In this document: piece after piece, positions 1 to 64,000 of the stretch
Layout of the letters: the number at the start of each line of letters is the position of its first letter
Position numbering within the stretch: the first letter of the stretch is position 1
The notes under the pieces: model-generated
What the model saw: the letters and a program-made list of their open reading frames with translations, nothing else
Database searches by the model: none
Told to the model about the DNA's origin: nothing
Virus record (IMG/VR): IMGVR_UViG_3300010163_000004
Location: 72,935-136,934 of that record
Length of the DNA stretch: 64,000 bases
Origin: a virus
Taxonomy: Duplodnaviria; Heunggongvirae; Uroviricota; Caudoviricetes
Reading direction: 5' to 3' (one strand)
Translations under genes and position numbers: made by a program

Positions 1-298
1 TACAGCCTTTCTTAGCGTATAAAGAAATGTATTTAATTTCCATCTGCTTTATCTCCTTAGGGTTATTCGTTTCATCCACTAATTCGATTTTTGGCCTAGA
101 ATTGAGACTTAGTAACTTATTAATCCATCTATTTTTATGTGTGTGCTATTGTTTAGTATCATGTTTAGCTTCTGTGACATGATTACTTAGTCTATCTGAC
201 AATGTTTTATTAGTCCATCCTATATAGCGAACATAATTTCGCTCATCCTCAGGACTAATAGTTGGGTCCACTAATCGGTAAATTTTGTACTTTAGCAT
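1..298 (-). CDS. GIY-YIG homing endonuclease, 5' part (ATG at 298, extends beyond window start). Contains an in-frame TAG, so it is TAG-recoded.
   Basis: Minus-strand translation gives MLKYKIYRLVDPTISPEDERNYVRYIGWTNKTLSDRLSNHVTEAKHDTKQ[TAG]HTHKNRWINKLLSLNSRPKIELVDETNNPKEIKQMEIKYISLYAKKG. This is the canonical GIY...YIG motif pair. Not in the ORF track because of the TAG. Confidence 0.75.
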
Positions 299-610
299 AA
301 TATTAACTGATTATTAAATTTATACTAAAATTACATATTCTATTTGGCATTTCCAAATAGAGGTGACGAATTCTCCGTTTGTACTCCGCAACAACGCGGA
401 TAGTCGTTGAACCTTATTCTAGTTACCCAATAACTAGAATCTTGGATGCTGATTGCCTATTACATTAAATACTTAGACGTCTTCTCAGATTGTCATATAT
501 CATCCTTTAAATTTTTTCTGAATTTCTTCGACATTCACACCTACTCTTACGAGTTATGTTGTAGTTTTAAAGGCTTTAAGGTATTCCAGCAGTTAACCAA
601 ATAAGGGCAA

Positions 611-721
611 GTTATTTACCCGTAGTACTTATAATAAAAGTAGTTTCGGGATTAAGATTTCTTAAACTTGTACTTTTTCCAGTACCTGATTCACCTACGA
701 TAGCAATTGTTTCAGCAGCCA
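611..721 (-). pseudogene. Truncated P-loop NTPase ORF (36 codons, Walker A GESGTGKST) ending at TAA. Possibly exon 1 of an intron-interrupted gene.
   Basis: ATG at 721-719 overlaps the stop of the upstream helicase (TAATG). Translation is MAAETIAIVGESGTGKSTSLRNLNPETTFIISTTGK*. No continuation is found in any frame before the homing endonuclease at 298. Confidence 0.45.
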
Positions 722-1816
722 TTATTCTAATGCAAAATTAAAATTCGAATTTGAATTATCTAATTCTGTAATATCATCTAGCTCCTGTTCTACAATAGAA
801 CTATTATCTTCTAATATATAGTTTGGACTTGTATATCTCTCATAATCATAAATTTCATCGGGCTTTGGTAGCTCGTGGAACATATTAATCCATCCAAAGA
901 AGTTTACTCCAACCTCAACATCGCAATCCCCATATCGGTTCTTAAGTACCATAATACTCCTATAATAAGAGCCTAGGTACTCAATATTGTAATGTTTATA
1001 AGTTTTCAATCCATCTCTGTGAGGATTATACAATGCAATCATGATATTACAATCTTGCACAGTATTACCTGAATCCTTAGCATCGTGAATAGTAAACGCA
1101 CTTTTGCCTTGCTTAAACCTCTCAATATTTCCTTGTTCTCTATTAGCTTGCTGTATTACTACAGGACTAATAAAACACTTATCTCTAAGAAAGAGAAGAT
1201 AGCTGGACAATAAATCAATATCGGGCTTTGTACCAACAAGACCAATATGGTCTACAACTACATTATAAATAAGATTAGGATTATTCGGAGTATAGACGAG
1301 GCGGGTTTCACTTTCAGAAAAGGTTCCCATTTCCTCCAACCTAGTTTTCAAGATGGCATATACCTTCTTCGGAGTTACCTTCTTGTCATAGATTTCTAAC
1401 TTCTTACTAATCTTATCTATCCAAGGCATACATTGCTTAACTAAGTCATAATGCTCGTCAGATAAAACATATTCCTTCTCTCTTGATAGTATCTTCTTAA
1501 AAGATAGTTGGATTCCATAGGTCTCAAATATATATATGGATAATAGCTTAATATACAAAGCTACTTCTCCCATTTCAAGACTGAAATACAATACCTTAAA
1601 ATCATCATCATCAAGATGTTTCATTAATGGTCGATATACATAAGCATATAAGGCAAACGAAGTCTTACCTGCACCAGAGTTTGATAAAATCAAAGTATAG
1701 GTTTCCCTAGTAACTCCGTCAATAATACTCTCCAGCTTAGGAAGTTTCATAGAAATACCATGATTTAGTCCCTGTCTACCCCTATCAATTTCATTGAGAA
1801 GTTTATCAGAAATCAT
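722..1816 (-). CDS. DnaB-like replicative helicase (RecA-fold C-terminal domain)
   Basis: ORF track, 364 aa. Walker A LILSNSGAGKTSFALY, Walker B-like VVVDHIG, and a DnaB/T7 gp4-like layout. Confidence 0.7.
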   Translation of the reverse strand: MISDKLLNEIDRGRQGLNHGISMKLPKLESIIDGVTRETYTLILSNSGAGKTSFALYAYVYRPLMKHLDDDDFKVLYFSLEMGEVALYIKLLSIYIFETYGIQLSFKKILSREKEYVLSDEHYDLVKQCMPWIDKISKKLEIYDKKVTPKKVYAILKTRLEEMGTFSESETRLVYTPNNPNLIYNVVVDHIGLVGTKPDIDLLSSYLLFLRDKCFISPVVIQQANREQGNIERFKQGKSAFTIHDAKDSGNTVQDCNIMIALYNPHRDGLKTYKHYNIEYLGSYYRSIMVLKNRYGDCDVEVGVNFFGWINMFHELPKPDEIYDYERYTSPNYILEDNSSIVEQELDDITELDNSNSNFNFALE

Positions 1817-2418
1817 AGTAATCTCATAGAATCATAATTAACTCCACCTTCATTCTTTAATGCTTCTAGTTCTTCCCACTTATGGTCTATTACAAAATTA
1901 GCTATTGTGGTACACAATATATTGTGTTCGCTAGCCCACTTAACTAACTCCATAATATGGTTATGAGTTTCTGGCTTCCATCTGATAGTTCTACCATAAA
2001 ACCTATAGAAGTCTTCAATTGTATCAAATTTCTTAGATACACTTTTCAGACCTACTTGTGTATTATTAACTATTCCAAATAATGGATAAGTATCCCACAA
2101 TTCCTTACCTAAGTCAAATGAACACTTATAAAAGTCTTTCACAATTAACTTATTTAGAGGAACATCTAGTGGATTAAATACAGATCCTTTCTCAGGAATT
2201 TTATAGGATTTATGTATAACTCCAGCATCGCGAAGTCCAGTTAATAGTTCTACTGTAAAACCACGAGCGCATGCTCTAGAAGAGAAATACTCGTGGACAA
2301 TTTCGGGTTCATCACCCTCTTGGGCGATAAGAAGAATTTCTAACAACAACAGCTCACTTGGGTTTATGCTATATTTTTCACAAAACGAAAGTTGCTGTTT
2401 TAGTTCAAGATTTTTCAC
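1813..2418 (-). CDS. hypothetical protein (201 aa), 4-nt overlap with the helicase
   Basis: ORF track. Start of the downstream gene overlaps this stop (ATGA). Confidence 0.6.
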   Translation of the reverse strand: MKNLELKQQLSFCEKYSINPSELLLLEILLIAQEGDEPEIVHEYFSSRACARGFTVELLTGLRDAGVIHKSYKIPEKGSVFNPLDVPLNKLIVKDFYKCSFDLGKELWDTYPLFGIVNNTQVGLKSVSKKFDTIEDFYRFYGRTIRWKPETHNHIMELVKWASEHNILCTTIANFVIDHKWEELEALKNEGGVNYDSMRLL

Positions 2419-2675
2419 GTGTACAAATTAATAGATTTTCTACTAATCTATACACCAAGTCTAGTTTACTTGTTAAAGCGTTAAAACTTGGTTACGTGAT
2501 AAACTTTAGTCCTCAACTCTTTCGCTGGCAGTTTCAAGAAGTACTGTATAGTCCTTCTTTAATTCCCTCAATTCAGCGGTAAGCTTACTAACCTTAGTTT
2601 CTAATGCTTTGCACTTCTTAGTCAAAGCGGACTTCATCTCATTAAACTCTTTTTTGGTGTAATAAGTTTCCATAA

Positions 2676-3953
2676 TTAAAAACGATAGGTAAAATTTTGT
2701 AATTTTTTCTTGTAAGGTTCCCAAGGCTCTCCATTAAGTAACTTTCGTAAGTTATCTACATCAATAGTAACATACTCGCTCTTTTGATGAGACTTCTTAA
2801 ACCATTCTTGTTCAACGGTATCTTCCAGCACTAATGTGAATATTTCAGAGTATTTAGAACCTTCTTTTCTAATGACCCTACCAGCGGCTTGAGTGCTTTT
2901 TGTGCTACTAGAGTCAACTCCAAGCATTATCCCAACCGATAGACCAGGACAATCAAAACCTTCAATAGCCAATTTACAGCTATTAATCACGCCCTTGTCT
3001 AGTAGGGCGAACTCCTCAAGTGTAATTCTGTTTTGTTTTTTACTTTCTTTGCCAGTGTAAACATATCCTACTCCTATCTTCTCTGCCATTGCAGTATTAG
3101 CAGAGAATGTAATAATTTTCTTGTCTGCTCTATGAGCAATAATCTCCCTAGCTACTTCCAATTTAGCCGGATGATTATGGATAAACTTTTTTCTAGCTTG
3201 TAACGCTCTCATAAAAGCCGTAGAATGAAAGGTAATCTGCTTCAAAGCATTTGACAGCTCAGCTTTATCCGAACTACTACAAATCTGGTTTCTGTAATTA
3301 AGCCTATTTCTGAGGCCGTCTTTACCAACCATACTCATTGCGAGTCCAAAATCAAAGTTAAAGAATTCAAAATGTCTTATAAATTCCCTATTTTGCTCTC
3401 GATAGCTTTCGATGTCTTCTGCTGTGATAATTACTTGATATTCAGTAAAATCAGATACCCAACCATTGGCTTTGGCTACTTCAATAGTTACACTATCAAC
3501 TACAGGGCAATATTTCTCAACTATAGTATGTCTACCATCAAGTCTTTCCAGAGTAGCAGTTAGTCCAAGAATTAACTTGTATTTAACCTTACTAAATACA
3601 AATTGTAAAGTCTCAGCAGCAGTCCTATGGATTTCATCAATGATTAAAAAGTCACATTCGTATCCATTCTTTGCTGTAGTATTTACAACTTGTACCTCTG
3701 TATTTAACCCTAGACCTTCCTTATCTAATATATCTATCCACTGATTCTTCAAAAGTTCTGTGGGGACTACTATCAATGCTCTAATAGTAGGATATTTAGA
3801 TAGAACAGCCTTTAAACAATTAATAGCACACCGTGTTTTACCAAAGCCTGTACAGGCTTCTATAGTGCCTTTTCCCTTATGTAATAACCAGGCTCTCTTA
3901 CACTGCTCCTGCCGCTCGTCACGAGTAACAGGAGTAAAGAGGTCTTTCATCAA
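2676..3953 (-). CDS. Superfamily 2 DNA/RNA helicase (DEAH-like)
   Basis: 425 aa. Motif I ACTGFGKT, motif II IIDEIH, motif III LGLTATLER, motif VI QAAGRVIRK. Confidence 0.8.
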   Translation of the reverse strand: MMKDLFTPVTRDERQEQCKRAWLLHKGKGTIEACTGFGKTRCAINCLKAVLSKYPTIRALIVVPTELLKNQWIDILDKEGLGLNTEVQVVNTTAKNGYECDFLIIDEIHRTAAETLQFVFSKVKYKLILGLTATLERLDGRHTIVEKYCPVVDSVTIEVAKANGWVSDFTEYQVIITAEDIESYREQNREFIRHFEFFNFDFGLAMSMVGKDGLRNRLNYRNQICSSSDKAELSNALKQITFHSTAFMRALQARKKFIHNHPAKLEVAREIIAHRADKKIITFSANTAMAEKIGVGYVYTGKESKKQNRITLEEFALLDKGVINSCKLAIEGFDCPGLSVGIMLGVDSSSTKSTQAAGRVIRKEGSKYSEIFTLVLEDTVEQEWFKKSHQKSEYVTIDVDNLRKLLNGEPWEPYKKKLQNFTYRF

Positions 3954-4813
3954 TCTATATTCCTAGTGATGTCCCATCCTTTAAGTTCTGCAACTTTCTT
4001 GATTTCTTCCATCTTATCCTTCCATTGTTTAGCCTGGTTCTCGCATTGATTTTGGAAGCGATAAAGAACTTTGTTTGATAGCAGTCTGAGCTGATCACTA
4101 GTTAAGTTAGCATATTTATCTCGTTTCAATCTACACATAGATCTAAACTCAGCATAACTTAATCCAGTATCACAGATTTTCAGAGCTATAGAAGGATTCA
4201 AACGAAGTTCCTTACTTACTACTAACAGTCTGTTAACAGCTTTACCTGTCACTGGGTCCTTACGATACAAGTCTTTCTGCATTTCTTGCTGTGTAAACCA
4301 CAGTCCCATTTTTACAATGAAGTTAAGTGTTAAGTGAGAGTTGTCAAACAATCCTAAGGAATCCAAACAAGCATCCATAACTAAACTTACAGGCACTTCT
4401 CTAAATTCTACAGGGATTCCATTAAGGATCTCTCCAATTGGATAGACCTTAATAGCCTCATTAGTTAACACTTCCTTATTGTTTTTGATAACAGCTTTCA
4501 AGTCTTCCAAACAACGTGTGTTTGTGTATTGCTTTTCAGCTCTAAGCCATCTAATAAGAAGCTCTGCACGACATCTTTGTATTTGGTCGGACACAATTCC
4601 GAGTAATGTTACACGACCTGGATTCTTGGTATCAGAGTTATACAACATTTGTTCACAATGATTGTAGAATCGTCTCAGCTGGTCATAACCTGCGTCTACC
4701 AATTTAATTTCCTCCTGGACCCCATTTACCTTAGGTCCTTTCCATACATAGCTATTAACGTCGTTTGCTTTATCGCTCAAAGCCTCTCTCAGCTTATCTC
4801 CTAATACAGTCAT
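3950..4813 (-). CDS. hypothetical protein (287 aa)
   Basis: ORF track. 4-nt overlap with the downstream gene. Confidence 0.6.
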   Translation of the reverse strand: MTVLGDKLREALSDKANDVNSYVWKGPKVNGVQEEIKLVDAGYDQLRRFYNHCEQMLYNSDTKNPGRVTLLGIVSDQIQRCRAELLIRWLRAEKQYTNTRCLEDLKAVIKNNKEVLTNEAIKVYPIGEILNGIPVEFREVPVSLVMDACLDSLGLFDNSHLTLNFIVKMGLWFTQQEMQKDLYRKDPVTGKAVNRLLVVSKELRLNPSIALKICDTGLSYAEFRSMCRLKRDKYANLTSDQLRLLSNKVLYRFQNQCENQAKQWKDKMEEIKKVAELKGWDITRNID

Positions 4814-4857
4814 AAATTATTCTTTAATAGTACTTCATAATTTATCTCCTTTTAATG

Positions 4858-5181
4858 TTAATCTAATAATATTTGTCCATCTTCAATGGTAGGCTTTTCG
4901 TGAATAAATTTCAAGAAAATTATATTACTATCCTTGTATGGAACAAAATCTTTACCATCATACCATTTATCGACGCCTTCTTCTACGTATCTTAGTGAAA
5001 CATAGCCGACATCCCCTAATTTCATAGAACATTGGTTCCAATTCGGGAATCGAACACACATTATATCTTTGTAGTCTAGATTATCATATTCTAGCCTTTC
5101 AAAGACATAATTAGCGTATCCCATCCCGTCTTCACATTCAGCAACAAATTTGACATGGTAAGTTACTTCTTTGGTTTCCAC
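4858..5181 (-). CDS. hypothetical protein (107 aa)
   Basis: ORF track. Confidence 0.5.
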   Translation of the reverse strand: METKEVTYHVKFVAECEDGMGYANYVFERLEYDNLDYKDIMCVRFPNWNQCSMKLGDVGYVSLRYVEEGVDKWYDGKDFVPYKDSNIIFLKFIHEKPTIEDGQILLD

Positions 5182-5335
5182 ACTTCAAATGTATTAATAT
5201 CCTCGAACTTCCTACAACCATAAGAAGCGAAGTCTCCTTGCAACTTATCCATGTTAGGCAAGCAAGGGTAATTTTTACACCTAGTGCAGCTACGTTCAGG
5301 ATGTTTGTAGTGAAAACCATCTTTGTCCTTAAACA

Positions 5336-5710
5336 TTACTTCAGTAATAGGCATAATAATATTAATACACATGAACCAGCAGCGCCATATTTAATGACAT
5401 TCTGCTTCTTTTTTAAAGACTTATTAAGACCTTCAATAGATCTATTCTTATCTTCAATTATGTTTCCATAATACAGTAACTGAACTCTACGGAGAGAGTC
5501 CGTTTTTTCCCAACTCTTATTTATTAGTTCTAGATTAGTTATTTGCTTATTCAATAACGGAACAGTTTCTGACAACTTCTGATGCTCAGCAAATATCAGA
5601 TTAGTTGTTTTTAGTTGCTCGCTGGTTATTGTAACGGTCGATGTATTCTGAGAAAAAGCACAAATTGATGCTATCAGAACTAGACATAATAGTAGATACT
5701 TTCTCATCAT
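5336..5710 (-). CDS. small secreted protein (signal peptide MMRKYLLLCLVLIASICAFSQ)
   Basis: ORF track. N-terminal hydrophobic signal sequence. Confidence 0.55.
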   Translation of the reverse strand: MMRKYLLLCLVLIASICAFSQNTSTVTITSEQLKTTNLIFAEHQKLSETVPLLNKQITNLELINKSWEKTDSLRRVQLLYYGNIIEDKNRSIEGLNKSLKKKQNVIKYGAAGSCVLILLCLLLK

Positions 5711-5892
5711 ACTTTTTGTCTATATACCTAATTTTCTCCACGATGGAATCGTTAACTATATAGATACTATCCCTAATTATAGAATCCCTTACTATTTCCT
5801 GCACATTAGGCGGAGAAACTACGGTTTCCTTCTTAGGTATTAGCAAATAAATAATTAACAATCCCATTAAAGCTATTAAGATATAGCAAAAC

Positions 5893-6477
5893 TTAGTCCT
5901 GTCCATTCAGCTCAACGCCTATTGCCTTGGCTTTAGTTACCAGTTTAGCGCATTTAACTACATCTATACCTTCTTTAGCTAGATTCAAAGCTTGCTTCTC
6001 TTTATCAGAGAGATTTTTGATTTCATTCTTGAGGGCTTCTTTTCTTTCAAACCGAGCTTTCATCTGGTTATACCCCTTAATAATACGCTCTGGATTTTCT
6101 TTCAAGAAGGTAAGTTCCTGTTCCAAGAATGCTTTTACTAGTGTTTTGCCAGCTACACCTCTAGATGTAGTAAAGATATGTGGACACTTTGGGTCATGAA
6201 GAGCCTTATCATAGGCTTTCTTCTGCCCCTTAGCTAGGTCAAACGTATCTTCAGGGTTACATACTGCAATACCAATAGTTACTACTCTGCAAACTTTAGC
6301 ATAGTCTAGATCATACCTATCTACATATCCATCAGTATCTACCCAACCTACTGTTAAGACACAACCATCTTCACTTATTTCAACAGCTTGACTCAAAGCA
6401 CAAGCTACAATTTTACGTTCTTCACCCTTAAAGTCTACAAATGAGTCTGCCATGTACTCAATCACATCCTGTTTCAT
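5893..6477 (-). CDS. hypothetical protein (194 aa)
   Basis: ORF track. Confidence 0.6.
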   Translation of the reverse strand: MKQDVIEYMADSFVDFKGEERKIVACALSQAVEISEDGCVLTVGWVDTDGYVDRYDLDYAKVCRVVTIGIAVCNPEDTFDLAKGQKKAYDKALHDPKCPHIFTTSRGVAGKTLVKAFLEQELTFLKENPERIIKGYNQMKARFERKEALKNEIKNLSDKEKQALNLAKEGIDVVKCAKLVTKAKAIGVELNGQD

Positions 6478-6707
6478 TTTCTACAATTTTAAAACCATTA
6501 TTAATTAAATATTCTTCTGGAGCGAATTGTAATTCAAAGAATCTATGAAGAGAGTATTTCTTTCTCTTACAACATAACTGATTCTTTTTCAACACAATCG
6601 GTTTATTAGAAGAGTAATATTTCTCTTCCATCAGAGCAGCTCCCCAGCTCCATATTTGATATACTGAACTACAGTAGATAAACTTATCATGTGTATGCAC
6701 AATCTGC

Positions 6708-7181
6708 TTATCCTTCTCGTAAATCCTCGGTAAGATCATTATAAAACACTTTTATAGTCTTAAAAATGAATTGATTCTTTTGAGTATTATAACGTTTATT
6801 CCATCTACATTTCTGATAGTGAGATAGTAGTTCGGAAGCTTTTACCCCAGTATACACATTTCTGCAAAAGCTATTGTCATCATCACAATCTGCTGCGTTT
6901 ATGGTGTACTCTCCAATAGAAATCGCATAATGATAATGACTTCTCGCTACTTCGCTAAACTTCTCTTCTAGTTCATAATCTTCGTAAATAATGACTTTGA
7001 ACTTGAATTTATCTCTATTTAGTAGCCTGGCTAGACAGTATGCTATATAGCAACACCCTCCACGATTAACGTCGTATTCCTCGTCTAAGAATCTACAAAG
7101 CTTATTCAACCTCTCCGCTAGAATCTCCTGAATCTCCCGAGACTTCGAGTTTAATTTCCTCCTTTGCCTTTTTAAGCTCAT
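6708..7181 (-). CDS. hypothetical protein (157 aa)
   Basis: ORF track. Confidence 0.5.
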   Translation of the reverse strand: MSLKRQRRKLNSKSREIQEILAERLNKLCRFLDEEYDVNRGGCCYIAYCLARLLNRDKFKFKVIIYEDYELEEKFSEVARSHYHYAISIGEYTINAADCDDDNSFCRNVYTGVKASELLSHYQKCRWNKRYNTQKNQFIFKTIKVFYNDLTEDLREG

Positions 7182-7393
7182 CTAAGTACTTACTTAAAGT
7201 TATAACTTCATCTTTTCCAAATTTCTTCCTTACCGCATAATGGCAACATCGCTCTATAGCGGCTTCTAGGGGATAGCCATAGCCTTCCACCTTGAATTCT
7301 TTTCTTGGATTTTTGCCACCAATATCATATAGCAACTCCAAGTCAAATCTTGGAGAAGATTCACTAATAGGAGTAAGCCTGTAGAAAGATCCC

Positions 7394-7777
7394 TCAATTA
7401 TCATTTTCAACCTTCTTAATTAGTTTCTCTAAATAATCTGCCCTATCTTTGATTGCAATAAGTAATTCATCAAAATCATTCGCATCCTCTATAGCATCAT
7501 ATGTAGTTGAACAAGTACATTGTGGAAACTTTGAATCATCGTTACTAGAAACATTATGAATACAGAATGAACATGCTTCATAATCTATATTATATAATGT
7601 AATAGCAGTACATAACGAACACTTGTAAATATCTCCAAACCCAGTAATTTGGCTAAGTGCTTCAAAAACATGACCAACCCTATTACCAGACATATAAGCT
7701 TCTTCTAGGTCCTTCTTAGTAATACTTCTATATTTCTTAACTAATTTCTTGGCTGCTTCTAGATTTTTTACTTGCAT
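7394..7777 (-). CDS. hypothetical Cys-containing protein (127 aa)
   Basis: ORF track. Confidence 0.5.
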   Translation of the reverse strand: MQVKNLEAAKKLVKKYRSITKKDLEEAYMSGNRVGHVFEALSQITGFGDIYKCSLCTAITLYNIDYEACSFCIHNVSSNDDSKFPQCTCSTTYDAIEDANDFDELLIAIKDRADYLEKLIKKVENDN

Positions 7778-8577
7778 ACGTCAACTATAGTTAATTTAGG
7801 ACTAACTAATTTCCAATTTTTATAAGAATTAGAGATAGCTACCCTATCAAAATTGTTACATAAATTTTTAACCCCAACTTCATTAACTGCATGACAAACT
7901 ATTATTTCAAACTTGGCTTCTGGATATTCCTCCTTAAGTACTTTAAGTTCTCCTAAGAAAGTTCCTCCAGCATCACACAAGTCATCAATAAAAGTAAAAA
8001 TATTAGAGTAGATATTCTTACGATTGGCTATCTCGAAGCCCTCGATTCTTCCAGTTTCAAGATTTCTTTTCTTTTTAAAAAGAATATAACCAAAATCAGA
8101 ATACCTTCTACCATATCTTTCCCATGCCCCATAGTCTGGAAACACTAGATTCTTCAAAGGATCATCAAGATAAGTATGCCACCAATTAAATGCCAAATTA
8201 TTATAACGATTTCCAAGTAATCTAGAAGTTCTTTCTGAGTGTGCTTCCAGAACATGTACCTTTCTATAGCCTAAGCTATTTAACATATTACATACTACTT
8301 TTAAAGAGAATGGACGATTAAAACTCATTACTCTATCCATACGCATAGACATAAGATAAGTAATATACAAATCCCATTCTACTTCTTGTCTGTCTAAAAT
8401 ATCTCCTACTTGCATCAAGAGGAATAAATCCTCAGTATTAGATATTCTGCAAATAACATCAATAGATTCCTTTCTATCTAATTCTTCAGTAAGGAAAAAC
8501 TGAGGCTCTCCATCAGGAAATTTAGTAATATCATACTTAATTTCACTGATTTCCTTGTTGATTAAGTTTAATTTCAT
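7768..8577 (-). CDS. prs: ribose-phosphate pyrophosphokinase (PRPP synthetase) homologue, short form
   Basis: 269 aa. N-terminal KFPDGEPQFF matches the Prs RFSDGE motif. C-terminal PRTase signature FIDDLCDAGGT matches VDDMIDTGGT. Confidence 0.65.
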   Translation of the reverse strand: MKLNLINKEISEIKYDITKFPDGEPQFFLTEELDRKESIDVICRISNTEDLFLLMQVGDILDRQEVEWDLYITYLMSMRMDRVMSFNRPFSLKVVCNMLNSLGYRKVHVLEAHSERTSRLLGNRYNNLAFNWWHTYLDDPLKNLVFPDYGAWERYGRRYSDFGYILFKKKRNLETGRIEGFEIANRKNIYSNIFTFIDDLCDAGGTFLGELKVLKEEYPEAKFEIIVCHAVNEVGVKNLCNNFDRVAISNSYKNWKLVSPKLTIVDVCK

Positions 8578-9007
8578 CTACTACATATTTTAAGATTTCA
8601 TAACTTTCTTCCAGACCTGCCCTATCATCTAGGAGAATATTGTAATAAGGTTTCTTAGATTTAGAGAATATAGAACTACTAATATTTGGAGCAGATAAAG
8701 TATTAGGAGTAATATTTGCTATCCCTACTCGCATACAAATTGTCTGCTTTACCATAATTTCATAATCATCTTCATCAGTGGTGAATAAAATCATTTCAAA
8801 ACCTAGAAGTGAGCATTCTTTAAGTAGTTCTATAACGCAACTATAATCTCCTCCATTATTATGGTAATCGAAAATAGTATTATCAAAATCGAAAGCGACT
8901 ATTAGCTTTCCGTATTTATGGTACTCTTCTAATAGTCGTTTCTTGCAAGCTTCTTTCCCAAAAGGATGATTAAAGTCCATTGTCAATTCTTTGTCTGATT
9001 TCTTCAA
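8543..9007 (-). CDS. HAD-superfamily phosphatase-like protein
   Basis: 154 aa. DxDxT motif VAFDFDNTIFD near the N-terminus. Confidence 0.5.
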   Translation of the reverse strand: MKKSDKELTMDFNHPFGKEACKKRLLEEYHKYGKLIVAFDFDNTIFDYHNNGGDYSCVIELLKECSLLGFEMILFTTDEDDYEIMVKQTICMRVGIANITPNTLSAPNISSSIFSKSKKPYYNILLDDRAGLEESYEILKYVVDEIKLNQQGNQ

Positions 9008-10523
9008 GAGAATATTCTTTCTTCAAGATGCCATCTTCAAAGACGGTCTCTAAGTATCCCTCTTTTTCCTCCTCGATTGAGACCTGGTCGGTAGCAGTAT
9101 ACTTCCCATCCAAACCTTTATAGACAGCAATCAAACCTTTCAAAGAGTTCTTAGTACCATCATCAGTTTTAGGATGTTTGAAGATTTCTTTCAACTCGCC
9201 ATTTACTACGCAAGCAGTAGCCTTAATAGCAAACCCAAGGCTATCTCTACTTGCATACTGATAGGAATATGAACCTACTCCCAGAACGAGATTACAAGCC
9301 GCCATATGAGCGTTTTCCAATCTCAAGTAGATTTGCTTTTGACGTTCCAGAGTAATAGAATCTCCATAAAGCAGACCAACCTTAGTGCTAGGATAGCAGT
9401 AATCCTTCGAAGTAGTATTCCACCCGAAGATTTTGCCAAGCATATAATATGCTCCATAATATTGACCTTCAGATACTTCAACATACTCTGCATCGTCATT
9501 AAATGGAGCATAGCAGCAATAATACTTACCTTCTTTCATTCTAGTATTGAAATGGGGATTAGTTCTCAATCCACAGATTATATCTACTGGGTCTCCACTA
9601 TCAGGACGGATTACTACTCTACCATCACGAGCCATAATGTCTTTTTTCAACTTGGGCAAGAAATTTTCAATTACATTCCAGAAATCCCAAGTATCAGATA
9701 CAATAGAAACAAACCCAGAAGGATACAAATCATTAATTAGACGTTTGAAAGTACCTAGCTCATCTTCCTCCCCTCCAGCACACATTACAGAGTGTTCTGT
9801 TGCTGGAACTGTAGCAGCAATCAATTCCTCGTCTGAATTAGCTCCATAATATTCTTCCAGAGCAGCAATAGCTGGGATAGTCTCACTTCCCACAAAAGAA
9901 GTCATATGTGCCATACCAGATATGATTGCAGCCTCCATACCAGCCATACCTCGCATTGAGAAATCATGGCAGCAAAAACTAAGATTTACATCTGTTGGAA
10001 AACCAGTCTTACAGGCATGACGATGTAACTCTTTCTTATAGAGTCTAGCTCTAGTAGCAGATGTGCATGGCATCCACAGAGTACAACTAATAATAGTCTC
10101 TAGGTAATTAGTTAACCAAAAGAACTCAGGTAAGGTATTCGTAATGGTCATCATAGGAACCCGAATAGGGCACACAGAACCTTCAGGAAGAGCCTTTATA
10201 CGAATTGGTAGATACCCAAGGTCATATAAAGCTTCAATATGTCTGTACCCAACGGATTCAATACCAACAAAGTTGTATACTCTACGATAGAACATCTCCA
10301 CAGCTTCCCTCTTTGGCAGATTAAAGAAGTTTTCTTGAAACTGTTTAATGAGATATTCCTTGATTAGGTATTGAATACCAAATACTACTGAACCTTCGGT
10401 TGCTTCTGGGAAGTATTTATTACTTCTAGGAGTCCAGTTACTATAAACTTGTTCAGTACCTTCTGGGTACATTCTGTGATGGCTTAATTTGTAACCATCA
10501 GTATAACAAATAATTTCTTTCAT
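8970..10523 (-). CDS. nadV: nicotinamide phosphoribosyltransferase (NadV/NAMPT)
   Basis: 517 aa. N-terminus MKEIICYTDGYKLSHHRMYPEGTEQVYSNWTPRS is the characteristic NAMPT start. Length is typical. Lies adjacent to Prs. Confidence 0.8.
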   Translation of the reverse strand: MKEIICYTDGYKLSHHRMYPEGTEQVYSNWTPRSNKYFPEATEGSVVFGIQYLIKEYLIKQFQENFFNLPKREAVEMFYRRVYNFVGIESVGYRHIEALYDLGYLPIRIKALPEGSVCPIRVPMMTITNTLPEFFWLTNYLETIISCTLWMPCTSATRARLYKKELHRHACKTGFPTDVNLSFCCHDFSMRGMAGMEAAIISGMAHMTSFVGSETIPAIAALEEYYGANSDEELIAATVPATEHSVMCAGGEEDELGTFKRLINDLYPSGFVSIVSDTWDFWNVIENFLPKLKKDIMARDGRVVIRPDSGDPVDIICGLRTNPHFNTRMKEGKYYCCYAPFNDDAEYVEVSEGQYYGAYYMLGKIFGWNTTSKDYCYPSTKVGLLYGDSITLERQKQIYLRLENAHMAACNLVLGVGSYSYQYASRDSLGFAIKATACVVNGELKEIFKHPKTDDGTKNSLKGLIAVYKGLDGKYTATDQVSIEEEKEGYLETVFEDGILKKEYSLEEIRQRIDNGL

Positions 10524-10852
10524 GTTTTAAATATAATTATTTAATTTCAGCCATTTCTTATATCCATAAAACCACTGATTTCCTTTTCTAACTCTTAAAG
10601 AACCTGTATTAACAAATATATCTACAATTCCGTGATCTTGTGTATGTAAGCTATATTGTCCATATAATGGTTCCTCTATTTTAAGTATTAGCGGATTTTT
10701 ATTTAGTTTAGGAAGTAATTTACATTTGAATGAAGCTACTAGTATTTCCTTTCTTTTTGTCCTTTCTTCCTTGCGAGCTTCATTTATGTCTCTCCAATAA
10801 TCTCCTACGTCTCCCATAATATATGATTATAATTGTAATAACCCTATTTCTT

Positions 10853-11491
10853 TCATTTTATATACTTATTTACGTATTTTACATATATATCATCAACGCG
10901 CTTTATTGATTCTTTTAGAGAATATCCATTCTTGTAATTCTTTAGAACAAGTCCTATATAAATCTTACTTTTACGATGAATTTTCATTTTTGACTTGTTC
11001 TCTTTCCACCAATCATATTCATTTCTAGGATTAGACCCATAAGTTTTACAAGCAGCTAAATAATCACAAATAAGCTCGATAACGTATTTCTTTGGCATTT
11101 CGGCAGCAATACCTCCATCATCCAAACTATGAATCCAATACTCATAGTGATGAGGATTTCTACCTCTATGATGTAAAAAGGTTTCAGAGTATCCATTTAT
11201 ATTCTTTTCATTAGCTAAAGAGCTTATTTTATCATCCCAATACTTTATAGATCTACTAAATTCAGTATAACTAAATTTAGACCAGTCATGTATTATTCCT
11301 TGCCAGTAAAGACCTAACTGGAAACAATAGTATGCTACCCAATATTTGTGCTTAAGAATTCTAATTAAATGTTTAAATACTCGCATTCTATTATTCAGGT
11401 TTCCTTGACCATAGTATAATGTAATCTCTGCTAGTTTTTCCATTATACCATAATAAAACGCTATCCTCGCTAATATCCACATAAGGATCAA
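10853..11491 (-). CDS. hypothetical protein (212 aa)
   Basis: ORF track. Confidence 0.55.
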   Translation of the reverse strand: MILMWILARIAFYYGIMEKLAEITLYYGQGNLNNRMRVFKHLIRILKHKYWVAYYCFQLGLYWQGIIHDWSKFSYTEFSRSIKYWDDKISSLANEKNINGYSETFLHHRGRNPHHYEYWIHSLDDGGIAAEMPKKYVIELICDYLAACKTYGSNPRNEYDWWKENKSKMKIHRKSKIYIGLVLKNYKNGYSLKESIKRVDDIYVKYVNKYIK

Positions 11492-11652
11492 AGTAAGCGA
11501 AGATAGCTATTAACACAAATATAATAAATAAAGCAACCATAATTATCTACCTTTGATAGACCCAGGTCTAGTAGTTGAGTCTTTATATCTTTGAGGTTGC
11601 TTATCCCACCACTGTTGTCTTGCTAGAAGTCTAGCTTTCATTTTACGTACTT

Positions 11653-12669
11653 TCATTGTTCTGTTACAATTATAATTCTGTTAAATTCTCTATCTCCAAA
11701 CTCAGTAGTGCTTCCGCAGCCTTTAACTATAAGCTTACCCTCTGGAGCGCCATAACTAATAAGGGCCTTCTTCATAGATTCTGCTCTAGCTACAGCTAAG
11801 TTGTTATTAAAATCTACTGGACCTTCTTCAGAAGCATATCCTTCAATCATATATGACTTACCACTATTTGAAATATAAGCTGCTAACTCCGATACTGCAA
11901 CATTAGAAGTTGTAGAGATTTCAGAAGAGTTCTGTATGAACTGAATTTTAGGTGTAAGAAGTTCTACCTTAGTAACTACTATAGTATCAGTTTTAATTAT
12001 TTCTACTGGTTTACGAGATTCTAATTCGCTATTCTTAGCTCTCAACTCGTTAATAGCAGCATTAAGACTTTCTACTTCAGTGTCACTATATAGTTTCATC
12101 ATAGGAAAGTTTCCTTTACTAGACTTAAATCGGTAAGTAGCTCCAACATAAACATTTACTTCCTGATTTAGAGGAGTAGTCTTTGGAAGTAGTATATACT
12201 CTGGAGTAACATTTAGTGCCCAATTATCGGTAATATTAAAGTTGCATCTAATTGCACCTCTTGCAGATACATTATTATAAACATCACCATAAGTATGATA
12301 CCAACCAGCACCTATCAGTAATATAGGCTCAAATAAACGTCTAGAACCTTCGTATCCACAAATAAGATTAGTTAGATTAGTAGTTACATTAGCTGTAAGG
12401 TTATGAGAATCGAAGAACGTTTTATTGCCTTGATTCATACCCGCCATCATATCCAACTCCAGTCCAAAGATAGGAGTAATTTCTTTACCTACAGCAATAT
12501 TTACTAATACATCATGAGGCTCCGCCCAACTTCTTGAGTTATCCCAAATTGTAGTACCTACATTACCAGAAACATACCAGTTATCTTTCAAACTTCCAGT
12601 TTCAACAACTTGTGCACCAGCAAACGCGCACATTAAACACAAACAAATAATACTAAAAATTTTCTTCAT
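11653..12669 (-). CDS. OmpA-family outer-membrane protein (signal peptide, beta-barrel region, C-terminal OmpA peptidoglycan-binding domain)
   Basis: 338 aa. Signal peptide MKKIFSIICLCLMCAFAGAQ. C-terminal YMIEGYASEEGPVDFNNNLAVARAESMKKAL matches the OmpA_C motif. Confidence 0.7.
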   Translation of the reverse strand: MKKIFSIICLCLMCAFAGAQVVETGSLKDNWYVSGNVGTTIWDNSRSWAEPHDVLVNIAVGKEITPIFGLELDMMAGMNQGNKTFFDSHNLTANVTTNLTNLICGYEGSRRLFEPILLIGAGWYHTYGDVYNNVSARGAIRCNFNITDNWALNVTPEYILLPKTTPLNQEVNVYVGATYRFKSSKGNFPMMKLYSDTEVESLNAAINELRAKNSELESRKPVEIIKTDTIVVTKVELLTPKIQFIQNSSEISTTSNVAVSELAAYISNSGKSYMIEGYASEEGPVDFNNNLAVARAESMKKALISYGAPEGKLIVKGCGSTTEFGDREFNRIIIVTEQ

Positions 12670-12703
12670 AATTCTATTAATTAAATTAATGATTGTAATA
12701 TTT

Positions 12704-13165
12704 CTATAATTTCTTTATGCAATTTTCTTTCTTAGTTTCATATTCCTGGCTGGCCTCTCTAGCTAACCTATCTGCGAGATTATTCATCTGAGAAAAGAAG
12801 TCTGAACTTGAAGTATGTCCTTTTACCCAACAAAAATCTATGTTAGAACAAAATTGTTTTGCCTTATCTAAGACTTTGTCATATAAACTCCATAACTTTA
12901 TATTCTTCTTTCTTTTCCATCCTTTAGTAGTACATCCTATAACGTACTGAGAATCTGAGTAAACAGTCAGAAATTCGATTTTACGACTTACTGCATTTAG
13001 AGCATAAATTACTGCTAACAACTCACATTTATTATTAGTAGTATTAGGAATCATTTTACTAAATTCATAGACTTTTTTACCATCTATTACGAACACAATC
13101 CCTATTCCTCCTGTGTTTCTAGAGGGACTAAAAGCTCCATCAGTAAAGACCTCTAGTCTACTCAT
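12704..13165 (-). CDS. rnhA: ribonuclease H (RNase HI). The ORF ends with TAG, followed 5 codons later by an in-frame TAA.
   Basis: 153 aa. VFTDGA...NNKCELLAVIYAL...TVYSDSQYV...WVKGH...LADRLA are the RNase H catalytic motifs. Confidence 0.85.
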   Translation of the reverse strand: MSRLEVFTDGAFSPSRNTGGIGIVFVIDGKKVYEFSKMIPNTTNNKCELLAVIYALNAVSRKIEFLTVYSDSQYVIGCTTKGWKRKKNIKLWSLYDKVLDKAKQFCSNIDFCWVKGHTSSSDFFSQMNNLADRLAREASQEYETKKENCIKKL

Positions 13166-13553
13166 TAGTGGTATTTACTCTCATATTAGTTCCAAGTAAT
13201 ATTGCTATCTTTAGCAAATCGTCTTGATTGTCACAAAATATATTATCTAAAATATAGTTTGCGTAATCAACAATTCTAACTCTCTTTCCTATAGCACCGT
13301 ATTTTTCGTTAAGCCATTTAAGCTGAGGGGCAAAATCTTCTAGGTCATCCCCTAAATGCCGTAAAGCCTTCCTAATAGGAACAGGAAACCACATTTTCTC
13401 TTTTATCCAGTCTAAATGACAATAACCAAACGCAAATGCTCTACTTAAATCCTTCTGAATAAACTCGTCTAACTCGAAATTTCTCTCATGCCTACCAGCT
13501 TCCTCGAAATCATCTTTCAAATCCTCACAAAAAATCTGATTAAATTTAATCAT
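13158..13553 (-). CDS. hypothetical protein (131 aa). Stop codon is TAG, with a backup TGA 5 codons downstream.
   Basis: ORF track. Stop checked by hand. Confidence 0.55.
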   Translation of the reverse strand: MIKFNQIFCEDLKDDFEEAGRHERNFELDEFIQKDLSRAFAFGYCHLDWIKEKMWFPVPIRKALRHLGDDLEDFAPQLKWLNEKYGAIGKRVRIVDYANYILDNIFCDNQDDLLKIAILLGTNMRVNTTNE

Positions 13554-13944
13554 AACTCCAAGTTTCTAGGCAAGCTATGAGTTCCAATATCCCATGTCTG
13601 CAAATAACCTTAAATGGTCCAGTAGCTATAGAAAGATAAGGATTTTTGTTGTCATTGTACAGCTTCATTACTTCTCTTAGTAATGTACTAGCATTTCTGG
13701 ATAGTTCATAAAGGGTAGGAACTCTGTATTCATGTGGATTTATGTACATTTTCCATGTACTTTTGCTTATACAGTGACCCTCGTCATCATATTCTCTATG
13801 ACTCTTGTTCCACTGCATATACTCCAGAACCTTATCAAAATCAAAGTTCTTCATAATGCTTTTGTATTGTTCCTCCAATGGGGGACAATCATCCTTTGTC
13901 AGGACCGTTCTTTTTGTTTTGCTCATTTTTGTAACAATTAACAA
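13546..13944 (-). CDS. hypothetical protein (132 aa)
   Basis: ORF track. Confidence 0.55.
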   Translation of the reverse strand: MLIVTKMSKTKRTVLTKDDCPPLEEQYKSIMKNFDFDKVLEYMQWNKSHREYDDEGHCISKSTWKMYINPHEYRVPTLYELSRNASTLLREVMKLYNDNKNPYLSIATGPFKVICRHGILELIACLETWSYD

Positions 13945-14230
13945 GATTCTGTAAGTTGGACAACTTATCAGTTCTTACACTAACTAGTAGTCCACCCTTA
14001 CGTAAGTTGTAACTAAGTTTAATTCCGCAATGATTTAGAATTTCAATAAATTCTCTCAACGCGCTTCCCTTTAACACATTTCTGTAGACTAGTTTCTGAC
14101 CATCTTGATATCCTGCTCGATAGTATTCATTCGCAACATCAGAAATAAGCCATCGCTTAATAGGAGATACCCTACTTAAGAGTTCATTGACTCTGGTTGC
14201 GATAAAATCCATATTACCGAATACTATCAA
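13889..14230 (-). CDS. hypothetical protein (113 aa)
   Basis: ORF track. Confidence 0.5.
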   Translation of the reverse strand: MIVFGNMDFIATRVNELLSRVSPIKRWLISDVANEYYRAGYQDGQKLVYRNVLKGSALREFIEILNHCGIKLSYNLRKGGLLVSVRTDKLSNLQNLVNCYKNEQNKKNGPDKG

Positions 14231-14389
14231 TTACAAGACTATCTACACTTAGAGTGTTTGTACTCATTGTGTCAGCAACTTCTTTAACGATAGAATCGTT
14301 TTCTGGAGCCTGAGTTTTTGTATTACCTGCACAAGCAGACATCAGCGCAACCATTCCAAAAAGCAATAGTACTTTCTTCATTTTCTTAA

Positions 14390-14855
14390 TTTAAATTAGT
14401 TAATAATCATTTTATCCATCAAAAAAAAGAGTGGTTCCAGTATCTGTGCTTCACCAGATACCTTCCCCACTCCTATCACCCCGAAGAGCTTGTACCATTA
14501 TTAGGTTGGCCAACCTCCCTCTTCATCTTGTTGAGAATTTGGGATAATAGTCACCAAGTTTAAAGATTACTTGTAACTGAAGCAAAAGGCTAGAATCCCC
14601 GAAGGGGTTCCGTAACTCCTTCAACACGTGGTTGACGAGCTATGTAGGAAGCTAACGCGCAGGCAAAGATGAAGCCGTAGTCAAAGACCTAGCTACACTA
14701 ACAAAGACTAAGACAAAGGCTCTCAATTAGAGAGTGAGTTGTAAATTTTTGTGCAGCCAGCGAATAAAGATTAAATCCATGCGGATTTAAAAATATACTG
14801 TTCATAATTATTCCTGTTAAGTATGTTATGTTAGCTTCCTACGGAAGTCCTCTAA
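14390..14855 (-). ncRNA. Candidate structured non-coding RNA (minus sense): two UUCG tetraloop hairpins, several other hairpins and a 13-bp long-range helix
   Basis: Long-range pairing of 14644-14656 (gtaggaagctaac) with 14830-14842 (gttagcttcctac). UUCG loops around 14477-14489 and 14595-14609. Palindrome ggttggccaacc around 14505. No ORF. More GC-rich than surrounding sequence. Confidence 0.4.
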
Positions 14856-15773
14856 TTACTTAGAGGAAGAATCACCTTGTCTCTTGATCTCTTCAAAAGT
14901 ATCCAAGAGATCTTTAGGCAAAGCGATTTTTAGTTTGGAAATATGTTCCATTTCAGAAGTTTTCCAACTATTGAAACGACTTCTCAATTCTCCTAATTCG
15001 GAGGTATATCTGTCGTATCTTGCTTTAAATTCAGCTATCTTTTCACGATACTCTTGTTCTTGAGCGTTAGAAAGTTTGTTAACTTCCTCCTTAAGCTCAG
15101 CTTTAAGAGCATTTAATTCCTTTTCGTAAGAACGATAGGTATCTTGAAGAGACATGAACATATTATCTACTTTTTCTACTTCGATAGTAGGGTTTTGGTA
15201 GTAGAGAATTAAGTCTCTTCCAGAGCCTTCCTTATAGATAGGACAATTCTCAGCTGCATGAACTTCTTTTCGTGCCTTACTAAAGGCTCCTTTTGGATGA
15301 ATATACTTTCCATATGTAGAAGCAAACGCCTCTAATCTTAGGAATTTATTTCTCTTGTTAATATCCCACGACTTTATGATAGTTTCTTCAGTCGGAGAAG
15401 GTAGAGCTTCTGGATACTTAGGCGGCTCTGGCAGCCCTATTCCCTGACTTTCTGCCCAATCTTCAAGTGTAGTAGCAGATACTTTGCCAATCATTCCTTC
15501 TTTCTCTTTGATAGCTTCTCGTACCCAAGCACAGAAACTATTCATGGCAGCAACCTTTTCCAAATCGTCTTTAATAAAGCTAAGGGAATTTTGTCCTGCT
15601 GTCATTAGCTGCTTTTCTCCTCCACCAATAGAGGCCACAGATACTTGAAAGAATCTCACATTATTCAAACGTTCCTGTGCTGCTTGAATCATTTCTTGTG
15701 CGATGTTCGCATAGAAGTTTGCTGACGTAGAAGTCAGTCCTTCATTTCCAAAAAATACACTGTTCATAATCAT
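14856..15773 (-). CDS. hypothetical protein (305 aa, C-terminal coiled coil)
   Basis: ORF track. Confidence 0.6.
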   Translation of the reverse strand: MIMNSVFFGNEGLTSTSANFYANIAQEMIQAAQERLNNVRFFQVSVASIGGGEKQLMTAGQNSLSFIKDDLEKVAAMNSFCAWVREAIKEKEGMIGKVSATTLEDWAESQGIGLPEPPKYPEALPSPTEETIIKSWDINKRNKFLRLEAFASTYGKYIHPKGAFSKARKEVHAAENCPIYKEGSGRDLILYYQNPTIEVEKVDNMFMSLQDTYRSYEKELNALKAELKEEVNKLSNAQEQEYREKIAEFKARYDRYTSELGELRSRFNSWKTSEMEHISKLKIALPKDLLDTFEEIKRQGDSSSK

Positions 15774-15799
15774 TAATTTTTATTTGTTATTTCAATAAG

Positions 15800-15884
15800 T
15801 AGTCCAAGAGGGACTCGAACCCTCACGGGCATTCTGCCCACCGCAGTTTAAGTGCGACTCCTATACCAATTCGGATATTGGACC
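15800..15884 (-). tRNA. tRNA-Leu(UAA), type II (long variable arm)
   Basis: Hand-folded cloverleaf: acceptor GGTCCAA/TTGGACT, anticodon loop CTTAAAC, A73, T-loop GGTTCGAGTCC. Confidence 0.75.
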
Positions 15885-16254
15885 AAATAAAGTAGCTATT
15901 CTCACGAACCAATACTTTTAATACTATTAACTAATGTTTCTGTTCAATTATACAATTGTAAATGTTAATCTTAAAGTTAATTTTTGTTAAGGATACCCTT
16001 ACAAAAGTCAATAAATCTATCTACATTGTATCCATAATCAATATAGTTAGAACTTTTTTCTATAGTAGATAATACGTCTTCTACATTGTATAATTCCATT
16101 TCTTCTATGGGATATCCTTCACCGTGTACACAGTTACTATGGCCTCCTGCTGTAAGCCAGACAGATCCATCAAATTTGCAACATAGACATAATTTAATCC
16201 CAGCGTCCAATAATCTCTTTCTTACAGAGGGGCAATTTATCTTTAATATAGCTA

Positions 16255-16641
16255 TCATTTTATTCTAGTAACATTATAGACCCAAGATACATCAGAAAAA
16301 TCAACATATATCTGAGAGTTTCCACTATTTTCAACTCGTAGTCTTAAATATCCCCTATCGAAGTCTTGATCTATTACAGTAAACTTAACTTGCTGACCAC
16401 CAGAATCCCTTGGAGATGCTACTTGCTCTAATACTTTATAGACTTGAGTGTCCTTACTATATACTACAATAATATCTTCCGACAAGTCAAACTTGATATT
16501 TATGTTAACAGATTGCCAGTCTGTCCATTCATATCCTTGGAATTTTATAGCAAACTCTGTAGCTTTATACCATTGAGTTTGAGCTTGGACTGCTCCTATA
16601 CAGAACAGTCCAAACATAATTATTACTATAATTCTTTTCAT
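16255..16641 (-). CDS. small secreted protein (signal peptide)
   Basis: ORF track. N-terminus MKRIIVIIMFGLFCIGAVQAQ. Confidence 0.55.
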   Translation of the reverse strand: MKRIIVIIMFGLFCIGAVQAQTQWYKATEFAIKFQGYEWTDWQSVNINIKFDLSEDIIVVYSKDTQVYKVLEQVASPRDSGGQQVKFTVIDQDFDRGYLRLRVENSGNSQIYVDFSDVSWVYNVTRIK

Positions 16642-17012
16642 CCTAGTTCAGCAAGCCTTTGTCTGATTTCATCTTCGGACATACTTTCCATTTTCTCAGA
16701 CTGCTTTTTAGCTAGCAGTTCAGTCAAGCGTGCCTTTTCAGCTGCCTTGTCTTTAGCTTCTTCTCTAGCGGCCTTATCTTTCAACTTATCTGTGATTACA
16801 TCTTTCACAATGTTGAACTTCAACTTCAGTTCGCTATTGCTAGGAGTATCATTAGTTATGAAAGATTTTCTAGGACTTTTAGCTAATTCTTCGTCATAGG
16901 ACACTGCCAGCCTGTCCAATGCAGGCAGACTTAAGTCCCACAAATCTTCCACACTCAAATTACCTTTACTAGTTGCGAAGCGCAACTTCATTTTAGATGC
17001 TTGTTTGTACAT
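16638..17012 (-). CDS. hypothetical protein (124 aa, Lys/Glu-rich)
   Basis: ORF track. Confidence 0.5.
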   Translation of the reverse strand: MYKQASKMKLRFATSKGNLSVEDLWDLSLPALDRLAVSYDEELAKSPRKSFITNDTPSNSELKLKFNIVKDVITDKLKDKAAREEAKDKAAEKARLTELLAKKQSEKMESMSEDEIRQRLAELG

Positions 17013-17014
17013 AA

Positions 17015-19030
17015 TTAGAATTTAATTTTAAATAGTTTATTATTAACTTTAACTACAACCTCATCGTGAGACGTACTAGAGAATCCTAGTCCACTCAACT
17101 GGTTATCATTGTATTCTGCTTTAGCTCTAGAGCCAATAGCTTCGAATACTCTCTTATGATCTTTTTCGAGATCAGGTCTCAGATATTCATTAAAGAATCC
17201 TCGAACTGGGTCAGGATTTTTACATCCATCAATCATGAAGAATAGGTGCTTGTTTCCTATTTCATTACCTTCCCAATAATTTGGGGAATACATGATGCAA
17301 GAAACAGTTTGGAAGCGCATAGTATCAATGCCCCACTCGTTCATAGACTTGTATGAAGTTGCACCTTCAGCAATTACTGGACTTAGGGTTATATTACCAC
17401 TAGAATCCACATTAATAATCGCTACTGTAATATATTTTTTGTCTGGCACCATCTTATCATAGTTGAACTTATGAAGTTCTCCATTGATTTCGATTTCTAC
17501 CTCGAATCCAAAGTCTATGGATTCTCTTTTGCAGAAGTTATGCACCCTTACTACATATCGACCCGATCCGAATCTAGATTGGTCAGCCCAGATAATATTC
17601 TCTACTGCATCTCTAGTTTTACAAGAACCAGCATTCATATCTACATCTAATTTGCCTCCAGATATCCCTCCCTTACATCCAAAATAGATTTCACTACCGT
17701 TAGGTTCTGTTACATGGAGATCAAGATCATCATAGTTAAACCAATGCAGAGAACATCTTAGGAATCCATTTACGTTACCACCTGCTGCTTTTACTTTCTC
17801 CTTGAATGAATCTGCCATAGAGCCATTATACACCCAGGCGAAGTTATTCTTCCATTTGAACAGCTGACCTGCATCAGGGTTCTCTGGAGCAGTTAGGGTA
17901 ACAAAATTAGGAATATGCTTATTCTCAACAAGAATTTGCACATCCTTAGAATGTGGCAATACATTAGTTACAAACTCTGAAATTGAGATTTCAGTAGCTT
18001 TGGTATACTCTTTAGGATTAACCGTTGAGGTCTCTTTTAAAGAGTCAAATATACCTCCCTTCATACGTGCACGAGTATCTCTGTTTACAAATAGTACATC
18101 ATTCACAGAAATATCTTCTACACGAGCATGACGGCGAGGAAGAGCATCAGTTAGCCCAAGCTCCTCAACTTTCTTCTGAGCAGCCTCGATCTGTTTCTTA
18201 GTAATAAGAGCAGTAGGTCTCTTATAGTTAGATGGAGCCATAATGTTCTCATAAGACTTAACAGCTCTTTCTAGGTCTACACCATTACTTAAGTCAATCA
18301 GCAGAGTTCCCATAGCTGTATTTCTAATTTTAGCTATTGGAGATTTGAAGTTAAACCAACAATAGTTAGTGCGGACCTCTGGTGAGAGATTATCGGCCTC
18401 AAGCATAGTTCTTCTGAACTCTTGCAGAGTCTTTAGGAATTCTTCTCCGCGATAGAGATTATTATCCTCTATCAACTCAATTACAGTTTCTACCGCACTT
18501 AGTTTAAGCTCGGAAAGAGAACGTTCAAAGACACTAGCTCTAGCTCTAACATCTCCGCGATAACCTGCGGCAGAGTCGAAATGATGTACTCTCTTGTTGA
18601 ATTTAAACTTGTTAGGAATAGTCACGTACAAGTGAGTCCAAGTTCTAGTAGTTCCATCAGGAAGAAGTTGCACATTATGATCACAACCGTGAAACTCATT
18701 AACACTCTGAATGAATATATCTCCTATTCCAGCTTCCTTAACAAGTTTAGCCAAATCAGATGCGGTCTTTTCATAGCCAGGAGTGTGGACATCATCCCAG
18801 AAGGTTTTCACCTTGTAGGTTTGAGGGTCTATAGCGACTACCTTGCCATAGTGACGTATGAAAGACTTACAAGCATTACAATTATGTTCCTGACGAATTG
18901 TTTCATCTTCAAAGGAGAGGAGATAACTCATCCACAAAAGGTCTTTGTCCACATTAACTACGAATAAATTATCTGCAATCATAGCATTGAAAGCAGACTC
19001 CACATCTTTCTTAAAATCTTTAAAATTCAT
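17015..19030 (-). CDS. large hypothetical protein (671 aa), function not recognised
   Basis: ORF track. Uninterrupted in standard code. No confident motif match. Confidence 0.7.
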   Translation of the reverse strand: MNFKDFKKDVESAFNAMIADNLFVVNVDKDLLWMSYLLSFEDETIRQEHNCNACKSFIRHYGKVVAIDPQTYKVKTFWDDVHTPGYEKTASDLAKLVKEAGIGDIFIQSVNEFHGCDHNVQLLPDGTTRTWTHLYVTIPNKFKFNKRVHHFDSAAGYRGDVRARASVFERSLSELKLSAVETVIELIEDNNLYRGEEFLKTLQEFRRTMLEADNLSPEVRTNYCWFNFKSPIAKIRNTAMGTLLIDLSNGVDLERAVKSYENIMAPSNYKRPTALITKKQIEAAQKKVEELGLTDALPRRHARVEDISVNDVLFVNRDTRARMKGGIFDSLKETSTVNPKEYTKATEISISEFVTNVLPHSKDVQILVENKHIPNFVTLTAPENPDAGQLFKWKNNFAWVYNGSMADSFKEKVKAAGGNVNGFLRCSLHWFNYDDLDLHVTEPNGSEIYFGCKGGISGGKLDVDMNAGSCKTRDAVENIIWADQSRFGSGRYVVRVHNFCKRESIDFGFEVEIEINGELHKFNYDKMVPDKKYITVAIINVDSSGNITLSPVIAEGATSYKSMNEWGIDTMRFQTVSCIMYSPNYWEGNEIGNKHLFFMIDGCKNPDPVRGFFNEYLRPDLEKDHKRVFEAIGSRAKAEYNDNQLSGLGFSSTSHDEVVVKVNNKLFKIKF

Positions 19031-28170: not shown

Positions 28171-28262
28171 TACACCGGGTGGGATTCGAACCCACAACGT
28201 GATCATTAATCTGTACCAGATCCTAAATCTGGCGCGTTTCAACCAAGTTTCGCCACCGATGC
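28171..28262 (-). tRNA. tRNA-Leu(UAG), type II
   Basis: Acceptor GCATCGG/CCGGTGT (two G-U pairs), anticodon arm CCAGA-TTTAGGA-TCTGG, long variable arm, T arm GTGGG-TTCGAAT-CCCAC, A73. Confidence 0.75.
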
Positions 28263-28300
28263 ATCATAAATACTAGTTTAAACCTCTTTTTTAGGTACAC

Positions 28301-28762
28301 TTAGGTTGCTTTTATTTCTTTGGCAACCTTAACCATTTCGTTATATTTCTCTACTACCTTATTAAAGTCTTCTTCAGATATTTGAAAGACTTTGTGAGAG
28401 TTTTCATACCACTCTTCTTGACCAGGAAACCACATTATATTAATATATCTCTTCTTCTCTAATTCCATATGTACCTTAGATGAATCAATATAAACTGAAT
28501 AGGCATCCTCTTCAATTCTACTACTTTGTGGATCGGTTGGGTCGGATGTAAGTCTGAAAAACATTGTTGACATACCATTAAAGTCTATCTTGAAACACTT
28601 TCCTATATAGCTTTTAAGTAGTGCTTTATGTCTATTGTCGCTGTCTACCTTCTCTTGGCGTCTTTTACGTTCTTCTTCCTTAACATATTCATTATACTCT
28701 CTTAGAGTGCTATCTGGATACTTGTCCAGATATTCTTCTATAGGACTCTTTCTTCCCCACAT
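28301..28762 (-). CDS. hypothetical protein (153 aa)
   Basis: ORF track. Confidence 0.5.
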   Translation of the reverse strand: MWGRKSPIEEYLDKYPDSTLREYNEYVKEEERKRRQEKVDSDNRHKALLKSYIGKCFKIDFNGMSTMFFRLTSDPTDPQSSRIEEDAYSVYIDSSKVHMELEKKRYINIMWFPGQEEWYENSHKVFQISEEDFNKVVEKYNEMVKVAKEIKAT

Positions 28763-28763
28763 C

Positions 28764-29180
28764 TTATACTACTTTAAGATGACAATAAATACTAAATTCT
28801 GGAATCGGAATCCAAGTTGCAATACTATTGCTATCTACTGGTTTACCCTTGTTGATTGTACAAATAGTGATATGAGGTTTAGCATTTGCACAAGGTAGAT
28901 ATTGGTCTCCCAGTTCTACTCCAAAAGCTATTGCTTTCTCAGAAATTCCTATTTTATTTACAATTAATCGAAAATTACCATCTATACGATATTGTAGGTT
29001 ATTAGCCATCTCTTCTTCATGTTGATTTTTATGGAGAAGAGTGCAATGGTCTAAATAAATAGTACTTCCTCTCTGGAACACCAGATTGCAAATAATAGGA
29101 TTTCCAATAATAACTTGCATAAGTTCGTTTCTAGTTGGTTCATCTAAGAACAATCCAAAATACTGATAATTCATACTCAA
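28764..29180 (-). CDS. hypothetical protein (138 aa)
   Basis: ORF track. Confidence 0.5.
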   Translation of the reverse strand: MSMNYQYFGLFLDEPTRNELMQVIIGNPIICNLVFQRGSTIYLDHCTLLHKNQHEEEMANNLQYRIDGNFRLIVNKIGISEKAIAFGVELGDQYLPCANAKPHITICTINKGKPVDSNSIATWIPIPEFSIYCHLKVV

Positions 29181-29195
29181 AAATTTAAATATTTG

Positions 29196-29268
29196 TTGGG
29201 AGTGCCAGATTCGAACTGACGACCTCTGGGCTATGCACCCAGCGAGCTGACCACTGCTCTAACTCCCA
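29196..29268 (-). tRNA. tRNA with anticodon CAU (Met or Ile2). U1-A72. Unusual G33 in the anticodon loop (TGCATAG).
   Basis: Acceptor TGGGAGT/ACTCCCA, D arm GAGC-AGTGGTCA-GCTC, anticodon stem CTGGG/CCCAG, T arm GTCAG-TTCGAAT-CTGGC. Confidence 0.6.
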
Positions 29269-29330
29269 CAGATCAACACATTGTCCTAGGCTATATTAAT
29301 CTATACTATTTATCTTCCGATAAATAGATG

Positions 29331-29404
29331 TGGGCATAGAGGGACTTGAACCCCCGACCTTGAATGTATAAGATTCCTGCGCTAACCAACTGCGCCATAT
29401 GCCC
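29331..29404 (-). tRNA. tRNA-Ile(UAU)
   Basis: Acceptor GGGCATA/TATGCCC, anticodon loop CTTATAC, T arm GGGGG-TTCAAGT-CCCTC. Reads AUA, which is frequent in this AT-rich genome. Confidence 0.7.
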
Positions 29405-29407
29405 AGC

Positions 29408-29572
29408 TTATTAATTTCTAACAACTATTTGTTCTTCTGGTTTTAACCTTTCTGCCGCATTAGAGTGTAGCTTACCACACCTAACACACCAACAAACCCC
29501 GAATGAATTTTCTCGAACTTTACATTTACCTTTATCACAGAACTTGACAACCTTTCTATAATCTTCTGGCTT
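29408..29572 (-). CDS. small zinc-ribbon protein (54 aa, MKPEDYRKVVKFCDKGKCK...CWCVRCGK)
   Basis: Hand translation. Below the ORF-track length cutoff. Confidence 0.4.
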
Positions 29573-29744
29573 CATATGATTAATTATTAATAGTTAAAAA
29601 TACAGCCTTTACTGCCTTCTCAGTCCTAAATATTTCGTGCTAGCTAAGAGTTATTATTAGGTAATACCGCAACGGATTTATTCAGCTGACTTTACCGTCT
29701 CTAAGTATGCAAGGTTAGGCTCCCCTAACGGGGCTGTATCGTAG

Positions 29745-29815
29745 TTGGACTACCAGGATTCGAACCTAGACAAACAGAACCAAAATCTGTTGTGCTACCA
29801 TTACACCATAGTCCA
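29745..29815 (-). tRNA. tRNA-Gln(UUG). U1-A72, A73. D arm TGGTGTAATGGTAGCAC shared with the suppressor tRNA at 45713.
   Basis: Acceptor TGGACTA/TAGTCCA, anticodon arm ACAGA-TTTTGGT-TCTGT, T arm CTAGG-TTCGAAT-CCTGG. Confidence 0.8.
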
Positions 29816-29878
29816 ATTTTGACTTAGCTATTCTCACGAACCAATAAGTCTATTTACCATGAAAACACACAATTCACG

Positions 29879-29951
29879 TGGGAAAGTCTGGTTACGATCC
29901 AGATCCTCCAGTTTTTCAGACTGGCGCTTCTACCAAGTTAGCTTCATTCCC
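29879..29951 (-). tRNA. tRNA-Phe(GAA), with one acceptor mismatch and an atypical T-loop ATCGTAA
   Basis: Anticodon arm CCAGT-CTGAAAA-ACTGG, T stem TCTGG/CCAGA, acceptor GGGAATG/CTTTCCC. Confidence 0.6.
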
Positions 29952-30207
29952 ATGTCCGTTTATAATATATACACTTAGATGAAGTAAACAGATAAAACCT
30001 TCATCTAAGGCAAAGAGTCCCAAAGCAAGTTAGGTCATATTATGGATATGTTTCGCACATATCAAAGCGACTTCAACGGACTTATGTTTATTAGCATTGT
30101 ACACTACTAATAACGTTTTGTTGGATTCATCCCTCAACCGCTACTACATATACTACATAAGGGGTCTATGCAGTCGATAGTCTACTAAGTGCACTTTCGA
30201 CTATCAG

Positions 30208-30462
30208 TTATTCCAACTCTAATATTTTTTTGTTCCACCAGTTAGTTAAATCTTGTAAAGAAAACTTAAATTCTTTTTCAAAGTCTTCTAACGGAACAAC
30301 CTCTTCTCCTACCTTTATAGCCCACTGCCAACACGCTTCTACTTCTGCTAGTTCGATAGGCTCCTCACATAGCCAAGTATCATCTAAAAGCATACTAAGA
30401 AATTCTTTATGAAGGCTTCTGAATATTTCAATTTTATCCTCCATGAACTTTATGATTTTCAT
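30208..30462 (-). CDS. hypothetical protein (84 aa)
   Basis: ORF track. A hairpin at 30172-30206 lies immediately downstream. Confidence 0.5.
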   Translation of the reverse strand: MKIIKFMEDKIEIFRSLHKEFLSMLLDDTWLCEEPIELAEVEACWQWAIKVGEEVVPLEDFEKEFKFSLQDLTNWWNKKILELE

Positions 30463-30853
30463 CCTGATTCACGAACTCTGCCTTAAGTTTATCCTTATAA
30501 AGCGGAATGATAGTATCAGCGGAATTAGTAAAGCAAAAATATTGTCCATTACTAAGTCTCTGGAAACGGATATACTTTATCCACCAATAATTAATTGAAT
30601 CTATTACCAGATGCCTCCAATCACCCTTACCACCAGATGCAGTCTCTAAACTCTTTAATAGAGGAATAATTTCGTCCTTATTAAACGAACATTGTTCCAC
30701 TACAGCTTGATTCTTTTTCAGGAAATTAGTTAATACTTCCCAAGGTTTGTCTATAGTGTCATAGACGACCATGCAAAAATCTCTTGTATCGCAGTGTACA
30801 CATTCAAAATCGGATAGCTCTACGATTGAATCTATGTATTTCCACTCGCTCAT
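30434..30853 (-). CDS. hypothetical protein (139 aa)
   Basis: ORF track. Confidence 0.5.
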   Translation of the reverse strand: MSEWKYIDSIVELSDFECVHCDTRDFCMVVYDTIDKPWEVLTNFLKKNQAVVEQCSFNKDEIIPLLKSLETASGGKGDWRHLVIDSINYWWIKYIRFQRLSNGQYFCFTNSADTIIPLYKDKLKAEFVNQDENHKVHGG

Positions 30854-30877
30854 ATCTAATAATTATTTAAGTTAATG

Positions 30878-30962
30878 CGGAGGCAGCAGGATTCGAACCT
30901 GCGAGTCCCGAAGGACTACCGCATTAGCAGTGCGGTGGTTTAAGCCACTCACCCATGCCTCC
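30878..30962 (-). tRNA. tRNA-Ser(GCU), type II, G73
   Basis: Acceptor GGAGGCA/TGCCTCC, anticodon arm CCGCA-CTGCTAA-TGCGG, variable hairpin GTCC-TTCG-GGAC, T arm GCAGG-TTCGAAT-CCTGC. Confidence 0.85.
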
Positions 30963-31022
30963 AAATTGCGAAGGGGCTTTTGTTATACTTTACTAATTCT
31001 TTGTAAAGCCCCTTCGCTGTGA

Positions 31023-32975
31023 TTACTTCACTTCTTCAAACTCAGCTGCTTGCTTCTTGCCGAACATTTCCTTTACTGTGTCAGCGAAAGGAATAGAACG
31101 CAACAAGTCAAGAGCAGGATTCAAGTTCTCAGCAGTCTTAGCCATGAAATTACCAGCGGTATTCTCATTACCATAAACAGTAACCTGTCCAAGGTGAATG
31201 TGTTCAAACATCTGAGCAGATGCCTGAGCAATACCAGCCAATTGGTCAACAGTCTTGTACTGAACCACCATTTGTGGAGTCAAGCCAGATTCAATCATCT
31301 TCTCAACTGCCAAGGCTGGAGCCATTTCGATAGCTTGAACCTTATCAGCTTCTGCCATCAATGATGCTCTCTTACCTTCGGCTTCAGCAAGCAATTTCTT
31401 GCGAGTACCTTCTGCCTCTGCTTCTAACTGCAGTTTAGTAGCGTCAGCTTTCGCTTCTGCTTCTTTCAAAATCTTTGCAGCTTCTGCTTCTGCTTCCAAT
31501 ACCGCTTTGGCTTTAATTGCTTCTGCTTCAATAGTTACCTTCTCTTTTTGTTTCTGAGCAGGAACAATTACTTCAGCTTGAAGTTTTGCTTCCTCTGCCT
31601 TAGCAGCGGCTTCGTTAACCTCAATCTGACGTTCTTGTTCTGTTTTGGCTACAGCCATTCTTGCTTCTACTTTAGAAGTACCAGCTACCTTTTCTGCTTC
31701 AGCTTGCGCCTGTGCAGCTTCTCCTTTTGCCTTTGATACTTCAATAGTTGCTTTCTGCTCAGCTACTCCAGCTTGCTTGTCAGCTTCTGCAGCCTTGATT
31801 CTCTTCTGAGACTCGTACTCTGCAGTAGCAGCTTCTTGCTCATTAATTGCTTTCTGAGTATCTGCTTCCTGCTTTTGCTTAGCTTGAGCAATACGAGTTT
31901 GCTTCAAAGCTTCAGCCTCAGCTTTCTTAGAATCTGCTTCTGCTTGAGCTTTAGCTACATTAGCTTCTGCTTCTGCGTCAGCAGCGGCTTTCTTAGAAGC
32001 AGCCTCTGAAGCGGATTTTGCTACATTAGCTATTCTCTGAGATTCTGCCTCAGCTTTAGCTGATTCTGCTTGAGTGTTTGCACGAGCAATACTAGCTTCT
32101 TGTTCCGCTTTCTGTTCAGCAATACCAGCTTGTTTGTTCTTCTCCGCTTCTGCCAAGCGAATAGCTTTCTCCTGATTAATCTCAGCAACCTTTACTTCCT
32201 GTTCTTGCTTAGTCTGAGCAACTGTAGTTTCTCTTTCCTTTTCAGCATCGGCTACGGCAATCTCACGCTGTTTGTTGGTTTCTGCAATCTGAATATCTCC
32301 TTTCTTCTTCTCTTCTGCAATGTCAGCCTGTGCCTGAGCAAGGGCCTTAGTCGCAGCCTTTTGCCCAAGATTTTTGATATAGTTTGCATCATCCGAGATA
32401 TCAGCATTGTTAATATTGATAATACTGAAACCTACCTTGTTCAACTCAGTTTCAATATTCTCTTTTGCCTTGCCAATAAACTTAATTCTATCGGCATTTA
32501 TTTCCTCAATCGTCATTGTTGCCATTAAGCTTCTCACTTCACCAATGAGAATATCCTTGATTTGGTCTGAGATCTCAGAAGTTTTGGCTGTCAAGAACCT
32601 GCTCGCAGCGTTTTGCATTAGTACTTGATCGGTTCCTATACCAGTAGTTAATGTTACGGGAATCCTAACCTTAATCATTTGGCTGGATACTCCCTCTACC
32701 ATTACCTGAATCTGAATAGGTTTCAAGGACATTTTAGCCCAATCTTGAATGACAGGCATTACGAATGTACCTCCACCGTGGATGATTTTAGACGGCAGTA
32801 TAACTTCCTCTGTTTTACCAGTCTTCTCATTAACTACCTTCTTCTTTCCTGCCTTACCAAATACTACCAGGATTTCATCACTAGCACACTTACGATATCG
32901 AGACAAGAGTCCGATGAAAGTTGCGACCACTAAGAGCACAATAACACCTGCTACAATAAGAGTTTCTGTCATCAT
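31023..32975 (-). CDS. SPFH/band-7 (flotillin or YqiK-like) membrane protein with a very long Ala/Glu/Lys-rich coiled-coil region
   Basis: 650 aa. N-terminal TM helix, SPFH-domain region, then about 350 aa of AEAKAEAE-type heptad repeats. The antisense ORFs called in this region are low-complexity artefacts. Confidence 0.65.
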   Translation of the reverse strand: MMTETLIVAGVIVLLVVATFIGLLSRYRKCASDEILVVFGKAGKKKVVNEKTGKTEEVILPSKIIHGGGTFVMPVIQDWAKMSLKPIQIQVMVEGVSSQMIKVRIPVTLTTGIGTDQVLMQNAASRFLTAKTSEISDQIKDILIGEVRSLMATMTIEEINADRIKFIGKAKENIETELNKVGFSIININNADISDDANYIKNLGQKAATKALAQAQADIAEEKKKGDIQIAETNKQREIAVADAEKERETTVAQTKQEQEVKVAEINQEKAIRLAEAEKNKQAGIAEQKAEQEASIARANTQAESAKAEAESQRIANVAKSASEAASKKAAADAEAEANVAKAQAEADSKKAEAEALKQTRIAQAKQKQEADTQKAINEQEAATAEYESQKRIKAAEADKQAGVAEQKATIEVSKAKGEAAQAQAEAEKVAGTSKVEARMAVAKTEQERQIEVNEAAAKAEEAKLQAEVIVPAQKQKEKVTIEAEAIKAKAVLEAEAEAAKILKEAEAKADATKLQLEAEAEGTRKKLLAEAEGKRASLMAEADKVQAIEMAPALAVEKMIESGLTPQMVVQYKTVDQLAGIAQASAQMFEHIHLGQVTVYGNENTAGNFMAKTAENLNPALDLLRSIPFADTVKEMFGKKQAAEFEEVK

Positions 32976-32988
32976 TTAAAAATTCCTT

Positions 32989-33507
32989 TTAGTTAAAATA
33001 ATACTTTCCATTCTCAAATTTTGAAATTACCACACGAGTTCCAACCATATATCCCATTTTTGGGACTTCTGGATATGCAACAATTTCCTTAGAACCTCCA
33101 TTTACTTCAATAGTAATGAAGAAATGATTTTCACAAGGAACTGTAATAATTCCAACCCTTCCAATCAAGGCTTCACCTTCTTCTGGAATAACCTGATGCT
33201 GGAGTTTTAAACAAAGTTTATATAAGCAGTAAAGTATAACCACAAAAAGAATACCGCATATTAATGCGATTAAATAATCGTACCATTCTATAGAATGAGA
33301 AACAGAATGCTTAATACAAAGCCATCCACTTGCTCCCATTACAAAATGTACTAGTCCTTTAAAAGAGACAATGTCTCCCACATCCATGTCCAATTCTCCA
33401 TCTAAATCTACATCCAAGTCAGTGTCGCCACCAAACCAAGAGAGTATGAACTGAACAATAAAAATGCCATACGAAATGGCTGCTAAAAGATAATAAGTTT
33501 CGCTCAT
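32989..33507 (-). CDS. NfeD-like (YqiJ or YuaF-type) membrane protein, the usual operon partner of SPFH proteins
   Basis: 172 aa. N-terminal TM helices plus a C-terminal OB-fold-like beta-rich region. Lies immediately upstream of the SPFH gene on the same strand. Confidence 0.5.
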   Translation of the reverse strand: MSETYYLLAAISYGIFIVQFILSWFGGDTDLDVDLDGELDMDVGDIVSFKGLVHFVMGASGWLCIKHSVSHSIEWYDYLIALICGILFVVILYCLYKLCLKLQHQVIPEEGEALIGRVGIITVPCENHFFITIEVNGGSKEIVAYPEVPKMGYMVGTRVVISKFENGKYYFN

Positions 33508-33568
33508 TGTAAGTTCGTATTATGAAGTCCGTCTTTTTTACATTTACTACAAATCTTAGTTTCCATAG

Positions 33569-33642
33569 CACGCCCGTCAGGATTCGAACCTGAGAATAAT
33601 AGTTTTGGAGACTATCCTCTTAGACCACTTGAGTACAGGCGC
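33569..33642 (-). tRNA. tRNA-Trp(CCA), G73
   Basis: Acceptor GCGCCTG/CGGGCGT, anticodon arm ATAGT-CTCCAAA-ACTAT, T arm TCAGG-TTCGAAT-CCTGA. Confidence 0.8.
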
Positions 33643-33647
33643 ATTAG

Positions 33648-33736
33648 CGGAAGGATAGGGATTCGAACCCTAGGGACGTTTTACCGCCCGACGATTTTCA
33701 AGACCGTTGCATTAAACCTAACTCTGCCACCCTTCC
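33648..33736 (-). tRNA. tRNA-Ser(UGA), type II, G73
   Basis: Acceptor GGAAGGG/TCCTTCC, anticodon loop CTTGAAA, variable hairpin GGGCG-GTAAAA-CGTCC, T arm TAGGG-TTCGAAT-CCCTA. Confidence 0.8.
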
Positions 33737-33821
33737 AAAGGACTAACTAATTAGTTAGTCTAACTACATAAGCAATAATACACAGAATATAGCTAGAATA
33801 CACCAGCCTATAGCCTGCTCC

Positions 33822-34301
33822 TCAGCCAAATACACAAATCATAGAAGAAATAAAGAATACTGCGCCACTGACTACACTTATCCATCCGCCAGCATCTTCA
33901 ACATCTTTAGATAGTTTTCCTCTTCCAGTTATTAGTAAAAATAGAGATATTCCTAACAGTAATGTACCTATTACGACTCCGGCTATCTCCTTATATAGTA
34001 ATTTCCATACTACAATAGTTATCGCTGTTTGTCCTAGATTAGATTCAGATATTCTTATAGCCGAATCTTCAACTGCCTTTAGTGTCTCATTTACTGCAAC
34101 TCCAATCTCTTTTCCGAGATTGGCATATTCAGATACTTCTTTGATTTCTCCTTTTATAGCTTTCTCAGTAGTTATTTTCTCGATTTGAGTTCTAGTTTCA
34201 CCAGGTAACTTATCATAGTCTTCTTGTGATACAGTTATCTGAGAAAAAGCTGCTACGCTCATCCAGAGCATAGCAAGCATAAGTACAAGGAACTTTTTCA
34301 T
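33822..34301 (-). CDS. secreted or membrane protein (signal peptide plus C-terminal TM helices)
   Basis: 159 aa. ORF track. Confidence 0.55.
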   Translation of the reverse strand: MKKFLVLMLAMLWMSVAAFSQITVSQEDYDKLPGETRTQIEKITTEKAIKGEIKEVSEYANLGKEIGVAVNETLKAVEDSAIRISESNLGQTAITIVVWKLLYKEIAGVVIGTLLLGISLFLLITGRGKLSKDVEDAGGWISVVSGAVFFISSMICVFG

Positions 34302-34936
34302 TAGTCACACCATTCAAATTCTTTACCTTCAAAATGTCTTGCAAAACAGGCATCAAACACTAGCTTTCCAAACTGAGTTGATACATATTTGGCAATCTCC
34401 TCAGATTTGCACGCAAGCATCCCGACATCGGAATAGGCACTGCCGACGCCAACGCTAGAAGCGAAAGAGCCGAGACCCGCAAGGCCGCCAGAATTCGCGT
34501 AGCCGCCCACCAATGCGAATTTCTCGCCCTGATAACGGAAGTGTCCAATGACCTCTGCATCTTCCGGCACTGATTTCATTCTAAAGAACCGAACCCAAGG
34601 ATACCATACAGTTCCAGTTAATAGATTGAACTTGTGCTTTTCATTCAGCGCATCCAGAATTGTTTGCAACTTAGCTAGAGAATTTACGGACTCATTATAG
34701 CTAACCGCATCTCTAACAACATATCCAAGATAGTCTCTGGCATCTCCGTAAGTTTTTATCTTGTTTGTTATAACATCTTCTAAAACAATTTCTACTTTTC
34801 CAGTCTCTGCATTGTAAACTGGTTTATAACCATTAGGACATTCGATTTCAATTATCTTTTTCATTCGTTGTAATTTTATTATGTAAATAATACTAATTAT
34901 ATAGAATATTATTAGATTTTTCTTCATTTTTACCAA
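34301..34936 (-). CDS. hypothetical protein with Gly/Ser/Ala-rich segment. The encoding DNA at 34380-34560 is a local GC-rich island.
   Basis: 211 aa. ORF track. The internal ORF 34360..34560 is an artefact of the GC-rich stretch. Confidence 0.55.
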   Translation of the reverse strand: MVKMKKNLIIFYIISIIYIIKLQRMKKIIEIECPNGYKPVYNAETGKVEIVLEDVITNKIKTYGDARDYLGYVVRDAVSYNESVNSLAKLQTILDALNEKHKFNLLTGTVWYPWVRFFRMKSVPEDAEVIGHFRYQGEKFALVGGYANSGGLAGLGSFASSVGVGSAYSDVGMLACKSEEIAKYVSTQFGKLVFDACFARHFEGKEFEWCD

Positions 34937-35418
34937 TCAGTTGAAAGAGCTAACCGAATAGTGTCTTCGCCAAGAATTTTAATAGCTTTTCTGGCAGTAT
35001 CTTCATTTTTAAAATAAACTATCTCTCCATTCGCGAAAACAACCCCATTAATCTTTAAAGTATCGTAATTATTTATTTCAATATAATATTTTACTTCCTC
35101 TCCATCATTCCAATCTGGCTTCCAATTACCATTGAGGTATTTAGCAACATTCATCAATTTATTAATGGCAAGAAGCTTTTTAAGTTGCTTTTCAGAAGTA
35201 CCATTGTTAGGATCGGCATACCCAGGACCCAAAGGAGGTGTACCACAAACTCCCCCATCATAGTCAATATAAAAAAATTTTTTATTAAAGAAGAGAGCTT
35301 TTGCTACATCGTCATAACAGATAACTTTACAAGGTTTAAACTTAATACACTCAAATGTACTATTTTTTTTATCAATTTCCATTCCATCGGGAATGGTTAT
35401 GTGAATTTCGTTTTTCAT
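34930..35418 (-). CDS. hypothetical protein (162 aa)
   Basis: ORF track. Confidence 0.5.
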   Translation of the reverse strand: MKNEIHITIPDGMEIDKKNSTFECIKFKPCKVICYDDVAKALFFNKKFFYIDYDGGVCGTPPLGPGYADPNNGTSEKQLKKLLAINKLMNVAKYLNGNWKPDWNDGEEVKYYIEINNYDTLKINGVVFANGEIVYFKNEDTARKAIKILGEDTIRLALSTDW

Positions 35419-35896
35419 AATTATTTTTTTTTTCTTTATTTGACTTGTTATAATATTCCCTTAACCAATCAATTAACTCATAATCAGGAGAGTCTCCTTC
35501 ATAATAGTAAGTTTCATCAGTGCTAAAGTCTGTAATACATCCTCCAAGATGAATTGGCTTAGTTTTTGCTTTATACAGAGCCTCTTCCTCTGGTGTTAGC
35601 TTAAAAGAAGGAACATTCTTAATAAGCCAAGCTATATATTGAGGGTCTAAAAGTATTATTCTACCAACCCTATTACCTTTGTACTTACCAAATTTTAAAA
35701 GGTTATTTCTGGTAAAGGAATCTATAAGTTCTAAAGCAGTTATCTCTCCAGGATAACAGAGCATTCTGTGATAAAATATATTAAGATTCCAAGCTATATT
35801 ATCTAGATTTGACAATAGTTTCTTTTCGTACTCAGATGCTTCTTGTTTATTATCGAATGTTCTGTTATATACCTTATATGTTATTACCTCTTGCAT
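35372..35896 (-). CDS. hypothetical protein (174 aa)
   Basis: ORF track. Confidence 0.5.
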   Translation of the reverse strand: MQEVITYKVYNRTFDNKQEASEYEKKLLSNLDNIAWNLNIFYHRMLCYPGEITALELIDSFTRNNLLKFGKYKGNRVGRIILLDPQYIAWLIKNVPSFKLTPEEEALYKAKTKPIHLGGCITDFSTDETYYYEGDSPDYELIDWLREYYNKSNKEKKNNYEKRNSHNHSRWNGN

Positions 35897-35900
35897 ACTA

Positions 35901-36551
35901 TCATTGTATTATATAGAAATCTTTAATAAGTTGAACATTTTCAGGATATGAGAAAAATTCTTCAGCTTGTTCTTTTGTATGAAAAGCAATATGATGTATT
36001 CCTTTATCAGCTAAATCATCAACTTCATAAATTCCTAAGAAATTACCTTGATTAAATTCTGGCAGTATAATCCAAATAGGAGTATCAGAATGACCAAACC
36101 ATCCATCAGTGATGTTACCACCATATCCAACTTCTATAAGTTGGTATATTTTAAGAAGAGCAAGAGCTGATCTTTCAATTGGAGTAGGATTGCTAATTTT
36201 AATACATGTAGCTCTTACACTATCAATTTCGTGTAGGGAATAACATTTATTTTGAGAAACATCGCATAATTCACTCCACGTCTTAGGCAATTTAGATTTC
36301 TGCTTCTCAGCCCATTTGTTCCAATCTCTTTGGTTTTTGGAAGGGAATATATTAATTTCACCCTCGCAAGCATATTTTCCATCATTTAAAAATGTAACGC
36401 TAATTTCATCTACATCCTGTGATAGTGTGTCAAAGGTTATCAAACTATTAGTAACACTCTGAAGTACTAATGTTCCGAAGCAAGGACTATAAAAAGATTC
36501 TCCTTCATGCCCTTTTAATATCTTATATAAATCTAATTCTTCGTTTTGCAT
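35901..36551 (-). CDS. hypothetical protein (216 aa)
   Basis: ORF track. Confidence 0.55.
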   Translation of the reverse strand: MQNEELDLYKILKGHEGESFYSPCFGTLVLQSVTNSLITFDTLSQDVDEISVTFLNDGKYACEGEINIFPSKNQRDWNKWAEKQKSKLPKTWSELCDVSQNKCYSLHEIDSVRATCIKISNPTPIERSALALLKIYQLIEVGYGGNITDGWFGHSDTPIWIILPEFNQGNFLGIYEVDDLADKGIHHIAFHTKEQAEEFFSYPENVQLIKDFYIIQ

Positions 36552-36552
36552 A

Positions 36553-37206
36553 TTATTTGATTAGAAATTTCCAATCTTCTCCTACATATCGACCTCTAAC
36601 ATCTACAATACATCCTTTTGGTAGTTTCCACTTCCTAATTCTACGCATTATAGCTTTAAGGCTTTTGAGTTTCAAATCAGCACCAGAATTATACCTATTA
36701 CCTAATTCATGTGAAAAAGTAAATATGTCAAACTCATCATTGTACCATAGTAGTTCATCATTATACCTGACTTCTATAGTAACGTAAGTTACACGCTTTC
36801 CATAATAATTAAGGATACTAAATGGCTTTCGATTGTGATATTTACTATCCTTAATTATTTTAAGTTTAGTACCTGGTTCTGGTCTGACAAATGTATCATA
36901 TTTACTTGTTCCATTTTTAATTGCTTCAATATATTCCTCATCATACACTTCCATCATTCTCTCTTGTATTATCTTAAGAGGACAATACTTGATAAGGAAG
37001 TAATCAGTAGTATTAGAGGTATTCATGATAGGAAGCTCATCCTCTCCATTAAAATATTCCTCTTTTAAATCATAACAAGAGTTAATTGGCTTTACAATTA
37101 TGCCATTTGGGCAAGTAAACTCATGTTCTCTTGCCCACTTTATTACCTCCTGATATTCTTCCCAGGAAGAAGTATATGTTTTATCAATGCCGGCCATATT
37201 TATCAA
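36553..37206 (-). CDS. hypothetical protein (217 aa)
   Basis: ORF track. Confidence 0.55.
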   Translation of the reverse strand: MINMAGIDKTYTSSWEEYQEVIKWAREHEFTCPNGIIVKPINSCYDLKEEYFNGEDELPIMNTSNTTDYFLIKYCPLKIIQERMMEVYDEEYIEAIKNGTSKYDTFVRPEPGTKLKIIKDSKYHNRKPFSILNYYGKRVTYVTIEVRYNDELLWYNDEFDIFTFSHELGNRYNSGADLKLKSLKAIMRRIRKWKLPKGCIVDVRGRYVGEDWKFLIK

Positions 37207-37684
37207 GCTTTTCTTGTAGTTCTTTTTCTGCTGTTTTAAATAAAGGAATTAAAATATTCTTTAATTCTAATAGATCTTTAACTATAGGAGAAATTCCATT
37301 AGAGTCTTTTAGATTTTCATTGTTTTCAAGAAACGTAATTATACTCCCAATCTTTGATTTTCTTAAATAAATATTGGTATACTCATTGCGCTCCTCTAGC
37401 GATAGTTCTCCGCCTACCAGATTATCTAGTGCTTTATCAAGACCATCAGTTAAACTGGGAAACATAACCATTAGAAATGCAGGTATAAATGGATTACCTG
37501 AAACTCCTACTGGAAATTTGTTAACTATGTTCTTGAATTTTTCTAAATTGGAAGAAATTTCTTCTTTTCGTTTCTCCAAGAGAGTATTAAACTCTTCTTC
37601 CGAAATACTTTTCTGATACTCCTTACGCAAATTCCAAGCAATAAAATCGTTGACTGCTTTATTGAAGCCTATAGTTTTATTCAT
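37184..37684 (-). CDS. hypothetical protein (166 aa)
   Basis: ORF track. Confidence 0.5.
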   Translation of the reverse strand: MNKTIGFNKAVNDFIAWNLRKEYQKSISEEEFNTLLEKRKEEISSNLEKFKNIVNKFPVGVSGNPFIPAFLMVMFPSLTDGLDKALDNLVGGELSLEERNEYTNIYLRKSKIGSIITFLENNENLKDSNGISPIVKDLLELKNILIPLFKTAEKELQEKLDKYGRH

Positions 37685-37931
37685 TTTGTTTATTAGTTTT
37701 TAATGGACACCAATCTGGAATTAATACCTTTTCGTAAGGCCTTAACATTCCCTCAATTAGTTTATTTCCTGCTTCTTTACAGAGTGCTTTTTCATCATCG
37801 TCATTGAACCAGTCATCAGGATCTGGGTCAGGAGCGATTCTACAATGAGGACATTCCCTACACTGCGTAATTTCTTTTTGAAATATTACACTAGTACCAG
37901 ATTTCTGGCAAGTATCCTTTTCCATACTCAT
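37677..37931 (-). CDS. small Cys-rich (CxxC...CxxC) zinc-finger protein
   Basis: 84 aa. CRECPHCR and CKEAG...DWCP. Confidence 0.5.
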   Translation of the reverse strand: MSMEKDTCQKSGTSVIFQKEITQCRECPHCRIAPDPDPDDWFNDDDEKALCKEAGNKLIEGMLRPYEKVLIPDWCPLKTNKQNE

Positions 37932-38174
37932 ACGTTGTTATTTTATTCCTATTTAAAGTTAAACTAAGCTCCATCCATCATTCCAATAGGAATCCTGTCT
38001 GTCCATCCAAAATAACGATGAGTCAACTTTTACACCATCCTCGAACTCATATAGTCCGCTGGAATTTATAGTTACCCATTCGTCTTTACTAAAGTATCTA
38101 TGCCTTACTTTCTTTCCTTCAGACATAGCTCTAATTGCTTCTTCTTTTGTCATAATCTAATTAATTAAAATGTG

Positions 38175-38257
38175 TGGGATTGGGAGGACTCGAACCTCCA
38201 GTCTCAGAGAGAAGGGATTTACAGTCCCTGCGGCTACCAATTACCGGTTACAATCCC
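38175..38257 (-). tRNA. tRNA-Tyr(GUA), type II (bacterial type), A73
   Basis: Acceptor GGGATTG/CAATCCC, anticodon arm AGGGA-CTGTAAA-TCCCT, 13-nt variable arm, T arm GGAGG-TTCGAGT-CCTCC. Confidence 0.8.
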
Positions 38258-38374
38258 TAATCGACTTAATAGAGAATCAGACAGATTTATAATAATCTAT
38301 CCAATAGTCTGCTTCCATATCCTCATAGATTTCCTTAAGTTCTTCGTCAGATAGTCCTTCGTACTTGTCTTCCA

Positions 38375-38752
38375 TTATACTTTATGATGATTAAATAAGT
38401 CAAAAAATTCTTTGGAATAATATGCACATAGTCCTCTATATTCCTTTGCTAGATCATCTGGAAACAAGGATAATCTTTTCTCTTGAAAGAATCCATCAGT
38501 TCTAGACATACTAACAAGTGCCCTTACTTTGCTGTTATTATTTTTTATGCCATACTCATCAATTTTGCTTAGGCATCTATTGTAACTAGCTGATGTTTCA
38601 TCTTGCATTATAAGATAGATATTGATCTTACATATTGCATGATTAGTTAAAGTTCTATTGTCCTGAGAATGAAGTTCTATCTTTGACACAAAAGGTAGAT
38701 ATAGTACATCAAATACTCTATCTTTGGCTACAAATCTTGTTATTCTTATCAT
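38375..38752 (-). CDS. hypothetical protein (125 aa)
   Basis: ORF track. Confidence 0.5.
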   Translation of the reverse strand: MIRITRFVAKDRVFDVLYLPFVSKIELHSQDNRTLTNHAICKINIYLIMQDETSASYNRCLSKIDEYGIKNNNSKVRALVSMSRTDGFFQEKRLSLFPDDLAKEYRGLCAYYSKEFFDLFNHHKV

Positions 38753-38845
38753 CTTCGTAAAAATAAGTAAACCCTATAGTAGCTATTATAGCTATTTCTA
38801 GAGTAATAAATACTAAAAATCCTATTAACATACTCATTAAATTTG

Positions 38846-38921
38846 TGGGAGTGAAAGGATTCGAACCTTCTAAGCACTTGATTTACAATCAAGTCCAACT
38901 CTCCAACGTTGGCGCACTCCC
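38846..38921 (-). tRNA. second tRNA with anticodon GUA (Tyr) on a type I body (short variable region), A73, C8
   Basis: Acceptor GGGAGTG/CACTCCC, D arm CCAA-CGTTGGAGAG-TTGG, anticodon arm CTTGA-TTGTAAA-TCAAG, T arm GAAGG-TTCGAAT-CCTTT. Confidence 0.65.
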
Positions 38922-39123
38922 ATACAATTAACAGATTCGTTCTAATTAACATAGCTGTCGCCGTTCTTCCATTTGGCAACAGCTAATAGCCGCAGTGCGT
39001 GGTAACGATATTAAGGACATTGCCTCTGTTAATTAGAGTAATCAGGGATTCATCTAAAAGGCACCCTACAGTTCTAATTGCTGTACTAATAGTGAATGTT
39101 GATTACTTCTTTTTTTAAGTTAG

Positions 39124-39194
39124 TTCTCCCTAAGAGAGTCGAACTCTTGTCTTTCGATTAAAAGTCGAAAGCTCTACCGTTGAGCTAAGGGAGA
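39124..39194 (-). tRNA. tRNA-Lys(UUU)
   Basis: Acceptor TCTCCCT/AGGGAGA, anticodon arm TTCGA-CTTTTAA-TCGAA, T arm AAGAG-TTCGACT-CTCTT. Confidence 0.8.
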
Positions 39195-39201
39195 ATAATA
39201 G

Positions 39202-39273
39202 TCTTTCCTTCCAGATTCGAACTGGAATTATCTGTTTAGAAGACAGAGGTTCTATCCATTGAACTAAGGAAAG
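39202..39273 (-). tRNA. tRNA-Arg(UCU)
   Basis: Acceptor CTTTCCT/AGGAAAG, D arm GTTC/GAAC, anticodon arm TCTGT-CTTCTAA-ACAGA, T arm TCCAG-TTCGAAT-CTGGA. Confidence 0.8.
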
Positions 39274-39335
39274 GATAACTAAGAGTTTGTCTACTATTAT
39301 ACAGTATAATCTAGATTTCTCTTAGTTAAGAATTG

Positions 39336-40295
39336 TTAAATCTTCTCTTCAGAGATTAGTGCGTTTCCACAAGTAATTCGGTCAGAATCTTCCTCCTTAG
39401 ATGGAACAAACACTATAACATCCCAACCTTCTTTCAATAAAGGTTGTTCAAAGCGACGATAAACGTCATAATCAGAGTATCCAGTTACCTGGAAACCATT
39501 CTCTATAGCAGAAGCTGTTTCATGTATGGGAGTGATTTTAACAATAAATTTCTCCCTATCAAATAGCTTTGACAATTCCTTCGCATCGAGAATAGTTTGT
39601 GAGGTTACTGGAAAGTTCAGAGTATACTTTCTGCCTACTGGCATCGGTAACTCGTTAGCCAACTGAGAAATTTGTGCTAGTGACAGACTCTTATAGTCAA
39701 ATATCTCATTTCTCTGTTCATCGTCTGTAGAATTGATTGAAAACTGTAGGCCTGCTTCTCCATTGTAGAACTCATTTTTTATGCTACACCAAACCTGTAA
39801 GAAGTTTCTAAGCTTATTATTTGCTTTCGGAAGCATCGTGGAAACTACTGGATGAACAGTTTTAGCTACTAATCCTGTAGACTTAACTACACCTTTGAGA
39901 GCAAGTCCAAATGCTAATACATTCTCATTCCATGTTGGTTCTCCCATTCTAGCAAAGTGCACATTGAATCTGTCTGTTTCTCTAACACTTTCACCTTCTA
40001 CAATAGTTCGGATTTGTCTCTCCATGTCTTCTATAGAGGCATTTCCATAGAATCCAAACTTAGGAACATCACAGAATTTGCAATGCATAGGACAACCTTT
40101 CTGAGTTGAAATAGTTGCCACCCATTTCTTACTTAGGTCTACTGCCGTATTCTCTACTCCGTTGATTTCTTTAGTTAAACCTAAGAAGTCAGCCTTGATG
40201 TTGTTCTCCTTACCATAGTCTCCCACAGTTAAGAACTCTAGTCTATGTTCTATATCAACATAGATTTTTCCTGTATGGGTTAATACTGTTTTCAT
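39336..40295 (-). CDS. radical SAM enzyme (CxxxCxxC cluster motif GCPMHCKFCD), specific function unknown
   Basis: 319 aa. The motif lies about 70 aa from the N-terminus. Gene sits next to tRNA genes. Confidence 0.6.
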   Translation of the reverse strand: MKTVLTHTGKIYVDIEHRLEFLTVGDYGKENNIKADFLGLTKEINGVENTAVDLSKKWVATISTQKGCPMHCKFCDVPKFGFYGNASIEDMERQIRTIVEGESVRETDRFNVHFARMGEPTWNENVLAFGLALKGVVKSTGLVAKTVHPVVSTMLPKANNKLRNFLQVWCSIKNEFYNGEAGLQFSINSTDDEQRNEIFDYKSLSLAQISQLANELPMPVGRKYTLNFPVTSQTILDAKELSKLFDREKFIVKITPIHETASAIENGFQVTGYSDYDVYRRFEQPLLKEGWDVIVFVPSKEEDSDRITCGNALISEEKI

Positions 40296-40569
40296 TCGTC
40301 TTCAATCATTTTCCACATGATAATTAATATTATAAATACAACGATGTATGTCATACAATCCTCCAATCTGGTCTATTTCTAGTTATACGAAATTTGTTAG
40401 CCTCAGACCAGCTTGAGAAGGCCCTAACGACCTTCCCATAACTATCTAACAGACAGTATTTCATAGCGAACTAGTTCTCCATTTATTTGTACTGTAATCA
40501 ATACGATCTCTCCTACGATAATCATAGTTTCTACTACAATTATCTCACCGTTTATTTCGGTAATTCTTC

Positions 40570-40815
40570 TTATCCTCTCCATAAGTCGAATACTTTTTTG
40601 GTCATTGGGTAATTTCCCTTCCACTTTGTTGCATACTTAAATATCTCAGACTGTCCTGTCTTACGCCAGACAGGCCGAAATAGTGGATATAATACCGCCA
40701 TGACGAGGATAGCTAAAGCCAGAATTATTAAGGTCATAGCCTTAAGTATATGTTCTAGCAACCAAACAGGCAATACTATTATCCACCTCACTATTGCTAA
40801 TAAACCTTCCATCAT
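40570..40815 (-). CDS. small membrane protein (2 TM helices)
   Basis: ORF track, 81 aa, hydrophobic. Confidence 0.45.
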   Translation of the reverse strand: MMEGLLAIVRWIIVLPVWLLEHILKAMTLIILALAILVMAVLYPLFRPVWRKTGQSEIFKYATKWKGNYPMTKKVFDLWRG

Positions 40816-41286
40816 TCTATAAAGATTAAAGTGTTATGTATTCTCAATTCTTCTTCGGAAACGGGAATTAACTTCCCAAATACCCGAATATACTTTTGTT
40901 CTTTAATTACTAATGTAGATGAAATCTCTGTAATCACTTCTATGTTCTCCTCATGAAATCTTTGGAGGTGCATTGCGTGAATCTTTCTTGACAACTCGTA
41001 GTTGTCTGATGAAGCAATCCTGTTCATCTTAAATCTCTTTCTCATGGTTTCTTATTTCTTTTTAATCCTGACTACCCAAAGATGGGCAGTTTCGTCTTAA
41101 TTTTTCAAAGACTCGTCAGAGGATTTTTTAAAATTTGCCAGTCTTCCAACTGGCTGTGCAGTGATACTTGGTAGGATAAACACCAAGCGGGACTACCTTG
41201 AACTTCCAGACCCCTCTTCTTTAGTTTCCACATGTTTCGGTGTTCATTCTTCATGTGCAATCTTAAGCTTGTCAAAAATGGCGAAG

Positions 41287-41568
41287 TCAAATCTTAAATC
41301 CATTTATTTCAAAATAAGATTTAATTTTCTCAGCATCATTCTTAGATGTGATACGAATACCCACTTCTTCAATAGCTCTTCCTCTTAAGAACTGATATTT
41401 TTCTATATAGAGAATAAATGCATCTTCAGTTACTTTCATATCTTTTAATATTCCATCCAAATGAATTTTAGAATGACATGCTTGTTGATACAAATACTCT
41501 ATTGCTTTTTCAAGAGAATCAAAAGGCTTTCCATTATCAGTTCCATCTGAAAAATATATATATTTCAT
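41287..41568 (-). CDS. hypothetical protein (93 aa)
   Basis: ORF track. Confidence 0.5.
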   Translation of the reverse strand: MKYIYFSDGTDNGKPFDSLEKAIEYLYQQACHSKIHLDGILKDMKVTEDAFILYIEKYQFLRGRAIEEVGIRITSKNDAEKIKSYFEINGFKI

Positions 41569-42065
41569 CTTCTTAATAAATTGCGTGACCCATTTCTGAA
41601 CCTATTCTCAAACAAAGTAGTATTGTAGCTAGAAGCCCAAAACCTAAGCACACTCCCACACTCTTGCATTTATAGCCTATGATGGCTATTATGTAGAAAA
41701 TAATTATAATTATCATAATATATCTTTTTTATAAGTTAATAATCTAAAGAAAATGTTACTATTCTCCCGAACTGTAACATTAATAGTAATAACTATAAAT
41801 TGTAAGAACTATTGGTTTCAGCTAAATAGCTTACTTATCCCTCAAACCACGTAAAGGTTGTTCTTATCTTGAGAGTTTGAGGCACCGCTGTGCCTCTAGT
41901 CTACAAATATATCGAAGAAATAATTGACCTTCCTGTGCCACAATACTTTGCCTTATTTCACAATAAGACATCTCTCCAATATCAAAGGATATACTGTTTG
42001 GTATAAGAGATGCTCTGCATTAGTCTCAGGGCGTACCCATTATGGTCAGTAAAAGAAAATGTTAG

Positions 42066-42135
42066 TTCCCTACCCTGGACTTGAACCAGAATCTTCTCCT
42101 TTTAAAGGAGACGTAATCTATTATACCAGTAGAGA
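42066..42135 (-). tRNA. tRNA-like, anticodon UAA (Leu-type anticodon) on a compact type I body with a 3-bp D stem lacking G18 and G19. Function uncertain.
   Basis: Acceptor TCTCTAC/GTAGGGA, anticodon arm TCTCC-TTTAAAA-GGAGA, T arm TCTGG-TTCAAGT-CCAGG. Sits inside a 1.2-kb non-coding region. Confidence 0.45.
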
Positions 42136-42916
42136 AGATCCTATCTATATCTAGAATAAGATAGGAGATTATTTCTCAGTTTTCCATGCTGAGGACGTTA
42201 TCAACGTTCGCGAAGCGGGAACACCAACGAAGTTGGTATTCCATCACTAAATTTATAGATAGCTAGTCTATAAACTTGCGAATAGATTCGAGATGGAAAA
42301 TGAACCCTTATGAGGTTCTCTCTTACTATCTAGCCTAAGATTATAAAGCGGCTTATACTCTGCAACTTCTAACATAATTGTATAACATATAAATATAGTA
42401 TATGTGCACACTCGATATACTAGCGACCTTTTTATTGCTCAACCTAATCAGTGCCAAATTAGGTATACTTCATCCATACTATAAGAGTAAGTTTGCGAAC
42501 CTCTTAATTCTTTCGTAGCAGTTATTTTTGAAGAGGGCTTTTCTGCGTAGCCCGACTTTTTAATGCTCTTATGAGCTTAGATAAATTTTGAGTCATTGTA
42601 TAGAGTATAAGTTATATAACTCCTACTCTGGCGGATTTTTTGAAAATCGGAAAAAGTCTGGAAATTAGGTGCACTTTGTTGTGGACAGTTTCTCTTCTTC
42701 CTTTGCCCAATTTCTGTGTTGAACATTGAAAATACTAAGACCAATCCATATGTAATTCTCTATCCAGGAATATATCTCAATACTAAGTGATTTCTGATAA
42801 GAAAATATCCACTTTTTAAGTGATAATTCTCACCGTTTTTCACTTTGTATCGAGTATAAGGACCGGTGACTAACCAATCCTTATACATTTTGCCCTTGAG
42901 AGTTACAAAACTCCGT

Positions 42917-43375
42917 TTAAGCGAAGTTAAGTGTCCACACGTTGACGTTTCTTGTTTCGCCATTGAATTCGGCTACTACAACTGTTTTCTTTTCAAACTT
43001 AATCTTCTTACCAGCAAGCTCTTCCTTGAAAGCTTCATCCATTGTAGCGTGCTTCTGAACAGCATCAACAACGGTACCGGTTGGGCGTACAAAATCACTA
43101 CCGTCAGCAGGACGAGCACCACGAGTCAAGCAGCCAATCCAGAAGTCCTTACCTTCCTCAGTAATAACTTTGGCAGCTTTGTTGGTTGTTCCATTTATAG
43201 GCATTAAGAAGATTTTAAAGTCTTTAGGAATCGTCACCGTTTCGCCTTCGTTGATATTATTCAACTCTAGCGCTCTAACCGCCCCTACACCTGCGTCTTT
43301 AAAGGATTTAAATACTTCACCCTGAGCAGCAGCTCTTTCTTCACTAATCTTTCTAGCATTTTTTTCAGTTGCCAT
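42917..43375 (-). CDS. small protein (152 aa), paralogue of 44402..44848. Function unknown.
   Basis: Shared MATE(K/R)N...TIPKD(F/Y)KI...(W/V)LTRGA(R/K)P.DG.DFVRP.GTV architecture. Confidence 0.6.
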   Translation of the reverse strand: MATEKNARKISEERAAAQGEVFKSFKDAGVGAVRALELNNINEGETVTIPKDFKIFLMPINGTTNKAAKVITEEGKDFWIGCLTRGARPADGSDFVRPTGTVVDAVQKHATMDEAFKEELAGKKIKFEKKTVVVAEFNGETRNVNVWTLNFA

Positions 43376-43435
43376 AATCTTAATTTTTTTTTGTTAGTAA
43401 TTATACATTTTATTGTTCACTCAGGTAATGTTGGG

Positions 43436-43449
43436 GCCTGTATACAGGC
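43436..43449. promoter_or_regulatory. perfect 14-nt palindrome GCCTGTATACAGGC upstream of 42917..43375. Candidate dimeric-regulator operator.
   Basis: Seen directly. About 60 nt upstream of the start codon. Confidence 0.35.
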
Positions 43450-43478
43450 TATTTATACCTTTATATTAATTATGTAAT

Positions 43479-43500
43479 AGAGGGAGATTATTCTCCCTCT
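43479..43500. terminator. hairpin AGAGGGAGA-TTAT-TCTCCCTCT (9-bp GC-rich stem). Candidate intrinsic terminator.
   Basis: Seen directly. Followed by T-rich sequence on the minus strand. Confidence 0.45.
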
Positions 43501-43694
43501 TTAATTAAATATGGCTTGATAACGGCATATTCTTTATAGCTGATTTGCTCAATAGTCTTAGGTTCACCATTACCCCAAACAATGATTTTTACGTCGCATA
43601 GCCTTGCTTTAAGTAACTTTGCTTTGTAAACTCCTTTGATTATTTTTTCTAACATGGTTTTGTGCACTAAATTCGTGTCGTGCGCAACTTTATG

Positions 43695-43958
43695 TTATTG
43701 TAAATTTAAGCATGAATAAACAGCATTTTTATATTCTTTAAGAAAGCTATCAATTCCCGTATAATAAGGGACATTGGATTTCTTTGCGTCTTCTACAAAG
43801 TCCTCCCAAATTAAATATTCTGCTATTAATGATTTGCGGTTATCTGGGCAAAACACGTATCTGTTAAATTGCTCATGCAACATTGACCAACCACGTGATT
43901 GAACCCCATAAAGTTCAAATAATAGGTCATATCTTTCTTTAACGTATTCTTTTGTCAT
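43695..43958 (-). CDS. hypothetical protein (87 aa)
   Basis: ORF track. Confidence 0.5.
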   Translation of the reverse strand: MTKEYVKERYDLLFELYGVQSRGWSMLHEQFNRYVFCPDNRKSLIAEYLIWEDFVEDAKKSNVPYYTGIDSFLKEYKNAVYSCLNLQ

Positions 43959-44004
43959 AATATTTAAATTTATAGGGTAGGTCTGTCACCCCTACCCAAT
44001 GTTA

Positions 44005-44394
44005 CTAATATCCTGCAATAATTTCCGATAATATTGTAATGTTGCAATTATTAAATTCATTCATTTTTATATTATCCATAGAATTAGAATAAAAGTCTGT
44101 ATATTTAACTTTTGGAACAAATCTAACTCTGCGAAAATGAATAGTAAAAATAGTATTTACTAATCTTGTTCTTTTTACCGCTCCAAGAAAATGTATTGTG
44201 TCTTCTCCTAAAACAAAATTACTATTAGAATTTAACACATTTAAAAGTTCTTGATGCTGTTTGGTAATAAGCAAATATTTTACTGTTATTCCTTCGCTTA
44301 TTCTTGATGTTAAATGTAATTCAATCTTCATATTTATTTCACTTAAGTTTAGTAAAATTGTACGTTTAATTATTTGCCAAACGTACAAAAGCAC
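44005..44394 (-). CDS. hypothetical protein (about 110-129 aa)
   Basis: ORF track. Confidence 0.45.
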   Translation of the reverse strand: MLLYVWQIIKRTILLNLSEINMKIELHLTSRISEGITVKYLLITKQHQELLNVLNSNSNFVLGEDTIHFLGAVKRTRLVNTIFTIHFRRVRFVPKVKYTDFYSNSMDNIKMNEFNNCNITILSEIIAGY

Positions 44395-44401
44395 TAAAAT
44401 G

Positions 44402-44848
44402 TCATTTTACAAAATCAATGGTTGCTACCTTTGTAGTAAAGCTTTCGCCTTCAACTTTGGTAAATTCTTTTACTATCATAGGTTTCCCAGTAATGCCCTT
44501 AAATGCTTCATCATAAGAGGCATTAGGGTTTTTGTAAAATTTTTCTATTACCGTGCCCTTTGGTCTTACAAAATCCCCCCCATCTTTGGGTTTGGCTCCA
44601 CGTGTAAGCCATGAGACATAGAAAAATTTTCCTTCTTCTGTAACAACAAATTGGTATTTGTTGCTATTGAATTCGCGTTCGTAGATTTTGTAGTCCTTGG
44701 GAATAGTAAATTTCTCTCCTACTTCTATGTTTGCCAGTTCAGTAGGTGGCAAACTACTTTTCCCTGCTGTTGCAAAATCCTTGATTTGTGTACCCTGTGC
44801 CGCTGCGAGTGCTTCACCCGTCTCTCGGCGGTTTCTTTCTGTTGCCAT
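44402..44848 (-). CDS. small protein (148 aa), paralogue of 42917..43375
   Basis: See the paralogue entry above. Confidence 0.6.
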   Translation of the reverse strand: MATERNRRETGEALAAAQGTQIKDFATAGKSSLPPTELANIEVGEKFTIPKDYKIYEREFNSNKYQFVVTEEGKFFYVSWLTRGAKPKDGGDFVRPKGTVIEKFYKNPNASYDEAFKGITGKPMIVKEFTKVEGESFTTKVATIDFVK

Positions 44849-44920
44849 TGTTATAAAATTTATAATTATTACTCTTATATGGTTAGGGATTATATATATG
44901 GATATTTATTTTCCACTACG

Positions 44921-44933
44921 AACCCCAGGGGGG
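44921..44933. repeat. GC-rich motif AACCCCAGGGGGG, copy 1, in the divergent intergenic region
   Basis: Repeated at 45028-45039. Flanks the hairpin gtagtgg-tggaccg-ccactac. Confidence 0.5.
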
Positions 44934-45027
44934 TCTAACGTAGTGGTGGACCGCCACTACACTCACTCTATGAATTTTTGGAATCTAGGTAATTGCCCTC
45001 CAAATATAAAAGTCGGAATTTATAATA

Positions 45028-45039
45028 ACCCCAGGGGGC
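45028..45039. repeat. GC-rich motif AACCCCAGGGGG, copy 2
   Basis: See 44921-44933. Confidence 0.5.
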
Positions 45040-45257
45040 TATTTATATAAAGTACCTGTACCGGCTTTCCCCTTAATATATAAAATATGTATAATATTTG
45101 AATTAGAATTTTTTAACTTTGCGTTTAACTTTTCGGAGGTTATTGTTGTATATAACTAAAAAGAAAACAATTATGATTACAGACTTAGAAACATTGTTAA
45201 ATTAGGACTAGTTTAAATAGCTAGTTGAGGCAATTAATACGAATCAAGAATATTATA

Positions 45258-45575
45258 TGTCTGGTAATGGGCTAACTATTAAGTCCGAATCTACCGACGA
45301 TTCTTTGTTCTTATTAATATCTTATGAAAGATAGAAGGAAGAAAGCTGCCTAGCTAATGAAGAGGTAGACCAATTCCAGAAATATTTAGAATCTCTAGAT
45401 GATAATTTATTTATAGATGTATGCGAATATCTAGGAGAACTTGAAGTTCGTAAAATACAAGGATGCTTAGAAAGCAGTAAGTTAGAAACAGTAAGAGCTG
45501 GTATTGCTAAATTCAAAATGGCACTGTCAGATATAGCTAAAAAGAGAATTGAACAACTGAAAGCTTATGTATGAA
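45258..45575 (+). CDS. hypothetical protein (105 aa) with one in-frame TAG
   Basis: Hand translation: MSGNGLTIKSESTDDSLFLLISYER[TAG]KEESCLANEE...KAYV*. Confidence 0.45.
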
Positions 45576-45712
45576 TAGATTGCTCAAATGAGAATACTAT
45601 TAGCTAATATCAACGCTACTATGCAGGCTTTATTTCACGAAAATGAACAATTAAGAAAAGAACTAGAGAAATTGGCAGCAGAAAATAAATCTCTAAAAGA
45701 GAAATAAGTTAC

Positions 45713-45784
45713 TGCCCTATGGTGTAATGGTCAGCACAGATGACTCTAAATCATTTAGTCTGGGTTCGAATCCTAGTAGGGCAA
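45713..45784 (+). tRNA. amber suppressor tRNA (anticodon CUA), derived from tRNA-Gln. Predicted to decode UAG as Gln.
   Basis: Cloverleaf: acceptor TGCCCTA/TAGGGCA (U1-A72), D arm GTGT-AATGGTCA-GCAC, anticodon arm GATGA-CTCTAAA-TCATT, variable TAGT, T arm CTGGG-TTCGAAT-CCTAG, A73. D arm, 8-9, T-loop and discriminator are shared with tRNA-Gln(UUG) at 29745-29815. Confidence 0.85.
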
Positions 45785-45803
45785 CGCCAAAAAATTAATA
45801 GTT

Positions 45804-46031
45804 ATGATAAAATTAAATGAGAATTATGTAGTAACTCCAACAGGGGCTAAAACTCTTATTATAGAAGAGGGAGACGATTGGAATAAAGTTTGTGAGAAGG
45901 TAGTTGGAAGTAAGTTTGATTATATCTTTGTACCTCAAGAATTTGAGAATCAAGCCTGCTATTTTCTTCCACAAATAACAGTTCAAGGAAAACAGATAGG
46001 TAAGATATGTACTTATAAGGTATTGAAATGA
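45804..46031 (+). CDS. hypothetical protein (75 aa)
   Basis: ORF track. Confidence 0.5.
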   Translation: MIKLNENYVVTPTGAKTLIIEEGDDWNKVCEKVVGSKFDYIFVPQEFENQACYFLPQITVQGKQIGKICTYKVLK

Positions 46032-46342
46032 AACAGTGTGCAGTTGTATTAAATGGAAATGATGTTGTCAAAGTCTCTAATTTAAAGAGAAAATATGACA
46101 AAATAATGAACAATTCTAATATGAAAATATTGGAGGAATGTGATAAGGAAATGTTAGATGAGAAGTACAACTATTGGAATAGAACATTAAATAGAAATAC
46201 AGAAGAGGAGAAAAAAGAGGAGGCTAAGATGCACCACTTTAAAAATCCGAAAACTGGATGCTCTATAACAAGTATCTATCCAGATTTGGAAGAATGTAAA
46301 TCATATATAAAAGACTGGATAGATTATGTTAAACTTGATTGA
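46028..46342 (+). CDS. hypothetical protein (104 aa)
   Basis: ORF track. Confidence 0.5.
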   Translation: MKQCAVVLNGNDVVKVSNLKRKYDKIMNNSNMKILEECDKEMLDEKYNYWNRTLNRNTEEEKKEEAKMHHFKNPKTGCSITSIYPDLEECKSYIKDWIDYVKLD

Positions 46343-46565
46343 AAAATATAATGAACTTACTAAATCGGAATTAGAGGAACTAGCAGAAATAACACTATTA
46401 GCTACGGAATCTTTAATTAATACTATTGTAGAAGAAGGAAAACAAAACGAACAATGGTTCTTAGATTATCTAGACAACTTAAATAAGCTAAGTGTATCGT
46501 ACTAATATATCAGTAGCCACAGATACTACGATAGAGAAAGAATTATTAACAACAGTTTAAAGGAT

Positions 46566-46760
46566 ATGATAAATTATAAGAAAACAATAACTAATATTCA
46601 TGAGCTGCTTCCAGAGCTAGACTTGGATGCATTATTTAAAATAATGGAGGCTATAGTAGAAGAAACCACTATAACTACAAGTTGGCCCAATAGCATCCGT
46701 TCGGATAAACCTTATTGGGAAGAACCAAACAGGATCACTTGTACGTATAATAGTAAATAA
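46566..46760 (+). CDS. hypothetical protein (64 aa)
   Basis: ORF track. Confidence 0.45.
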   Translation: MINYKKTITNIHELLPELDLDALFKIMEAIVEETTITTSWPNSIRSDKPYWEEPNRITCTYNSK

Positions 46761-46803
46761 AAATAGGCGAGCCTAGACTTAATTGTCTAAGTTCGCCTAT
46801 TTT
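46759..46803. terminator. bidirectional intrinsic terminator: 10-bp stem AAATAGGCGA/TCGCCTATTT with a nested stem, flanked by A and T runs
   Basis: Seen directly at the point where plus-strand and minus-strand genes converge. Confidence 0.6.
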
Positions 46804-47460
46804 GTTATGCGTTAACTTTTAGATATTTTATCCATGAAAACATCTTTCTCTATCCTTCTAGATACTATAAATTGTCTTCATTCATATAAGCTTCTTCTTC
46901 AAAGCTTACATCTCTGTAGCAATCATTTTGAGAATCTTTAAGTCTTAATAGCCGTATAATTAAATACTCTAATCCATACCAGATATAGAAAGATGGAATA
47001 GCTAACCATACCTATTCTAATCCAAATAATATAGATATAAGTATTGCAAACGCTATTGCACATTCCAAAATCTATACTGAATGGATATTCTCGTGATTCT
47101 TATCCTCACCAGTTAAATCCGACTTAGTAAATATTAATCCAAACAGATTAATTACTTTATAGCCTCCAAACGGTATAATATTATTTTTAATTATCATATT
47201 ATATAATACCAATCATTACGTTCTATAACTCCTTTCTCCTTGAGCTATTTATTATCTAAATGATAATCTCCATTTCTAAAATTTAATTCATTCTTAGTAT
47301 AGTCCCAATAAAAATACCCTTTCCAGCCGGGGAGTAATAAAGTACGACCAGTAGCCGCATAAAGAGTTGCTCTATTATAGTCCATATTACTTATTAAATA
47401 TAAACAGTAAATAAAGATATATCTTAAGTATAAATTCTTTAATTAATTTAACTACAGCCT

Positions 47461-49129
47461 TCATTGCTTTCTTGTTTTAATTAATCCATAATTTCCTTTC
47501 TTTAATCTAGTAGTAGGAATCCATCCATTATCTAGAATAGATCTATGCCCACTTGGTTTATGTATCTTAGCTCCATCTTCGTGTTTCCATTTAGCTGCGT
47601 TTCTAGCAAAGTTAGCACGCTTCTTCTGAAGAGGAGTAGCATTAGGATTGTTTAATACAGATTTAGCATGTTCCTATACAGACTATCCTGCAGCCTTAGC
47701 AGAGGCTGTAAATTTACCTCTATTTTTCTCTTTAATATGAATGCCTGACCCGTTTTTAAAAATTGGACATCCAAATATTTTCATTTTACCTCCACTTTTA
47801 TGTTTTTTAGAAAGTCCTATTGAAGAACTTCCATAATGTCCTTTGTGACCTATATTTTTTAGTATATTATTTTTAAACATACCTATTAATTCTACAGGCT
47901 ATGTTCCTTCCTATCCTACAAATAAATAATGCCTAAAGCCATTATCATCCTATTTAATTCTAGCCCTTTCAGCTCCAGCATTAGCCCTAACTTCATTTTC
48001 TATAGGAAATTCCATTTCAAAATCTTTATTGGCAATAGTTTTTATTTCATTCATATATTCATTATATATTTTCTTATATTCAGAGCTATTTCCAGATAAT
48101 TTAGCAGCTTCTAACCTTTTGATATATTTATCTTTATTTACTTTCTAGCTAGCCATTAAAAATATATCGTGATCAGAAGACCCTCCAGTGAGATAACCCC
48201 ATCCCTTATATGGTTTTGACGAAGTAACAAAAAAATTATTTCCAGGCTAAGTATAAAAATTAAAATCATTGTCTTTTATAAACTAACGTCTAGTAGACTA
48301 ACCTTTCTTTATAGGTCTTCTGACAATTCCTATGTAGCCCTCTGGACTTCCATTAGTATAGCCAAAGGCAGTACCAAAGTCATTTGATGTATATAAAGCA
48401 TTTTCAAAGTCTTCCAGTCCTGCTATATTAGTTCCAGTACTATTTGGTATTGTTGTAAGTGCCTTTCTAGCAGCTTCTTCTGAAGGCATATCAGCAGGTA
48501 TAAATCCAAGCTTTTTAGCTTCTGCTATATCTACTCCTCTTACAAAAGTATTATGTCTATTTACTACATGATCTGTAACTCTATCTAATTGTGCGTCATT
48601 AAATACTATAGTAGCTTTAGGTTTAATATCAGTATAATTATACTATTTCATAAATTTTTTTAAATGATTATAGTCTAATATATTACCTATTAAATTATTT
48701 GGAATATTATTCTTAATATAATTCCATCCCCTCCTAACTAAAGGAGCACTTAATCCTGGAACAAAGGCTAATCCTGCACTTAGGGCAGCCTATCCATAAT
48801 TTCCTAATCTTAACTAATTTCCTATATCTGCTATATCAGCAGCAGTATCTAATCCCGGAATAAATCCAGTAGCAGTAATTCCTAGGTCTATTATATCATC
48901 TGTAGAAATACCAGAACTTCTAGGCCTTTTCCCAACTATAGTTACTTCATCTAGAGTATTATTCGGGGGACTATAAGTTACCTACTTTCCGGCTAATTCG
49001 GCAGCTTTTGCTTTTCTATCCATCCTCTAACTATATAACCTCTATCTAGTTATATTGTCTCCTTTCCAAAAGGCTTCTAATTCTTCCTTCGAGGCTTTAT
49101 CAAAATCAGGTATTGGCATATTTGTTCAT
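47461..49129 (-). CDS. TAG-recoded gene (about 556 codons, at least 14 in-frame TAG, ends at TGA). Product unknown, basic C-terminus. Possibly a virion or internal protein.
   Basis: Hand translation of the minus strand. ORF-track fragments 47683..47880 and 48298..48489 are pieces of this single frame. Confidence 0.6.
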
Positions 49130-49251
49130 TTTTATTATTTTAAGTTATTCTATTTTATATTAATTTGTATCTTACAAAGAATATTAATATACTTGAAAAG
49201 TATCAAATAAATATAGATAAATGTGATAAATGATTAAATGAATTATGACTA

Positions 49252-50166
49252 ATGGACAAAAGTAAAATTACAAAACAAAATGGGAACATAGCTTTCGAAG
49301 AGGAAGCTCATATTTATTATGATGTTACAAAGCCAGAACAGAAATTTATATCTGTAACGACTTTAATTCATTCTTTCACCCAACCCTTTGATAAAGAGTT
49401 CTGGTCAGCATACAAAAGTTTAGAAAAGCTTCTTAATAAAGATTCGTGGGCTATTGAGAAAAAGTCTTTACTAAATACTAAGAAATTTGATAGAACTTTA
49501 TTAGAATTACATGGGATTAGTGAAAATGATTTTAATAGGGAACAGCAAGCCATCTTAGATGCATGGGATATAGAGAACAGAAACTCTTGCGAGAGGGGAA
49601 CTAGAATACATGCAGATTTAGAAAACTCTTTTTATAAAAAGAAAAAGAACATTGATATTAGTAAGTTCGAAATAGGAGGCAAATTTGAATGCGAACAAGG
49701 TAGAACAACTCTAGACTTAGAGAATGGAATATATCCAGAATATCTGATTTCAAGAGTTTCGGATGATGGAAAGCTGAGATTAGCTGGTCAAATTGACTTG
49801 TTAGTTAAAAAAGGCAACAAGATTATCATAGGCGATTTTAAGACTAATAAGAAAATAGAAACTAAAAGCTTTTTCAATAGTAAAACTAAGTCATCTGTTA
49901 AGATGAAATATCCTCTAAACAATCTAGATGATGTTAACTATTATCATTACACACTTCAGCTTAGCACTTATGCTTGGATGGTTCAGAAGTATAACCCAGA
50001 ATTTGAGATAGAGGATCTGGTACTTATACATTTTGATCACAGCGATAACATGACAATATATCATGTTCCTTATCTAAAAGATGAAGTAATAAGAATGCTT
50101 TCTTTTTATAAGAAAGAATCTATATTGGCAGAAAATAAAAAGAAACGTCAACGTATTGAATATTAA
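49252..50166 (+). CDS. PD-(D/E)XK-family nuclease (Cas4, RecB or lambda-exonuclease-like fold)
   Basis: 304 aa. GQIDLLV ... IIGDFKTNKK fits the D...(D/E)xK motif. Confidence 0.5.
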   Translation: MDKSKITKQNGNIAFEEEAHIYYDVTKPEQKFISVTTLIHSFTQPFDKEFWSAYKSLEKLLNKDSWAIEKKSLLNTKKFDRTLLELHGISENDFNREQQAILDAWDIENRNSCERGTRIHADLENSFYKKKKNIDISKFEIGGKFECEQGRTTLDLENGIYPEYLISRVSDDGKLRLAGQIDLLVKKGNKIIIGDFKTNKKIETKSFFNSKTKSSVKMKYPLNNLDDVNYYHYTLQLSTYAWMVQKYNPEFEIEDLVLIHFDHSDNMTIYHVPYLKDEVIRMLSFYKKESILAENKKKRQRIEY

Positions 50167-50168
50167 TT

Positions 50169-50384
50169 ATGACACTAGAAGAAATAGAAGAAAGATGGAA
50201 AATATGCAGACGCTGTCCAATATGTAATCAAGAAGATGCAATATGTAATGGACAGTTGTATTTAAATCCAGAAAACAATGACATAAGCATTAGTCCAAAA
50301 GAAGGATATATAAAAGGATGTGGATGTCTTTTGGAATTAAAGATACCTAATGAGAAGAAGCATTGCCCTGCAAAGAAATGGTAA
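50169..50384 (+). CDS. small Cys-rich zinc-ribbon protein, tandem paralogue 1
   Basis: 71 aa. CRRCPICN...GCGCLLELK...HCPAKKW. Confidence 0.5.
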   Translation: MTLEEIEERWKICRRCPICNQEDAICNGQLYLNPENNDISISPKEGYIKGCGCLLELKIPNEKKHCPAKKW

Positions 50385-50611
50385 AGAAATGGATTAAAGC
50401 AATATTTACTAAACCTTTAGTAATATTAAAGAGCATATATTTCCATATATTTGGAATTAATCAAGATTTAGCAACCACAAGATTAAATATTTGTAGTGCT
50501 TGTCCTCATAAATTGCAGACTTCATTTGGAGAAGTATGTGAGGAATGTGGTTGTATACTAGAGAACAAAACTAGAATAGAAGATGAACATTGTGATTTAT
50601 GTAAATGGTAA
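50363..50611 (+). CDS. small Cys-rich zinc-ribbon protein, tandem paralogue 2
   Basis: 82 aa. CSACPH...CGCILENK...HCDLCKW. Confidence 0.5.
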   Translation: MPCKEMVKKWIKAIFTKPLVILKSIYFHIFGINQDLATTRLNICSACPHKLQTSFGEVCEECGCILENKTRIEDEHCDLCKW

Positions 50612-50619
50612 AATGAATT

Positions 50620-51222
50620 ATGGAAACTTTAAGAACAGAATTAAACAGTAATGAGAAACTAGCATTAGCTATGACTGGTATGGAAGGTACAGGAGAACAC
50701 TTTATCTTGAATGGAGAGGCTGCAGATAAAACTCTATTAAGAGAAAAACAGGAAAAATTCAATACAGCAGTAGATGAATTAGAAGATAAATTCTCTAAAC
50801 ATAATGCAGCTTTAGAATCTTACGCTAAATCATTATCTGAGGATATGAATGGTGTAGAAATTATGCCTATGTATGGGTATGCATTAATTAAACCTTTCGA
50901 ACAAAATCCGTTTCAAAAAATTAAAACTACTAAGAGTGGATTAATTACAGACTTAGGTGGATTTGCTCCAACATATAAATCTAATGAAACAGGGGAAATA
51001 GAAGAAGAACAGCAATTTATTAAAGTGGGTACTGTTATTGAGGTTGGACACAAGTGTGAGTTCTTAAAACCTGGAGATATAGTATTCTATACAATAGCTA
51101 GCGAGTGCATGGTTCCATTCTATAAGTTTGGATTTGTTGTAGTTAATGAGAACAGAATTATAGCTGTAGTTAACGAAAAGCTAACTGAAAGAAGAAACGA
51201 ATTGAAGTATGGAAACAATTGA
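50620..51222 (+). CDS. protein with a C-terminal GroES or T4 Gp31-like co-chaperonin fold (tentative)
   Basis: 200 aa. LIKPFE...KSGLITD...GTVIEVG...LKPGDIVFY resembles the GroES mobile loop and beta-barrel. Confidence 0.35.
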   Translation: METLRTELNSNEKLALAMTGMEGTGEHFILNGEAADKTLLREKQEKFNTAVDELEDKFSKHNAALESYAKSLSEDMNGVEIMPMYGYALIKPFEQNPFQKIKTTKSGLITDLGGFAPTYKSNETGEIEEEQQFIKVGTVIEVGHKCEFLKPGDIVFYTIASECMVPFYKFGFVVVNENRIIAVVNEKLTERRNELKYGNN

Positions 51223-51455
51223 TGAAAAAATTTACTTTAAGCCCGGAGATTGTGTTACTTTACGGTAGTGTAAAGTAATGCATTCTCCAGTTATGCTGGT
51301 TCTAAGAAGAGAAGCAGCTTTATTTAAAGATAACCAAGGATTACGAGGATTAAGATGTAGATGGTTTACTGATACTGGACTTATGTAGGAAGCAGTATTT
51401 AATACTAAGGACCTTTAGCTTGTTAGAGAGAATAAATAAAAAATATAGAAAAGCA

Positions 51456-52757
51456 ATGGATAAGATATAGTTTGACCCTGAATTGATGCGTAATATTAAA
51501 ATTATTTACGGAAATGTAGACTTAGATGACAAAACCTTAAGATAGCTATATTAGACTTGGACAACTAATCCTGATATTATTAGAAGAACTGTACAATAGA
51601 AAATGCCCAAGACATAGAAAACATACTTTGATGCTCCAGAAATGCCATCATTACCTACAAGATTAGAATCTCTTCCTACTACTGAGATAGCTCAAGATGA
51701 TTTAAGAGGTGTTAAAGATTTTAAAACAGCTTTTAGAGCTGCTAGAGAGAGGGGATTAAAATAGTTTATGTGGGGGAATTCTACATATACTACAGACTTA
51801 GAATAGCCTTCAGATAAACCTAAACAATCTTCTGCCGTTTAGATTCCAAAATCAGATACTTAGATTAGTATAAAGGCTCCAGATCTAACTGCCACAACAA
51901 AAGGAACTACTTGGGGTAGAGGAGTATAGACTATCACAGGAAGCAGTTAGCCAGCTAGTAAATAGTCTTCAAATAAACCTAAAGCAAATCCTGTATAGGT
52001 TACTACCAGTAGGTACACTATGGGAAATACAGTACAAGGAAGAGATTTTGGAATTGGTAGAGGAATCGGCAAAGGTTTTATGGGCTTCCTAAACTGGTTA
52101 AATAAAGGAGCTGCTAGTAATTAGTATAGTAAAAGTAAGTAGGTCAACCCACTTAGTTATTATCAACAAGGAGGAACAATGAATAATCAACAAGAATTAC
52201 AAAAAGCATTTATAGCATATCTAATACAGGATGCTACTTAGCAAGGAGTACAAATTCAATCTGAACAAGATTTATAGGCTTATGCTGAACAATTAGGTGA
52301 AGACGGTATTAAAGCTAAGTATCAGGAATTTATGCAAAAAATGCAAGGAGGAGTAATGGCTAGGCTTGGAGCTAAGCTTGAGTATTATAAGAAGCTAAAA
52401 GGAGTATGTCCAGAAGGAGAAGAGCTTGTATATTTTAAGCAAGGCGGTAGAATCTGTAAAGCTTGCCAGAAAGCACAAAAAGGAACTAAAGTTACTAAGA
52501 AAGCTAATGAAGTTGATAAATTTAAGGCTGGAAGAGCTTAGTATAAGAAAGATATGAAATCTGCTAGGGACGAAGCCTCGAGAGATTCTATATCAATCAA
52601 TAAATATAATGATTAGGAAACTATGGCCAATAAAGGACATAAGGGTAATTTCCAGAAAGGGAAATGGGTTCCTGATAGAAAACAATATGCTAAGAAAGAC
52701 GCTTGTGGTTCAAAAATGAAAGTCAATAAGTGCGGTTCCAAAATGAAAAAGAAATAA
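51456..52757 (+). CDS. TAG-recoded late gene (433 codons, about 17 in-frame TAG, ends at TAA TAA). Product unknown.
   Basis: One frame is open except for TAG from the upstream TAA (about 51350) to 52757. The ORF-track piece 52332..52541 is its 3' segment. Confidence 0.6.
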
Positions 52758-52794
52758 TAAGATTATCTAATATATATGATAATGATTAATGATT

Positions 52795-53355
52795 ATGAAT
52801 GTATTTAGCTATAACACTCTAACTAAATAGCTAGAAATAAATGAACCAGAGATATTGCTAGTTAAGGAATTTAAGGCTCTAATCTAGAGGGATAAATCTG
52901 TAGAAAAGGATAGAGCTACTAGAGAACTATCTTACATTTATTTAGCTATAGACTGGAAAAGTCCGTACAGTTAGTATTCGGAACATGAACGACATGACGA
53001 AGCTATTAGTGATTCTGGATTGACAGAATCAGAATTTAATGACCCTATATTTAGAGCAGCTTGTAGGAAATACAGAGCGTTACAAGATTCAAATAAATCG
53101 ATAAAATTACTAGAAGCAGCTAAAAGAGCCGCAGACTAGTTTATTGATTATTTCGAAACTATTGTAGATTTAAATGAGCGTGATAATAACGGCAAACCAG
53201 TATTCCAAGCTGAAAAAGTAATGAAGGAAATGGCTACCCTTCACAAAGTTCATGAAGAACTAATAACACTAGAAGACTAGGTTAAGAAAGAACTTACTGA
53301 ACAATCTACTGTTAGAGCCGGAGCTGTGGATGGTTTTGACCCAGGAGACTTTTAA
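52795..53355 (+). CDS. TAG-recoded gene (186 codons) immediately upstream of the large terminase. Candidate small terminase or packaging-associated protein (position-based guess).
   Basis: Hand translation MNVFSYNTLTK[TAG]LEINEPEILL...DGFDPGDF*. Confidence 0.45.
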
Positions 53356-53357
53356 TT

Positions 53358-55724
53358 ATGCCAAGAAAAAAGAAGATATTACCTGAAGAAATATAGAATA
53401 TTGTAGATTAGGTAAGAGAAAAAGAATAGAAAGAAGATGCTAAAGAAGCTAGAGAATTAGTATAGAAAATAAGAGAGGAAAGGGTCAGAAATTCTGACTA
53501 TTGGGATGTTAAAATAGGAGATAAAATAGAAGTATTTGACCCTACCTTATCTTATGAAATAACCGGATATAGACCTATTGATGAAACTCATGGATTGGAT
53601 TTTAACCCAGATTGGTTTACCGAGACTAGGGAAGTATATAAACGAACTGGTCAATATTGTCCCTACCTTAGAGATAGTAAGCGGTATAACGAATTTTGGA
53701 AAGAGCAATATAGAAGATGTAAGTATGGAATGACAGTTAATGAATACACTATTACTGGAGATAATTACTTCTTCTTAAATTTCTATTAGTTACCTACTAT
53801 TGACTAGTAGAAAGCCTCTGGTGAAGGTACTGATAATGACTTCCCAATATTCTTTGCATCACATTATATGTTCTTTCATTATCTACAGATGGCTAGAGTG
53901 CTACATAAGCACGCGGCTTTAATGAAAGCTCGTTCTATTGGATTCTCTGAAATAAATGCCTCTCTTTCTGCTCGTATGTACTCTGTTATTAGAAGAAGTA
54001 GGGTTATGATTACTTGCTTTAACGACACCTTCCTTAAGGGTACCTTTAGTAAGTTTGACAATGCTCTTACATTCTTAAATACTTGTACTGGAGGAGGATT
54101 TTTTAAATTGCGACTTATTGACCAGGATTTGAGAAAGAAATCAGGTAAACAAATCAAAATAAATGGTTAGTTTGAAGACGTAGGATTTAAATCTGAGGTT
54201 GTAGCAATTAACGGAGCTAAACCATCTAACATTCGTGGAGACCGTGTAGATTTATTAATATATGATGAAGCTGGTTCCTGGCCTGGACTTGATACCGCTG
54301 TGGTACAAGGTCAAGAACTTTGTGAAGTTCAAGGTATGCCTCGTGGAACAATGTTGTTTGGAGGTACTGGCGGTGATATGGGTGCTCCTCTAGAGGGCTT
54401 AAAAAAGATTTACTATAATCCAAGAGCATATAAGATTCTTCCATTTAGACATAATTGGACTTAGGATGGGACTACTATAGAGAGTGGATTCTTTATTCCA
54501 TACTTTATACAATCTTTGAATCCAGAATTTATGGACCACAGAGGAGTATGTAATACTGTGGAGTATAAGAAATTCTTATAGGAGGAGCGAGATAATCTGT
54601 TAGCTGTACCAGAAGACTACCTAAAGAAATGTGCTGAACGTTGTTGGAATGCAGAAGAAGCATTTAATCTAGAAGGTGTTAATAAGTTTAATAAAATCTT
54701 AGTTGCCGAATAGATAGCTAATATAAGACTTAAACAAATTGGCCCAAAACCTGAATGTGGTTATATTGATTATTTTTACAAAAATAATAAACATACTTAG
54801 GATAACATTGATGGTTTTAAATGGATTCCTAATAGCAATGGTAAAGTAAAAATTCTAGAGCATCCAATATGGTCTGACTTATATAAAGAACAAATGGAAA
54901 AGCTTAGATAGGAGGCAGAAGATAATGGCTAGGATTTTGAAGTTCCAGTTTATAAAGAAATGCGAGACTTATATGTAGCAGGTATAGACGGTATTGATAT
55001 TGGAGCGAATTAGACTTCTAAGGAAACCAGAGACCCGTCTGATTTCTGCATAACGATTAAGAAACGTGCGTTTGGTATGAATGACCCTCAGTATGTTGCT
55101 ATGTACAAGGATAGACCTGGAGACATCAGAGAAGCCTATAAAATAGCTATGTGTTTAGCTCGCTATTATAATTGTAAAATAAATATAGAAGCTACTCGTA
55201 TGGGTATGGTTACTTGGGCTAGAGAAAAAGGATGCCTTAACTATTTTATGAAGCGCCCAAGAGCTACTCTAACTGACGTTAGAAATGGAACTACTAAATA
55301 GTATGGAACTCCTGCTACAAAAACTATAATCGAATAGCATACTGATTTAACAGCCGCCTTTATAGAAGACTATTGCCATACTATATGGTTCGAAGAAATG
55401 CTAGAATAGTTCACTGCATATAATGATGAAAATAAGGGTAAGTATGATATTGTAGCCGCTGTAGGTATGACTGAGTTAGCAGACCAAGAGCTATCAGGAA
55501 GACAGCCCGTACTTGTGGAGAAAGAAGTTGAATAGTTCCAAGATTTTGGTTACTATTACGACGAGAGAGGAATTAAAAGATTTGGAGTTATTCCAACTAA
55601 GAAAACTCCTGAACTTAATATGCAAAGAAACGAATATGATGACCCATACAGAGTTGAAACAAGTGATCCTAGAATATATGAGGGACTTGTACAAAATGGA
55701 GTATATAGGCGGACTAGATATTGA
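53358..55724 (+). CDS. terL: terminase large subunit (788 codons, about 19 in-frame TAG, ends at TGA), TAG-recoded
   Basis: ATPase Walker B VDLLIYDEAGSWPG. C-terminal RuvC-like nuclease motifs DLYVAGIDGIDIGAN...DIVAAVGMTE. ORF-track pieces 53595.., 53868.. and 55077.. are all in this frame. Confidence 0.8.
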
Positions 55725-55974
55725 GAGTTTAGACCCGGTTGGGTATAAAGTCTCTTTTAACTTTGATAGGTCAGAAATGCCATTAGTAATAATAGCAGAT
55801 TTACCAGACGAAGAATTTCTGCCATTTATTAAGGAAGAATTAAGAAGTAGGAAGTTACAAAGAGTTAAGTATTATAACGCTACTAAACTTCCTCCAGAAC
55901 AACATAATTTATGTTATGAAAGAGAAGGAATTAATAGACAAGACAAACGAGGCTATTGCGGAACTTGTATATGA
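55636..55974 (+). CDS. small protein in the +1 frame overlapping the terminase 3' end. Standard-code ORF 55513..55974; an internal Met start at 55636 is more plausible.
   Basis: ORF track. Overlaps terL by about 90-210 nt depending on start. Confidence 0.35.
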   Translation: MMTHTELKQVILEYMRDLYKMEYIGGLDIESLDPVGYKVSFNFDRSEMPLVIIADLPDEEFLPFIKEELRSRKLQRVKYYNATKLPPEQHNLCYEREGINRQDKRGYCGTCI

Positions 55975-58087
55975 TAAGTATGAGTTACAGAAAGCTTATA
56001 ATTATTATAATGGTAAAAGGGATCCTGAATAGTTCCGTTATCTGGAAGAAAACTTCGGAATAGGCAGCCCCACTTCGGTAGAGTTTACACCTTTATTAAA
56101 GAAACACGTAGATGCTCTAGTTGGAGAATATTTAGGAACTCCCATACTTCCGAAAATTTCTTGCAAAGATTCAGATACTATTAGTAATATAACAAGAGAG
56201 AAGCAGCTAGAAATAACCAAGGGAATAGTAAAGTTTTTGAAAGACCATTTAAGTAATTCAATTCTTAAGTTTATTGATGGCAAGGATATTACTGATAAAG
56301 CTGTAAAGACTTAGTTAGATAAAATTATATAGGATATTGACCAATCCTTTATTTCTCAATATGAAGTTGCAGCTTAGAATATAGTGCATTATATTATGCA
56401 ATCTAGAGAAACCGATTTAATTACTAAGTTACGTTAGTTACTAACAGACTTATTAATTACTGGTTATACATTCTTTAGAGTGAAATCATCAGCTTCTGGA
56501 ACTAATATTGAAATAGAGGTATTAAATCCGCTTAATACATTTGTTGATAGAAATCCAGAATCTCCATATGTAAGAAATTCATATAGAGTTGTAGTAAGAA
56601 AGTGGATGAGTAAGAGTTAGATTTTAGCTAAATATGGCAAAGAAATATCTAGAGAAGATTTAAGAAGACTAAAGGATGAATGGCGGGCTGATGATTCTGC
56701 TGCTATTTATAGGAGAGTATATGGAGATACTTGTACAGTCGTAAACGAAGATTAGAATCATGAAACCATTCCTGGTTATCCAGACAATGAATATAGTGCT
56801 CATAGGTTCTAGTTAATCCCAGTCTATGATGTTGAATGGATTGAGACAGATGATGACTTTGTAATGTAGAGATACAATACTATCAGAATAGGAGAAGAGA
56901 TATATATTCTTAGAGGATTAGACAAGACTGTTATGAGATCTAAAGATAATCCCAACTTCTGTTCTTTATCGGTAAATGGAGTATATTTCTTAAATCGCTC
57001 TTAGTAGCCTTATTCTCTTATATTAAAATGTGCACATCTGTAGGATAGATACGACTTATTAAACTATTATAGAGATAACCTAATAGCTAATAGTGGTACT
57101 GCTGGAGTTATTATGGATATGTCTCTATTACCTATTAACTTAGGAGTTAAATGGCCAGAACGGGTACAAAAATGGTTAGCCTATAAAAAAGGTGGTATCA
57201 TGTGGATAGACTCAAGCCAAGAAGGTAGAAATGACGGACAGCAAGCTCCAAACTAGATATATAACGGATTTGATGATACCTTAAAAGCATAGGCTGTATA
57301 GGCTATCGAATTAGCTATTCAATCAGTAGAACAAACTACATCATCAATAACTGGAGTATTTAGGGAACGACTTAACGGTATAGAAACTAGAGATGCAGTT
57401 ACTAATATTAAGTAGGGAGTAGCTAACTCGTATATAGTAACTAAGCACTACTTCTAGCAGATGGATTTAATAACCTGTGAGATACTACTAGATAGCCTTA
57501 ATTAGGCTAAAGTTACTTATAAGAAAGGATTAACTGGAACTATTATACTCGGGGATAAATATCAACAGATATTTACAGCACTTCCTGAGTATTTTACTGT
57601 TACTGACTACGATATTCATATTACTGCTAGTTCAGAAGTGATGGAAGATCTATAGACTATAAAAGCAATCATTCCAGAGTTCGTAAAAAGTCAACAGATG
57701 GATCCAGATATTATTTTTGAGGCTCTTACATCTAAGAGTCTGACAGACCTTAAATATAAGGTTAAGAAAGCTGTTCAAGTTCGCAAAGAGGAAAATAACC
57801 AGCTTCAGCAACTACAAGAGAAATTAGAAGAAACTTCTCAATAGGCTCAGTAGTTGTAGCAAGAATTATAGAAGGCTCAGCAAAAGATTGAAAGCTTAGA
57901 TGAATAGAGGCTAGGATTAGAATAGTAGAAGATGCAGTTAGAATATAAAGTTAACTGGCTTAAAGCTTAGTCTGATTCTACTTATAAAGATAGACAAATG
58001 GATATTGAAGAAAAAAGAACTGAAATAGAGTTGGCTTAGCTTCATGATGGAAATCCATATAATGATAAAATAAGACAAATACATTAA
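55916..58087 (+). CDS. portal protein (723 codons, about 25 in-frame TAG), TAG-recoded
   Basis: Position immediately after terL. Size and composition fit a portal. Call is by synteny and size rather than motif. Confidence 0.55.
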
Positions 58088-58088
58088 T

Positions 58089-58820
58089 ATGGCAACTGGA
58101 ACAATTGTATACAATAAAGATTAGCAATAGATTTATCCTATCTCTGATGGGACAGTGATTATAAGTAATGCTTCCGGTTCTAAATCAAATGTAGAAGATG
58201 ACTTAAAAAAATTATTTAAGTAGGTATCAGATTTATCTGGCTCAAGTGAAGCAGTTAATAGTATTATTATTAAAATACATTATCTCCCTGCTAATACCGC
58301 CGACGAATCTGAAATAAGACTATCAAATAAGTAGTGGTCTGATACTTTTGAACTTCCAACAGAAGAGAATCCATATATATGGAAAAGAACTAAATTTACT
58401 TTTTAGGGGGCTGATGAATCATCGGGAACTACTATCTATGAGATAGTAGCAAGTGATGTTTCTACTATTATATAGACTATATATACTAGAACTGAGGGAA
58501 TAACGCCAGTTATAGAATATAAATAGAAAACAGATGAAGAAGGAAATCTACTATATATAGATGCTGAGGGAAAAGAGACAACAGCTGTTACTCCGAATAA
58601 AGCGTATGATTATGATTATTATTGGAACGGAAAACCGTCTGGCAAATTAAATAGTTTACCACCAACTCCAGAAAGTTAGTCATATACTTGGACAGACTAT
58701 CCTCAAGATATTAGTTTATCATTTAATTCAGTCTTTATGTCTAGACGTATAAGACAAGAAGGTAAATGGAAACCTTTTTCTACTCCTGCTCAATATGGCT
58801 AGTGGCCTACTGAGTCTTAA
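58089..58820 (+). CDS. TAG-recoded structural-module protein (243 codons)
   Basis: Hand translation MATGTIVYNKD[TAG]Q[TAG]IYPISDG...QYG[TAG]WPTES*. Confidence 0.5.
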
Positions 58821-58830
58821 TTATTACAAT

Positions 58831-59562
58831 ATGGAATTTAGTATTGATATACATACCAAAATTAATGGGGAAATACTGATAGAAGATTTCTCAAAAGAAT
58901 ATGGCTAGTATATTGATGAAGATGTAGAGGTAGTAACTTCTTACGACTCCTATAAGTATAGTGAGAGTGCTACCTTAAATACTATCATCAAGGTTAGTAT
59001 AAGTGATGCTACTCTGATAGATGTTTTACTTAATGACCATACAGAAGACCTAGACTCGTGTATGTTTAAGGTTAAAGATGATGGCTATTACGTAGTAGAC
59101 CATATCATTATTCCTAATATGAAATGGTACGAAAATTCATCCGACGAGTATAAAGAATACTATGAGACTATCTATGTTACTGATGGAGAAAAATTATATA
59201 AAGAAGTAGAAGGTAAACTAGAAGAGTGTACAGTTAAAGAAGTTCTTGAACGAAATATAGAAGGAACTACTATAAAAAAATGTAAGGTAGATGTTTTCTT
59301 TACGGGAAACTTGTAGTAGTGTTACATTAATTATTGTAAGAAACTCTTTGATGCTTTACTAAATAAGTGTCTAACTAGAGATTAGGAGGCAGATATATTT
59401 GCCAGAGATTTCATATGGATGACTCTTAACATTATAGATTATTTAATATGCTTTAAACAATTCATGGAGGCTGAGAGATTACTAGCGATGTTCCGTACCT
59501 GTGGAGGATTCTGTGATAATCACCACCATGGACATAAACGTATAGGTTGTGGATGCTCTTAA
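58831..59562 (+). CDS. TAG-recoded structural-module protein (243 codons). Contains two consecutive TAG codons at 59314-59319; could alternatively be two genes.
   Basis: ORF-track piece 59062..59316 is in frame. C-terminal part is Cys/His-rich. Confidence 0.45.
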
Positions 59563-59717
59563 GAGAAAGGCTATTAAAAGGTATGAGGATTTTCTAAGAA
59601 AACTCAAAAAGGGATATAAACCAGATTATCAAGATATTCTGAATCTAATTTGTTTTATTAACCTACCTGTAAGACTAGATAATCACGAATTTATTAAATA
59701 GCAATTATTAAACTAGA

Positions 59718-61292
59718 ATGATACAGTCTATTTACACTTCGGTAAGTAACGCAGATATAGTGCCTTGTGGTAAAAAGGGTAAGCCTATAAAATGTGAGCC
59801 TATACCTCTCTTAAGAAATAACTATTTAGGAGAATATAGGACAGAACTAGAAAAAGCTAAAGTAAGAAAGAATTTAGGTATTGCTGATGAGTAGAGTCTA
59901 TTGTGGGGAAACATTAGTGGAACCATAGAACTGCAAAAAGACCTAGTATAGTATATAGAACAAAAATGGACCTATACTAGTGACGTTGCAGAAGGCATTA
60001 ATACTGTGAAAGATGCTCTAGACTATGCCCTATACTTTATTAGTGAATATGAATCTAATACAGAAGAAATAGAAGAACTAAAAGTCGATATAAGCAATAT
60101 TAGAACTTCTATATCTGTATTGAAGGAGGATTTACAACGAGAAATTGATACTAATAGAAAAGGAATTAATAATCTATCTGAAGAAATAGTAAAAATCAAT
60201 GAAGCTATAGTTGAGTTGAATAATGCTATTGAGAATATAGATGTTGATAAAAACATTCTTAATTGGGTTAAGAATAGTCTTCAAAATTCTAAAACTATAG
60301 AAATAAAGGAAGATAATTCTTTAGAGGTAATTTTGTCTACTTAGGAAGATAATGCTATTCATTTAATAGAATAGGAGATTGGAGAGGAAACCTCTTCTAT
60401 TATTCTTCCAGGTATCTATGTTAAAAATCTCGAGCCTGCTCTAGAAGAAACAAAAAAAGAAGTATAGAAAACTTAGGAAGCACAACAAGAGACAAATGCC
60501 AAAGTAGAAGCTAATACTGAAAACATCACTAATATACAAACTAATTTAGAAACTATAGCTACTTATTAGACTGAACTCCCAGATGATACTATTTCAACGG
60601 TAATTGAAGGAACTACAGTAGAGAAACTTAAAGGCAAACCCTTTAATGAAATTATTGATACTTTACTATTTCCAACAGTAGTTAGAGATTTGGTATATCC
60701 ATGGCTTTATTATAGTTTTACTTCTCAAATAGTGGAAGTAGGAACTGCTTTATTAACTCCTACACTTACATTTATAAAGAATGATGCTGGAGAAGAAACT
60801 GACAGACAAGAAACTATTACTTATAACAGCTCTCCTGTAGAGTCTGATACATATAATTCTATTGGTACTTATACTTACTATGGTGTCGTGAGCTATGCTG
60901 CTGGAGAATATTTGATAAATAATAAAGGAGAAGTTACAGATAAGAGAATAGAAGCTGGTTCTATTTCTGCTACCGCTTAGGTAGTAGCCACATATCCTTG
61001 GTATTCTGGTAATACTGATGGTATGATTAAATAGGAGTTAGTTCCTTTTGGACAATTGTCTGGAACTATCACATTTTCACTAAGTGGTAAGGCTATTATA
61101 AAATTGCCAGGAAGTAATACATAGTTAAATTCATTTACCGTAGATGGAGGACTTGGATATTTAAATGTAGACCTAAGTGGTTGGGAAACGTCTACCGAGT
61201 AGATAAATGGATTTACTTACAAGGTATGGACTAAGAAAGACACTTATTCCTCAGCATTGCCACATCAAATTAACTTTATTCTATCACAATAA
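59718..61292 (+). CDS. TAG-recoded tail or fibre-like protein (524 codons), coiled-coil N-terminal half
   Basis: ORF-track pieces 60006..60344 and 60690..60980 are in frame. Ends at TAATG, overlapping the next start. Confidence 0.55.
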
Positions 61293-63130
61293 TGGCATTT
61301 AAATATACAGGTGATGCTACCTTAGGTGTCGCTTTAACCGTAGAAACTCCGAAGCCTCTCGATAATAGAACAGTCGTTAATAACTTAGACGAACTTTATT
61401 CTATTCCAGAGAAGTATGCTTATCAAGGTATGACCGTTGCTAACATAGACAACGGAAATATTTATATGCTGATTGATAAGTCTAAGATTAAATACAAGGA
61501 AGGATGGAAAGCATCCTATGAATCTATCTAGATAATCACCTGTACAGAGGCTGAATATAAAGAATGGTCTGAGAATACTACAGATGATTTTAGGCCCATA
61601 GATGAAAGTAAAACATATCTTCATGCTGAGACATATTATTATATATATGAGGATAGCCTAGACGACAACTAGTTTTACCTATCCGCAGAGTGGGGAAAAA
61701 AGATAGAAGAGCAATTAAAATAGAAGGCCCTTAATACTACTGTAGTATAGATTAGAACAGACTTAGATAACACTATTGCCAGCCTATCAGATTATGCTAC
61801 ACTGGAAGAATTAACTACTAATTATGTCTCTAATGATTCTTTAGCTCTATCCCTGACTAAGTATTATACTAAGAAAGAAACAGACGATATTTTCGTTACT
61901 AAAGAAAGCCTTAGAGGGGAGGGAATGGAAGGAGATGATTTTGTCTTCGTTACAAAGAAAGAATATGAGGAAGATTAGTAGGCTATCCAAGATGAATTAG
62001 ATAAAACTCTTAAAGTAGACGGAGATGGTTCTTTAGAAAGCATCACTGTTGGATAGATAAAATCTCCTGTAGTGGAGGGAGGGAAATAGCTAGTAGTAGA
62101 CGTTAGGTCTGAAGGATTATTTATAGGTGAAGATCAGATTGCTACTGAATCAGATATTCCGAATTTAGTAACATTAACTGAAGAAGAGTATCTAAAGTTA
62201 GTAGAGGAAGGGACTATAGAGCCTGATACATATTACTATGTATATGACGTCACAAATGATGCAAAGGTTTATATTACTAAAGAATATTTGGATTAGAATT
62301 ATCATACTACTAATCAATATCAGTCCTGGGTTTCTACAAATTATTACTCTAAGAAGTAGATTGATGAAATAGTTCAAGGTTTGCAAAAACTCGGAAACTA
62401 CGTTACTACAGAAGATATTAAGGCTTATTATACTATTTAGCAGGTTGATGACAAATTTCTTACTAAAGAAAATGCTTAGTCTACTTATGCTACTCAATAG
62501 TCATTATCTGATTTATCAGATTAGATAGCTGAAGATTACGTAACAAAAGAAAGTTTAAGGGGAGACTCTCCTGAAACTGGAGATGATGATTTCATATTTG
62601 TTACCTAGAAAAAATATCAGGATGATTAGGTTGCTGCGGCTAAAGAATTTAGCACTGAGCTTTTGAAATCTACATCAGTAGAAACTTCTGATATTACTAT
62701 TTAGAAAATTGGGGAAAAAGAAGTACAATAGGGAATAACTGGAGAACTTTCTGAGAAAACAGAAACTAAGCAAGTTATTGAGAGTTCTGTTAAACTTACC
62801 ACAGAAGATAACAGACTGTTTGCAGGAGGTAAGCAAGTTGCTATTACTGAAGAAGTACCAAAACTTGTATGCTTACCACAAGCTGATTATGACGACTTAG
62901 TTGAGAATAGTAAGACTGAAGAAGATACTTATTATTGCACCTATGGAGAAAAAGATTTACAGGATACTGGGTATGTTAGAAGTGAATATCTTATAGAAAG
63001 ATACTACACCAAAGCTGAGGTAGAAGAACTGATTAGCTAGGCCGTAGCCAAATTATAGAAAAAGATAGACGCTTTATAGCCAGGTTCTAGTGTAGAGGTA
63101 GATGGAGAAAATGAACAATTAATATTTTAA
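61292..63130 (+). CDS. TAG-recoded tail-fibre-like protein (612 codons) with internal repeats (YVTKESLRG...DDF(V/I)FVTKKEY..DD twice)
   Basis: ORF-track piece 61292..61531 is the N-terminus. Repeat units are seen directly. Confidence 0.55.
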
Positions 63131-63135
63131 ACAAT

Positions 63136-63350
63136 ATGGGAACAATTTATATTGAAGGACAGTTTAAGAGTTCTGCCAAACCAGTAAAAGTTGTTGGAGG
63201 AAGTGTAGGAGGAGGCTCTGGAGTAGACCAGGAAGTTCTCAAGAACTATGCTACTAAAGCAGAATTATAGAAGGCTGTTGAGGACCTAACTGCTTCCATA
63301 GAGGGAATAGATCACGATGTAGTTGATGAAACTTTAATAATACAATGATA
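63136..63350 (+). CDS. small TAG-recoded protein (71 codons, Gly-rich)
   Basis: Hand translation MGTIYIEGQFKSSAKPVKVVGGSVGGGSGVDQE... Confidence 0.4.
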
Positions 63351-64000
63351 TGGCAGCAATCAAATCTATAAAGGTTGGAGAAACCACATATGATTTAAAA
63401 GCTACTTACGATGGTGCTGGAAATGTTATAGATACGACATATGCCAAGGCTAATGCAATTCCAACTAAAATTTCTTAGTTACAGAATGATAGTGGATATT
63501 TGACTAAGCATTAGGATATTAGTGAATTAGCTACAAAGGGTGAGCTTGAAGGCAAAGTAGATAAGGAGTTAGGAAAAGGACTCTCTGAAGCCAATTATAC
63601 TGAAACTGAGAAGAAAAAGTTAAGTACTATAGCTAGTAATGCTAATAATTATGTACATCCAACTACTTCTGGAAATAAACATATTCCATCTGGAGGAACT
63701 TCCGGACAGATGTTAGTTTTCTCAGCAGATGGCACTGCTAAGTGGGCAGATTCAAGTTCTAAGCTAGAAGAACAGTTTACAGTGCTAAATGAGGCTTGGG
63801 CAGAATTATAGAAAGCTCAACAAAAACTTGACAAGTAGGTTACTGAGTTAAATAGTAATATGGATTTATATTCATATGGAGTAGAATGGGATGCTACAGT
63901 AGCATCTCCAGAACTTACTAGAATAGGTAATCCTTTACTACATAAATCTCTTCCTATTCAATCAGCGTATAGAGGTTGTGTAGCAAACAATGACGTAGTA
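63350..64000 (+). CDS. TAG-recoded tail-fibre-like protein, 5' part (continues beyond window)
   Basis: Hand translation MAAIKSIKVGETTYDLKATYDGAGNVIDTTYAKANAIPTKIS[TAG]LQNDSGYLTKH[TAG]DISELATKG...HIPSGGTSGQMLVFSADGTAKWADSS. Confidence 0.5.

Follow-up and report, generated by a model that had tools for sequence, protein, structure and literature searches.

What interrupts a P-loop ATPase gene in the replication module of a phage, leaving a short reading frame with a Walker A motif on one side and an endonuclease-like ORF on the other? This arrangement lies at the start of the stretch of DNA we analyzed (64,000 nt, hereafter the window), on its minus strand, and an earlier note had proposed that a group I intron carrying a homing endonuclease splits the gene. 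Our analysis supports that proposal through an intron-less allele, eight complete homologues, collinear matches to the Rfam model and covariation. We conclude that window positions 1-617(-) very probably hold the 5' portion of a mobile group I intron, subgroup-IA-like in type, that resides in a Sak4-like/AAA_24 ATPase gene of a crAss-like phage replication module. The source is a large, TAG-recoding crAss-like gut phage, probably a Zeta-like one.

The insertion site and its intron-less alleles

The gene upstream of the interrupted ATPase encodes a DnaB-like replicative helicase (ORF at 722..1816(-); Pfam DnaB_C, 39.7 bits against a cut-off of 27), and the ATPase gene starts at an ATG that shares bases with the helicase TAA. 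Read without interruption, the ATPase gene is the 36-codon ORF described in the earlier note (612..722(-), MAAETIAIVGESGTGKSTSLRNLNPETTFIISTTGK), which contains the Walker A motif GESGTGKS and is closed by a TAA at 612-614. Downstream of this ORF are 313 nt without a long ORF (611-299, minus strand), close to the ~310 nt of non-coding sequence reported before, and then an endonuclease-like ORF that is cut by the window edge.

An intron-less version of the locus is found in MT836666 (L001), which is 97.6% identical to the window over positions 615-3000 and runs on into an intact 231-aa ATPase. Exon 1 of the window (618..722(-); 35 codons, last base U618) is 100% identical to codons 1-35 of this gene, and the match to L001 ends at window 615. 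The AAA that comes next is common to the intron and exon 2, and we therefore place the splice site after U618, with the insertion falling between ATPase codons 35 and 36 (…ISTTG|KPLPF…). The window itself holds codons 1-35 only, and the full-length profile matches come from the intron-less orthologue, the 231-aa protein of which matches phrog_2872 'Sak4-like ssDNA annealing protein' (E=6.6e-58) and Pfam AAA_24 (37.7 bits, cut-off 27). An intact ATPase gene was also found in 80 of the best 80 IMG/VR relatives, and an intact 231-aa ATPase gene in all 10 listed places of an identical 287-aa neighbour protein (L002-L011). This neighbour protein is very widespread, being listed in 8110 blocks of the collection.

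Using a degenerate pattern across P7 and P7.1, we retrieved homologous copies of the intron from related phages. Eleven further distinct copies occupy the same ATPase codon, giving 12 with the window. Eight (L012-L017, L019 and L021) are complete with both exons and measure 1104-1157 nt; in-frame excision from each of the eight yields a 231-237-aa ATPase ORF collinear with the intron-less protein. The 3' end is included in 10 copies, and in each of them a terminal G precedes AA(A/G)CC. The earlier note had placed the 3' half beyond the window start and had treated the lack of a second exon as grounds for abandoning the intron. Exon 2 is present after the endonuclease in the relatives, and the window intron does run past position 1, with exon 2 also outside; the terminal G and the restored frame are accordingly observations made on the relatives.

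The closest complete copy, L021, is 93% identical to the window in the ribozyme part, and from its 1157 nt we estimate that ~540 nt of the window intron are missing. The part inside the window (1..617(-), delimited by comparison with L001, Rfam and the homologous copies) comprises the 5' two-thirds of the ribozyme and the first 99 endonuclease codons. The 3' third of the ribozyme (P8', the S element/P7', P9 and the terminal G) and exon 2 would lie beyond position 1, and it is from L021 that we infer the window copy to be complete. An exact 30-mer of the intron had 0 matches in IMG/VR and a window-specific 29-mer had 0 matches in JGI metagenomes, and these searches thus did not yield the 3' half of the window intron. 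Identical proteins were likewise not on record for the helicase, a 201-aa protein and a 50-aa fragment of the endonuclease. We also considered that the window might close as a circle and rejected this, as the minus strand at 62-64 kb neither continues the endonuclease nor holds exon 2; this region encodes plus-strand, TAG-rich structural genes. Finally, we looked for a co-conversion tract around the insertion. Exon 1 is identical to that of intron-less L001 and 96% identical to that of L021, and there is therefore no co-conversion signal.

The fold of the ribozyme

The exon-intron boundary can be folded into a P1 helix (603..623(-)), as judged from the sequence and from alignment A1. Exon bases 621-618 and intron bases 617-616 form the exon-side strand, GGGU|AA (621-616), which pairs with the internal guide UUGCCC (610-605) and has U618•G608 as the pair at the 5' splice site. 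The earlier note had paired ACGGGU with GCCC and put a U-G pair at the splice site, which is correct. Beyond a C•U mismatch, A623 pairs with U603, and the in-frame TAA (614-612) sits in the P1 loop. The splice-site U•G is present in 12 of 12 copies, and the pair next to it (columns 9/27 of A1) covaries, being A-U in four copies, U-A in four and G-C in three.

We then asked how well the whole fold is borne out by the 12 copies, scoring 76 pairs in 13 helices. Of 833 cells, 95.7% were paired, whereas sliding the partners lowered this to 37-44%. Changes on both sides were seen in 29 pairs, compared to 2-8 in the slid controls, and none of 500 shuffles reached the observed value. The single-sequence fold of the window copy had a z of -2.14. 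Taken across the alignment, covariation supports the U•G-bearing P1, helices P3-P9.1 and both of the hairpins typical of subgroup IA, P7.1 and P7.2. P4 and P7 are themselves invariant, making covariation uninformative for these two helices.

P3 is formed by AUUUGGU (596..602(-)) and GCCAAAU (342..348(-)), in agreement with the Rfam alignment, and one of its positions switches between U-A (seven copies) and C-G (five). For the P4-P5 domain (447..591(-)), RNAalifold runs on three long and eight short forms predict P4 (591-586 with 452-447), which holds the classical P and Q elements and is invariant in the alignment, followed by P5 (581-579 with 458-456), P5a (573-566 with 511-504) and the P5b hairpins (559-520). 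An extra hairpin (501-468) occurs in the 'long' variants only, that is, in the window, L021 and L023. RNAalifold counts 11 covarying pairs for this domain in the eight short forms and four in the three long ones.

P6 and P6a occupy 412..446(-). P6a (440-431 with 425-416, loop UUGGG; helix 6) has three pairs with changes on both sides, and the window and L021 differ there by an A-U to G-C exchange. The R element GUUCAACGACUA (400..412(-)), made up of J6/7 and the P7 5' strand, matches the Rfam consensus. The P7 5' strand itself, GACUAU (405-400), has its 3' strand outside the window; in the 10 copies that extend into the 3' half, it always pairs with AUAGUC of the S element. P7.1 and P7.2, the extra hairpins that mark subgroup IA, together span 355..399(-) and occupy a 49-nt insertion relative to the Rfam consensus. 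Changes on both sides affect two of the five pairs in P7.1 (399-395 with 390-386) and four of the six in P7.2 (380-373 with 362-355), where the window has one C•A mismatch and L021 a C-G pair.

The remaining core helix, P8, encloses the endonuclease ORF. Its 5' strand in the window, AGAAUA, is at 336..341(-). In L021 the partner, UAUUCU, immediately precedes the S element, a position that is beyond the window here. This long-range helix is changed on both sides in five of eight pairs (for example, UUGAUA/UAUCAA, UUAGUA/UACUAA and AGAAUA/UAUUCU), for which reason we preferred it to a local P8 hairpin within the 3' end of the ORF, the Rfam proposal for L013, which we rejected. In the full contig, a P8', J8/7 and P7' segment, …UAUUCUAAAGAUAUAGUCU…, is expected beyond window position 1. 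The inverted repeats that the earlier note had listed at ~420-448, ~375-397 and ~338-362 are real, corresponding to P6a, to P7.1 and to a local hairpin (CUAUUUGG/CCAAAUAG, ~338-362(-)) that overlaps the P7.2 3' strand and P3'. That note had also held that the lack of a P3-P7 core would speak against an intron; such a core is found in the relatives, with changes on both sides in P3 and P6a, the covarying pairs of the P5 domain, and invariant P4 and P7.

A search with the Rfam group I model (Intron_gpI, RF00028), as had been suggested, matched window 342-602(-) at 25.6 bits (E=3.9e-4, model positions 49-158, in a 1.2-kb search). L013 (49.0 + 24.0 bits) and L012 (39.2 + 21.6 bits) each match the model in two collinear parts, one before and one after the ORF. 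No single match in the window, L012 or L013 reaches the gathering score of 50, and Rfam detection of the intron required a narrow search range: it was not listed in a whole-window scan at E<=0.05, and whole-locus scans of L012 and L013 gave no intron match.

In an infected cell, the ATPase gene would be co-transcribed with the helicase gene, and the intron would fold with P1 built from the exon end CGGGU and the guide GCCC and with a core of P3-P8 including P7.1 and P7.2. The window copy would then excise itself by the two guanosine-dependent transesterifications of group I introns, joining the GGU|AAA junction so that the full ~231-aa ATPase could be made.

The endonuclease ORF and its TAG codons

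By its translation and homologues, the ORF at 1..298(-) comprises the N-terminal 99 codons of a putative GIY-YIG-like homing endonuclease. Its 99 residues match the 257-263-aa endonuclease of L021 at 92 positions. The ORF, ~257 aa in all, is located in the loop of the peripheral helix P8, and its last codons also form P8', J8/7 and P7'. The earlier note had described a GIY-YIG endonuclease running from 298 to below 1 with an in-frame TAG. The ORF and the TAG, at 146-148(-), are both there, but the family assignment is weaker than claimed. The Pfam GIY-YIG profile (PF01541) scores 19.0-19.7 bits, 19.7 for the window, under its cut-off of 22.6, and is found at E<=0.01 in only three of nine members; a sequence-profile search of the PDB with the endonuclease gave chance matches only and no GIY-YIG protein.

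Profile and structure comparisons give hints of a GIY-YIG fold. With hhalign, the endonuclease aligned to a canonical GIY-YIG ORF elsewhere in the window, which itself has a Pfam score of 35.1 bits, at E=5.5e-6 and a probability of 85.7%, matching RYIGWT with QYVGKT, MEIKYI with YEIQFI and TNATKGGDG with YNATRGGDG. An AlphaFold model of P0001, a homologue that shares 83% identity with the 99 window residues, has a pLDDT of 76-93, mostly 89-93, over residues 1-100. The top four PDB matches of this model in Foldseek are GIY-YIG nucleases, including the I-TevI catalytic domain (1ln0), with TM scores of 0.66-0.68 by target length and an E of only 0.1-0.9. Eight of nine full-length relatives also contain an I-HmuI_NUMOD-like domain (PF22083, 36.5 bits, cut-off 27); this NUMOD-type C-terminal module is seen in the relatives, that part of the window ORF being beyond the edge. 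The endonuclease presumably cuts intron-less alleles in mixed infections, which would let the intron spread by homing.

In the alignment column of the window's TAG, eight other copies have Q and one has H, while L021 also has TAG; by this correspondence, the TAG at 146-148 is read as Gln. Over the endonuclease as a whole, columns with TAG mostly have Q in the other copies. A suppressor tRNA with the anticodon CUA is encoded at 45713..45785(+) (ARAGORN; Rfam tRNA, 66.3 bits), and across 44-64 kb ORF coverage rises from 0.11-0.47 to 0.74-1.0 once TAG is taken as sense. This tRNA is needed to read both the endonuclease TAG and the TAG-rich late genes. TAG codons occur in the endonuclease ORF but in none of the early genes around it; full-length endonuclease would thus be made only once tRNA-CUA is active. 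Upstream TAGs are found at codons 3, 15 or 50/51 in 10 of 12 copies. Internal TAGs are missing altogether from the other two, L015 and L023, which shows that the ORF can do without this codon.

The endonuclease ORF nominally stops at a UAG that belongs to the conserved S element, and a conserved UGA follows in the P9 loop. Since the ORF extends into P8', J8/7 and P7', translating ribosomes would unfold the catalytic core. A tentative reading, which we consider somewhat doubtful, is that the endonuclease TAGs act as a timer and, in addition, shield the ribozyme, with code switching coordinating splicing and homing. Early in infection, there would be little tRNA-CUA, ribosomes would halt at the upstream TAGs and the core would stay available for splicing of the early ATPase mRNA. 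Once the TAGs are suppressed late in infection, full-length endonuclease would be made, together with read-through of the S-element UAG to the UGA in the P9 loop.

Could the window copy instead be a real intron in decay, either impaired in splicing or carrying an endonuclease pseudogene whose TAG is a true stop, such that the gene yields a 36-aa peptide or very little ATPase? The copy does have small defects compared to its relatives, namely the P1 C•U (also in L021), the P7.2 C•A and a shifted P6 register. The C•A, and a U•U in the aligned P6 register, are absent from the relatives, but all of the classical core elements inside the window are intact and the differences from L021 include the compensatory ones in P6a. 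P10 pairing is poorer because GGUU became ACUU, but P10 is dispensable in many group I introns. The 3' half is outside the window, but L021, at 93% identity, is complete and restores the ORF. That L015 and L023 do without an internal TAG would also fit a true stop in the window; against this, the column is Q in eight of nine other copies, the TAG is shared with L021, and both tRNA-CUA and a late arm that uses TAG as sense are present. We therefore regard decay as improbable. Still more improbable, to the point of being nearly dismissed, is that a free-standing homing endonuclease gene truncated the ATPase gene, with no ribozyme and only incidental hairpins: free-standing GIY-YIG genes are common in phages, with one at window 25512-26156, and the window's Rfam score is below threshold, but 12 distinct copies at one codon, flanking non-coding RNA with 29 compensatory pairs, precise in-frame excision in 8/8 complete copies and Rfam matches collinear in two parts all argue against it.

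Relation to known phage introns

The mobile intron at this locus has much in common with subgroup IA phage introns (T4 td/I-TevI, and those of Twort-like and other Herelleviridae phages): a group I core with P, Q, R and S elements, P7.1 and P7.2 between P7 and P3', a splice-site U•G, an ORF looped out of a peripheral helix, a conserved DNA-metabolism gene as host, and presence/absence polymorphism among close relatives. It differs from the T4 td and Herelleviridae introns in that its host gene is a Sak4-like ATPase, the 3' end of its ORF encodes P8', J8/7 and P7', its endonuclease is marginally GIY-YIG by sequence (19-20 bits) with an I-HmuI_NUMOD-like domain, and TAG is a sense codon in the ORF. 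It also has no evident P2, as P1 runs straight into P3. The ORF of the T4 td intron is located in the P6 region, whereas the ORF here is in P8.

Many group I introns have been described in Delta and Zeta crAss-like phages, among them introns interrupting the Delta-group ATPase gene 'ATP_43b', and recoded stops are also described within crAss-like intron ORFs (Yutin et al. 2021, PMC7886860). The phage studied here resembles the Delta/Zeta phages (PMC7886860; Zeta phage survey, PMC12386605) in several respects. Its TerL is 25-28% identical to those of crAss-like phages, related contigs are 175-193 kb long with many tRNAs and a TAG suppressor, the replication block consists of SNF2 helicase, DnaB, ATPase and primase, and endonuclease content varies between close relatives. 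The introns in those two studies were identified via endonuclease domains and may include the window intron; what our analysis contributes is exact splice sites, a fold backed by covariation, the location of the ORF in P8 and an intron-less reference allele.

A related case comes from the TGA-recoded 'Agate' phages, in which a group I intron within an early, standard-code gene encodes a recoded endonuclease, and the in-frame recoded stops were proposed to delay endonuclease production to late infection (Borges et al., bioRxiv 10.1101/2021.08.26.457843). The intron endonuclease here likewise has in-frame recoded stops and lies inside an early standard-code gene. It differs in that TAG is read as Gln rather than TGA as Trp, in belonging to a different phage lineage and in the two of 12 copies without an internal TAG. 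Stop-codon recoding has been put forward as a means of delaying the endonucleases of introns within early genes, and the locus extends this published idea with a case based on TAG.

Such introns, and recoded endonucleases in early genes, are already published; the window intron is an ordinary example for this phage group, and the finding changes no principle. Its 12 copies supply splice sites, a covariation-backed structure and a matched intron-less allele, a basis for testing splicing and homing in abundant, largely uncultured human gut phages. If the intron and the TAG recoding are overlooked, a conserved replication/recombination ATPase is misannotated as a 36-codon fragment and a broken endonuclease. 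The ribozyme part also matches Herelleviridae phage sequences (Staphylococcus and Brochothrix) at 69-81% DNA identity; in Brochothrix phage A9, for example, the match falls in the region of a fragmented ribonucleotide reductase.

The interrupted ATPase gene

The TAA stop of the DnaB-like helicase ORF (722-1816, minus strand; Pfam DnaB_C, 39.7 bits) shares bases with the start ATG of a 36-codon ORF (612-722, minus), which reads MAAETIAIVGESGTGKSTSLRNLNPETTFIISTTGK and then TAA. Downstream are 313 nt without a long ORF, followed by an endonuclease ORF that starts at 298 on the minus strand, has an in-frame TAG at 146-148, and runs past the window start. These parts, including the hairpin-rich gap, are as described in the earlier note, which read them as a possible group I intron interrupting an ATPase gene. 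That interpretation is supported by an intact intron-less allele, a covarying fold, and a restored ORF in eight two-exon relatives.

A megablast search of window positions 1-3000 against phage records matched one contig, MT836666 from human faeces, with 97.6% identity and an alignment ending at window position 615. The ATPase gene in this contig (locus L001) is unbroken and has a 231-aa product, MAAET…ISTTGKPLPFRAWKKKY…. The window and L001 both read AAA after the GGT, and we therefore set the splice site after U618 by comparison with relatives. The intact ATPase matches phrog_2872 (Sak4-like ssDNA-annealing; E=6.6e-58) and Pfam AAA_24 (37.7 bits, cut-off 27). Its neighborhood, ordered SNF2 helicase, DnaB, ATPase, primase, is a conserved replication block of crAss-like phages, in which the ATPase is named ATP_43b (PMC7886860).

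Related introns were found through homologues of the endonuclease fragment (L012, L013, L019) and with a degenerate DNA pattern spanning P7 and P7.1 (L014-L018 in IMG/VR, L020-L025 in metagenomes), leaving 12 distinct copies after duplicate removal, the window's included. In all 12, the insertion point in the orthologous ATPase gene follows the GGT at …(S/A)TG|KPLPF…, and the terminal base is G in each of the 10 that reach the 3' end. The earlier note had made its reading depend on a second exon beyond the endonuclease; in all eight copies with both exons (introns of 1104-1157 nt), excision restores an in-frame, 231-237-aa protein collinear with the product of the intron-less gene. The nearest complete copy, L021 (NFZC01007729.1), belongs to the window's variant: the two are 93% identical over the 5' part of the ribozyme, agree at 92 of 99 endonuclease residues, and share an extra hairpin of ~55 nt. 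The L021 intron measures 1157 nt, with the 3' junction …AAAACG|AAACCG. Judged from L021, about 540 nt of intron and a 196-codon exon 2 would lie just past window position 1.

Judging from sequence, the element is a group I intron resembling subgroup IA, whose P8 holds a GIY-YIG-like/NUMOD endonuclease gene; it is located at ATPase codon 35/36 of a TAG-recoding crAss-like phage. This kind of intron is already known, and the present copy is a new, well-defined instance; its splicing, endonuclease activity, expression timing, and own 3' end are predicted.

The predicted group I ribozyme

The Rfam Intron_gpI model, which the earlier note had suggested running, matches window 342-602 (minus) over model positions 49-158 (P3 through P3') with 25.6 bits (E=3.9e-4, 1.2-kb search), short of the 50-bit gathering score. 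In complete relatives it matches as two collinear pieces flanking the ORF, scoring 49.0 (5') and 24.0 bits (3') in L013, and 39.2 and 21.6 bits in L012; in both, the 3' piece spans P8, J8/7, the AAGAUAUAGUCU element, and P9. Broad Rfam scans did not pick up the intron. All four classical conserved elements are identifiable, namely P (AAYUGCUGGAA), Q (AAUCAGCA), R (GUUCAACGACUA), and S (AAGAUAUAGUCU), with P, Q, and R inside the window.

We then counted pairs in an alignment of ORF-deleted constructs from the 12 copies against a hand-drawn structure comprising P1, P3, P4, P5, P6, P6a, P7, P7.1, P7.2, a long-range P8 around the ORF, P9, P9.1, and P9.1a. Standard pairs made up 95.7% of 833 cells (37-44% in slid controls), and 29 of 76 pairs had changed on both sides (2-8 in slid controls). 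For three of five measures, none of 500 shuffles matched the observed values. The P1 helix proposed earlier, with a U•G at the splice site, is borne out: the U•G is invariant among copies, and as the third base of the Thr codon changes, the guide sequence changes with it (ACAGGU/GCCUGU, ACUGGU/GCCAGU, ACGGGU/GCCCGU). The inverted repeats pointed out at the same time are also real, corresponding to P6a (440-431 with 425-416), P7.1 (399-395 with 390-386), and a local hairpin overlapping the 3' strand of P7.2 and P3' (360-340). As a fold, the local hairpin at 338-362 is disfavored relative to P3, because one P3 position alternates between U-A and C-G.

P7.1 and P7.2, hairpins typical of subgroup IA, take up a 49-nt stretch absent from the Rfam consensus, with covariation in both. 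Short forms of the P4-P5 domain have 11 covarying pairs, and the long forms (window, L021, L023) have one further hairpin, at 501-468 in the window. P4 and P7 do not vary, so covariation is uninformative on them. Herelleviridae phages share 69-81% DNA identity in the ribozyme part, e.g. in Brochothrix phage A9, within its fragmented ribonucleotide reductase region.

The window P1 pairs GGGU|AA with UUGCCC. Beside it is a C•U, also present in L021; P7.2 has a C•A in the window versus C-G in L021, and the potential P10 pairing is weaker in the window copy. These C•U, C•A, and P10 changes leave the core elements untouched. We consider it very unlikely that this copy is impaired in splicing.

The predicted endonuclease and TAG recoding

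The P8 loop contains the ORF, whose final codons (…KGKYFI(K/L)KI) double as P8', J8/7, and P7'; compensatory changes in P8 alter the encoded residues. Full-length relatives have 257 aa to the S-element UAG, or 262-263 aa should translation pass this UAG and stop at an in-frame UGA conserved in the P9 loop. The Pfam I-HmuI_NUMOD-like DNA-binding module scores 36.5 bits, above its threshold of 27. The GIY-YIG assignment made earlier holds in a looser form. Pfam GIY-YIG reaches 19.0-19.7 bits, under the 22.6 threshold, and a PDB sequence-profile search with the endonuclease yielded chance hits only. Profile comparison with a canonical GIY-YIG ORF of the window (25512-26156, minus) gave E=5.5e-6 with the YIG, Arg, Glu, and Asn motifs aligned. 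In an AlphaFold model of the homologue P0001, confidence is mostly good across residues 1-100 (pLDDT 76-93). The model's top four Foldseek matches are GIY-YIG nucleases, among them the catalytic domain of I-TevI (TM 0.66-0.68 by target length); E-values for the four are weak (0.1-0.9). Given these Pfam, profile, and model results, we call the predicted enzyme GIY-YIG-like, short of formal GIY-YIG membership. A further protein, P0004 (ENA contig of 748 nt), has the endonuclease N-terminus fused in frame to DnaB helicase C-terminal residues (…PDEIYDYQRYIDANYLLEQ…NFNFVL); it represents either a rearranged allele or a chimera created during assembly.

The structural arm (44000-64000, plus) is unreadable in the standard code: coverage by ORFs of at least 100 codons rises from 0.11-0.47 to 0.74-1.0 with TAG as sense. 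It includes a TerL-like gene (53340-55724, plus) and a 748-codon ORF (55844-58087, plus), and its genes from 51.3 kb on have 4-28 in-frame TAGs each. A tRNA with anticodon CUA (45713-45785, plus) lies near the head of the arm. In-frame TAG is almost absent from the large minus-strand replication genes. Endonuclease ORFs have 0-5 internal TAGs, most commonly aligned with Gln; in the column of the window's TAG, other copies have Q in eight cases and H in one. By this distribution, the endonuclease is a TAG-containing gene within a TAG-free early gene. Agate phages have the same arrangement, but with a TGA-recoded intron endonuclease, read as a delay of endonuclease synthesis to late infection (bioRxiv 10.1101/2021.08.26.457843). 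ORFs 13140-13664 and 28301-28957 (both minus) have 4-5 in-frame TAGs apiece among TAG-free neighbors. The canonical GIY-YIG ORF (MGYIYCITNLINGKQYVGKT…; Pfam GIY-YIG 35.1 bits, NUMOD1-like tail) has five, and lies within the tRNA cluster on the minus-strand arm, which is otherwise free of TAG.

Distribution and phage context

The best 80 ATPase-gene relatives in IMG/VR are all uninterrupted, as is the ATPase in 10 of 10 places listed with an identical 287-aa neighbor protein; among the sequences compared, the intron-bearing form is a minority allele. Sequence flanking the window intron shows 97.4-100% identity to intron-less L001 but only 80-88% to L021, carrier of the nearest intron. Intron presence is thus uncoupled from the backbone, as would be expected under homing or repeated loss. 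Close Zeta crAss-like genomes differ in endonuclease content (PMC12386605). In L012 (157-2654), the SNF2 helicase gene looks split: a 402-aa piece is followed by a 281-aa GIY-YIG gene (1461-2306) and then by a 34-aa ORF. A second intron is the probable cause, one without a window counterpart because the window SNF2 gene (2676-3953) is intact.

The TerL-like protein has 25-28% identity to crAss-like phages, related contigs are 175-193 kb, and the window has 22 tRNA genes. These features fit the Zeta group, with genomes of 145-192 kb that are dense in group I introns and carry suppressor tRNAs (PMC7886860).

Adjoining a tRNA gene, window 42163-42370 (minus) matches the full Rfam RAGATH-14 model near threshold (138.3 bits, gathering 149.1; E=7.9e-25). 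About 1 kb away, 41084-41155 (minus) weakly matches the type III hammerhead ribozyme (28.9 bits, gathering 48.5; E=0.046), which may be chance. The replication arm has a gene for a 516-aa nicotinamide/nicotinate phosphoribosyltransferase (NAMPT_N/NAPRTase; 8970-10526, minus), also found in the intron-less loci L002-L011, and in the same phage group this arm has OmpA-like and Band_7 genes too.

Follow-up and report, generated by a model that had tools for sequence, protein, structure and literature searches.

A probable NARP1 operon with an accessory HAD-superfamily phosphatase in a candidate crAss-like gut phage

Three overlapping minus-strand genes in the 64,000-nt stretch of phage DNA that we analyzed (the window) raise the question of whether they make NMN by way of PRPP, as the original prediction held, or regenerate NAD+ by another route, and of what the small phosphatase encoded in their middle contributes. 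The three open reading frames were confirmed at 8970-10523, 8543-9007 and 7768-8577, and the motifs quoted earlier were found again: the 269-aa protein has KFPDGE and FIDDLCDAGGT, and the middle protein has DxDxT in the form DFDNT. The superfamilies had also been named correctly as NAMPT-like and Prs-like, by Pfam and PHROG profiles, and HAD, by catalytic motifs and fold. We conclude that the operon is very probably NARP1, in which the pair of Adps and Namat turns ADPR, ATP and nicotinamide directly into NAD+ (Osterman et al., bioRxiv 10.1101/2024.02.11.579819; Lan et al., PMC12774641). With distinctly less certainty, we favor reading the whole cassette as an operon with the standard code from the early region of a crAss-like gut phage, in which NARP1 is joined by an accessory phosphatase (Table 1).

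Table 1. Predicted genes of the putative NARP1 operon and neighboring open reading frames, in window coordinates.
Feature	Coordinates	Strand	Remarks
DUF5662 protein	10853..11386	-	
96-aa ORF	10527..10817	-	between the DUF5662 gene and Namat; phrog_27571, E 3.7e-5
Namat	8970..10523	-	517 aa; first gene of the operon; nicotinamide ADP-ribose transferase, NAMPT superfamily
Capless (C0-type) HAD-superfamily phosphatase	8543..8980	-	145 aa; accessory; slot between Namat and Adps
Adps	7768..8577	-	269 aa; third gene; ADP-ribose pyrophosphate synthetase, Prs superfamily
127-aa ORF	7394..7777	-	overlaps the Adps stop by 10 nt

The middle ORF was listed with a TTG start and 154 aa; since its homologues begin MDFNHPF, the ATG at 8980 is the most likely start codon. 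The Namat gene (stop codon 8972-8970) then overlaps the HAD gene by 11 nt, and the HAD stop codon (8545-8543) lies within a 35-nt overlap with Adps, whose own stop codon (7770-7768) is passed by the ATG of the next ORF at 7777. On the upstream side, the stop codon of the 96-aa ORF is separated from the Namat ATG by 3 nt, and this ORF had no homologue in the first 90 loci examined (L001-L090). Homologues of the 127-aa ORF with 45-51% identity were located downstream of Adps in eight related loci, and Pfam, NCBIfam and PHROG profile searches matched it to no family. The DUF5662 protein is a possible lineage-specific fourth partner of the operon. Homologues of the 517-aa, 269-aa and middle proteins occur in 2,023, 1,446 and 82 phage records, respectively; because each has many homologues, the three genes are not chance ORFs, and the three are found together in about 100 distinct loci. 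Around the operon, scans for promoters and terminators did no better than on shuffled sequence; Bacteroidota promoters are not sigma-70-like.

The 517-aa protein matched Pfam NAPRTase and NAMPT_N and phrog_448 (E 2.5e-181), and its best solved relative was the SPbetaL1 Namat (9W5X/9W5W; E 3.8e-146, 491 bits), compared with 224 bits for mammalian NAMPT. By BLASTP it scored 482 bits against the FADO Namat, 461 against that of SPbetaL1 and 372 against that of DyoEdafos, versus 203 bits against the KVP40-like Nampt of Vibrio phage CZ01, which served as the NARP2-type reference. Its phage matches as a whole form two groups, one at or above ~300 bits and a KVP40-like one at or below ~200 bits. The published adenine-clamp signature of Namat, GSX-phi-X-phi-X-phi-TRD, is present in the clamp helix as GSYSYQYASRD, with Tyr at positions 3, 5 and 7 and with the Thr before RD replaced by Ser, as in other crAss-like copies, and the corresponding site of the NARP2-type Nampt reads GGGLLQQLDRD. 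In the clamp loop, whose third residue (Arg, Lys or Tyr) or the one after it stacks on the adenine, the window protein has RSNKY--FP (K36-Y37), a loop that includes such a residue and is exactly that of the FADO Namat, which belongs to an operon validated in vivo. The NAMPT-type catalytic core is also kept, with the catalytic His and residues matching R306, D308, D13, Y15, F189 and R192, while D215 of Namat is Glu (E214) in the crAss clade.

The 269-aa protein matched phrog_619 (E 3.6e-51) and fell below the Prs cut-offs, scoring 56.8 bits against TIGR01251 (cut-off 113) and 15-53 bits against the Prs equivalog models of NCBIfam (cut-offs 296-536). Its BLASTP scores were 73-84 bits to the validated Adps of SPbetaL1, FADO and DyoEdafos, at just 23-32% identity, and 50 bits to E. 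coli Prs. On our reading of an alignment of nine sequences with one Prs outgroup (E. coli), it has features found only in Adps, namely RMDR, E[PA]HS, a KxR[ND]xxTGxI loop and the lack of an N-terminal helix, and its DDLCDAGGT is without the Prs threonine, as in Adps. The lysine of its loop KKKRNLETG aligns with those of HKQRNFHTG (SPbetaL1) and DKRRPRANV (E. coli Prs), a match by alignment and not by residue numbering; the catalytic loop lysine is K162 in the SPbetaL1 Adps and K197 in B. subtilis Prs. Judged by these sequence features, the protein groups with the Adps clade and would not be a true PRPP synthetase.

In the discoverers' operational definition, NARP1 is called when a Namat homologue lies no more than 10 genes from Adps, and here a single gene lies between the two. 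From homology to the characterized enzymes, a host NADase of the SIR2, TIR or SEFIR type would cut NAD+ into ADPR and nicotinamide, Adps, with ATP as donor, would pyrophosphorylate ADPR at its free ribose to give ADPR-PP, and nicotinamide would displace the pyrophosphate in the Namat reaction. As Namat would thereby regenerate NAD+ directly, NMNAT is unnecessary, and the missing NMNAT, previously counted as a gap in the pathway, is not a gap because NARP1 uses no adenylyltransferase. Among the standard-code ORFs scanned at 722-44848, we found no NMNAT, Nudix, Macro or RyR domain and no CTP_transf_like domain. The earlier suggestion of a role against NAD+-depleting immunity (Thoeris, DSR, SEFIR) was judged correct and coincides with the predicted role of NARP1. 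The enzymology originally proposed is not supported and is in our view highly improbable; it would have PRPP made by the 269-aa protein and NMN by the 517-aa protein, acting as NadV/NAMPT, with a host or unrecognized NMNAT completing NAD+ in a NARP2-like manner. Both proteins do sit in the Prs and NAMPT superfamilies, and a genuine Nudix-Nampt-Prs-HAD cluster is known in Mucilaginibacter, but the clamp signature and the BLASTP scores place the 517-aa protein with validated Namats rather than with the NARP2-type Nampt, and the 269-aa protein misses the Prs cut-offs and groups with Adps. Moreover, the SPbetaL1 Adps showed no Prs activity in the discoverers' in vitro assays, yet converted ADPR and ATP to a product, and Nmnat accompanies phage NARP2-type Nampt in 94% of cases, in contrast to the scanned ORFs of the window.

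The putative NARP1 operon shares with those of Bas63, SPbetaL1 and FADO (Osterman et al. 2024) a phage Adps adjoining a Namat with the clamp signature, the lack of NMNAT, the predicted conversion of ADPR, ATP and nicotinamide to NAD+ and the predicted countering of SIR2/TIR/SEFIR depletion. It differs in its gene order, with Namat first and Adps following, in the extra gene between them, in the strong divergence of its Adps from the assayed enzymes and in its host range, Bacteroidales for a crAss-like phage. To our knowledge, NARP1 has not yet been tested in Bacteroidales. With NARP2, or NadV-NatV, of Vibrio phage KVP40 it has in common NAD+ synthesis by a phage with a NAMPT-superfamily enzyme, whereas NARP2 runs on PRPP, requires NMNAT and has a Nampt without the clamp signature.

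The HAD gene, to which the original prediction gave no specific role, is the interesting part of the operon. Its product carries all four catalytic motifs (DxDxT, S/T, K and DD) on a Rossmannoid HAD fold, and the fold assignment is confident; within the family, DxDxT, K119 and DD are invariant and T76 is nearly so. No Pfam family matched the protein, and its second-best structural match was the 3'-phosphatase domain of T4 Pnkp, which acts on ribose 2'/3'-phosphates. Membership of the family of the BT_0820 HAD phosphatase (PDB 2obb; NF046079) was rejected, the score being 17.3 bits against a cut-off of 165, and a literature search found no paper mentioning BT0820. Literature searches likewise found no described HAD partner of NARP1 or of NadV-Prs; NARP1 is already known, and the HAD variant appears to be undescribed.

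The HAD gene adjoins Adps/Namat in 113 of 150 loci, or 12 of 22 clusters once redundancy is removed, and the gene order takes at least five forms. These loci extend over Crassvirales, Herelleviridae, Lak and Aeromonas phages, Flavobacteriia, Saprospiraceae and Paenibacillus/Cohnella, and they include Bacillus phages and bacterial clusters that have an NrtR-type gene at their flank. In Lak phages the HAD gene still lies beside Adps, although Namat is ~225 kb away. Of the 1,446 phage records with an Adps-like gene, 82 have the HAD gene. In Mucilaginibacter the family accompanies Nudix-Nampt-Prs, and in a 735-kb phage PnuC-NadR, both of them sets of NAD-salvage genes outside NARP1, and about one quarter of its loci have no NAD gene close by, with neighbors that are uninformative. 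Among the 54 listed family representatives of at least 185 aa, we found none fused to Adps, to Namat or to any other NAD gene; the sole fusions were to a GIY-YIG endonuclease and to a nucleoside 2-deoxyribosyltransferase-like domain, the latter a hint of a mononucleotide substrate. A role as a periplasmic NMN phosphatase was considered for one homologue (L090) and dropped, as no signal peptide is present in its N-terminal extension. On balance, the HAD protein is likely to be functionally tied to NAD+/ADPR salvage.

The slot occupied by the HAD gene is variable. In sister phages that share the synteny DUF5662-Namat-X-Adps, X is the HAD gene, an Adpp homologue (37% identity and E 5e-27 to the validated Gary Adpp; Pfam Macro) or nothing, and in DyoEdafos the same Adps/Namat slot holds RyDEP. 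Adpp is a validated phosphatase of ADPR-1''-phosphate (ADPR-1''P) with a Poa1p-like Macro domain. The window operon thus resembles NARP1-AP (Adps-Adpp-Namat of Vibrio phage Gary; Osterman et al. 2026 preprint) in having three genes with a phosphatase between the core pair, and the true Adpp homologue of its sister phages lies in exactly the HAD slot. The two phosphatases are not homologous, one having a HAD fold (by homology, with an Asp nucleophile and Mg-dependent chemistry) and the other a Macro domain, and a tblastn search with the Gary Adpp gave no match across the window. RyDEP (2026 preprint), encoded between Adps and Namat, is likewise an accessory enzyme and turns an ADPR derivative into ADPR for NARP1, which resembles the role proposed below for the HAD protein, but it is a glycosidase on 2'/3'cADPR signals with an R12/RyR fold, not a phosphatase fold. 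The HAD and Macro types occasionally occur together, in at least three loci (an Adpp-like gene with HAD in L159, a MacroD-type gene with HAD in L114/L117). This co-occurrence argues against simple redundancy with Adpp and weakens a model in which HAD replaces Macro everywhere.

From position and linkage only, we infer that the HAD protein would act upstream of Adps by dephosphorylating a phospho-ADPR species that Adps cannot use, giving ADPR; the chances that it supplies ADPR in this way seem to us evenly balanced. The leading candidate for the substrate, put forward tentatively, is ADPR-1''P, made by RES-domain NAD+ phosphorylases (aRES), in which case the HAD protein would correspond, without homology, to the Macro-domain Adpp found in NARP1-AP. 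aRES are commonest in Bacillota (10.4%) and Bacteroidota (4.7%), and it is in these phyla that the hosts of the HAD-type phages are found; the published Macro-type operons come from phages of Vibrio, Pseudomonas and Aeromonas only. An alternative substrate is 2'-phospho-ADPR from NADP+ cleavage.

A reading that keeps the NARP1 operon while giving the HAD protein a substrate other than ADPR-1''P, so that it complements rather than replaces the Macro Adpp, is unlikely in our estimate. The candidates would be 2'-phospho-ADPR from NADP+ cut by the same NADases, NADP+ itself, which would yield NAD+, or the product of an unrecognized NAD+-cleaving defense. The presence of HAD alongside Macro genes in the three loci named above points this way, as do the structural match to T4 Pnkp and the linkage to NAD-salvage sets working without ADPR-PP, and the bacterial HAD beside NrtR would fit a general role in recovering NAD from every derivative. 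Set against this are the exact exchange with Adpp in the slot of sister phages and the complementary host ranges, of which equivalent function is the simplest explanation. It is very unlikely that the HAD protein is a generic helper, such as an inorganic pyrophosphatase pulling the Namat reaction forward or a 5'-nucleotidase on AMP or NMN, or an unrelated passenger. HAD-family pyrophosphatases and NMN/NaMN nucleotidases exist, and the deoxyribosyltransferase-like fusion and the quarter of loci without nearby NAD genes would fit such roles; however, capless HADs generally use large substrates rather than PPi, an NMN nucleotidase would counteract salvage, and the linkage of a passenger would not persist over so many gene orders and several phyla, nor would it remain beside Adps in Lak phages. 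Beyond the proposed release of ADPR from ADPR-1''P, it may be, though we consider it doubtful, that HAD forms a second, non-homologous class of NARP1-associated phosphatases, perhaps for a phospho-ADPR not handled by Adpp (2'-phospho-ADPR, or the product of an undiscovered defense common in Bacteroidota/Bacillota). In that case the Adps/Namat slot would be a general docking site for interchangeable ADPR-restoring enzymes (Adpp, RyDEP and HAD), and the NrtR-linked bacterial trio would serve housekeeping NAD+ recycling.

Depleting NAD+ is among the means that bacteria most often use against phages, and NARP1 is the countermeasure most common in phages. The present analysis places NARP1, at the confidence given above, in crAss-like phages, a group that ranks with the most abundant human gut viruses, and indicates that it is accompanied by a widespread HAD phosphatase beyond current Pfam families, which is also found in Lak megaphages and, beside an NrtR-type regulator gene, on many bacterial chromosomes. 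RES-type NAD+ phosphorylases are most frequent in Bacillota and Bacteroidota, and no Macro-type Adpp has been reported there; should the HAD protein take over the function of Adpp, this would account for the escape of phages of these phyla from aRES. If it acts on another substrate, it would point to a further NAD(P)+-breaking route in bacterial defense.

The three minus-strand open reading frames that the original prediction had described as NadV (NAMPT), a short Prs and a HAD phosphatase are present (see table), and all of the sequence motifs quoted for them were found in their products. The 517-aa and 269-aa proteins very probably form a NARP1 pair, judging from sequence comparison. The published NARP1 pathway has two steps: Adps adds pyrophosphate to ADPR, giving ADPR-PP, and Namat combines this product with nicotinamide into NAD+. 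Adjacent Prs-like and NAMPT-like genes in a phage, without an NMNAT, match this layout. Pfam, NCBIfam and PHROGs searches placed NAPRTase and NAMPT_N domains in the 517-aa protein, and its best solved relatives, 9W5X/9W5W (E 3.8e-146, 491 bits; mammalian NAMPT, 224 bits), are SPbetaL1 Namat according to the paper depositing both structures. BLASTP scores were 482 bits for the FADO, 461 for the SPbetaL1 and 372 for the DyoEdafos protein versus 203 for the NARP2-type enzyme, and among phage records (n = 2,023) a clear gap separated matches of at least about 300 bits from KVP40-like and T4-like proteins at about 200 bits or less. The SPbetaL1 Namat structure paper defined a Namat-specific clamp helix (GSX-phi-X-phi-X-phi-TRD) that carries adenine-stacking aromatic residues, and a clamp loop. 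When the window protein was aligned by MAFFT to three validated Namats and a KVP40-like Nampt, its clamp helix read GSYSYQYASRD, against GSFTYQYNTRD in the validated Namats and GGGLLQQLDRD in NARP2-type Nampt; its clamp loop, RSNKY--FP, matches FADO Namat exactly, and all catalytic-core residues are conserved but D215, which is Glu.

Against the Prs model TIGR01251 the 269-aa protein gave a weak match (56.8 bits, cut-off 113), but its match to phrog_619, a phage family, was strong (E 3.6e-51). It scored 84, 78 and 73 bits with SPbetaL1, FADO and DyoEdafos Adps and 50 bits with E. coli Prs. In a small alignment, whose contrasts were read here and are not published criteria, it shares with all Adps a missing N-terminal helix, RMDR in place of RQDRR in E. 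coli Prs, E[PA]HS in place of DLHA, the loop KxR[ND]xxTGxI in place of KRRPRANVS, and DDLCDAGGT, in which the threonine of Prs is absent. The NAMPT and Prs superfamily assignments held in the Pfam, NCBIfam and PHROGs searches; identity as true NAMPT and Prs was not supported, Namat and Adps being closer. Among the standard-code ORFs scanned with Pfam between 722 and 44848, none had an NMNAT, Nudix, Macro or RyR domain, in agreement with the earlier remark that no NMNAT is recognizable nearby; this absence, then read as a gap after NMN in a PRPP-dependent route, is explained because NARP1 requires no NMNAT. By homology to assayed enzymes, Adps would convert ADPR and ATP to ADPR-PP, and Namat would combine ADPR-PP with nicotinamide to form NAD+. 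The arrangement originally imagined is found in a bacterium, in Mucilaginibacter loci (L123:279-6351, L124:2556-6342) with the order Nudix, NARP2-like Nampt, true Prs-like gene and HAD; in L123 a SIR2_2+TPR gene is inserted into the cluster.

Features of the probable NARP1 operon and other genes in the window
Feature	Positions	Strand	Length	Remark
Adps	7768-8577	minus	269 aa	
HAD gene as listed	8543-9007	minus	154 aa	TTG start
Namat	8970-10523	minus	517 aa	
OmpA-like outer-membrane protein	11653-12669	minus		OMP beta-barrel + OmpA domains; just upstream of cassette
RNase H, candidate ORF	12704-13165	minus	153 aa	match from batch scan pooled over ORFs
Amber-suppressor tRNA (anticodon CTA)	45713-45785	plus		at strand switch

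No Pfam family matched the middle protein even at E ≤ 0.1; the BT0820 NCBIfam model matched it weakly (17.3 bits, cut-off 165), and phrog_1238, which it also matches, is mislabelled 'phosphoheptose isomerase'. In alignments of diverse homologues DxDxT (D40, D42, T44), K119 and D127-D128 are invariant and T76 is nearly so, and the AlphaFold2 model is confident (pLDDT 89, pTM 0.84). On these invariant motifs and this model, the protein is a predicted HAD phosphatase with intact catalytic residues, from an uncharacterised family of about 886 clusters at 50% identity among 1.84 billion representative proteins. Because homologues begin at MDFNHPF, its gene most likely starts at the ATG at 8980, giving 145 aa. 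Neighbouring genes overlap at three junctions: Namat (stop 8972-8970) runs past this ATG, HAD (stop 8545-8543) ends 35 nt inside Adps (ATG 8577), and Adps (stop 7770-7768) runs past the ATG (7777) of a 127-aa ORF. A 96-aa ORF stops 3 nt ahead of the Namat ATG. The cassette is a tightly packed, probably translationally coupled unit. The operon is a mosaic. Its closest relatives share 91-99% DNA identity with it between 10480 and about 8237, a stretch that takes in Namat, HAD and the N-terminal part of Adps; identity drops to 57-77% over the C-terminal two-thirds of Adps (7798-8237), and is lost beyond about 7798 (7400-7798), with unrelated sequence downstream, which points to a recombination breakpoint within Adps. 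Within the lineage, identity is mostly 90-98% for Namat, 67-97% for HAD and 45-73% for Adps, and HAD and Adps occur as reshuffled alleles beside a near-constant Namat. Protein P0377, encoded on a 183,912-bp contig, is a chimera of a DUF5662 N-terminus and an Adps C-terminus closely resembling the window's C-terminal allele; it resembles the outcome of a natural deletion in which Namat, HAD and the N-terminal part of Adps were lost.

The window comes from a crAss-like phage. It holds 22 tRNA genes (15799-45785), mostly on the minus strand among early genes. The late plus-strand region (51-63 kb) is TAG-recoded: between 51000 and 63200 the standard code gives only short ORFs and TAG read-through gives seven of 248-794 codons, and on the plus strand from 45000 to 64000 the stop-free stretches of at least 200 codons grow in total from 506 to 4,175 codons with TAG read-through, with no effect of TGA read-through. 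TAG recoding of late genes is described in crAss-like and Lak phages. The NARP1 operon, whose stops are TAA and TGA, belongs to the early region, where the standard code is used. Upstream of the cassette, the RNase H match most likely belongs to the candidate ORF in the table. One of the ORFs scanned between 26668 and 44848 matched tRNA_lig_CPD (2H cyclic phosphodiesterase; Pfam, E 8.5e-8) and could serve tRNA repair or ADPR cyclic phosphate processing.

We fetched 80 loci from the wider phage group of the window, anchored on the upstream DUF5662 gene. Among those with the identical synteny DUF5662-Namat-X-Adps, X was HAD in 48, a 164-aa Macro protein in 13 and empty in 2; the lineage is therefore polymorphic for the occupant of the accessory slot. 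The empty state is seen in sister phages (L200 and L215, 7515-9883), in which a Namat about 89% identical to that of the window is followed directly by Adps. Vibrio phage Gary Adpp, an experimentally validated ADPR-1''P phosphatase, shares 37% identity (E 5e-27) with the Macro protein, which keeps the AHQ histidine and GCGLAGGDWD motifs and has a Pfam Macro score of 35 bits (Gary Adpp, 31 bits). De-duplicated IMG/VR operons fell into 72 distinct versions with HAD, 13 with Adpp and 2 with an empty slot, and the exchange of HAD and Adpp is a non-orthologous displacement in place. In the DyoEdafos operon the same slot is filled by RyDEP, a cADPR glycosidase; there, a polynucleotide kinase-annotated gene immediately follows Namat. 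In locus L056 a fusion of a P-loop kinase (AAA_33) with an NT5C-type HAD nucleotidase lies between Namat and HAD. Pnkp-like enzymes may be recurrently linked to NARP1 (L056:6970-8001; L084:6283-7284).

The HAD gene accompanies Adps and Namat in every annotated phage example inspected. It occurs in 82 INPHARED records (1,446 have an Adps-like gene): crAss-like phages including the cultured DAC15/DAC17, all Lak megaphages, 54 Bacillus cereus-group Herelleviridae, one Vibrio phage and one Aeromonas phage. Gene order varies: Namat-HAD-Adps in Crassvirales and in Flavobacteriia chromosomes, Adps-Namat-HAD in Bacillus phage BPS10C, Adps-HAD-Namat in Aeromonas phage PhAER-3 (HAD 28% identical) and Saprospiraceae chromosomes, and HAD-Adps-Namat in Paenibacillus/Cohnella chromosomes. 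Both partners adjoin HAD in about 70 of 77 HAD-anchored IMG/VR loci, the exceptions being mostly contig-end cuts, and are present in 41 of 71 bacterial and archaeal genome loci. Among non-redundant HAD clusters (60% identity, n = 22), 12 were linked to both genes, 2 to one, and 2 further to other NAD-salvage sets (Mucilaginibacter Nudix-Nampt-Prs, and PnuC-NadR in a 735-kb phage). In that uncultured phage (LR756503.1; L090:9479-14064) the order is TonB-dependent receptor, HAD, PnuC and NadR, with neither Adps nor Namat within 12 kb. In Lak megaphages HAD and Adps are adjacent with Namat about 225 kb away (in Lak-B7, 419,242-420,540 versus 194,887-196,356), which ties HAD to the Adps step. A gene combining Nudix and NrtR winged-helix domains borders nearly all chromosomal trios (loci L100-L160, e.g. 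L104, L117, L127), and the Paenibacillus cluster additionally holds PnuC and NadR. ADPR is the effector of NrtR. The neighbourhood of the chromosomal trios suggests that bacterial NARP1 is part of NAD+ recycling controlled by NrtR, which is related to Nudix proteins and regulates NAD synthesis (Rodionov 2008).

From its position, linkage and enzyme class, HAD would strip phosphate from a phospho-ADPR species, making a substrate usable by Adps. Since the slot exchanges HAD with Adpp, the leading candidate substrate is ADPR-1''P, the product of aRES. The aRES preprint describes Macro-type operons from Vibrio, Pseudomonas and Aeromonas phages only; its table mentions 'MACRO' 129 times, never for Bacillus, Prevotella or crAss-like phages. 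It reports aRES as most frequent in Bacillota (10.4%) and Bacteroidota (4.7%), and the HAD-type phages have their hosts in these two phyla. A different substrate, such as 2'-phospho-ADPR from NADP+ or NADP+ itself, is a serious rival, because HAD occurs together with a Macro gene in L159 (Adpp-like) and L114/L117 (MacroD-type), against strict equivalence to Adpp, because family members also accompany genes for NAD salvage that makes no use of ADPR-PP, and because NAD genes are absent nearby in about a quarter of HAD loci. Fusion proteins do not discriminate between these candidate substrates.

NARP1 and its three-gene form with a Macro phosphatase (NARP1-AP) are already known; the searchable literature describes no HAD partner of NARP1 or of NadV-Prs. 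Both the breadth of HAD, across crAss-like, Lak and Bacillus phages and bacterial clusters beside NrtR, and its allelic exchange with Adpp appear to be new.

Follow-up and report, generated by a model that had tools for sequence, protein, structure and literature searches.

An uncatalogued structured RNA with predicted single-stranded hexamer clusters downstream of a conserved gene in gut phages

The phage DNA analyzed here (a stretch of 64,000 nt, called the window below) carries on its minus strand, at positions 14421-14866, a structured RNA of ~445 nt that starts at the stop codon of a gene for a 305-aa protein and ends at an intrinsic terminator. In more than 100 related phage contigs, mostly of human gut origin, one copy of the RNA follows the homologous gene. 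We hold with great confidence that it is a real, selected, structured RNA, and it is near certain that the uncatalogued family it represents is real. A first-pass annotation had proposed a large structured minus-strand RNA at 14390-14855, and this proposal is borne out by compensatory changes in a long-range helix, several hairpins and a pseudoknot, across dozens of distinct homologues. The RNA slightly exceeds the proposed limits, as a 5' hairpin (14849-14866) crosses the stop codon and the U-tract ends at 14421.

The locus and its neighbours

The 305-aa gene (14856-15773, minus strand, UAA stop at 14856-14858) lies directly upstream of the RNA and is preceded by a tRNA-Leu(UAA) gene (15799-15884) that ends 25 nt before its ATG. 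The tRNA had been placed about 900 nt away; the measured distance is 944 nt. Downstream of the RNA, the ORF listing contains a lipoprotein ORF (14214-14381, minus strand) of 55 aa, not 51 aa as first annotated. The accompanying statement that the region has no other coding capacity stands: the ORFs between the 305-aa gene and the lipoprotein ORF measure just 34-38 aa, and such small ORFs lack conservation. TAA, TGA and TAG each interrupt all six frames of the gene-free stretch. The window carries a tRNA with anticodon CUA, and read-through of TAG by this tRNA opens no frame, because all six are also closed by TAA or TGA.

As the first-pass annotation had noticed, the region is relatively GC-rich (0.42-0.45 at 14500-14800 versus 0.29-0.38 in the flanks). 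Nucleotide identity among relatives is locally highest here, with 86-98% at 14400-14600 versus 50-85% for the flanking genes. The MFE z-score of the stretch is -3.2 on the minus strand and -4.3 on the plus strand, which folds well too. The strand was fixed as minus because invariant or frequent G.U pairs fit the minus strand only.

The RNA does not belong to a known family. In the whole window, cmscan against Rfam 15 at gathering thresholds found only tRNAs, and a search at E<=10 over 14100-15100 returned two noise matches only, snoZ30a and SCARNA7. As there was no match at E<=1 among 4227 families, the RNA is not GOLLD, ROOL or a catalogued ribozyme or riboswitch. The Rfam models for RNase P RNA, group I and II introns, known self-cleaving ribozymes and known riboswitch aptamers gave no match at E<=10. 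No tmRNA was detected by ARAGORN in the window or in the relative L038, nor by the Rfam tmRNA model, and searches of L038 and of the distant relative L146 at permissive Rfam thresholds gave noise only. The likeness to tRNA-adjacent GOLLD, ROOL and orphan ribozymes that was suggested at first is therefore not reflected in any Rfam match, and the constant partner of the RNA is the 305-aa gene, not tRNAs as such. Fremin, Bhatt and Kyrpides (2023) presented 10,006 structured-RNA candidates from IMG/VR, many of them terminator-linked or cis-regulatory, from the same source (IMG/VR intergenic regions, human gut) and with the same kind of evidence (covariation); the part of that paper considered here describes no RNA in which two domains go together with hexamer repeats and a pseudoknot to the terminator loop (PMC10690425).

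No conserved Bacteroidetes-type promoter was found within 260 nt upstream of the RNA (TAnnTTTG occurs in the window and a TAnnTTCG variant in L002, neither of them in the other family members checked), and a sigma-70 promoter scan remained at chance level. Because the RNA adjoins or overlaps the stop codon in all loci and no conserved promoter lies upstream, it probably arises as a 3'UTR. The 305-aa protein had no match in Pfam or PHROGs. Its AF2 model is a helical coiled coil (pLDDT 88) with no Foldseek match in the PDB below E = 0.03, and tblastn against GenBank phages led to unannotated records only.

Two domains and their covariation

The 5' domain is closed by P1, a 13-bp long-range helix between GUAGGAAGCUAAC (14830-14842) and GUUAGCUUCCUAC (14644-14656), all positions in this section referring to the minus strand. 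The helix was part of the first-pass annotation, with an enclosed span of about 175 nt that is 173 nt when counted. Within P1, the strands CUGGCUGCAC (14751-14760) and GUGUAGCUAG (14689-14698) form P3. Paired cells amount to 98.5% for P1 (alignment A8; slid controls 26-48%) and 98.9% for P3 (alignment A10; slid controls 19-38%), with changes on both sides in 9/14 and 8/10 pairs, respectively, counts that lean towards pairing because the strands were chosen from predicted helices.

Additional hairpins accompany these helices. P0 (CCUCUAA-GUAA-UUAGAGG, 14849-14866) was read directly from the sequence and crosses the last codons and the UAA stop of the 305-aa gene; a stop-codon hairpin recurs with different sequences in L122, L123, L125, L129, L178, L181, L184 and L185. 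P2 (AAAUCC-GCAU-GGAUUU, 14773-14788), one of the hairpins noticed at first, is kept in relatives with other stems (GAAAUC/GAUUUC, CAGAU/AUCUG or GCGGGG/CCCCGC), and distant relatives have a P2-like hairpin with the loop UCAAUG. P3a (CUCUC-UAAUU-GAGAG, 14720-14734) is predicted inside P3, where one pair covaries, from CG to UA in 4 sequences.

The 5' domain also contains two clusters of the hexamer UCUU(U/A)G. Cluster 1 (CCUUUG-UCUUAG-UCUUUG-UUAG, 14698-14719) lies in the internal loop of P3, and cluster 2 (GUCUUUG-ACUACG-GCUUCA-UCUUUG-CC, 14662-14688) is unpaired between P3 and the 3' strand of P1. GTCTT is invariant in alignment A1, and the copy number in cluster 1 changes by 6-nt indels (L016, L010, L032, L028). 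Each RNA has three to nine hexamers, including two to three verbatim copies of GUCUUUG and variants such as CCUUUG, UCCUUG and GCUUUU. The window contains 15 GTCTTWG sites, three of them within 14682-14714. Predicted unpairedness is 0.56 at motif positions versus 0.36 elsewhere, so that, on this prediction, several accessible copies of one short motif are presented on a structured scaffold, as in protein-sponge RNAs.

Two optional hairpins follow P1. P5 (UAGCUC..CAAC-loop-GUUG..GAGUUA, 14613-14642) has one covarying pair (CG in 8 sequences, UA in 6) and is missing from L121, L122, L123, L125 and L129. P6 (GGAACCCC-UUCG-GGGAUUCU, 14592-14611) is one of the two UUCG hairpins of the first-pass annotation; it exists and three of its pairs covary, but it is dispensable, being absent from divergent members. 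It is also an insertion site: L038 and L177 have in its place an insert of ~280 nt closed by a 25-bp helix. A search for tRNA or tmRNA in the L038 insert gave only a weak T-arm-like match (E = 0.54).

The 3' domain of 166 nt includes a pseudoknot and ends with the terminator. Its cells are paired to 97.4%, versus 40-53% in slid controls, and 18 of the 50 pairs show double changes, a number reached by 0/500 shuffles (7.8 +/- 1.5) and compared with at most 8 in slid controls. Among the 15 sequences of alignment A1, there is an invariant run of 58 nt. The 5' strand of the pseudoknot is UUGCUUC (14579-14585), in place of which most divergent members have GUGCUUC; its partner is GAAGCA(C) in the loop of the terminator hairpin, with the 3' strand GAAGCA at 14447-14452. 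A compensatory variant occurs in L182/L183, with GUACGUC and GACGUAC instead of GUGCUUC and GAAGCAC; L177 has one G.U pair, and L125 has a paired insertion (GUGCUUUC with GAAAGCAC).

Four hairpins lie between the pseudoknot strands. Ha (14549-14578) exposes a conserved 9-nt loop, AAUCUUUAA, on a stem that covaries from CAAGU/ACUUG to CUCGU/ACGAG or CAGGU/ACCUG. In Hb (14517-14543), a CCC...GGG stem is predicted to close the almost invariant AAAUUCUCAACAAGAUGAAGA; across 29 distinct sequences Hb is nearly invariant, with a single C-G to U.G change, so that the pairing is a prediction and not proven by covariation. Hc (14490-14513) consists of the helix UUGGCCA/UGG(U)ACAA around the conserved loop ACCUAAUAA, with 10 and 15 double changes in two pairs. 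It takes the place of the GGUUGGCCAACC palindrome hairpin, which had been listed among the hairpins at first and is present in the sequence, but is not the pairing kept in evolution. Hd (GCUC-UUCG-GGGU, 14478-14489), the other UUCG hairpin recognized earlier, covaries in 3/4 pairs, and its loop is UUCG, or GNRA (GAAA, GCAA) in relatives.

The terminator hairpin He (14421-14473, including a U8 tract at 14421-14428) is two-tiered, with an outer stem GAGUGG/CCACUC and an inner stem GUAUCUG/CAGAUAC, the latter correctly identified in the first-pass annotation (within 14428-14473). Nine of its 15 pairs covary. A run of 5-10 U follows the stem in nearly all copies and is interrupted in L121, L182/L183 and L184. 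The simple terminator scan used here misses He because the stem is two-tiered. The features of an intrinsic terminator, a GC-containing stem with a U-tract immediately after it, apply to the last 50 nt only. Ordinary terminator or UTR hairpins, the alternative named in the first-pass annotation, are contradicted by the compensatory changes in P1, P3, the 3' domain and the pseudoknot, even though Rfam contains no match.

Distribution among related phages

The RNA was found once per phage in 81/81 loci searched, and the RNA or its core was directly downstream of the 305-aa homologue in every locus examined. The 81 loci contain 21 distinct 3'-domain sequences, a number that rose to 29 when further contigs were added. 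The P1-closed core was found even where the 305-aa homologue is only 35-40% identical, and it occupies the same position in distant phages, a 546-kb contig among them. The phage clade carrying the RNA is widespread in human gut metagenomes, and the core extends to megaphage-sized genomes. Single clusters of proteins encoded by the neighbouring gene have 500-700 member sequences. A scan of host genomes returned mis-binned phage contigs only, which are the source of MAG labels.

The hexamer segment is the only one that nhmmer detects between close and distant subfamilies. A sub-profile of 14662-14688 gave syntenic matches in nearly all distant loci (E 8e-5 to 0.7) and two far weaker off-site matches, both in L137 (E 1.9 and 8.2). 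In 33 of the 45 distant loci, the densest hexamer cluster is located 148-193 nt past the gene end. Distant relatives retain the simple hexamer domain only, and their core lies ~25 nt upstream of the ATG of the next gene and has no terminator of its own.

The 3' domain is clade-specific, since its covariance model found no match in the distant relatives. By these sequence comparisons, the P1-closed 5' domain is the ancestral core and the pseudoknot domain an addition of this subclade. We discounted as spurious a weak 3'-domain match (22.7 bits) that falls within the RNase H gene of L020, and three extra matches in a 19-mer scan of viral contigs (L061, L079, L091) turned out to be unrelated coding DNA.

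Possible functions of the RNA

We infer, with low confidence, that the RNA serves, within a 3'UTR, as a platform to which a single-strand RNA-binding protein attaches. It would be made as a 3' extension of the 305-aa gene transcript and would end at its own intrinsic terminator. P1 closes the 5' domain, with P2 and P3 inside and the two UCUU(U/A)G clusters left unpaired, and the 3' domain combines hairpins Ha to Hd with a terminator hairpin that pairs, through its loop, with the beginning of the same domain. The hexamer clusters would offer multivalent docking to a protein with affinity for single strands of pyrimidine-rich RNA, and the RNA would sequester or recruit this protein in the course of infection. 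As candidates we name a host cold-shock-domain protein, NusB-S10 (the boxA reader), an RRM-1 protein and the phage 305-aa protein. With its terminator locked by the pseudoknot, the RNA would have a defined 3' end that resists nucleases.

The platform is suggested by the hexamers because they are invariant, change in copy number by 6-nt steps, are predicted to be unpaired, are clustered, and are conserved from close to distant relatives at the same offset. For the 3' domain, conservation beyond the needs of a mere 3'-end cap suggests a second specific interaction. No CSD or RRM genes were found in the 64-kb window, and the 5'UTR of the 305-aa gene itself contains no hexamer complement. As a base-pairing target, the best complement was a 13-mer at 17933, which is not conserved in relatives and was rejected.

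CsrB/RsmZ, with their GGA repeats, and 6S RNA also use a helical scaffold to display several copies of a short unpaired motif, and such a sponge arrangement lets one protein bind in many copies. Here UCUU(U/A)G takes the place of GGA, and it is arranged in linear single-stranded runs at 6-nt spacing, not in hairpin loops. The footprint of a cold-shock domain is 6-7 nt, which fits the 6-nt register of the hexamers. Bacteroides has no CsrA (PMC13370968); it has one CSP, plus RRM-1 proteins that bind single-stranded RNA (PMC13370968, PMC11697453). B. subtilis CspB prefers GTCTTTG/T (PMC1904285), and GUCUUUG occurs verbatim in the RNA, although that consensus was measured on DNA with a Firmicute protein. 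GUCUUUG, GUCUUAG and the Ha loop AAUCUUUAAAC also resemble boxA (UGCUCUUUA or CGCUCUUA; PMC2724277), the NusB-S10 binding site found in lambda nut sites and in rrn leaders, in having an unpaired pyrimidine-rich core, and like nutR the RNA follows a gene and precedes a terminator. Compared with the consensus (U/C)GCUCUU(U)A, which is not from Bacteroidetes, only the UCUU(U)A/G core matches and the leading GC is missing; compared with nut sites, there are several copies instead of one, no adjacent boxB-like hairpin and no known N-like protein. As these likenesses cover 5-7 nt and concern proteins from other bacteria, they are a lead, not a test.

A wider version of the platform reading appears unlikely to us, though worth stating. 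The RNA might be an ancient device common to gut jumbo phages and megaphages, from the ~190-kb clade to 546-kb contigs, in which a helix-clamped UCUUUG array captures or recruits a host single-strand RNA-binding factor (cold-shock protein, NusB-S10 or RRM-1 chaperone) and thereby reprograms host RNA metabolism or transcription elongation, the subclade having fused its own pseudoknotted domain to it. If true, Bacteroidota phages would have an RNA-based means of host takeover for which no precedent has been described in this group. Little is understood of post-transcriptional control in Bacteroides, which to our knowledge has no Hfq, and a phage RNA acting on a single-strand RNA-binding protein would open a direct way to study it. 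The covariation behind the RNA is unusually clean, including that of the pseudoknot, and for experiments the 166-nt pseudoknot domain and the hexamer array have the merit of being small and well defined.

The RNA could instead be a purely cis-acting 3'UTR with no trans partner, a barrier or processing module that protects the tRNA-Leu/305-aa transcript from 3'-5' exonucleases or marks an RNase cleavage site. We regard this as improbable, although the stop codon of one and the same gene, crossed by P0, marks the start of the RNA in every case, a strong terminator with a pseudoknot-locked loop marks its end, and no promoter of its own was found. A stable hairpin would suffice as an exonuclease barrier, which leaves the 445-nt two-domain fold unexplained, as are the invariant unpaired loops and the hexamers kept across 35-95% protein identity, and the distant relatives have the core but no terminator. 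The position of the distant core, ~25 nt before an ATG and lacking a terminator, does mean that a cis-regulatory role fits as well as a trans-acting one.

Termination itself might be regulated, with the 3' domain as a riboswitch-like or factor-dependent attenuator whose aptamer-like fold decides between termination and reading into the downstream genes. Phage riboswitches are known, and ~110 nt of highly conserved junctions and loops with a pseudoknot do precede a terminator that lies 40-60 nt before a gene on the same strand. This gene is not constant among relatives, however: a lipoprotein gene stands here and RNase H or other genes in other phages, and L035 has a deletion of three genes. 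No alternative antiterminator pairing was seen for the terminator stem, and the pseudoknot engages the terminator loop and does not compete with stem formation. Given also that no Rfam riboswitch matches and that the older 5' domain would be left unexplained, we consider an attenuator quite unlikely.

Complex-folded RNAs longer than 400 nt are rare and were historically found to be ribozymes or cores of ribonucleoprotein machines, and this RNA has in common with large functional RNAs its size, its fold into several domains, its pseudoknot and its unpaired nucleotides that hardly vary. It is also phage-borne, in a genome rich in tRNAs. Like GOLLD (RF01998), ROOL (RF03087) and RNAs of the OLE or raiA type, the RNA has several hundred nucleotides, several domains, covarying pseudoknots, tRNA-carrying phages as carriers and no assigned function. 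A large catalytic or self-assembling RNA, such as an orphan ribozyme or a member of the GOLLD/ROOL/OLE class, is nevertheless very improbable, since no Rfam ribozyme or large-RNA model matched even at E<=10, no conserved cleavage-site signature was seen, and distant relatives have only the simple hexamer domain. In particular, there is no sequence or structure match to GOLLD or ROOL, which are roughly 580-800 nt long versus 445 nt here, and this RNA is tied to the 3' end of a single protein gene, has tandem unpaired hexamers, and has an apparent host range of gut Bacteroidales-type jumbo phages.

It is most improbable that the hexamers encode a small hydrophobic peptide rich in Val-Phe/Val-Leu, making the RNA a type I toxin-like mRNA, or that an ORF arises through TAG read-through. 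The GUCUUU frame reads VFDYGFIFACALASY and is open in all members, which is trivial because the repeat contains no stop codon; the indels are multiples of 6, and the window has the CUA tRNA. Against a peptide, there is no ATG or other conserved start codon, the frame is interrupted by TAA and TGA besides TAG (in L120, TAG is directly followed by TAA), the two clusters of the window are in different frames, and the downstream frame is not kept. Neither a 35-aa ATG ORF nor a 16-aa MKREVG ORF is conserved, with ATG changed to ACG in L035 and a stop after 6 codons in L121.

That the element acts at the DNA level, as a packaging site or as iterons of an origin, or reflects chance or ordinary terminator hairpins, is equally hard to credit: short tandem and inverted repeats are typical of origins too and the plus strand folds well, but six-base repeats are too short for iterons, the G.U-specific covariation is confined to one strand, the pseudoknot and long-range helices are maintained by compensatory changes, gene orientation does not change, and the cumulative GC skew falls throughout, save for a small local rise at ~14500-14900.

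Conservation and covariation of the element

The element, a structured RNA of about 445 nt (14421-14866, minus strand), is flanked upstream by a 305-aa ORF (14856-15773, minus strand) and downstream by a 55-aa lipoprotein ORF (14214-14381, minus strand); all neighbouring genes are on the minus strand. The first-pass annotation had described a GC-rich, ORF-free region with several hairpins and a 13-bp long-range helix, and had suggested a large structured RNA. All of the named helices were found in the window sequence, GC content is 0.42-0.45 in the element and about 0.34 around it, the region contains nothing beyond ORFs of 34-38 aa, and the minus-strand fold beats shuffled sequence (z = -3.2). 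The observation is real, and the interpretation as a large structured RNA is supported. A TAG read-through ORF, considered on account of a tRNA with anticodon CUA, was rejected, as all frames are also closed by TAA and TGA.

Homologous loci were collected from an IMG/VR search with the 305-aa protein (43 loci), a metagenome scan with protein alignment (80 more) and further homologue look-ups (another 10). In every locus with a protein identity of about 51% or more, the gene is immediately followed by a single copy of the element (by blastn, nhmmer or covariance model). Element identity is 79-83% where protein identity is 72-76%, and in the related phage L038, with a 58% identical protein, the 3' part of the element is still 91% identical. 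The best-conserved stretch along the locus is 14400-14600. In another phage (L035), three genes including that for the lipoprotein are deleted, yet the element is kept. The RNase H gene (PF00075; 12704-13165, minus strand), four genes downstream of the RNA in the window, is the immediate next gene in many relatives (L176-L185). The element is thus tied to the upstream gene and not to the downstream one.

Compensatory changes were found in the 3' domain, in the helices P1 and P3 of the 5' domain, and in a pseudoknot. For the 3' domain (14421-14587), 13 diverse copies and a structure curated by hand went into a covariance model, to which all matches were aligned. Among 29 distinct sequences, 97.4% of cells hold standard pairs, versus 40-53% with partners slid by 1-3 columns, and 18 pairs show two-sided changes, versus 7.8 +/- 1.5 in shuffles (0/500) and at most 8 in the slid controls. 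The domain is made up of hairpin Ha, whose loop AAUCUUUAA is conserved, Hb, in which CCC/GGG encloses the nearly invariant AAAUUCUCAACAAGAUGAAGA, Hc, whose loop ACCUAAUAA is also conserved, the small hairpin Hd with a UUCG or GNRA cap, and the two-tier hairpin He, which is followed by a run of 5-10 U in nearly all copies and forms with it an intrinsic terminator. A hairpin proposed earlier for the palindrome GGUUGGCCAACC is displaced by the pairing of Hc, which carries compensatory changes (GGCCA/UGG(U)AC to GGCAU/AUG(U)AC, GACUA/UAG(U)AC and GGCGG/CCG(U)AC). In the pseudoknot, GAAGCAC in the He loop complements GUGCUUC, with which the domain begins; two relatives (L182, L183) combine GUACGUC with GACGUAC, amounting to two double compensatory changes, L177 has one G.U, and L125 has a paired insertion (GUGCUUUC matched by GAAAGCAC). 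Since several pairs occur as G.U in most sequences or even in all, the functional strand is the minus strand of the window. A weak second match to the model in an RNase H-homologous region (L020:6766-6939; 22.7 bits, E = 2.7e-4) was treated as spurious.

In the 5' domain (14644-14866), the P1 and P3 strands were picked at anchored positions, out of predicted helices. The 13-bp helix P1 proved real, with changes on both sides in 9 of 14 pairs and 98.5% of cells paired, and 8 of 10 pairs are compensatory in P3, which lies inside it; strand choice biases these counts towards pairing, while the variety of pair types is no artefact of that choice. Divergent copies of P1 include GUAGGAAGUCGGC/GCCGACUUCCUAC, GGUAAGAAACCAGC/GCUGGUUUCUUACC and GAUGAGAAACCAAC/GUUGGUUUCUCAUC. 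Hairpin P2 is retained with unrelated sequences, and divergent members also form P0, the hairpin over the 305-aa gene's stop codon, from different sequences. Between the domains, the reported CCCC-UUCG-GGGG hairpin (P6) is present in the window and, like hairpin P5, missing from divergent members. Two relatives, L038 (5172-5452) and L177 (about 3670-3945), have in place of P6 an insert of about 280 nt, closed by a 25-bp helix (GUAAUCGUAAAAUAAUUUCUUAUAA / UUAUAAGAAAUUAUUUUGCGAUUAU) and with GGUUUGAAUCC inside it, which resembles a T-arm and matches tRNA weakly (E = 0.54). The insert could represent either an additional RNA domain or a mobile element of MITE type.

Hexamer repeats and distant relatives

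Tandem UCUU(U/A)G hexamers occupy two unpaired stretches of the 5' domain, the P3 internal loop (14698-14719; CCUUUG UCUUAG UCUUUG in the window) and the segment between P3 and the P1 3' strand (14662-14688; GUCUUUG ... AUCUUUG). The predicted unpaired value is 0.56 for the hexamers versus 0.36 for the rest of the domain (17 sequences), and the motif clusters locally, with 3 of the 15 GTCTTWG sites of the window inside 33 nt. The hexamers are invariant across the close family, and their copy number changes by single 6-nt units. Clean 6-nt indels at 14698-14719 between otherwise near-identical phages (L016, L010, L032, L028) suggest slippage, with repeat number either tolerated or under selection.

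The 3' domain is absent from phages with a 35-40% identical 305-aa homologue, including a 546-kb contig. At the same position, directly after the gene, these distant phages have a related, conserved RNA about 230 nt long (3886-4130 in L172, the 546,475-bp contig ERZ791810 NODE-1; also L130-L175), which belongs to no Rfam family. It opens with a two-tier hairpin; a long-range helix then encloses, between its 5' and 3' strands, a P3-like hairpin, a run of hexamers (for example CCGGUCUUUGACUUUGCUUUUGUCCUUGUCUUUGUCC) and another hairpin, and the ATG of the next gene lies about 25 nt further on. Of the 26 pairs that RNAalifold predicted, 18 have compensatory changes, and the long-range helix covaries as judged by eye. 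Over the whole locus, hexamers are most densely clustered 148-193 nt past the gene end in 33 of 45 distant loci. An nhmmer profile of the second window-family cluster (14662-14688) found syntenic matches in nearly all loci (E 8e-5 to 0.7); the two off-site matches, both in L137, were far weaker (E 1.9 and 8.2). The shared hexamer domain and the missing 3' domain identify the helix-clamped hexamer domain as the ancestral core, and the pseudoknot domain with its terminator is an addition by the subclade of the window.

Possible functions and RNA family

The RNA joins a selected fold to a conserved array of unpaired short repeats, as is typical of RNAs to which one protein binds in several copies. 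Among the functions we infer for the RNA, we tentatively rank first, by analogy, that the hexamers of the 5' domain might be a protein-docking platform, where an unpaired short-repeat array on a selected fold would bind several copies of one protein. The hexamers resemble, purely in sequence and over 5-7 nt, the GTCTTTG/T site preferred by B. subtilis CspB (PMC1904285) and boxA, UGCUCUUUA or CGCUCUUA, read by NusB-S10 (PMC2724277). Bacteroides has a single cold-shock protein, as well as RRM-1 proteins with single-stranded RNA-binding activity (PMC13370968, PMC11697453). A purely cis-acting 3'UTR for stabilising or processing, ranked second, is rather unlikely, and a riboswitch-like attenuator, ranked third, somewhat more so. 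We consider a ribozyme or self-assembling RNA improbable. A hydrophobic peptide gene is very improbable: the hexamer frame is open because the repeat itself contains no stop codon, the frame lacks a start codon, all three stops (TAA, TGA and TAG) interrupt it, and it is lost downstream. We give equally little weight to chance or a DNA element. The 3' domain is conserved to an extreme degree that no reading ranked here explains, which suggests a second specific interaction.

As a whole, the RNA is most alike in working to large phage-borne structured RNAs; its likeness to protein-sponge RNAs is limited to the 5' half. The suggested kinship with named families did not hold, as no Rfam family fits: Rfam 15 at gathering thresholds returned no match besides tRNAs, and at E<=10 there were only two noise matches over the element. 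We regard the RNA as a new family, absent from Rfam, of an already recognised type. The 10,006 unnamed structured-RNA candidates predicted from IMG/VR (PMC10690425) may include it. The RNA is notable for its size, the quality of covariation, the pseudoknot, its reach into megaphage-sized genomes and a testable hexamer platform.

Transcription and genomic setting

The stop codon of the 305-aa gene marks the start of the RNA, no conserved Bacteroidetes-type promoter was found within 260 nt upstream of the RNA, and 25 nt separate the end of tRNA-Leu(UAA) from the ATG of the 305-aa gene. The simplest reading of this arrangement would be a single transcription unit running from tRNA-Leu through the 305-aa gene and the structured RNA to the terminator. 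Metagenomes contain 472 homologues of the 305-aa protein. The protein's AF2 model is confident (pLDDT 88) and shows a long coiled coil and small beta elements, with no structural neighbour in PDB and no recognisable fold. A strongly conserved basic motif (FASTYGKYIHPKGAFSKARK) is present, and the protein is a further candidate RNA partner. A precomputed Pfam tag (PF27695), unreported by the local Pfam copy, is attached to some of the homologues.

The window is part of a human gut phage genome of about 185-190 kb, and its sole GenBank relative is MT836666, an unannotated 25-kb fragment. Whole phage genomes of the clade are deposited as or inside MAGs (L186-L188). A 186,052-bp single-contig MAG entry is labelled Bacteroides sp. 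HRGM_Genome_0403, and other clade contigs sit in bins labelled Gastranaerophilales and Clostridium. These placements are probably binning artefacts, so the labels are unfit for host assignment.

The 64-kb window contains 22 tRNA genes, within 15799-45785, including two each of tRNA-Tyr(GUA), tRNA-Met and tRNA-Leu(UAA), and a tRNA-Tyr with the unusual anticodon AUA (26622-26704). The single plus-strand tRNA (45713-45785) has the anticodon CUA, is labelled Pyl by ARAGORN, and is likely an amber suppressor. Among 42 long ORFs of the window, 22 end with TAA, 16 with TGA and only 4 with TAG, so TAG may be read as sense in part of the phage genome.

Follow-up and report, generated by a model that had tools for sequence, protein, structure and literature searches.

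A tRNA gene with the anticodon CUA at positions 45713-45784 on the plus strand of the window (the whole 64,000-nucleotide stretch of viral DNA that was analysed) very probably encodes a functional amber suppressor of the tRNA-Gln family, which would decode UAG as glutamine in a crAss-like phage that uses genetic code 15. The phage is probably a large gut virus of the crAss-like group (Crassvirales), of a type that appears to be Zeta. Its TerL protein matches those of crAss-like and Flavobacterium phages at 22-28% identity, as well as PHROG 6681, and one homologue of this protein (P0003) carries intein/homing-endonuclease domains. Features of Zeta-type phages include a genome of 145-192 kb, numerous tRNAs and inteins or introns.

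Suppression of this type is an already known and well-documented code 15 phenomenon. Suppressor tRNAs and late-gene recoding have been described in crAss-like phages, particularly in groups Beta and Zeta (Yutin et al., 2021, PMC7886860), CTA suppressors have been tabulated for Zeta phages (Zeta/'Echekviridae' survey, PMC12386605), and metaproteomics has confirmed that crAss-like phages read TAG as Gln (Peters et al., 2022, PMC9523058). The present analysis adds detail to this picture, since the suppressor appears to be a minimally altered Gln tRNA (G36A, G37A and one extra D-loop base) and no copy of the host-like tRNA-Gln(UUG) that the phage also encodes, and since it holds a conserved operon position behind a TAG-bearing ORF. 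The Gln anatomy of the tRNA, its placement 4-8 nt past an ORF stop and the two-strand mosaic of TAG-bearing genes described below are absent from the earlier accounts consulted (PMC7886860; Borges et al., bioRxiv 10.1101/2021.08.26.457843; PMC9523058; PMC12386605).

The CUA tRNA and its family

In the 64-kb window, ARAGORN called a tRNA with anticodon CTA at 45713-45785(+), and the Rfam covariance model RF00005 covers 45713-45784 with 66.3 bits (E=3.2e-12; gathering score, 29 bits), a match that extends over the full model length (positions 1-71 of 71) and ranks third in score among the tRNAs of the window. The 72 nt, which include the discriminator A73, fold into a canonical class-I cloverleaf (5' half, TGCCCTA TG GTGT AATGGTCA GCAC A GATGA CTCTAAA TCATT; 3' half, TAGT CTGGG TTCGAAT CCTAG TAGGGCA A). 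In this fold the acceptor stem is closed by U1-A72 and followed by U8 and G9, the D-arm reads GTGT/AATGGTCA/GCAC, the T-loop is TTCGAAT, and the anticodon (C34 U35 A36; 45746-45748, plus strand) lies in the 7-nt loop C32-U33-CUA-A37-A38; the gene does not encode CCA.

A preliminary description of this DNA had recognized a clean 72-nt CUA cloverleaf on the plus strand, and the ARAGORN call, the Rfam score and the pairing retained in 17 orthologues (see below) all bear this out. The same description had expected ARAGORN to report a suppressor; the program did call a tRNA with anticodon CTA, but it gave the label 'Pyl', which it assigns to all tRNAs with a CUA anticodon. ARAGORN found 22 tRNAs in the window, and the other 21 are all minus-strand genes located from 15.8 to 42.1 kb, so this gene is, as had also been stated, the sole plus-strand tRNA of the window.

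The tRNA is conserved in related phages. A search of public data for TerL homologues (cut-off, E<=1e-10) returned 2,641 proteins, the best at 97% identity, on contigs of up to 195 kb, and four relatives with TerL proteins 72-83% identical to that of the window (L001-L004) were selected, of which three included 10 kb of flanking sequence to either side. All four carry an orthologous CUA tRNA in syntenic position, roughly 7 kb upstream of TerL and oriented like it, and a pattern scan of IMG/VR identified Gln-type CUA tRNAs in 82 viral contigs, mostly of 100-190 kb, of which 30 contain the exact sequence of the window tRNA. No tRNA was found in the 24 kb examined of a fifth phage (L009), which has a TerL 45% identical and is also TAG-recoded. 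A megablast search of the region from 44 to 64 kb against 50,697 GenBank phage records gave no match, so that an annotated close relative was not usable for comparison.

An alignment of 17 distinct orthologues of the suppressor provides a test of its structure. Standard pairs occupy 99.7% of the cells in this alignment, compared with 81.8 +/- 1.4% after shuffling and 43-54% in slid registers. Compensatory changes on both sides were observed at 13 of 21 pairs, including all five of the anticodon stem, whereas slid registers yielded 1-5 such pairs, and the observed covariation score was reached by none of 500 shuffles. Variation is absent from U1, the D-arm, the CUCUAAA loop and A73, and it does occur at pairs 2-71 and 3-70; the 1-72 pair is U-A in 10 orthologues, U-G in seven and G-C in none.

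The D-arm assigns this tRNA to the glutamine family. When its exact D-arm 18/19-mer, ATGGTGTAATGGT(N)AGCAC, was searched in the genomes of 185,579 species, at least 120 loci were found, mostly Bacteroidales among the matches listed, and the carriers among those listed comprise 117 tRNA-Gln out of 122 (83 UUG and 34 CUG) and five tRNA-His. Compared with the consensus (at least 90%) of these 117 listed bacterial tRNA-Gln, the suppressor departs only by G36A, G37A and an inserted D-loop base, and this extra base is found in 17 of 17 suppressor orthologues and in one of the 117 bacterial Gln tRNAs among the matches listed. The earlier proposal of a Gln-family amber suppressor is therefore upheld, both by the distribution of the D-arm among the matches listed and by the alignment with Bacteroidota Gln tRNAs, in which consensus positions differ only at 36 and 37. 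When 354 unselected tRNAs were ranked by simple identity to the suppressor, Gln again came first (maximum 56, median 48), in a panel that discriminates weakly between Gln and Leu (class-II Leu, maximum 55); as far as this comparison extends, it made no assignment to a family other than Gln.

The known identity set of E. coli GlnRS consists of G2-C71, G3-C70, G73, G10, U35, G36, A37 and U38, and a weak 1-72 pair such as U1-A72 is a recognition feature for GlnRS and GatCAB (E. coli, S. aureus). By these E. coli rules, which may not fit the host, the suppressor contains G2-C71, G10, U35 and A37, and lacks G3-C70 (C3-G70 instead), G73 (A73), G36 (A36) and U38 (A38). The presence of A36 in place of G36 is unavoidable because the anticodon is CUA, and Bacteroidales tRNA-Gln also have U1-A72 and A73, the latter suggesting that the E. 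coli identity rules may not apply to the host. In tRNAs that read UNN codons, an A36-A37-A38 loop is the context for modification by a MiaA-type enzyme.

Given these features, a route to glutamine insertion can be proposed. The G36A change would turn a C/UUG anticodon context into CUA, and G37A would generate the A36-A37-A38 loop that is typical for tRNAs reading codons that start with U. The hallmarks of tRNA-Gln (the weak U1-A72 pair, the invariant D-arm, U35 and A73) would be kept, so the host glutamine-charging system should load the suppressor with Gln, and the enzyme responsible is most likely the GlnRS of a Bacteroidales host. In E. coli, GlnRS relies strongly on C34 and U35, and amber suppressors are notorious for being charged with glutamine, as is cited by Borges et al. 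(bioRxiv 10.1101/2021.08.26.457843). No aaRS, RF or Gat (amidotransferase) family member was found among the 73 ORFs scanned in the window, which represents about one-third of a ~190-kb genome.

A similar conversion is known from E. coli supE (glnV44), a tRNA-Gln2 changed from CUG to CUA, which became an amber suppressor by G36A with C34 and U35 kept and with charging by GlnRS still expected (cited by Borges et al., 10.1101/2021.08.26.457843, as reference 47 therein). The phage suppressor differs from supE in its added A37, A38, C32 and extra D-loop base, and it is without the E. coli G3-C70 and G73. The two also differ in the load they carry, since supE is encoded on the chromosome and suppresses weakly, in a cell where UAG continues to act as a stop, whereas the phage tRNA would have to serve 31 UAG per 1000 late codons (116 in 3,766).

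UAG as a sense codon

Treating TAG as a sense codon increases ORF coverage from 10,185 to 16,849 aa (ORFs of at least 150 aa), reveals ORFs of 190-795 aa in the region beginning at 51.3 kb and restores the TerL, portal and tail ORFs. Annotation of the window therefore requires genetic code 15; the standard code fragments about 40% of its coding capacity, including the terminase, portal and tail genes. The recoded genes are concentrated in a block at 51209-64000(+) that would depend on the suppressor, and which contains TerL (53358-55724(+); 19 TAGs; PHROG 6681, E=4e-62), portal (55916-58087(+); 28 TAGs), and tail and unknown genes with 4-21 TAGs each. With 4-28 in-frame TAGs in each late gene, TAG makes up 52% of late-gene Gln codons (116 TAG, 82 CAA and 25 CAG), and the proposed suppressor would decode these UAGs, 4-28 for each of the genes for packaging, portal and tail, under genetic code 15.

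The identity of the inserted residue was read from codons, by comparing 11 genes with their counterparts in the four relatives at the DNA level, an approach that avoids circularity through database translations. Gln codons accounted for 62 of the 153 non-TAG partner codons, and the log-likelihood of the partner profile is -350 for Gln, compared with -521 (Glu), -776 (Leu), -786 (Tyr) and -798 (Trp). The commonest partner of TAG is CAA, which is two mutations distant, and in the reverse direction 70 Gln codons of the window (44 CAA and 26 CAG, CAA being the commonest window codon at these positions) lie opposite TAGs of the relatives. Conserved TerL columns in which TAG exchanges with CAA or CAG among phages include 13, 271, 369, 408, 452 and 684. 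The reading of UAG as Gln, which had been put forward from the tRNA, is thus strongly supported by the preference of TAG for exchange with CAA and CAG, by a likelihood well above that of the next residue and by the Gln-type D-arm.

This codon-level comparison replaced a residue reading from database TerL homologues, which was dropped because it is partly circular. In that reading, 262 of the 418 cells aligned with TerL TAGs contained Q (background, 4.4% Q), a count that is partly circular because the homologues are themselves TAG-recoded and were translated through TAG. The more distant TerL proteins of cr109, cr115, Fpv2 and PhiCrAssBcn11 were uninformative, as they have no conserved Gln columns and their alignment is unreliable at 22-28% identity; this distant set is mostly standard-code, and the TerL genes of cr109 and cr115 contain in-frame TAGs of their own.

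That the tRNA inserts not Gln but Trp, Tyr, Leu, Ser, Lys, Glu or pyrrolysine could be argued from the ARAGORN label 'Pyl' and from the tRNA-Trp of the window, which at 67% is the second most similar to the suppressor. Every such alternative is more than 170 log-likelihood units worse in the substitution profile and is at odds with a Gln-specific D-arm, so a non-Gln reading is extremely improbable. Pyrrolysine in particular was rejected, since the tRNA has none of the unusual architecture of tRNA-Pyl, matches the canonical model over its full length, carries a Gln-type D-arm and serves codons whose substitution profile fits Gln.

Decoding of UAG as Gln at this density places a high demand on the suppressor. 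For an ORF with 19-28 UAGs, about 50% full-length product is calculated to need per-codon suppression of at least 97%, a level that a suppressor tRNA alone would not be expected to reach against RF1. A suppressor good enough for 28 UAGs per ORF would also read through host UAG stops, and there are Zeta crAss-like phages in which a CTA suppressor persists although no genes are recoded, for which 'inactive' suppressor a role in host damage or counter-defence has been proposed (PMC12386605). It is very unlikely that such an effect on host stops is the main role of the tRNA described here, because its phage could not make TerL, portal and tail proteins without UAG read-through; decoding of phage genes is therefore required, and any host effect would be at most additional.

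Origin of the suppressor

The phage encodes a second member of the glutamine family, a tRNA-Gln(UUG) at 29745-29815(-) that was detected by ARAGORN and Rfam and had been proposed as the parent of the suppressor. The features listed in the preliminary description as common to the two (U1-A72, TG at positions 8-9, the D-arm, the T-loop and A73) are all present, and the pair is the most similar of the 231 tRNA pairs in the window (55/73 identical, 75%). The label of paralogue that had been derived from these features holds in so far as the two tRNAs belong to a common family, but not as a statement of duplication, since tRNA-Gln(UUG) is identical at 68 of 71 positions to bacterial tRNA-Gln and at 54 of 71 to the suppressor.

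The bacterial tRNA-Gln in question belongs to a Bacteroidaceae metagenome-assembled genome, a Mediterranea MAG (L021), on a contig where it is flanked by TyrRS, HemD and DUF4271, which indicates that this contig is a bacterial chromosome. tRNA-Gln(UUG) is a near-copy of this gene and looks like a recent host-derived acquisition, which may also be a hint to the host of the phage (Bacteroidaceae/Mediterranea). By comparison, the nearest bacterial neighbours of the suppressor are Gln(CUG) tRNAs, at 57-60 of 72 positions. Since tRNA-Gln(UUG) is nearer to bacterial Gln tRNAs and the suppressor nearer to Gln(CUG), the two share a family without a demonstrable duplication inside the phage, and the suppressor, judged by these identities, is an older lineage that has been kept across the phage clade, with a history distinct from that of tRNA-Gln(UUG).

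That the suppressor arose within the lineage as a duplicate of the tRNA-Gln(UUG) which the phage encodes is accordingly unlikely, even though the two form the closest pair in the window and have U1-A72, the D-arm, the T-loop and A73 in common. These common features are family-wide features of Gln tRNAs, and the far greater likeness of tRNA-Gln(UUG) to a chromosomal Bacteroidaceae gene, together with the Gln(CUG) matches of the suppressor, also argues against it. In addition, pairs of a Gln-type Sup-CUA and a Gln tRNA on other viral contigs share only 45-55 identical positions, and a UUG parent would need two anticodon changes to become CUA where a CUG parent needs one (the supE-like G36A). The shortness of tRNAs places their deep history beyond resolution.

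Gene layout, timing and other recoded phages

The leftward part of the window (1-44848, minus strand) is a replication and auxiliary block that is compatible with the standard code and, by the ORF and tRNA calls, contains the other 21 tRNAs. Across these 45 kb TAG is essentially absent in frame, and the 50 ORFs of the block end in 27 TAA, 19 TGA and four TAG, so TAG is not required there as a terminator. Three of the four early TAG stops are backed by TAA or TGA within 0-5 codons; the fourth, that of the ORF at 21126-21821, is followed by 152 more open codons. A lysin-like glucosaminidase ORF at 19672-20163 in this block is TAG-free.

A divergent intergenic region of 324 bp, between 44848 and 45173, separates the minus-strand block from a rightward unit that holds the suppressor. 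This unit begins with a conserved 133-aa ORF (45173-45574(+)) that has four in-frame TAGs and orthologues in the four relatives (35-56% identical, 0-3 TAGs), followed by a small coiled-coil ORF of 39-46 aa (45567-45707(+)), the stop of which lies 5 nt before the tRNA, and, directly downstream of the tRNA, by four small TAG-free ORFs (45804-46760(+)). Next come three minus-strand ORFs (46805-49119(-)) with 4, 1 and 15 in-frame TAGs, the largest of 552 aa, which need UAG read-through and have partial homologues in the four relatives and in L009. They are followed by TAG-free ORFs (49252-51222(+)) that, from ORF calls and profile matches, encode a PD-(D/E)XK exonuclease, two small proteins and a GroES-like protein, and then by the TAG-rich late block. 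Pfam gave no match to the ORF at 45173-45574 or to the four ORFs at 45804-46760, and neither Pfam nor PHROGs matched the tRNA-flanking ORFs or the 552-aa minus-strand ORF.

The gene arrangement around the suppressor is syntenic in the four relatives. Of 52 orthologous IMG/VR loci, 36 have an ORF stop 4-8 nt before the tRNA start, and 44 lack a second tRNA within 3 kb. Since a spacing of 4-8 nt is too short for a promoter of its own, the tRNA is most likely released from a polycistronic RNA, and co-transcription with the flanking ORFs may be inferred from this layout. Host processing enzymes would then excise the tRNA from the polycistronic unit in which it is embedded, and host enzymes would add CCA. 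A candidate Bacteroidota-type -7 element, TAACTTTG (TAnnTTTG), lies at 45114-45121(+), 52 nt before the first ATG of the unit. This motif is found at equal distance in L003 and L004 and as a variant in L002, has a chance rate of ~1.2 per kb in the window, and provides weak evidence for a candidate promoter of the unit that holds the tRNA; a sigma-70 promoter scan around the tRNA remained at chance level (10 found, 9.5 expected).

This arrangement bears on the suggestion that the tRNA sits at a switch point between early and late genes. One part of this suggestion stands, as the tRNA heads a rightward block and does so in the relatives as well, but the boundary is a mosaic. The clean division into minus-strand early genes and plus-strand TAG-containing genes that had been described is contradicted by a plus-strand ORF with four TAGs upstream of the tRNA, by three TAG-bearing ORFs on the minus strand and by eight TAG-free ORFs on the plus strand.

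The related idea that the tRNA is a timing device, made at a set stage and licensing late translation as an adaptive switch, follows a published model of standard-code early and alternative-code late genes (Borges et al., bioRxiv 10.1101/2021.08.26.457843) and is a serious possibility, albeit one that we hold at somewhat below even probability. The near-absence of TAG from the 45-kb replication and auxiliary block, set against its 52% share of late Gln codons, speaks for a timer, and the suppressor is separated from the remaining 21 tRNAs, on the opposite strand and at the head of a rightward unit, in a position kept in relatives. However, measured timing is absent from the reports consulted (10.1101/2021.08.26.457843; PMC7886860; PMC12386605; PMC10607447), the code boundary is a mosaic rather than a switch point, four TAGs have to be suppressed already in the first ORF of the transcription unit to which the tRNA belongs, and the lysin-like ORF lacks TAG. 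A passive route would give an equal TAG distribution, because genes translated before the tRNA is made would be intolerant of TAG and later genes would drift from CAG or CAA to TAG. Avoidance of TAG in early genes would, in the mechanism proposed for the suppressor, follow from their translation before the tRNA accumulates, and the distribution of TAG across the window may be explained equally well as such a passive constraint.

A self-priming switch, in which the tRNA would be made from the host-type promoter TAACTTTG on the same RNA as the UAG-needing ORF at 45173-45574, is a rather unlikely elaboration. If it were true, the product of ORF 45173-45574 and the long form of that at 21126-21821 would appear only after tRNA maturation.

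From known code 15 crAss-like phages, the phage described here differs in nothing fundamental. Like them, it appears to be a large gut phage (contigs of relatives extend to 195 kb) with a TerL homologous to those of Crassvirales and many tRNAs (22 here); its replication block is TAG-free, TAG abounds in its genes for packaging, portal and tail, and TAG aligns with Gln. The phage-encoded CUA suppressor and the lack of a dedicated aaRS or RF found nearby are also shared.

Comparisons with two other recoded systems are instructive. In the TGA-recoded Jade phages, the lysis cassette is preceded by a code-change module of suppressor tRNA, TrpRS and RF1 (Borges et al., 10.1101/2021.08.26.457843). 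There, as here, the suppressor tRNA heads a block of recoded genes, but no aaRS or RF was found among the ORFs scanned in this window, and the ORF at the head of the unit that holds the tRNA is recoded, whereas the Jade module is in standard code. The SUP-CTA of phAss-1 (Phassvirus) was called Gln by tRNAscan-SE, and this phage resembles the present one in its Gln-assigned amber suppressor, in the presence of TAG in TerL and structural genes and in the lack of a dedicated aaRS (PMC10607447). It differs in belonging to another lineage with predicted Bacillota hosts and in having 2-3 suppressor copies, compared with a single Gln-type copy in this window (PMC10607447).

A second tRNA family, unrelated to the suppressor and represented in the window at 42065-42135, has an anticodon that toggles between CUA, UUA and UAA among near-identical phages, an observation that hints at a multi-layer, fast-evolving code-change system beyond a single suppressor.

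TAG usage and auxiliary genes on the minus strand

The minus-strand 'early' block (positions 1-44848), which is essentially free of in-frame TAG and contains the replication and auxiliary genes, is not matched by a uniform rule for minus-strand genes elsewhere in the window. Strand alone does not set code usage in this DNA, since three minus-strand ORFs at 46805-49119, the largest of which is 552 aa, contain 4, 1 and 15 in-frame TAGs; no family match was found for these three ORFs. TAG is found as a terminator within the 'early' block, where the minus-strand ORF at 21126-21821 ends in this codon and is followed by 152 further open codons to position 20667; the region 20667-21821 represents either two adjoining genes or one protein with a suppressor-dependent long form.

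The lysis genes of phages have a reported bias toward recoded stops. Contrary to this bias, a lysin-like ORF with a glucosaminidase domain (19672-20163, minus strand; Pfam PF01832, E=1.6e-17) lies within the TAG-free block. Other auxiliary functions predicted from minus-strand genes of this block include a NAMPT/NAPRTase-family enzyme (8970-10523), an OmpA-like outer-membrane protein (11653-12669) and an SPFH/Band-7 protein (31023-32975), and a pooled scan of its ORFs also gave a match of one small ORF to the tRNA-ligase phosphodiesterase (CPD) domain (E=8.5e-08).

Phage tRNAs with altered anticodons, atypical structures or host-like sequence

A second tRNA family changes its anticodon among related phages. 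Its member in the window, a 71-nt class I tRNA (42065-42135, minus strand), lacks a long variable arm despite being labeled Leu(UAA) by ARAGORN. Other members of the family, whose scaffold is nearly the same, carry a CUA (amber) or a UUA (ochre) anticodon and were found in L003 (671-742), a locus which also has a syntenic orthologue of the window's Gln-type suppressor, and in the IMG/VR viral loci L132, L134, L143, L154, L155, L163, L172, L177, L186 and others. The anticodon loop is TTTAAAA in the window, versus CTCTAAA or CTTTAAA in the CUA/UUA relatives, and some phages with these CUA or UUA members also carry an identical Gln-type suppressor (tRNA-Sup(CUA)).

In some IMG/VR loci (L176 at 12986, L197 at 3041 and similar ones), the Gln-type CUA suppressors are 91 nt in length and contain an insertion of ~18 nt 3' of the anticodon stem (…CCCTCTGAAGGAG…); in this Gln-type scaffold, the extra segment represents an intron or else a long variable arm. 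An 83-nt window tRNA (26622-26704, minus strand; Rfam, 52.9 bits) was called as Tyr by ARAGORN with an implausible ATA anticodon; its anticodon region is oversized and may contain an intron or form an atypical loop.

A Mediterranea sp. (Bacteroidaceae) MAG contains a chromosomal tRNA-Gln gene (L021, 5175-5247) flanked by those for TyrRS and HemD, and the phage tRNA-Gln(UUG) (29745-29815, minus strand) is identical to it at 68 of 71 positions. This sequence identity hints at a host within the Bacteroidaceae, and suggests that a host tRNA was recently acquired by the phage.

The divergent intergenic region and mobile elements in relatives

A G+C-rich box (CCCCAGGGGG) occurs twice (44923-44933 and 45029-45038) in the otherwise AT-rich intergenic region between the divergent blocks. 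Both copies lie within blocks that are conserved in L003 and L004, two of the four relatives' loci with a syntenic suppressor, and adjoin the turning point in GC skew at 44-50 kb; these boxes may be an origin or regulator-binding site.

Mobile elements are present in relatives. The 1131-aa TerL homologue P0003 contains intein/homing-endonuclease domains within TerL. In L004 (4813-6747, 21697-22118), a LAGLIDADG-containing ORF replaces the exonuclease region, and 3' of the tail genes lies a gene for a reverse transcriptase, possibly part of a diversity-generating retroelement. This content agrees with the richness in mobile elements of Zeta-type crAss-like phages.

Follow-up and report, generated by a model that had tools for sequence, protein, structure and literature searches.

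Very probably, the phage represented here translates TAG into glutamine when expressing its genes for virion assembly and a small number of others, using its own suppressor tRNA derived from a tRNA-Gln. The stretch of DNA that we analyzed (the window, 64,000 nucleotides) is, judged by its genes, part of a large crAss-like (Crassvirales-type) gut phage, and the window and its relatives show the recoding and which genes it covers, the amino acid, and the suppressor gene with its conservation. The phenomenon is already known: it has been published for crAss-like phages, with the decoding validated by metaproteomics (PMC7886860; 10.1101/2021.08.26.457843; PMC9523058). Throughout, 'early' and 'late' are labels taken from gene function and strand, not from measured timing.

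Late structural genes are open when TAG is a sense codon

Once TAG is allowed to code, the plus strand from 51.2 to 64 kb resolves into ten contiguous ORFs with 123 in-frame TAG codons and no TAA or TGA, in agreement with an initial annotation that had described this strand as open from about 51.4 kb. That annotation had also held that standard-code calling breaks up the late genes, and indeed the coding share of 51.3-64 kb is 16% under the standard code versus 93% with TAG as sense, in a single file of plus-strand ORFs. The nine ORFs from 51456 onward (3,982 codons) contain 120 in-frame TAGs, no TAA, and no TGA, whereas in their two off-frames TAA and TGA make up ~7.8% of codons and TAG accounts for 29% of stop triplets. 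Arithmetic from these off-frame counts puts the chance of a 788-codon frame free of TAA and TGA at ~e^-64, and the chance that 120 of 120 in-frame stops would be TAG is equally low.

The dense recoded block truly starts with a 76-aa ORF (51209-51439; 3 TAG), and a 73-aa gene has been called at the equivalent position in the relative L001. Next come a 433-aa ORF with no assigned function (51456-52757; 19 TAG) and, just 5′ of the large terminase gene, a 188-aa ORF (52789-53355; 5 TAG) that matches a family of unknown function (phrog_16390, E 1e-10), is 82% and 69% identical to its homologues in L001 and L003, respectively, and could, on position alone, be the small terminase. The following two genes had been proposed to code for a crAss-like terminase and portal, and both identities are upheld by PHROG matches and, for the terminase, by tblastn. 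The large terminase (TerL; 53358-55724) has 788 codons and 19 TAGs, both figures as first reported, and its match to phrog_6681 (E 3.8e-62) is a single unbroken stretch over residues 92-713 and thus spans TAG positions, which is the continuity of homology that had been set beforehand as a test. The portal gene (55916-58087; phrog_6547, E 6.2e-47) has the 723 codons first described, but 28 TAGs instead of ~25; its Pfam P22_portal score of 23.9 bits is under the 26.1-bit cutoff, and its homologues in L001 (78% identical) and L003 (68% identical) carry 33 and 38 TAGs. Downstream lie two ORFs of unassigned function (58089-58820, 243 aa, 9 TAG; 58795-59562, 255 aa, 4 TAG), an ORF with a weak tail-protein match (59718-61292; 524 aa, 11 TAG; phrog_788, E 1.7e-4), a 612-aa ORF (61292-63130; 21 TAG), and a tail-fibre-like ORF cut by the window end (63350-64000; >216 aa, 4 TAG; tail families phrog_18608 and phrog_10588), all on the plus strand.

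TAG corresponds to glutamine in related genes

Codon-level alignment argues that TAG is a sense codon for glutamine in the recoded genes, as had been proposed. In TerL, 10 of the 19 TAG columns hold Q in no fewer than 117 of the 120 database homologues compared. Among 93 context-filtered columns pairing a window TAG with a sense codon in L001 or L003, the partner is CAA in 28, CAG in 12, GAA in 11, and others in fewer; in the reverse direction, TAG in the relatives is aligned with CAA 27 times and with CAG 15 times in the window. Public pipelines have already called the relatives' genes with TAG as Gln. Because the interchange of TAG, CAA, and CAG is read at the codon level, the evidence is not circular. 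Log-likelihoods are −209 for Gln and −288 for Glu, the next best, placing Gln ahead by 78 log units. In its substitutions TAG mirrors CAA and CAG, with Q in 43% of cases (followed by E and K) against 59% for CAA and 53% for CAG, and the 3′-adjacent base is distributed after TAG as it is after CAA and CAG (chi-square p = 0.89, n = 151), as expected of an ordinary codon and not of context-dependent read-through. Peptide-level metaproteomics likewise assigns Q to TAG in crAss-like phages (PMC9523058).

The phage encodes a tRNA-Gln-like suppressor tRNA

A tRNA gene with anticodon CUA, which reads UAG, lies on the plus strand at 45713-45785 (ARAGORN anticodon cta; Rfam tRNA model, 66.3 bits); 'Pyl', the name that ARAGORN gives it, is a convention for CUA tRNAs only. 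This key mechanistic part was absent from the initial annotation. It is the only one of the 22 tRNA genes in the window on the plus (late) strand, and tRNA comparison identifies the ordinary tRNA-Gln(UUG) (29744-29815, minus strand) as its closest paralogue, with 75% identity, the best match among the 21 tRNAs, and with the U1-A72 pair, D arm, and T arm in common. By this likeness, the suppressor is a derivative of tRNA-Gln. In L001-L003, a tRNA-CUA is found on the TerL strand at the equivalent position 5′ of the late block, and in cr52_1 it is directly 5′ of TerL and annotated as tRNA-Gln in the record. The window suppressor lies 140 nt 3′ of a TAG-bearing ORF on the same strand (45173-45574), and so may be made alongside the genes needing it, not before them. 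It is presumably charged by the host glutaminyl-tRNA machinery and would compete for UAG codons with the release factor 1 of the host. A scan of the 30 larger early ORFs, in a window of about one-third of the genome, found no genes for a release factor or an aminoacyl-tRNA synthetase.

Recoding is a mosaic of gene clusters on both strands

The recoding had been assigned to the late module alone, from 51.4 kb; in fact, recoded genes occur from 45.17 kb onward, in a mosaic of clusters that includes three minus-strand genes at 46.8-49.1 kb. The first recoded plus-strand ORF is the one upstream of the suppressor (45173-45574; 133 aa, 4 TAG), whose homologues have 4 TAGs in L001 and none in L003; directly 3′ of the suppressor are four small TAG-free ORFs (45804-46760, plus strand). 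The minus-strand genes code for a hydrophobic product of unassigned function with no Pfam match (46805-47197; 130 aa, 4 TAG), a small product (47194-47385; 63 aa, 1 TAG), and a larger one (47461-49119; 552 aa, 15 TAG) whose homologues have 9 TAGs in L001 and 15 in L003. The last of these is probably a virion- or cell-wall-associated modular protein: its central domain has 59% identity with P0121, and the 66-aa module at its C-terminus shares 86% identity with the N-terminal part of proteins bearing tail-lysozyme or peptidoglycan-hydrolase domains (PF18013, PF01832, PF01464, and PF00959). Then follows a TAG-free island of four plus-strand ORFs (49252-51222), coding for a 304-aa PD-(D/E)XK nuclease, two small Cys-rich products, and a 200-aa product. 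Homologues of the 304-aa and 200-aa genes in L001 and L003 (65-83% identity) also have no TAG, which suggests that selection acts on the set of genes allowed to contain it.

Early genes largely avoid TAG and sometimes use it as a stop

The minus-strand replication and auxiliary block (722-44848), which holds 21 tRNA genes, has a coding share of 77% by the standard code, which rises to 79% if TAG counts as sense. Minus-strand early genes had been described as lacking in-frame TAG; this is so for the 517-, 650-, and 671-aa ORFs (8970-10523, 31023-32975, and 17015-19030), but not for a GIY-YIG/NUMOD1 homing endonuclease gene (25512-26147; Pfam GIY-YIG 35.1 bits, cutoff 22.6), which sits between tRNA genes, carries 4 TAGs, and is the single exception in the block. 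Its relatives include 14 copies in IMG/VR contigs (most of 140-193 kb) with 1-6 TAGs each, 13 of them without in-frame TAA or TGA; more distant copies have no TAG. Pfam matches in the block are to DnaB-like and SNF2/ResIII helicases (DnaB_C, 722-1816; ResIII/Helicase_C, 2676-3950), NAMPT, an OmpA-like protein, RNase H, SPFH, and glucosaminidase. The glucosaminidase gene (19669-20163) is the only clear peptidoglycan-hydrolase gene in the window and is TAG-free, so a role for recoding in lysis timing is not visible here.

TAG terminates 5 of 64 early ORFs, and thus has two meanings in one genome. The RNase H gene (12704-13165; Pfam RNase_H, 86 bits) has a TAA five codons beyond its TAG, with the domain finished by residue 139 of 153, and another ORF (44005-44331) ends in the tandem stop TAG TAA. 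A third early gene (21126-21821, minus strand) ends in a TAG at 21126-21128 with no nearby back-up stop, and read-through would add 152 residues, to 20667. Its homologues in six IMG/VR relatives share the same end point, with either TAA/TGA or a TAG followed, after 1-5 codons, by TAA or TGA.

Interpretations of the divided code

We propose that the suppressor would divide the genome by when its genes can be translated, as in the published temporal model of recoding (10.1101/2021.08.26.457843). The block for replication, nucleotide and NAD metabolism, and tRNAs would be needed in a naive host; it has no internal TAG apart from the endonuclease, nearly all of its genes stop at TAA or TGA, and its products would be unchanged before and after the suppressor appears. 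TAG-bearing genes would yield only truncated fragments until the suppressor tRNA is plentiful. The initial annotation had tied code use to expression class and likened it to a lytic switch; the replication block is essentially TAG-free and the pattern does match published partial-genome recoding in crAss-like phages, but the link to timing is one of function and strand, and the window, with its TAG-free glucosaminidase, does not show a switch. The recoded endonuclease in the early block, the TAG-free ORFs amid recoded ones, and the place of the suppressor behind a TAG-bearing ORF of its own strand also run counter to the temporal scheme.

A stronger version, in which the code switch is a second lock atop transcription, set cluster by cluster, seems to us unlikely. 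Early-block homing endonucleases that adopted TAG would then be made only late, and the early gene whose TAG stop lacks a back-up (21126-21821) would produce C-terminally extended isoforms late in infection; were these features selected, one codon would define at least three translational classes. The arrangement this version touches on is that of a suppressor at the head of the late-strand gene block, the only tRNA of that strand, with TAG-free islands maintained among the recoded genes.

A serious possibility, though short of an even chance, is that the recoding is real but is no selected switch of timing or lysis. Early genes would be barred from using TAG, being translated at a time when there is no phage tRNA yet, and later-translated genes would drift from CAA and CAG to TAG once the suppressor is present (codon capture); alternatively, the suppressor may benefit the phage chiefly by damaging host proteins through read-through, an anti-host idea already put forward (PMC7886860). 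In keeping with drift of this kind, TAG accounts for 40-83% of the Gln codons of each recoded gene, shows no particular sequence context, and exchanges freely with CAA and CAG between close relatives. The recoding of a selfish homing endonuclease, the unrecoded candidate lysin, and the fact that some Zeta phages retain a CUA suppressor yet show no recoding (PMC12386605) point the same way. Against it are the genes at 49.25-51.22 kb, kept TAG-free in relatives, and the finding by Borges et al. that recoding is statistically enriched in lysis and structural genes (10.1101/2021.08.26.457843).

Mosaic ancestry, in which recombination would have joined a replication module in the standard code to a structural module in code 15, with no division of labor within the genome, is very unlikely. 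The crAss-like phages do switch code over short phylogenetic distances (PMC7886860), and the TerL gene of MT835470, 43% identical, has no TAG; nevertheless, G+C is uniform over the window (0.30-0.41) with no step at the boundary, TAG-bearing and TAG-free genes are interleaved across 45-51 kb, and relatives with 73-79% TerL identity have the same mosaic, TAG-free island, and suppressor position. We give still less credence to a sense meaning other than Gln (pyrrolysine, Glu, Lys, Tyr, Trp, Leu, or Ser). The ARAGORN name and the Glu found in relatives at ~15% of aligned TAG columns could be read that way, but the likelihoods favor Gln over all others by even more than over Glu, the substitution profile and the tRNA-Gln(UUG) paralogue agree, related phages have yielded peptides with Q (PMC9523058), and no genes for Pyl synthesis or PylRS are present among the window ORFs scanned. 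Damage, whether in the form of pseudogenes, of a phage that is defective, or of errors in assembly or sequencing, would account for the shattering under standard-code calling, but its likelihood is negligible and it is effectively refuted by in-frame stops that are all TAG, by the same genes in many independent assemblies, which keep full-length frames with partly different TAG positions, and by the matching suppressor tRNA in the window.

Relationship to other recoded phages

Translation of TAG as glutamine in the virion-assembly genes has its nearest parallels among crAss-like phages. A tblastn search with TerL gave 121 matches, mostly to crAss-like phages, Azobacteroides phage ProJPt-Bp1, and Flavobacterium FpV phages (E down to 2e-43, 23-28% identity), with no Lak phages among them; together with the phrog_6681 profile, these matches assign it by similarity to the Crassvirales TerL clade, and the replication block has the DnaB-family and SNF2-family helicases of that order. 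L001-L003 contain ORFs of >2,100 aa downstream of the tail genes, and the Crassvirales signature genes of the structural block (the MCP, IHF, and two conserved uncharacterised genes) and those for giant RNAP-like proteins would fall past the window end. The closest GenBank TerL records, MT835470 and MT835539, are 43-44% identical and unannotated, the best annotated matches are to Suoliviridae (delta group; 25-28% identity), and the closest GenBank fragments are of human-gut source. The sequence features of code 15 are found: a single stop type in the frames, alignment with Gln (CAA or CAG in 40 of 93 columns), a CUA tRNA, and restriction to part of the genome; its features at the protein level, Gln in peptides at TAG positions and late timing, have been shown for other crAss-like phages (PMC9523058).

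Late-gene, partial-genome TAG-to-Gln recoding with suppressor tRNAs has been described in crAss-like phages, among them the Zeta group (PMC7886860), which the window resembles in published features, no Zeta reference sequence being part of the comparison. Zeta genomes are 145-192 kb, and relatives of the window, at 180-195 kb, are at the top of that range or just over; the G+C content is 34.5%, and 34.5-35.1% in the amber-suppressing Zeta clade. Both have many tRNAs (22 in the window), among them a CUA suppressor, and both recode TAG to Gln in the structural block, encode DnaB and SNF2 helicases within the replication block, and have TAG stops backed by a second stop (PMC12386605). Zeta phages are also rich in homing endonucleases, introns, and inteins; here there is a GIY-YIG gene in the window and an intein in the TerL of a relative (P0003).

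Recoded crAss-like phages of ~100 kb (Suoliviridae, and the crAss lineage studied by Borges et al. and by Peters et al.), in which metaproteomics proved that TAG means Q (PMC9523058), similarly recode structural but not replication genes, with 11 in-frame TAGs in the TerL of cr52_1 and 7 in that of cr115_1, although they are about half the size and their TerL is 25-28% identical to that of the window. The CUA tRNA of cr52_1 adjoins TerL, whereas the suppressor here precedes the dense recoded block by ~5.4 kb. Lak megaphages and further gut phage clades with alternative codes, which are lineages unrelated to this phage, also combine early genes that the standard code can read, recoding of genes for structure and lysis, and suppressor tRNAs (10.1101/2021.08.26.457843). 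In some of them, a code-change module supplies RF2 or tRNA synthetases; the ORFs scanned in this window included neither. The T4 segB gene codes for a free-standing GIY-YIG homing endonuclease within a phage tRNA gene cluster; the endonuclease gene at 25512-26147 has a similar setting but is written in the alternative code, with its 4 TAGs.

Recoding of TAG in the late region

Using four sets of stop codons, we re-derived the ORFs across the entire window. Under the standard code, ORFs of at least 60 aa occupy 77% of the minus-strand block of replication and auxiliary genes at 0.7–44.9 kb, which we refer to as early from its gene functions and strand. The 51.3–64 kb segment goes from 16% coding under the standard code to 93% when TAG is treated as a sense codon, forming a single file of plus-strand ORFs. 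Between 51456 and the end of the window, nine ORFs together contain 120 in-frame TAG triplets but no TAA or TGA in 3982 codons, whereas in their two off-frames TAA and TGA make up ~7.8% of codons and TAG just 29% of stop triplets; chance, pseudogenization, and sequencing error can therefore be ruled out with very wide margins as the source of these frames, and we rejected a pseudogene reading of the TAG-bearing ORFs.

The basic observation of TAG recoding made in the initial annotation is thus accurate, and retranslation with TAG as sense bears out its gene coordinates. The large terminase subunit (TerL) gene at 53358–55724 has 788 codons and 19 in-frame TAGs; the portal gene at 55916–58087 has the predicted 723 codons, although with 28 TAGs rather than about 25, and the TAG-free early ORFs of 517, 650, and 671 aa are all present. 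A 112-aa TAG-free ORF at 55636–55974 (plus strand), which straddles the TerL–portal junction and overlaps both genes, is a candidate gene; an 87-aa ORF is called at this place in two relatives' contigs, L002 and L003. For annotation, standard-code gene calling ruins ~19 kb of the window, including the terminase and portal genes, and the region must be called with TAG as Gln or by a multi-code caller such as Mgcod.

Gene identities and lineage

Both late products proposed as terminase and portal match the expected families. TerL matches the terminase-large-subunit family phrog_6681 of PHROGs (E = 3.8e-62) continuously across residues 92–713, spanning many TAG positions, the 55916–58087 product matches portal family phrog_6547 (E = 6.2e-47), and the last three ORFs of the window have tail-type PHROGs matches. 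A TBLASTN search of GenBank phages with TerL matched 121 records, mostly crAss-like, at 23–28% identity and E values down to 2e-43, including Suoliviridae (cr52_1 and cr115_1), Azobacteroides phage ProJPt-Bp1, and Flavobacterium FpV phages; identity is higher, 43–44%, for two unannotated contigs from human faeces. A large protein collection contains a TerL relative at 98% identity, whose cluster has 2365 sequences, and many relatives at 73–79% identity on contigs of 180–195 kb. By megablast, the late region has no match among GenBank phages. The sole close GenBank phage record that we found for the window is MT836666.1, an unannotated 25.6-kb human-faeces fragment matching positions 615–21924 (92.8% identical over 65% of the first 25 kb).

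TerL genes vary in structure and code among the relatives. One relative's TerL (P0003) is 1131 aa long with intein/LAGLIDADG Pfam domains, and in MT835539.1 the TerL match falls in three pieces across 4.4 kb, suggesting an intron or intein; unlike these, the TerL of the window is uninterrupted. The TerL of MT835470.1 is 43% identical to that of the window and contains no TAG, making it a standard-code relative at moderate distance.

Products of the minus-strand block include DnaB-like and SNF2-type helicases, a nicotinamide phosphoribosyltransferase, RNase H, and OmpA-like, SPFH, and glucosaminidase proteins, together with 21 tRNAs, and the window has a G+C content of 34.5%. Zeta crAss-like phages have 145–192 kb genomes and many tRNAs, and their amber-suppressing clade is at 34.5–35.1% G+C (PMC7886860; PMC12386605). 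The gene content, tRNA number, and G+C of the window and the contig sizes of its relatives fit this group and are consistent with putative Zeta membership.

TAG is read as glutamine

For 10 of the 19 TAG positions in TerL, Gln is the residue in no fewer than 117 of the 120 database homologues. We dropped database proteins as a basis for identifying the amino acid, as this evidence is in part circular: genes as called in the relatives cannot be translated with the standard code, and their Gln residues may themselves be TAG. Public pipelines already render this lineage's genes with TAG as Gln.

We instead aligned codons using DNA fetched from the relatives. In TerL, several TAG columns of the window are CAA or CAG in the relatives, and at other columns the relatives' TAG is CAA or CAG in the window. 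A wider comparison covered 13 genes and two relatives (contigs L001 and L003), using columns with conserved neighbors only. Window TAGs facing a relative's sense codon (93 columns) pair with CAA 28 times, CAG 12 times, and GAA 11 times, with the remainder scattered; in the reverse direction, the relatives' TAGs pair with CAA (27) and CAG (15). The TAG profile (43% Gln) resembles those of CAA (59%) and CAG (53%), and with empirical substitution profiles for all 20 amino acids the log-likelihood is −209 for Gln and −288 for Glu, with the others lower. Glutamine, as initially guessed, is thus correct, and we rejected readings of TAG as another amino acid. The base 3′ of TAG is distributed like that 3′ of CAA and CAG (p = 0.89, n = 151), with no special read-through context found after TAG; TAG therefore acts like an ordinary codon here and not like a context-dependent read-through site.

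A phage suppressor tRNA

The mechanistic core of the recoding is a tRNA with anticodon CUA, absent from the initial annotation. ARAGORN identifies 22 tRNAs in the window, 21 on the minus strand and one, the suppressor, on the plus strand (45713–45785). It scores 66.3 bits against the Rfam tRNA model, the third best in the window, and has a regular cloverleaf fold. Its closest paralogue in the window is tRNA-Gln(UUG) at 29744–29815, which is 75% identical, has the same U1-A72 pair, and has nearly identical D and T arms. Three relatives have a tRNA(CUA) at the matching position on the TerL strand, and in cr52_1 a tRNA(CUA) annotated as tRNA-Gln lies directly upstream of TerL. Besides its matching copy, L001 has another tRNA(CUA), encoded on the other strand (671–742, minus).

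The 21 minus-strand tRNA genes (15799–42135) include some unusual calls: a 'Tyr' tRNA with anticodon ATA (26622–26704), an Ile tRNA with anticodon TAT (29330–29404), two Tyr(GTA) tRNAs, and several over-long tRNAs of 82–93 nt (Asn, Met, and Leu-TAG).

Recoded genes form a mosaic

Recoding had been described as confined to one late module starting at 51456, but the dense block starts at 51209, and recoded clusters begin at 45173. Here the plus-strand block opens with a 133-aa ORF containing four TAGs (45173–45574), followed by a short ORF, the suppressor tRNA, and four small TAG-free ORFs (45804–46760, plus strand). Three recoded ORFs are on the minus strand, at 46805–47197 (four TAGs), 47194–47385 (one TAG), and 47461–49119 (552 aa, 15 TAGs). 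Next is a plus-strand TAG-free island (49252–51222) coding for a PD-(D/E)XK nuclease, two small Cys-rich ORFs, and a 200-aa ORF; homologues of its two larger genes are TAG-free in both relatives, at 65–83% identity. With these scattered clusters and a recoded homing endonuclease gene within the early block, recoding is a mosaic of gene clusters and not a single block on a single strand. We rejected mosaic ancestry as a reading of the two-code pattern.

The 552-aa protein is modular, and a 66-residue stretch at its C-terminus shares 86% identity with the N-terminus of proteins carrying tail-lysozyme and other peptidoglycan-hydrolase domains, which suggests a virion- or cell-wall-associated role. 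This modular similarity is its only match, with none found in Pfam or PHROGs for it or for 51456–52757, and none in Pfam for 45173–45574 and 46805–47197.

The early-block exception is a free-standing GIY-YIG/NUMOD1 homing endonuclease gene (25512–26147, minus strand) with four in-frame TAGs, located between tRNA-Asn and tRNA-Met genes. Fourteen related copies on IMG/VR contigs, most of 140–193 kb, have one to six TAGs each, and 13 of the 14 lack in-frame TAA or TGA; more distant copies have no TAG. These copies form a functional family of genes that use the alternative code. The arrangement is reminiscent of segB, which lies in the tRNA cluster of phage T4; both genes sit amid phage tRNA genes.

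TAG as a stop codon in the early block

TAG terminates five of the 64 early ORFs, among them the RNase H gene, whose Pfam domain is already complete well upstream of this stop. Homologues of 21126–21821 (minus strand) in six related contigs have the same end point, either with TAA or TGA, or with TAG and then TAA or TGA after 1–5 codons, and the protein naturally ends at this TAG. It has no nearby back-up stop, and its suppression would add 152 residues in frame, giving a 384-aa product (20667–21821, minus strand); homologues in other contigs have no such fusion. A second stop lies within six codons of the TAG in three of the five TAG-ending ORFs, one being a tandem TAG TAA, which is not a significant enrichment over TAA/TGA-terminated control genes (35%). 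The early block is best regarded as code-neutral, a few of its genes having true TAG stops, and TAG therefore has two meanings in this genome.

The block has other features of interest. A nicotinamide phosphoribosyltransferase (NAMPT_N and NAPRTase, 517 aa) adjoins a weak PRTase-like ORF at 7768–10523 (minus strand), and the pair looks like an NAD-salvage auxiliary module. An OmpA-like protein (11653–12669, minus strand) combines an outer-membrane beta-barrel domain with a hydrophobic, signal-like stretch at its N-terminus. A 650-aa SPFH/Band 7 protein (31023–32975, minus strand) has a very long repetitive Ala/Glu/Lys/Gln-rich tail, and the G+C of the window peaks in this region (0.41). At the start of the block, two paralogous ORFs of ~150 aa (42917–43375 and 44402–44848, minus strand), without a Pfam match, both begin MATE(K/R)N and have a common stretch, WLTRGA.P.DG.DFVRP.GTV. 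Two copies of an 11-mer that contains a palindrome, ACCCCAGGGGG, lie 106 nt apart (44922–44932 and 45028–45038) in the divergent intergenic region separating the minus-strand and plus-strand gene blocks. The window has no further copy, against an expectation of 0.14 occurrences, and the 11-mer is a possible regulatory or origin element. The GC skew also changes sign at 44–50 kb.

Mechanism and comparison with known systems

The published temporal account (10.1101/2021.08.26.457843; PMC7886860) is the best supported for the window. Genes needed in a naive cell would avoid internal TAG; the phage tRNA-Gln(CUA), presumably charged by the glutaminyl-tRNA machinery of the host, would accumulate and compete with host release factor 1, and TAG-containing genes, mostly virion genes, would be translatable only after that accumulation. 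A serious rival is that constraint alone accounts for the distribution, with late genes free to drift from CAR to TAG once a suppressor exists; this rivals the purpose of the pattern, not its mechanism.

The link to a lytic switch drawn in the initial annotation is disfavored in its simple form by three features: the suppressor shares the late strand with a TAG-containing ORF and begins 140 nt downstream of it; the one clear gene for a cell-wall hydrolase (19669–20163, minus strand), a candidate lysin with a glucosaminidase domain (PF01832, 64.7 bits) in the early-strand block, is TAG-free; and the 30 larger early ORFs that were scanned for a code-change module yielded no gene for a release factor or an aminoacyl-tRNA synthetase, GlnRS included. 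A sigma-70 promoter and terminator scan of 44–53.5 kb gave 51 promoter-like sites versus 45 expected, the sigma-70 type being unlike Bacteroidota-type promoters.

The recoding in the window is already known and introduces no new principle, because every element has been described previously, partial recoding since 2021 and peptide-level proof in 2022. Late-gene TAG-to-Gln recoding of part of the genome, suppressor tRNAs, and recoded intein and intron ORFs were reported along with the 145–192 kb Zeta group (PMC7886860); the temporal model and enrichment of recoding in structural and lysis genes (10.1101/2021.08.26.457843), block-wise dual coding with a tool for calling such genes (10.1101/2022.06.29.495998), peptides proving Gln at TAG in other crAss-like phages (PMC9523058), and the occurrence of TAA after TAG stops in Zeta phages (PMC12386605) are likewise published. 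Beyond this pattern, our analysis contributes a precise gene-by-gene map, shows that a family of homing endonucleases is recoded and that a TAG-free island is conserved, and provides evidence for genuine TAG stops in a few early genes.
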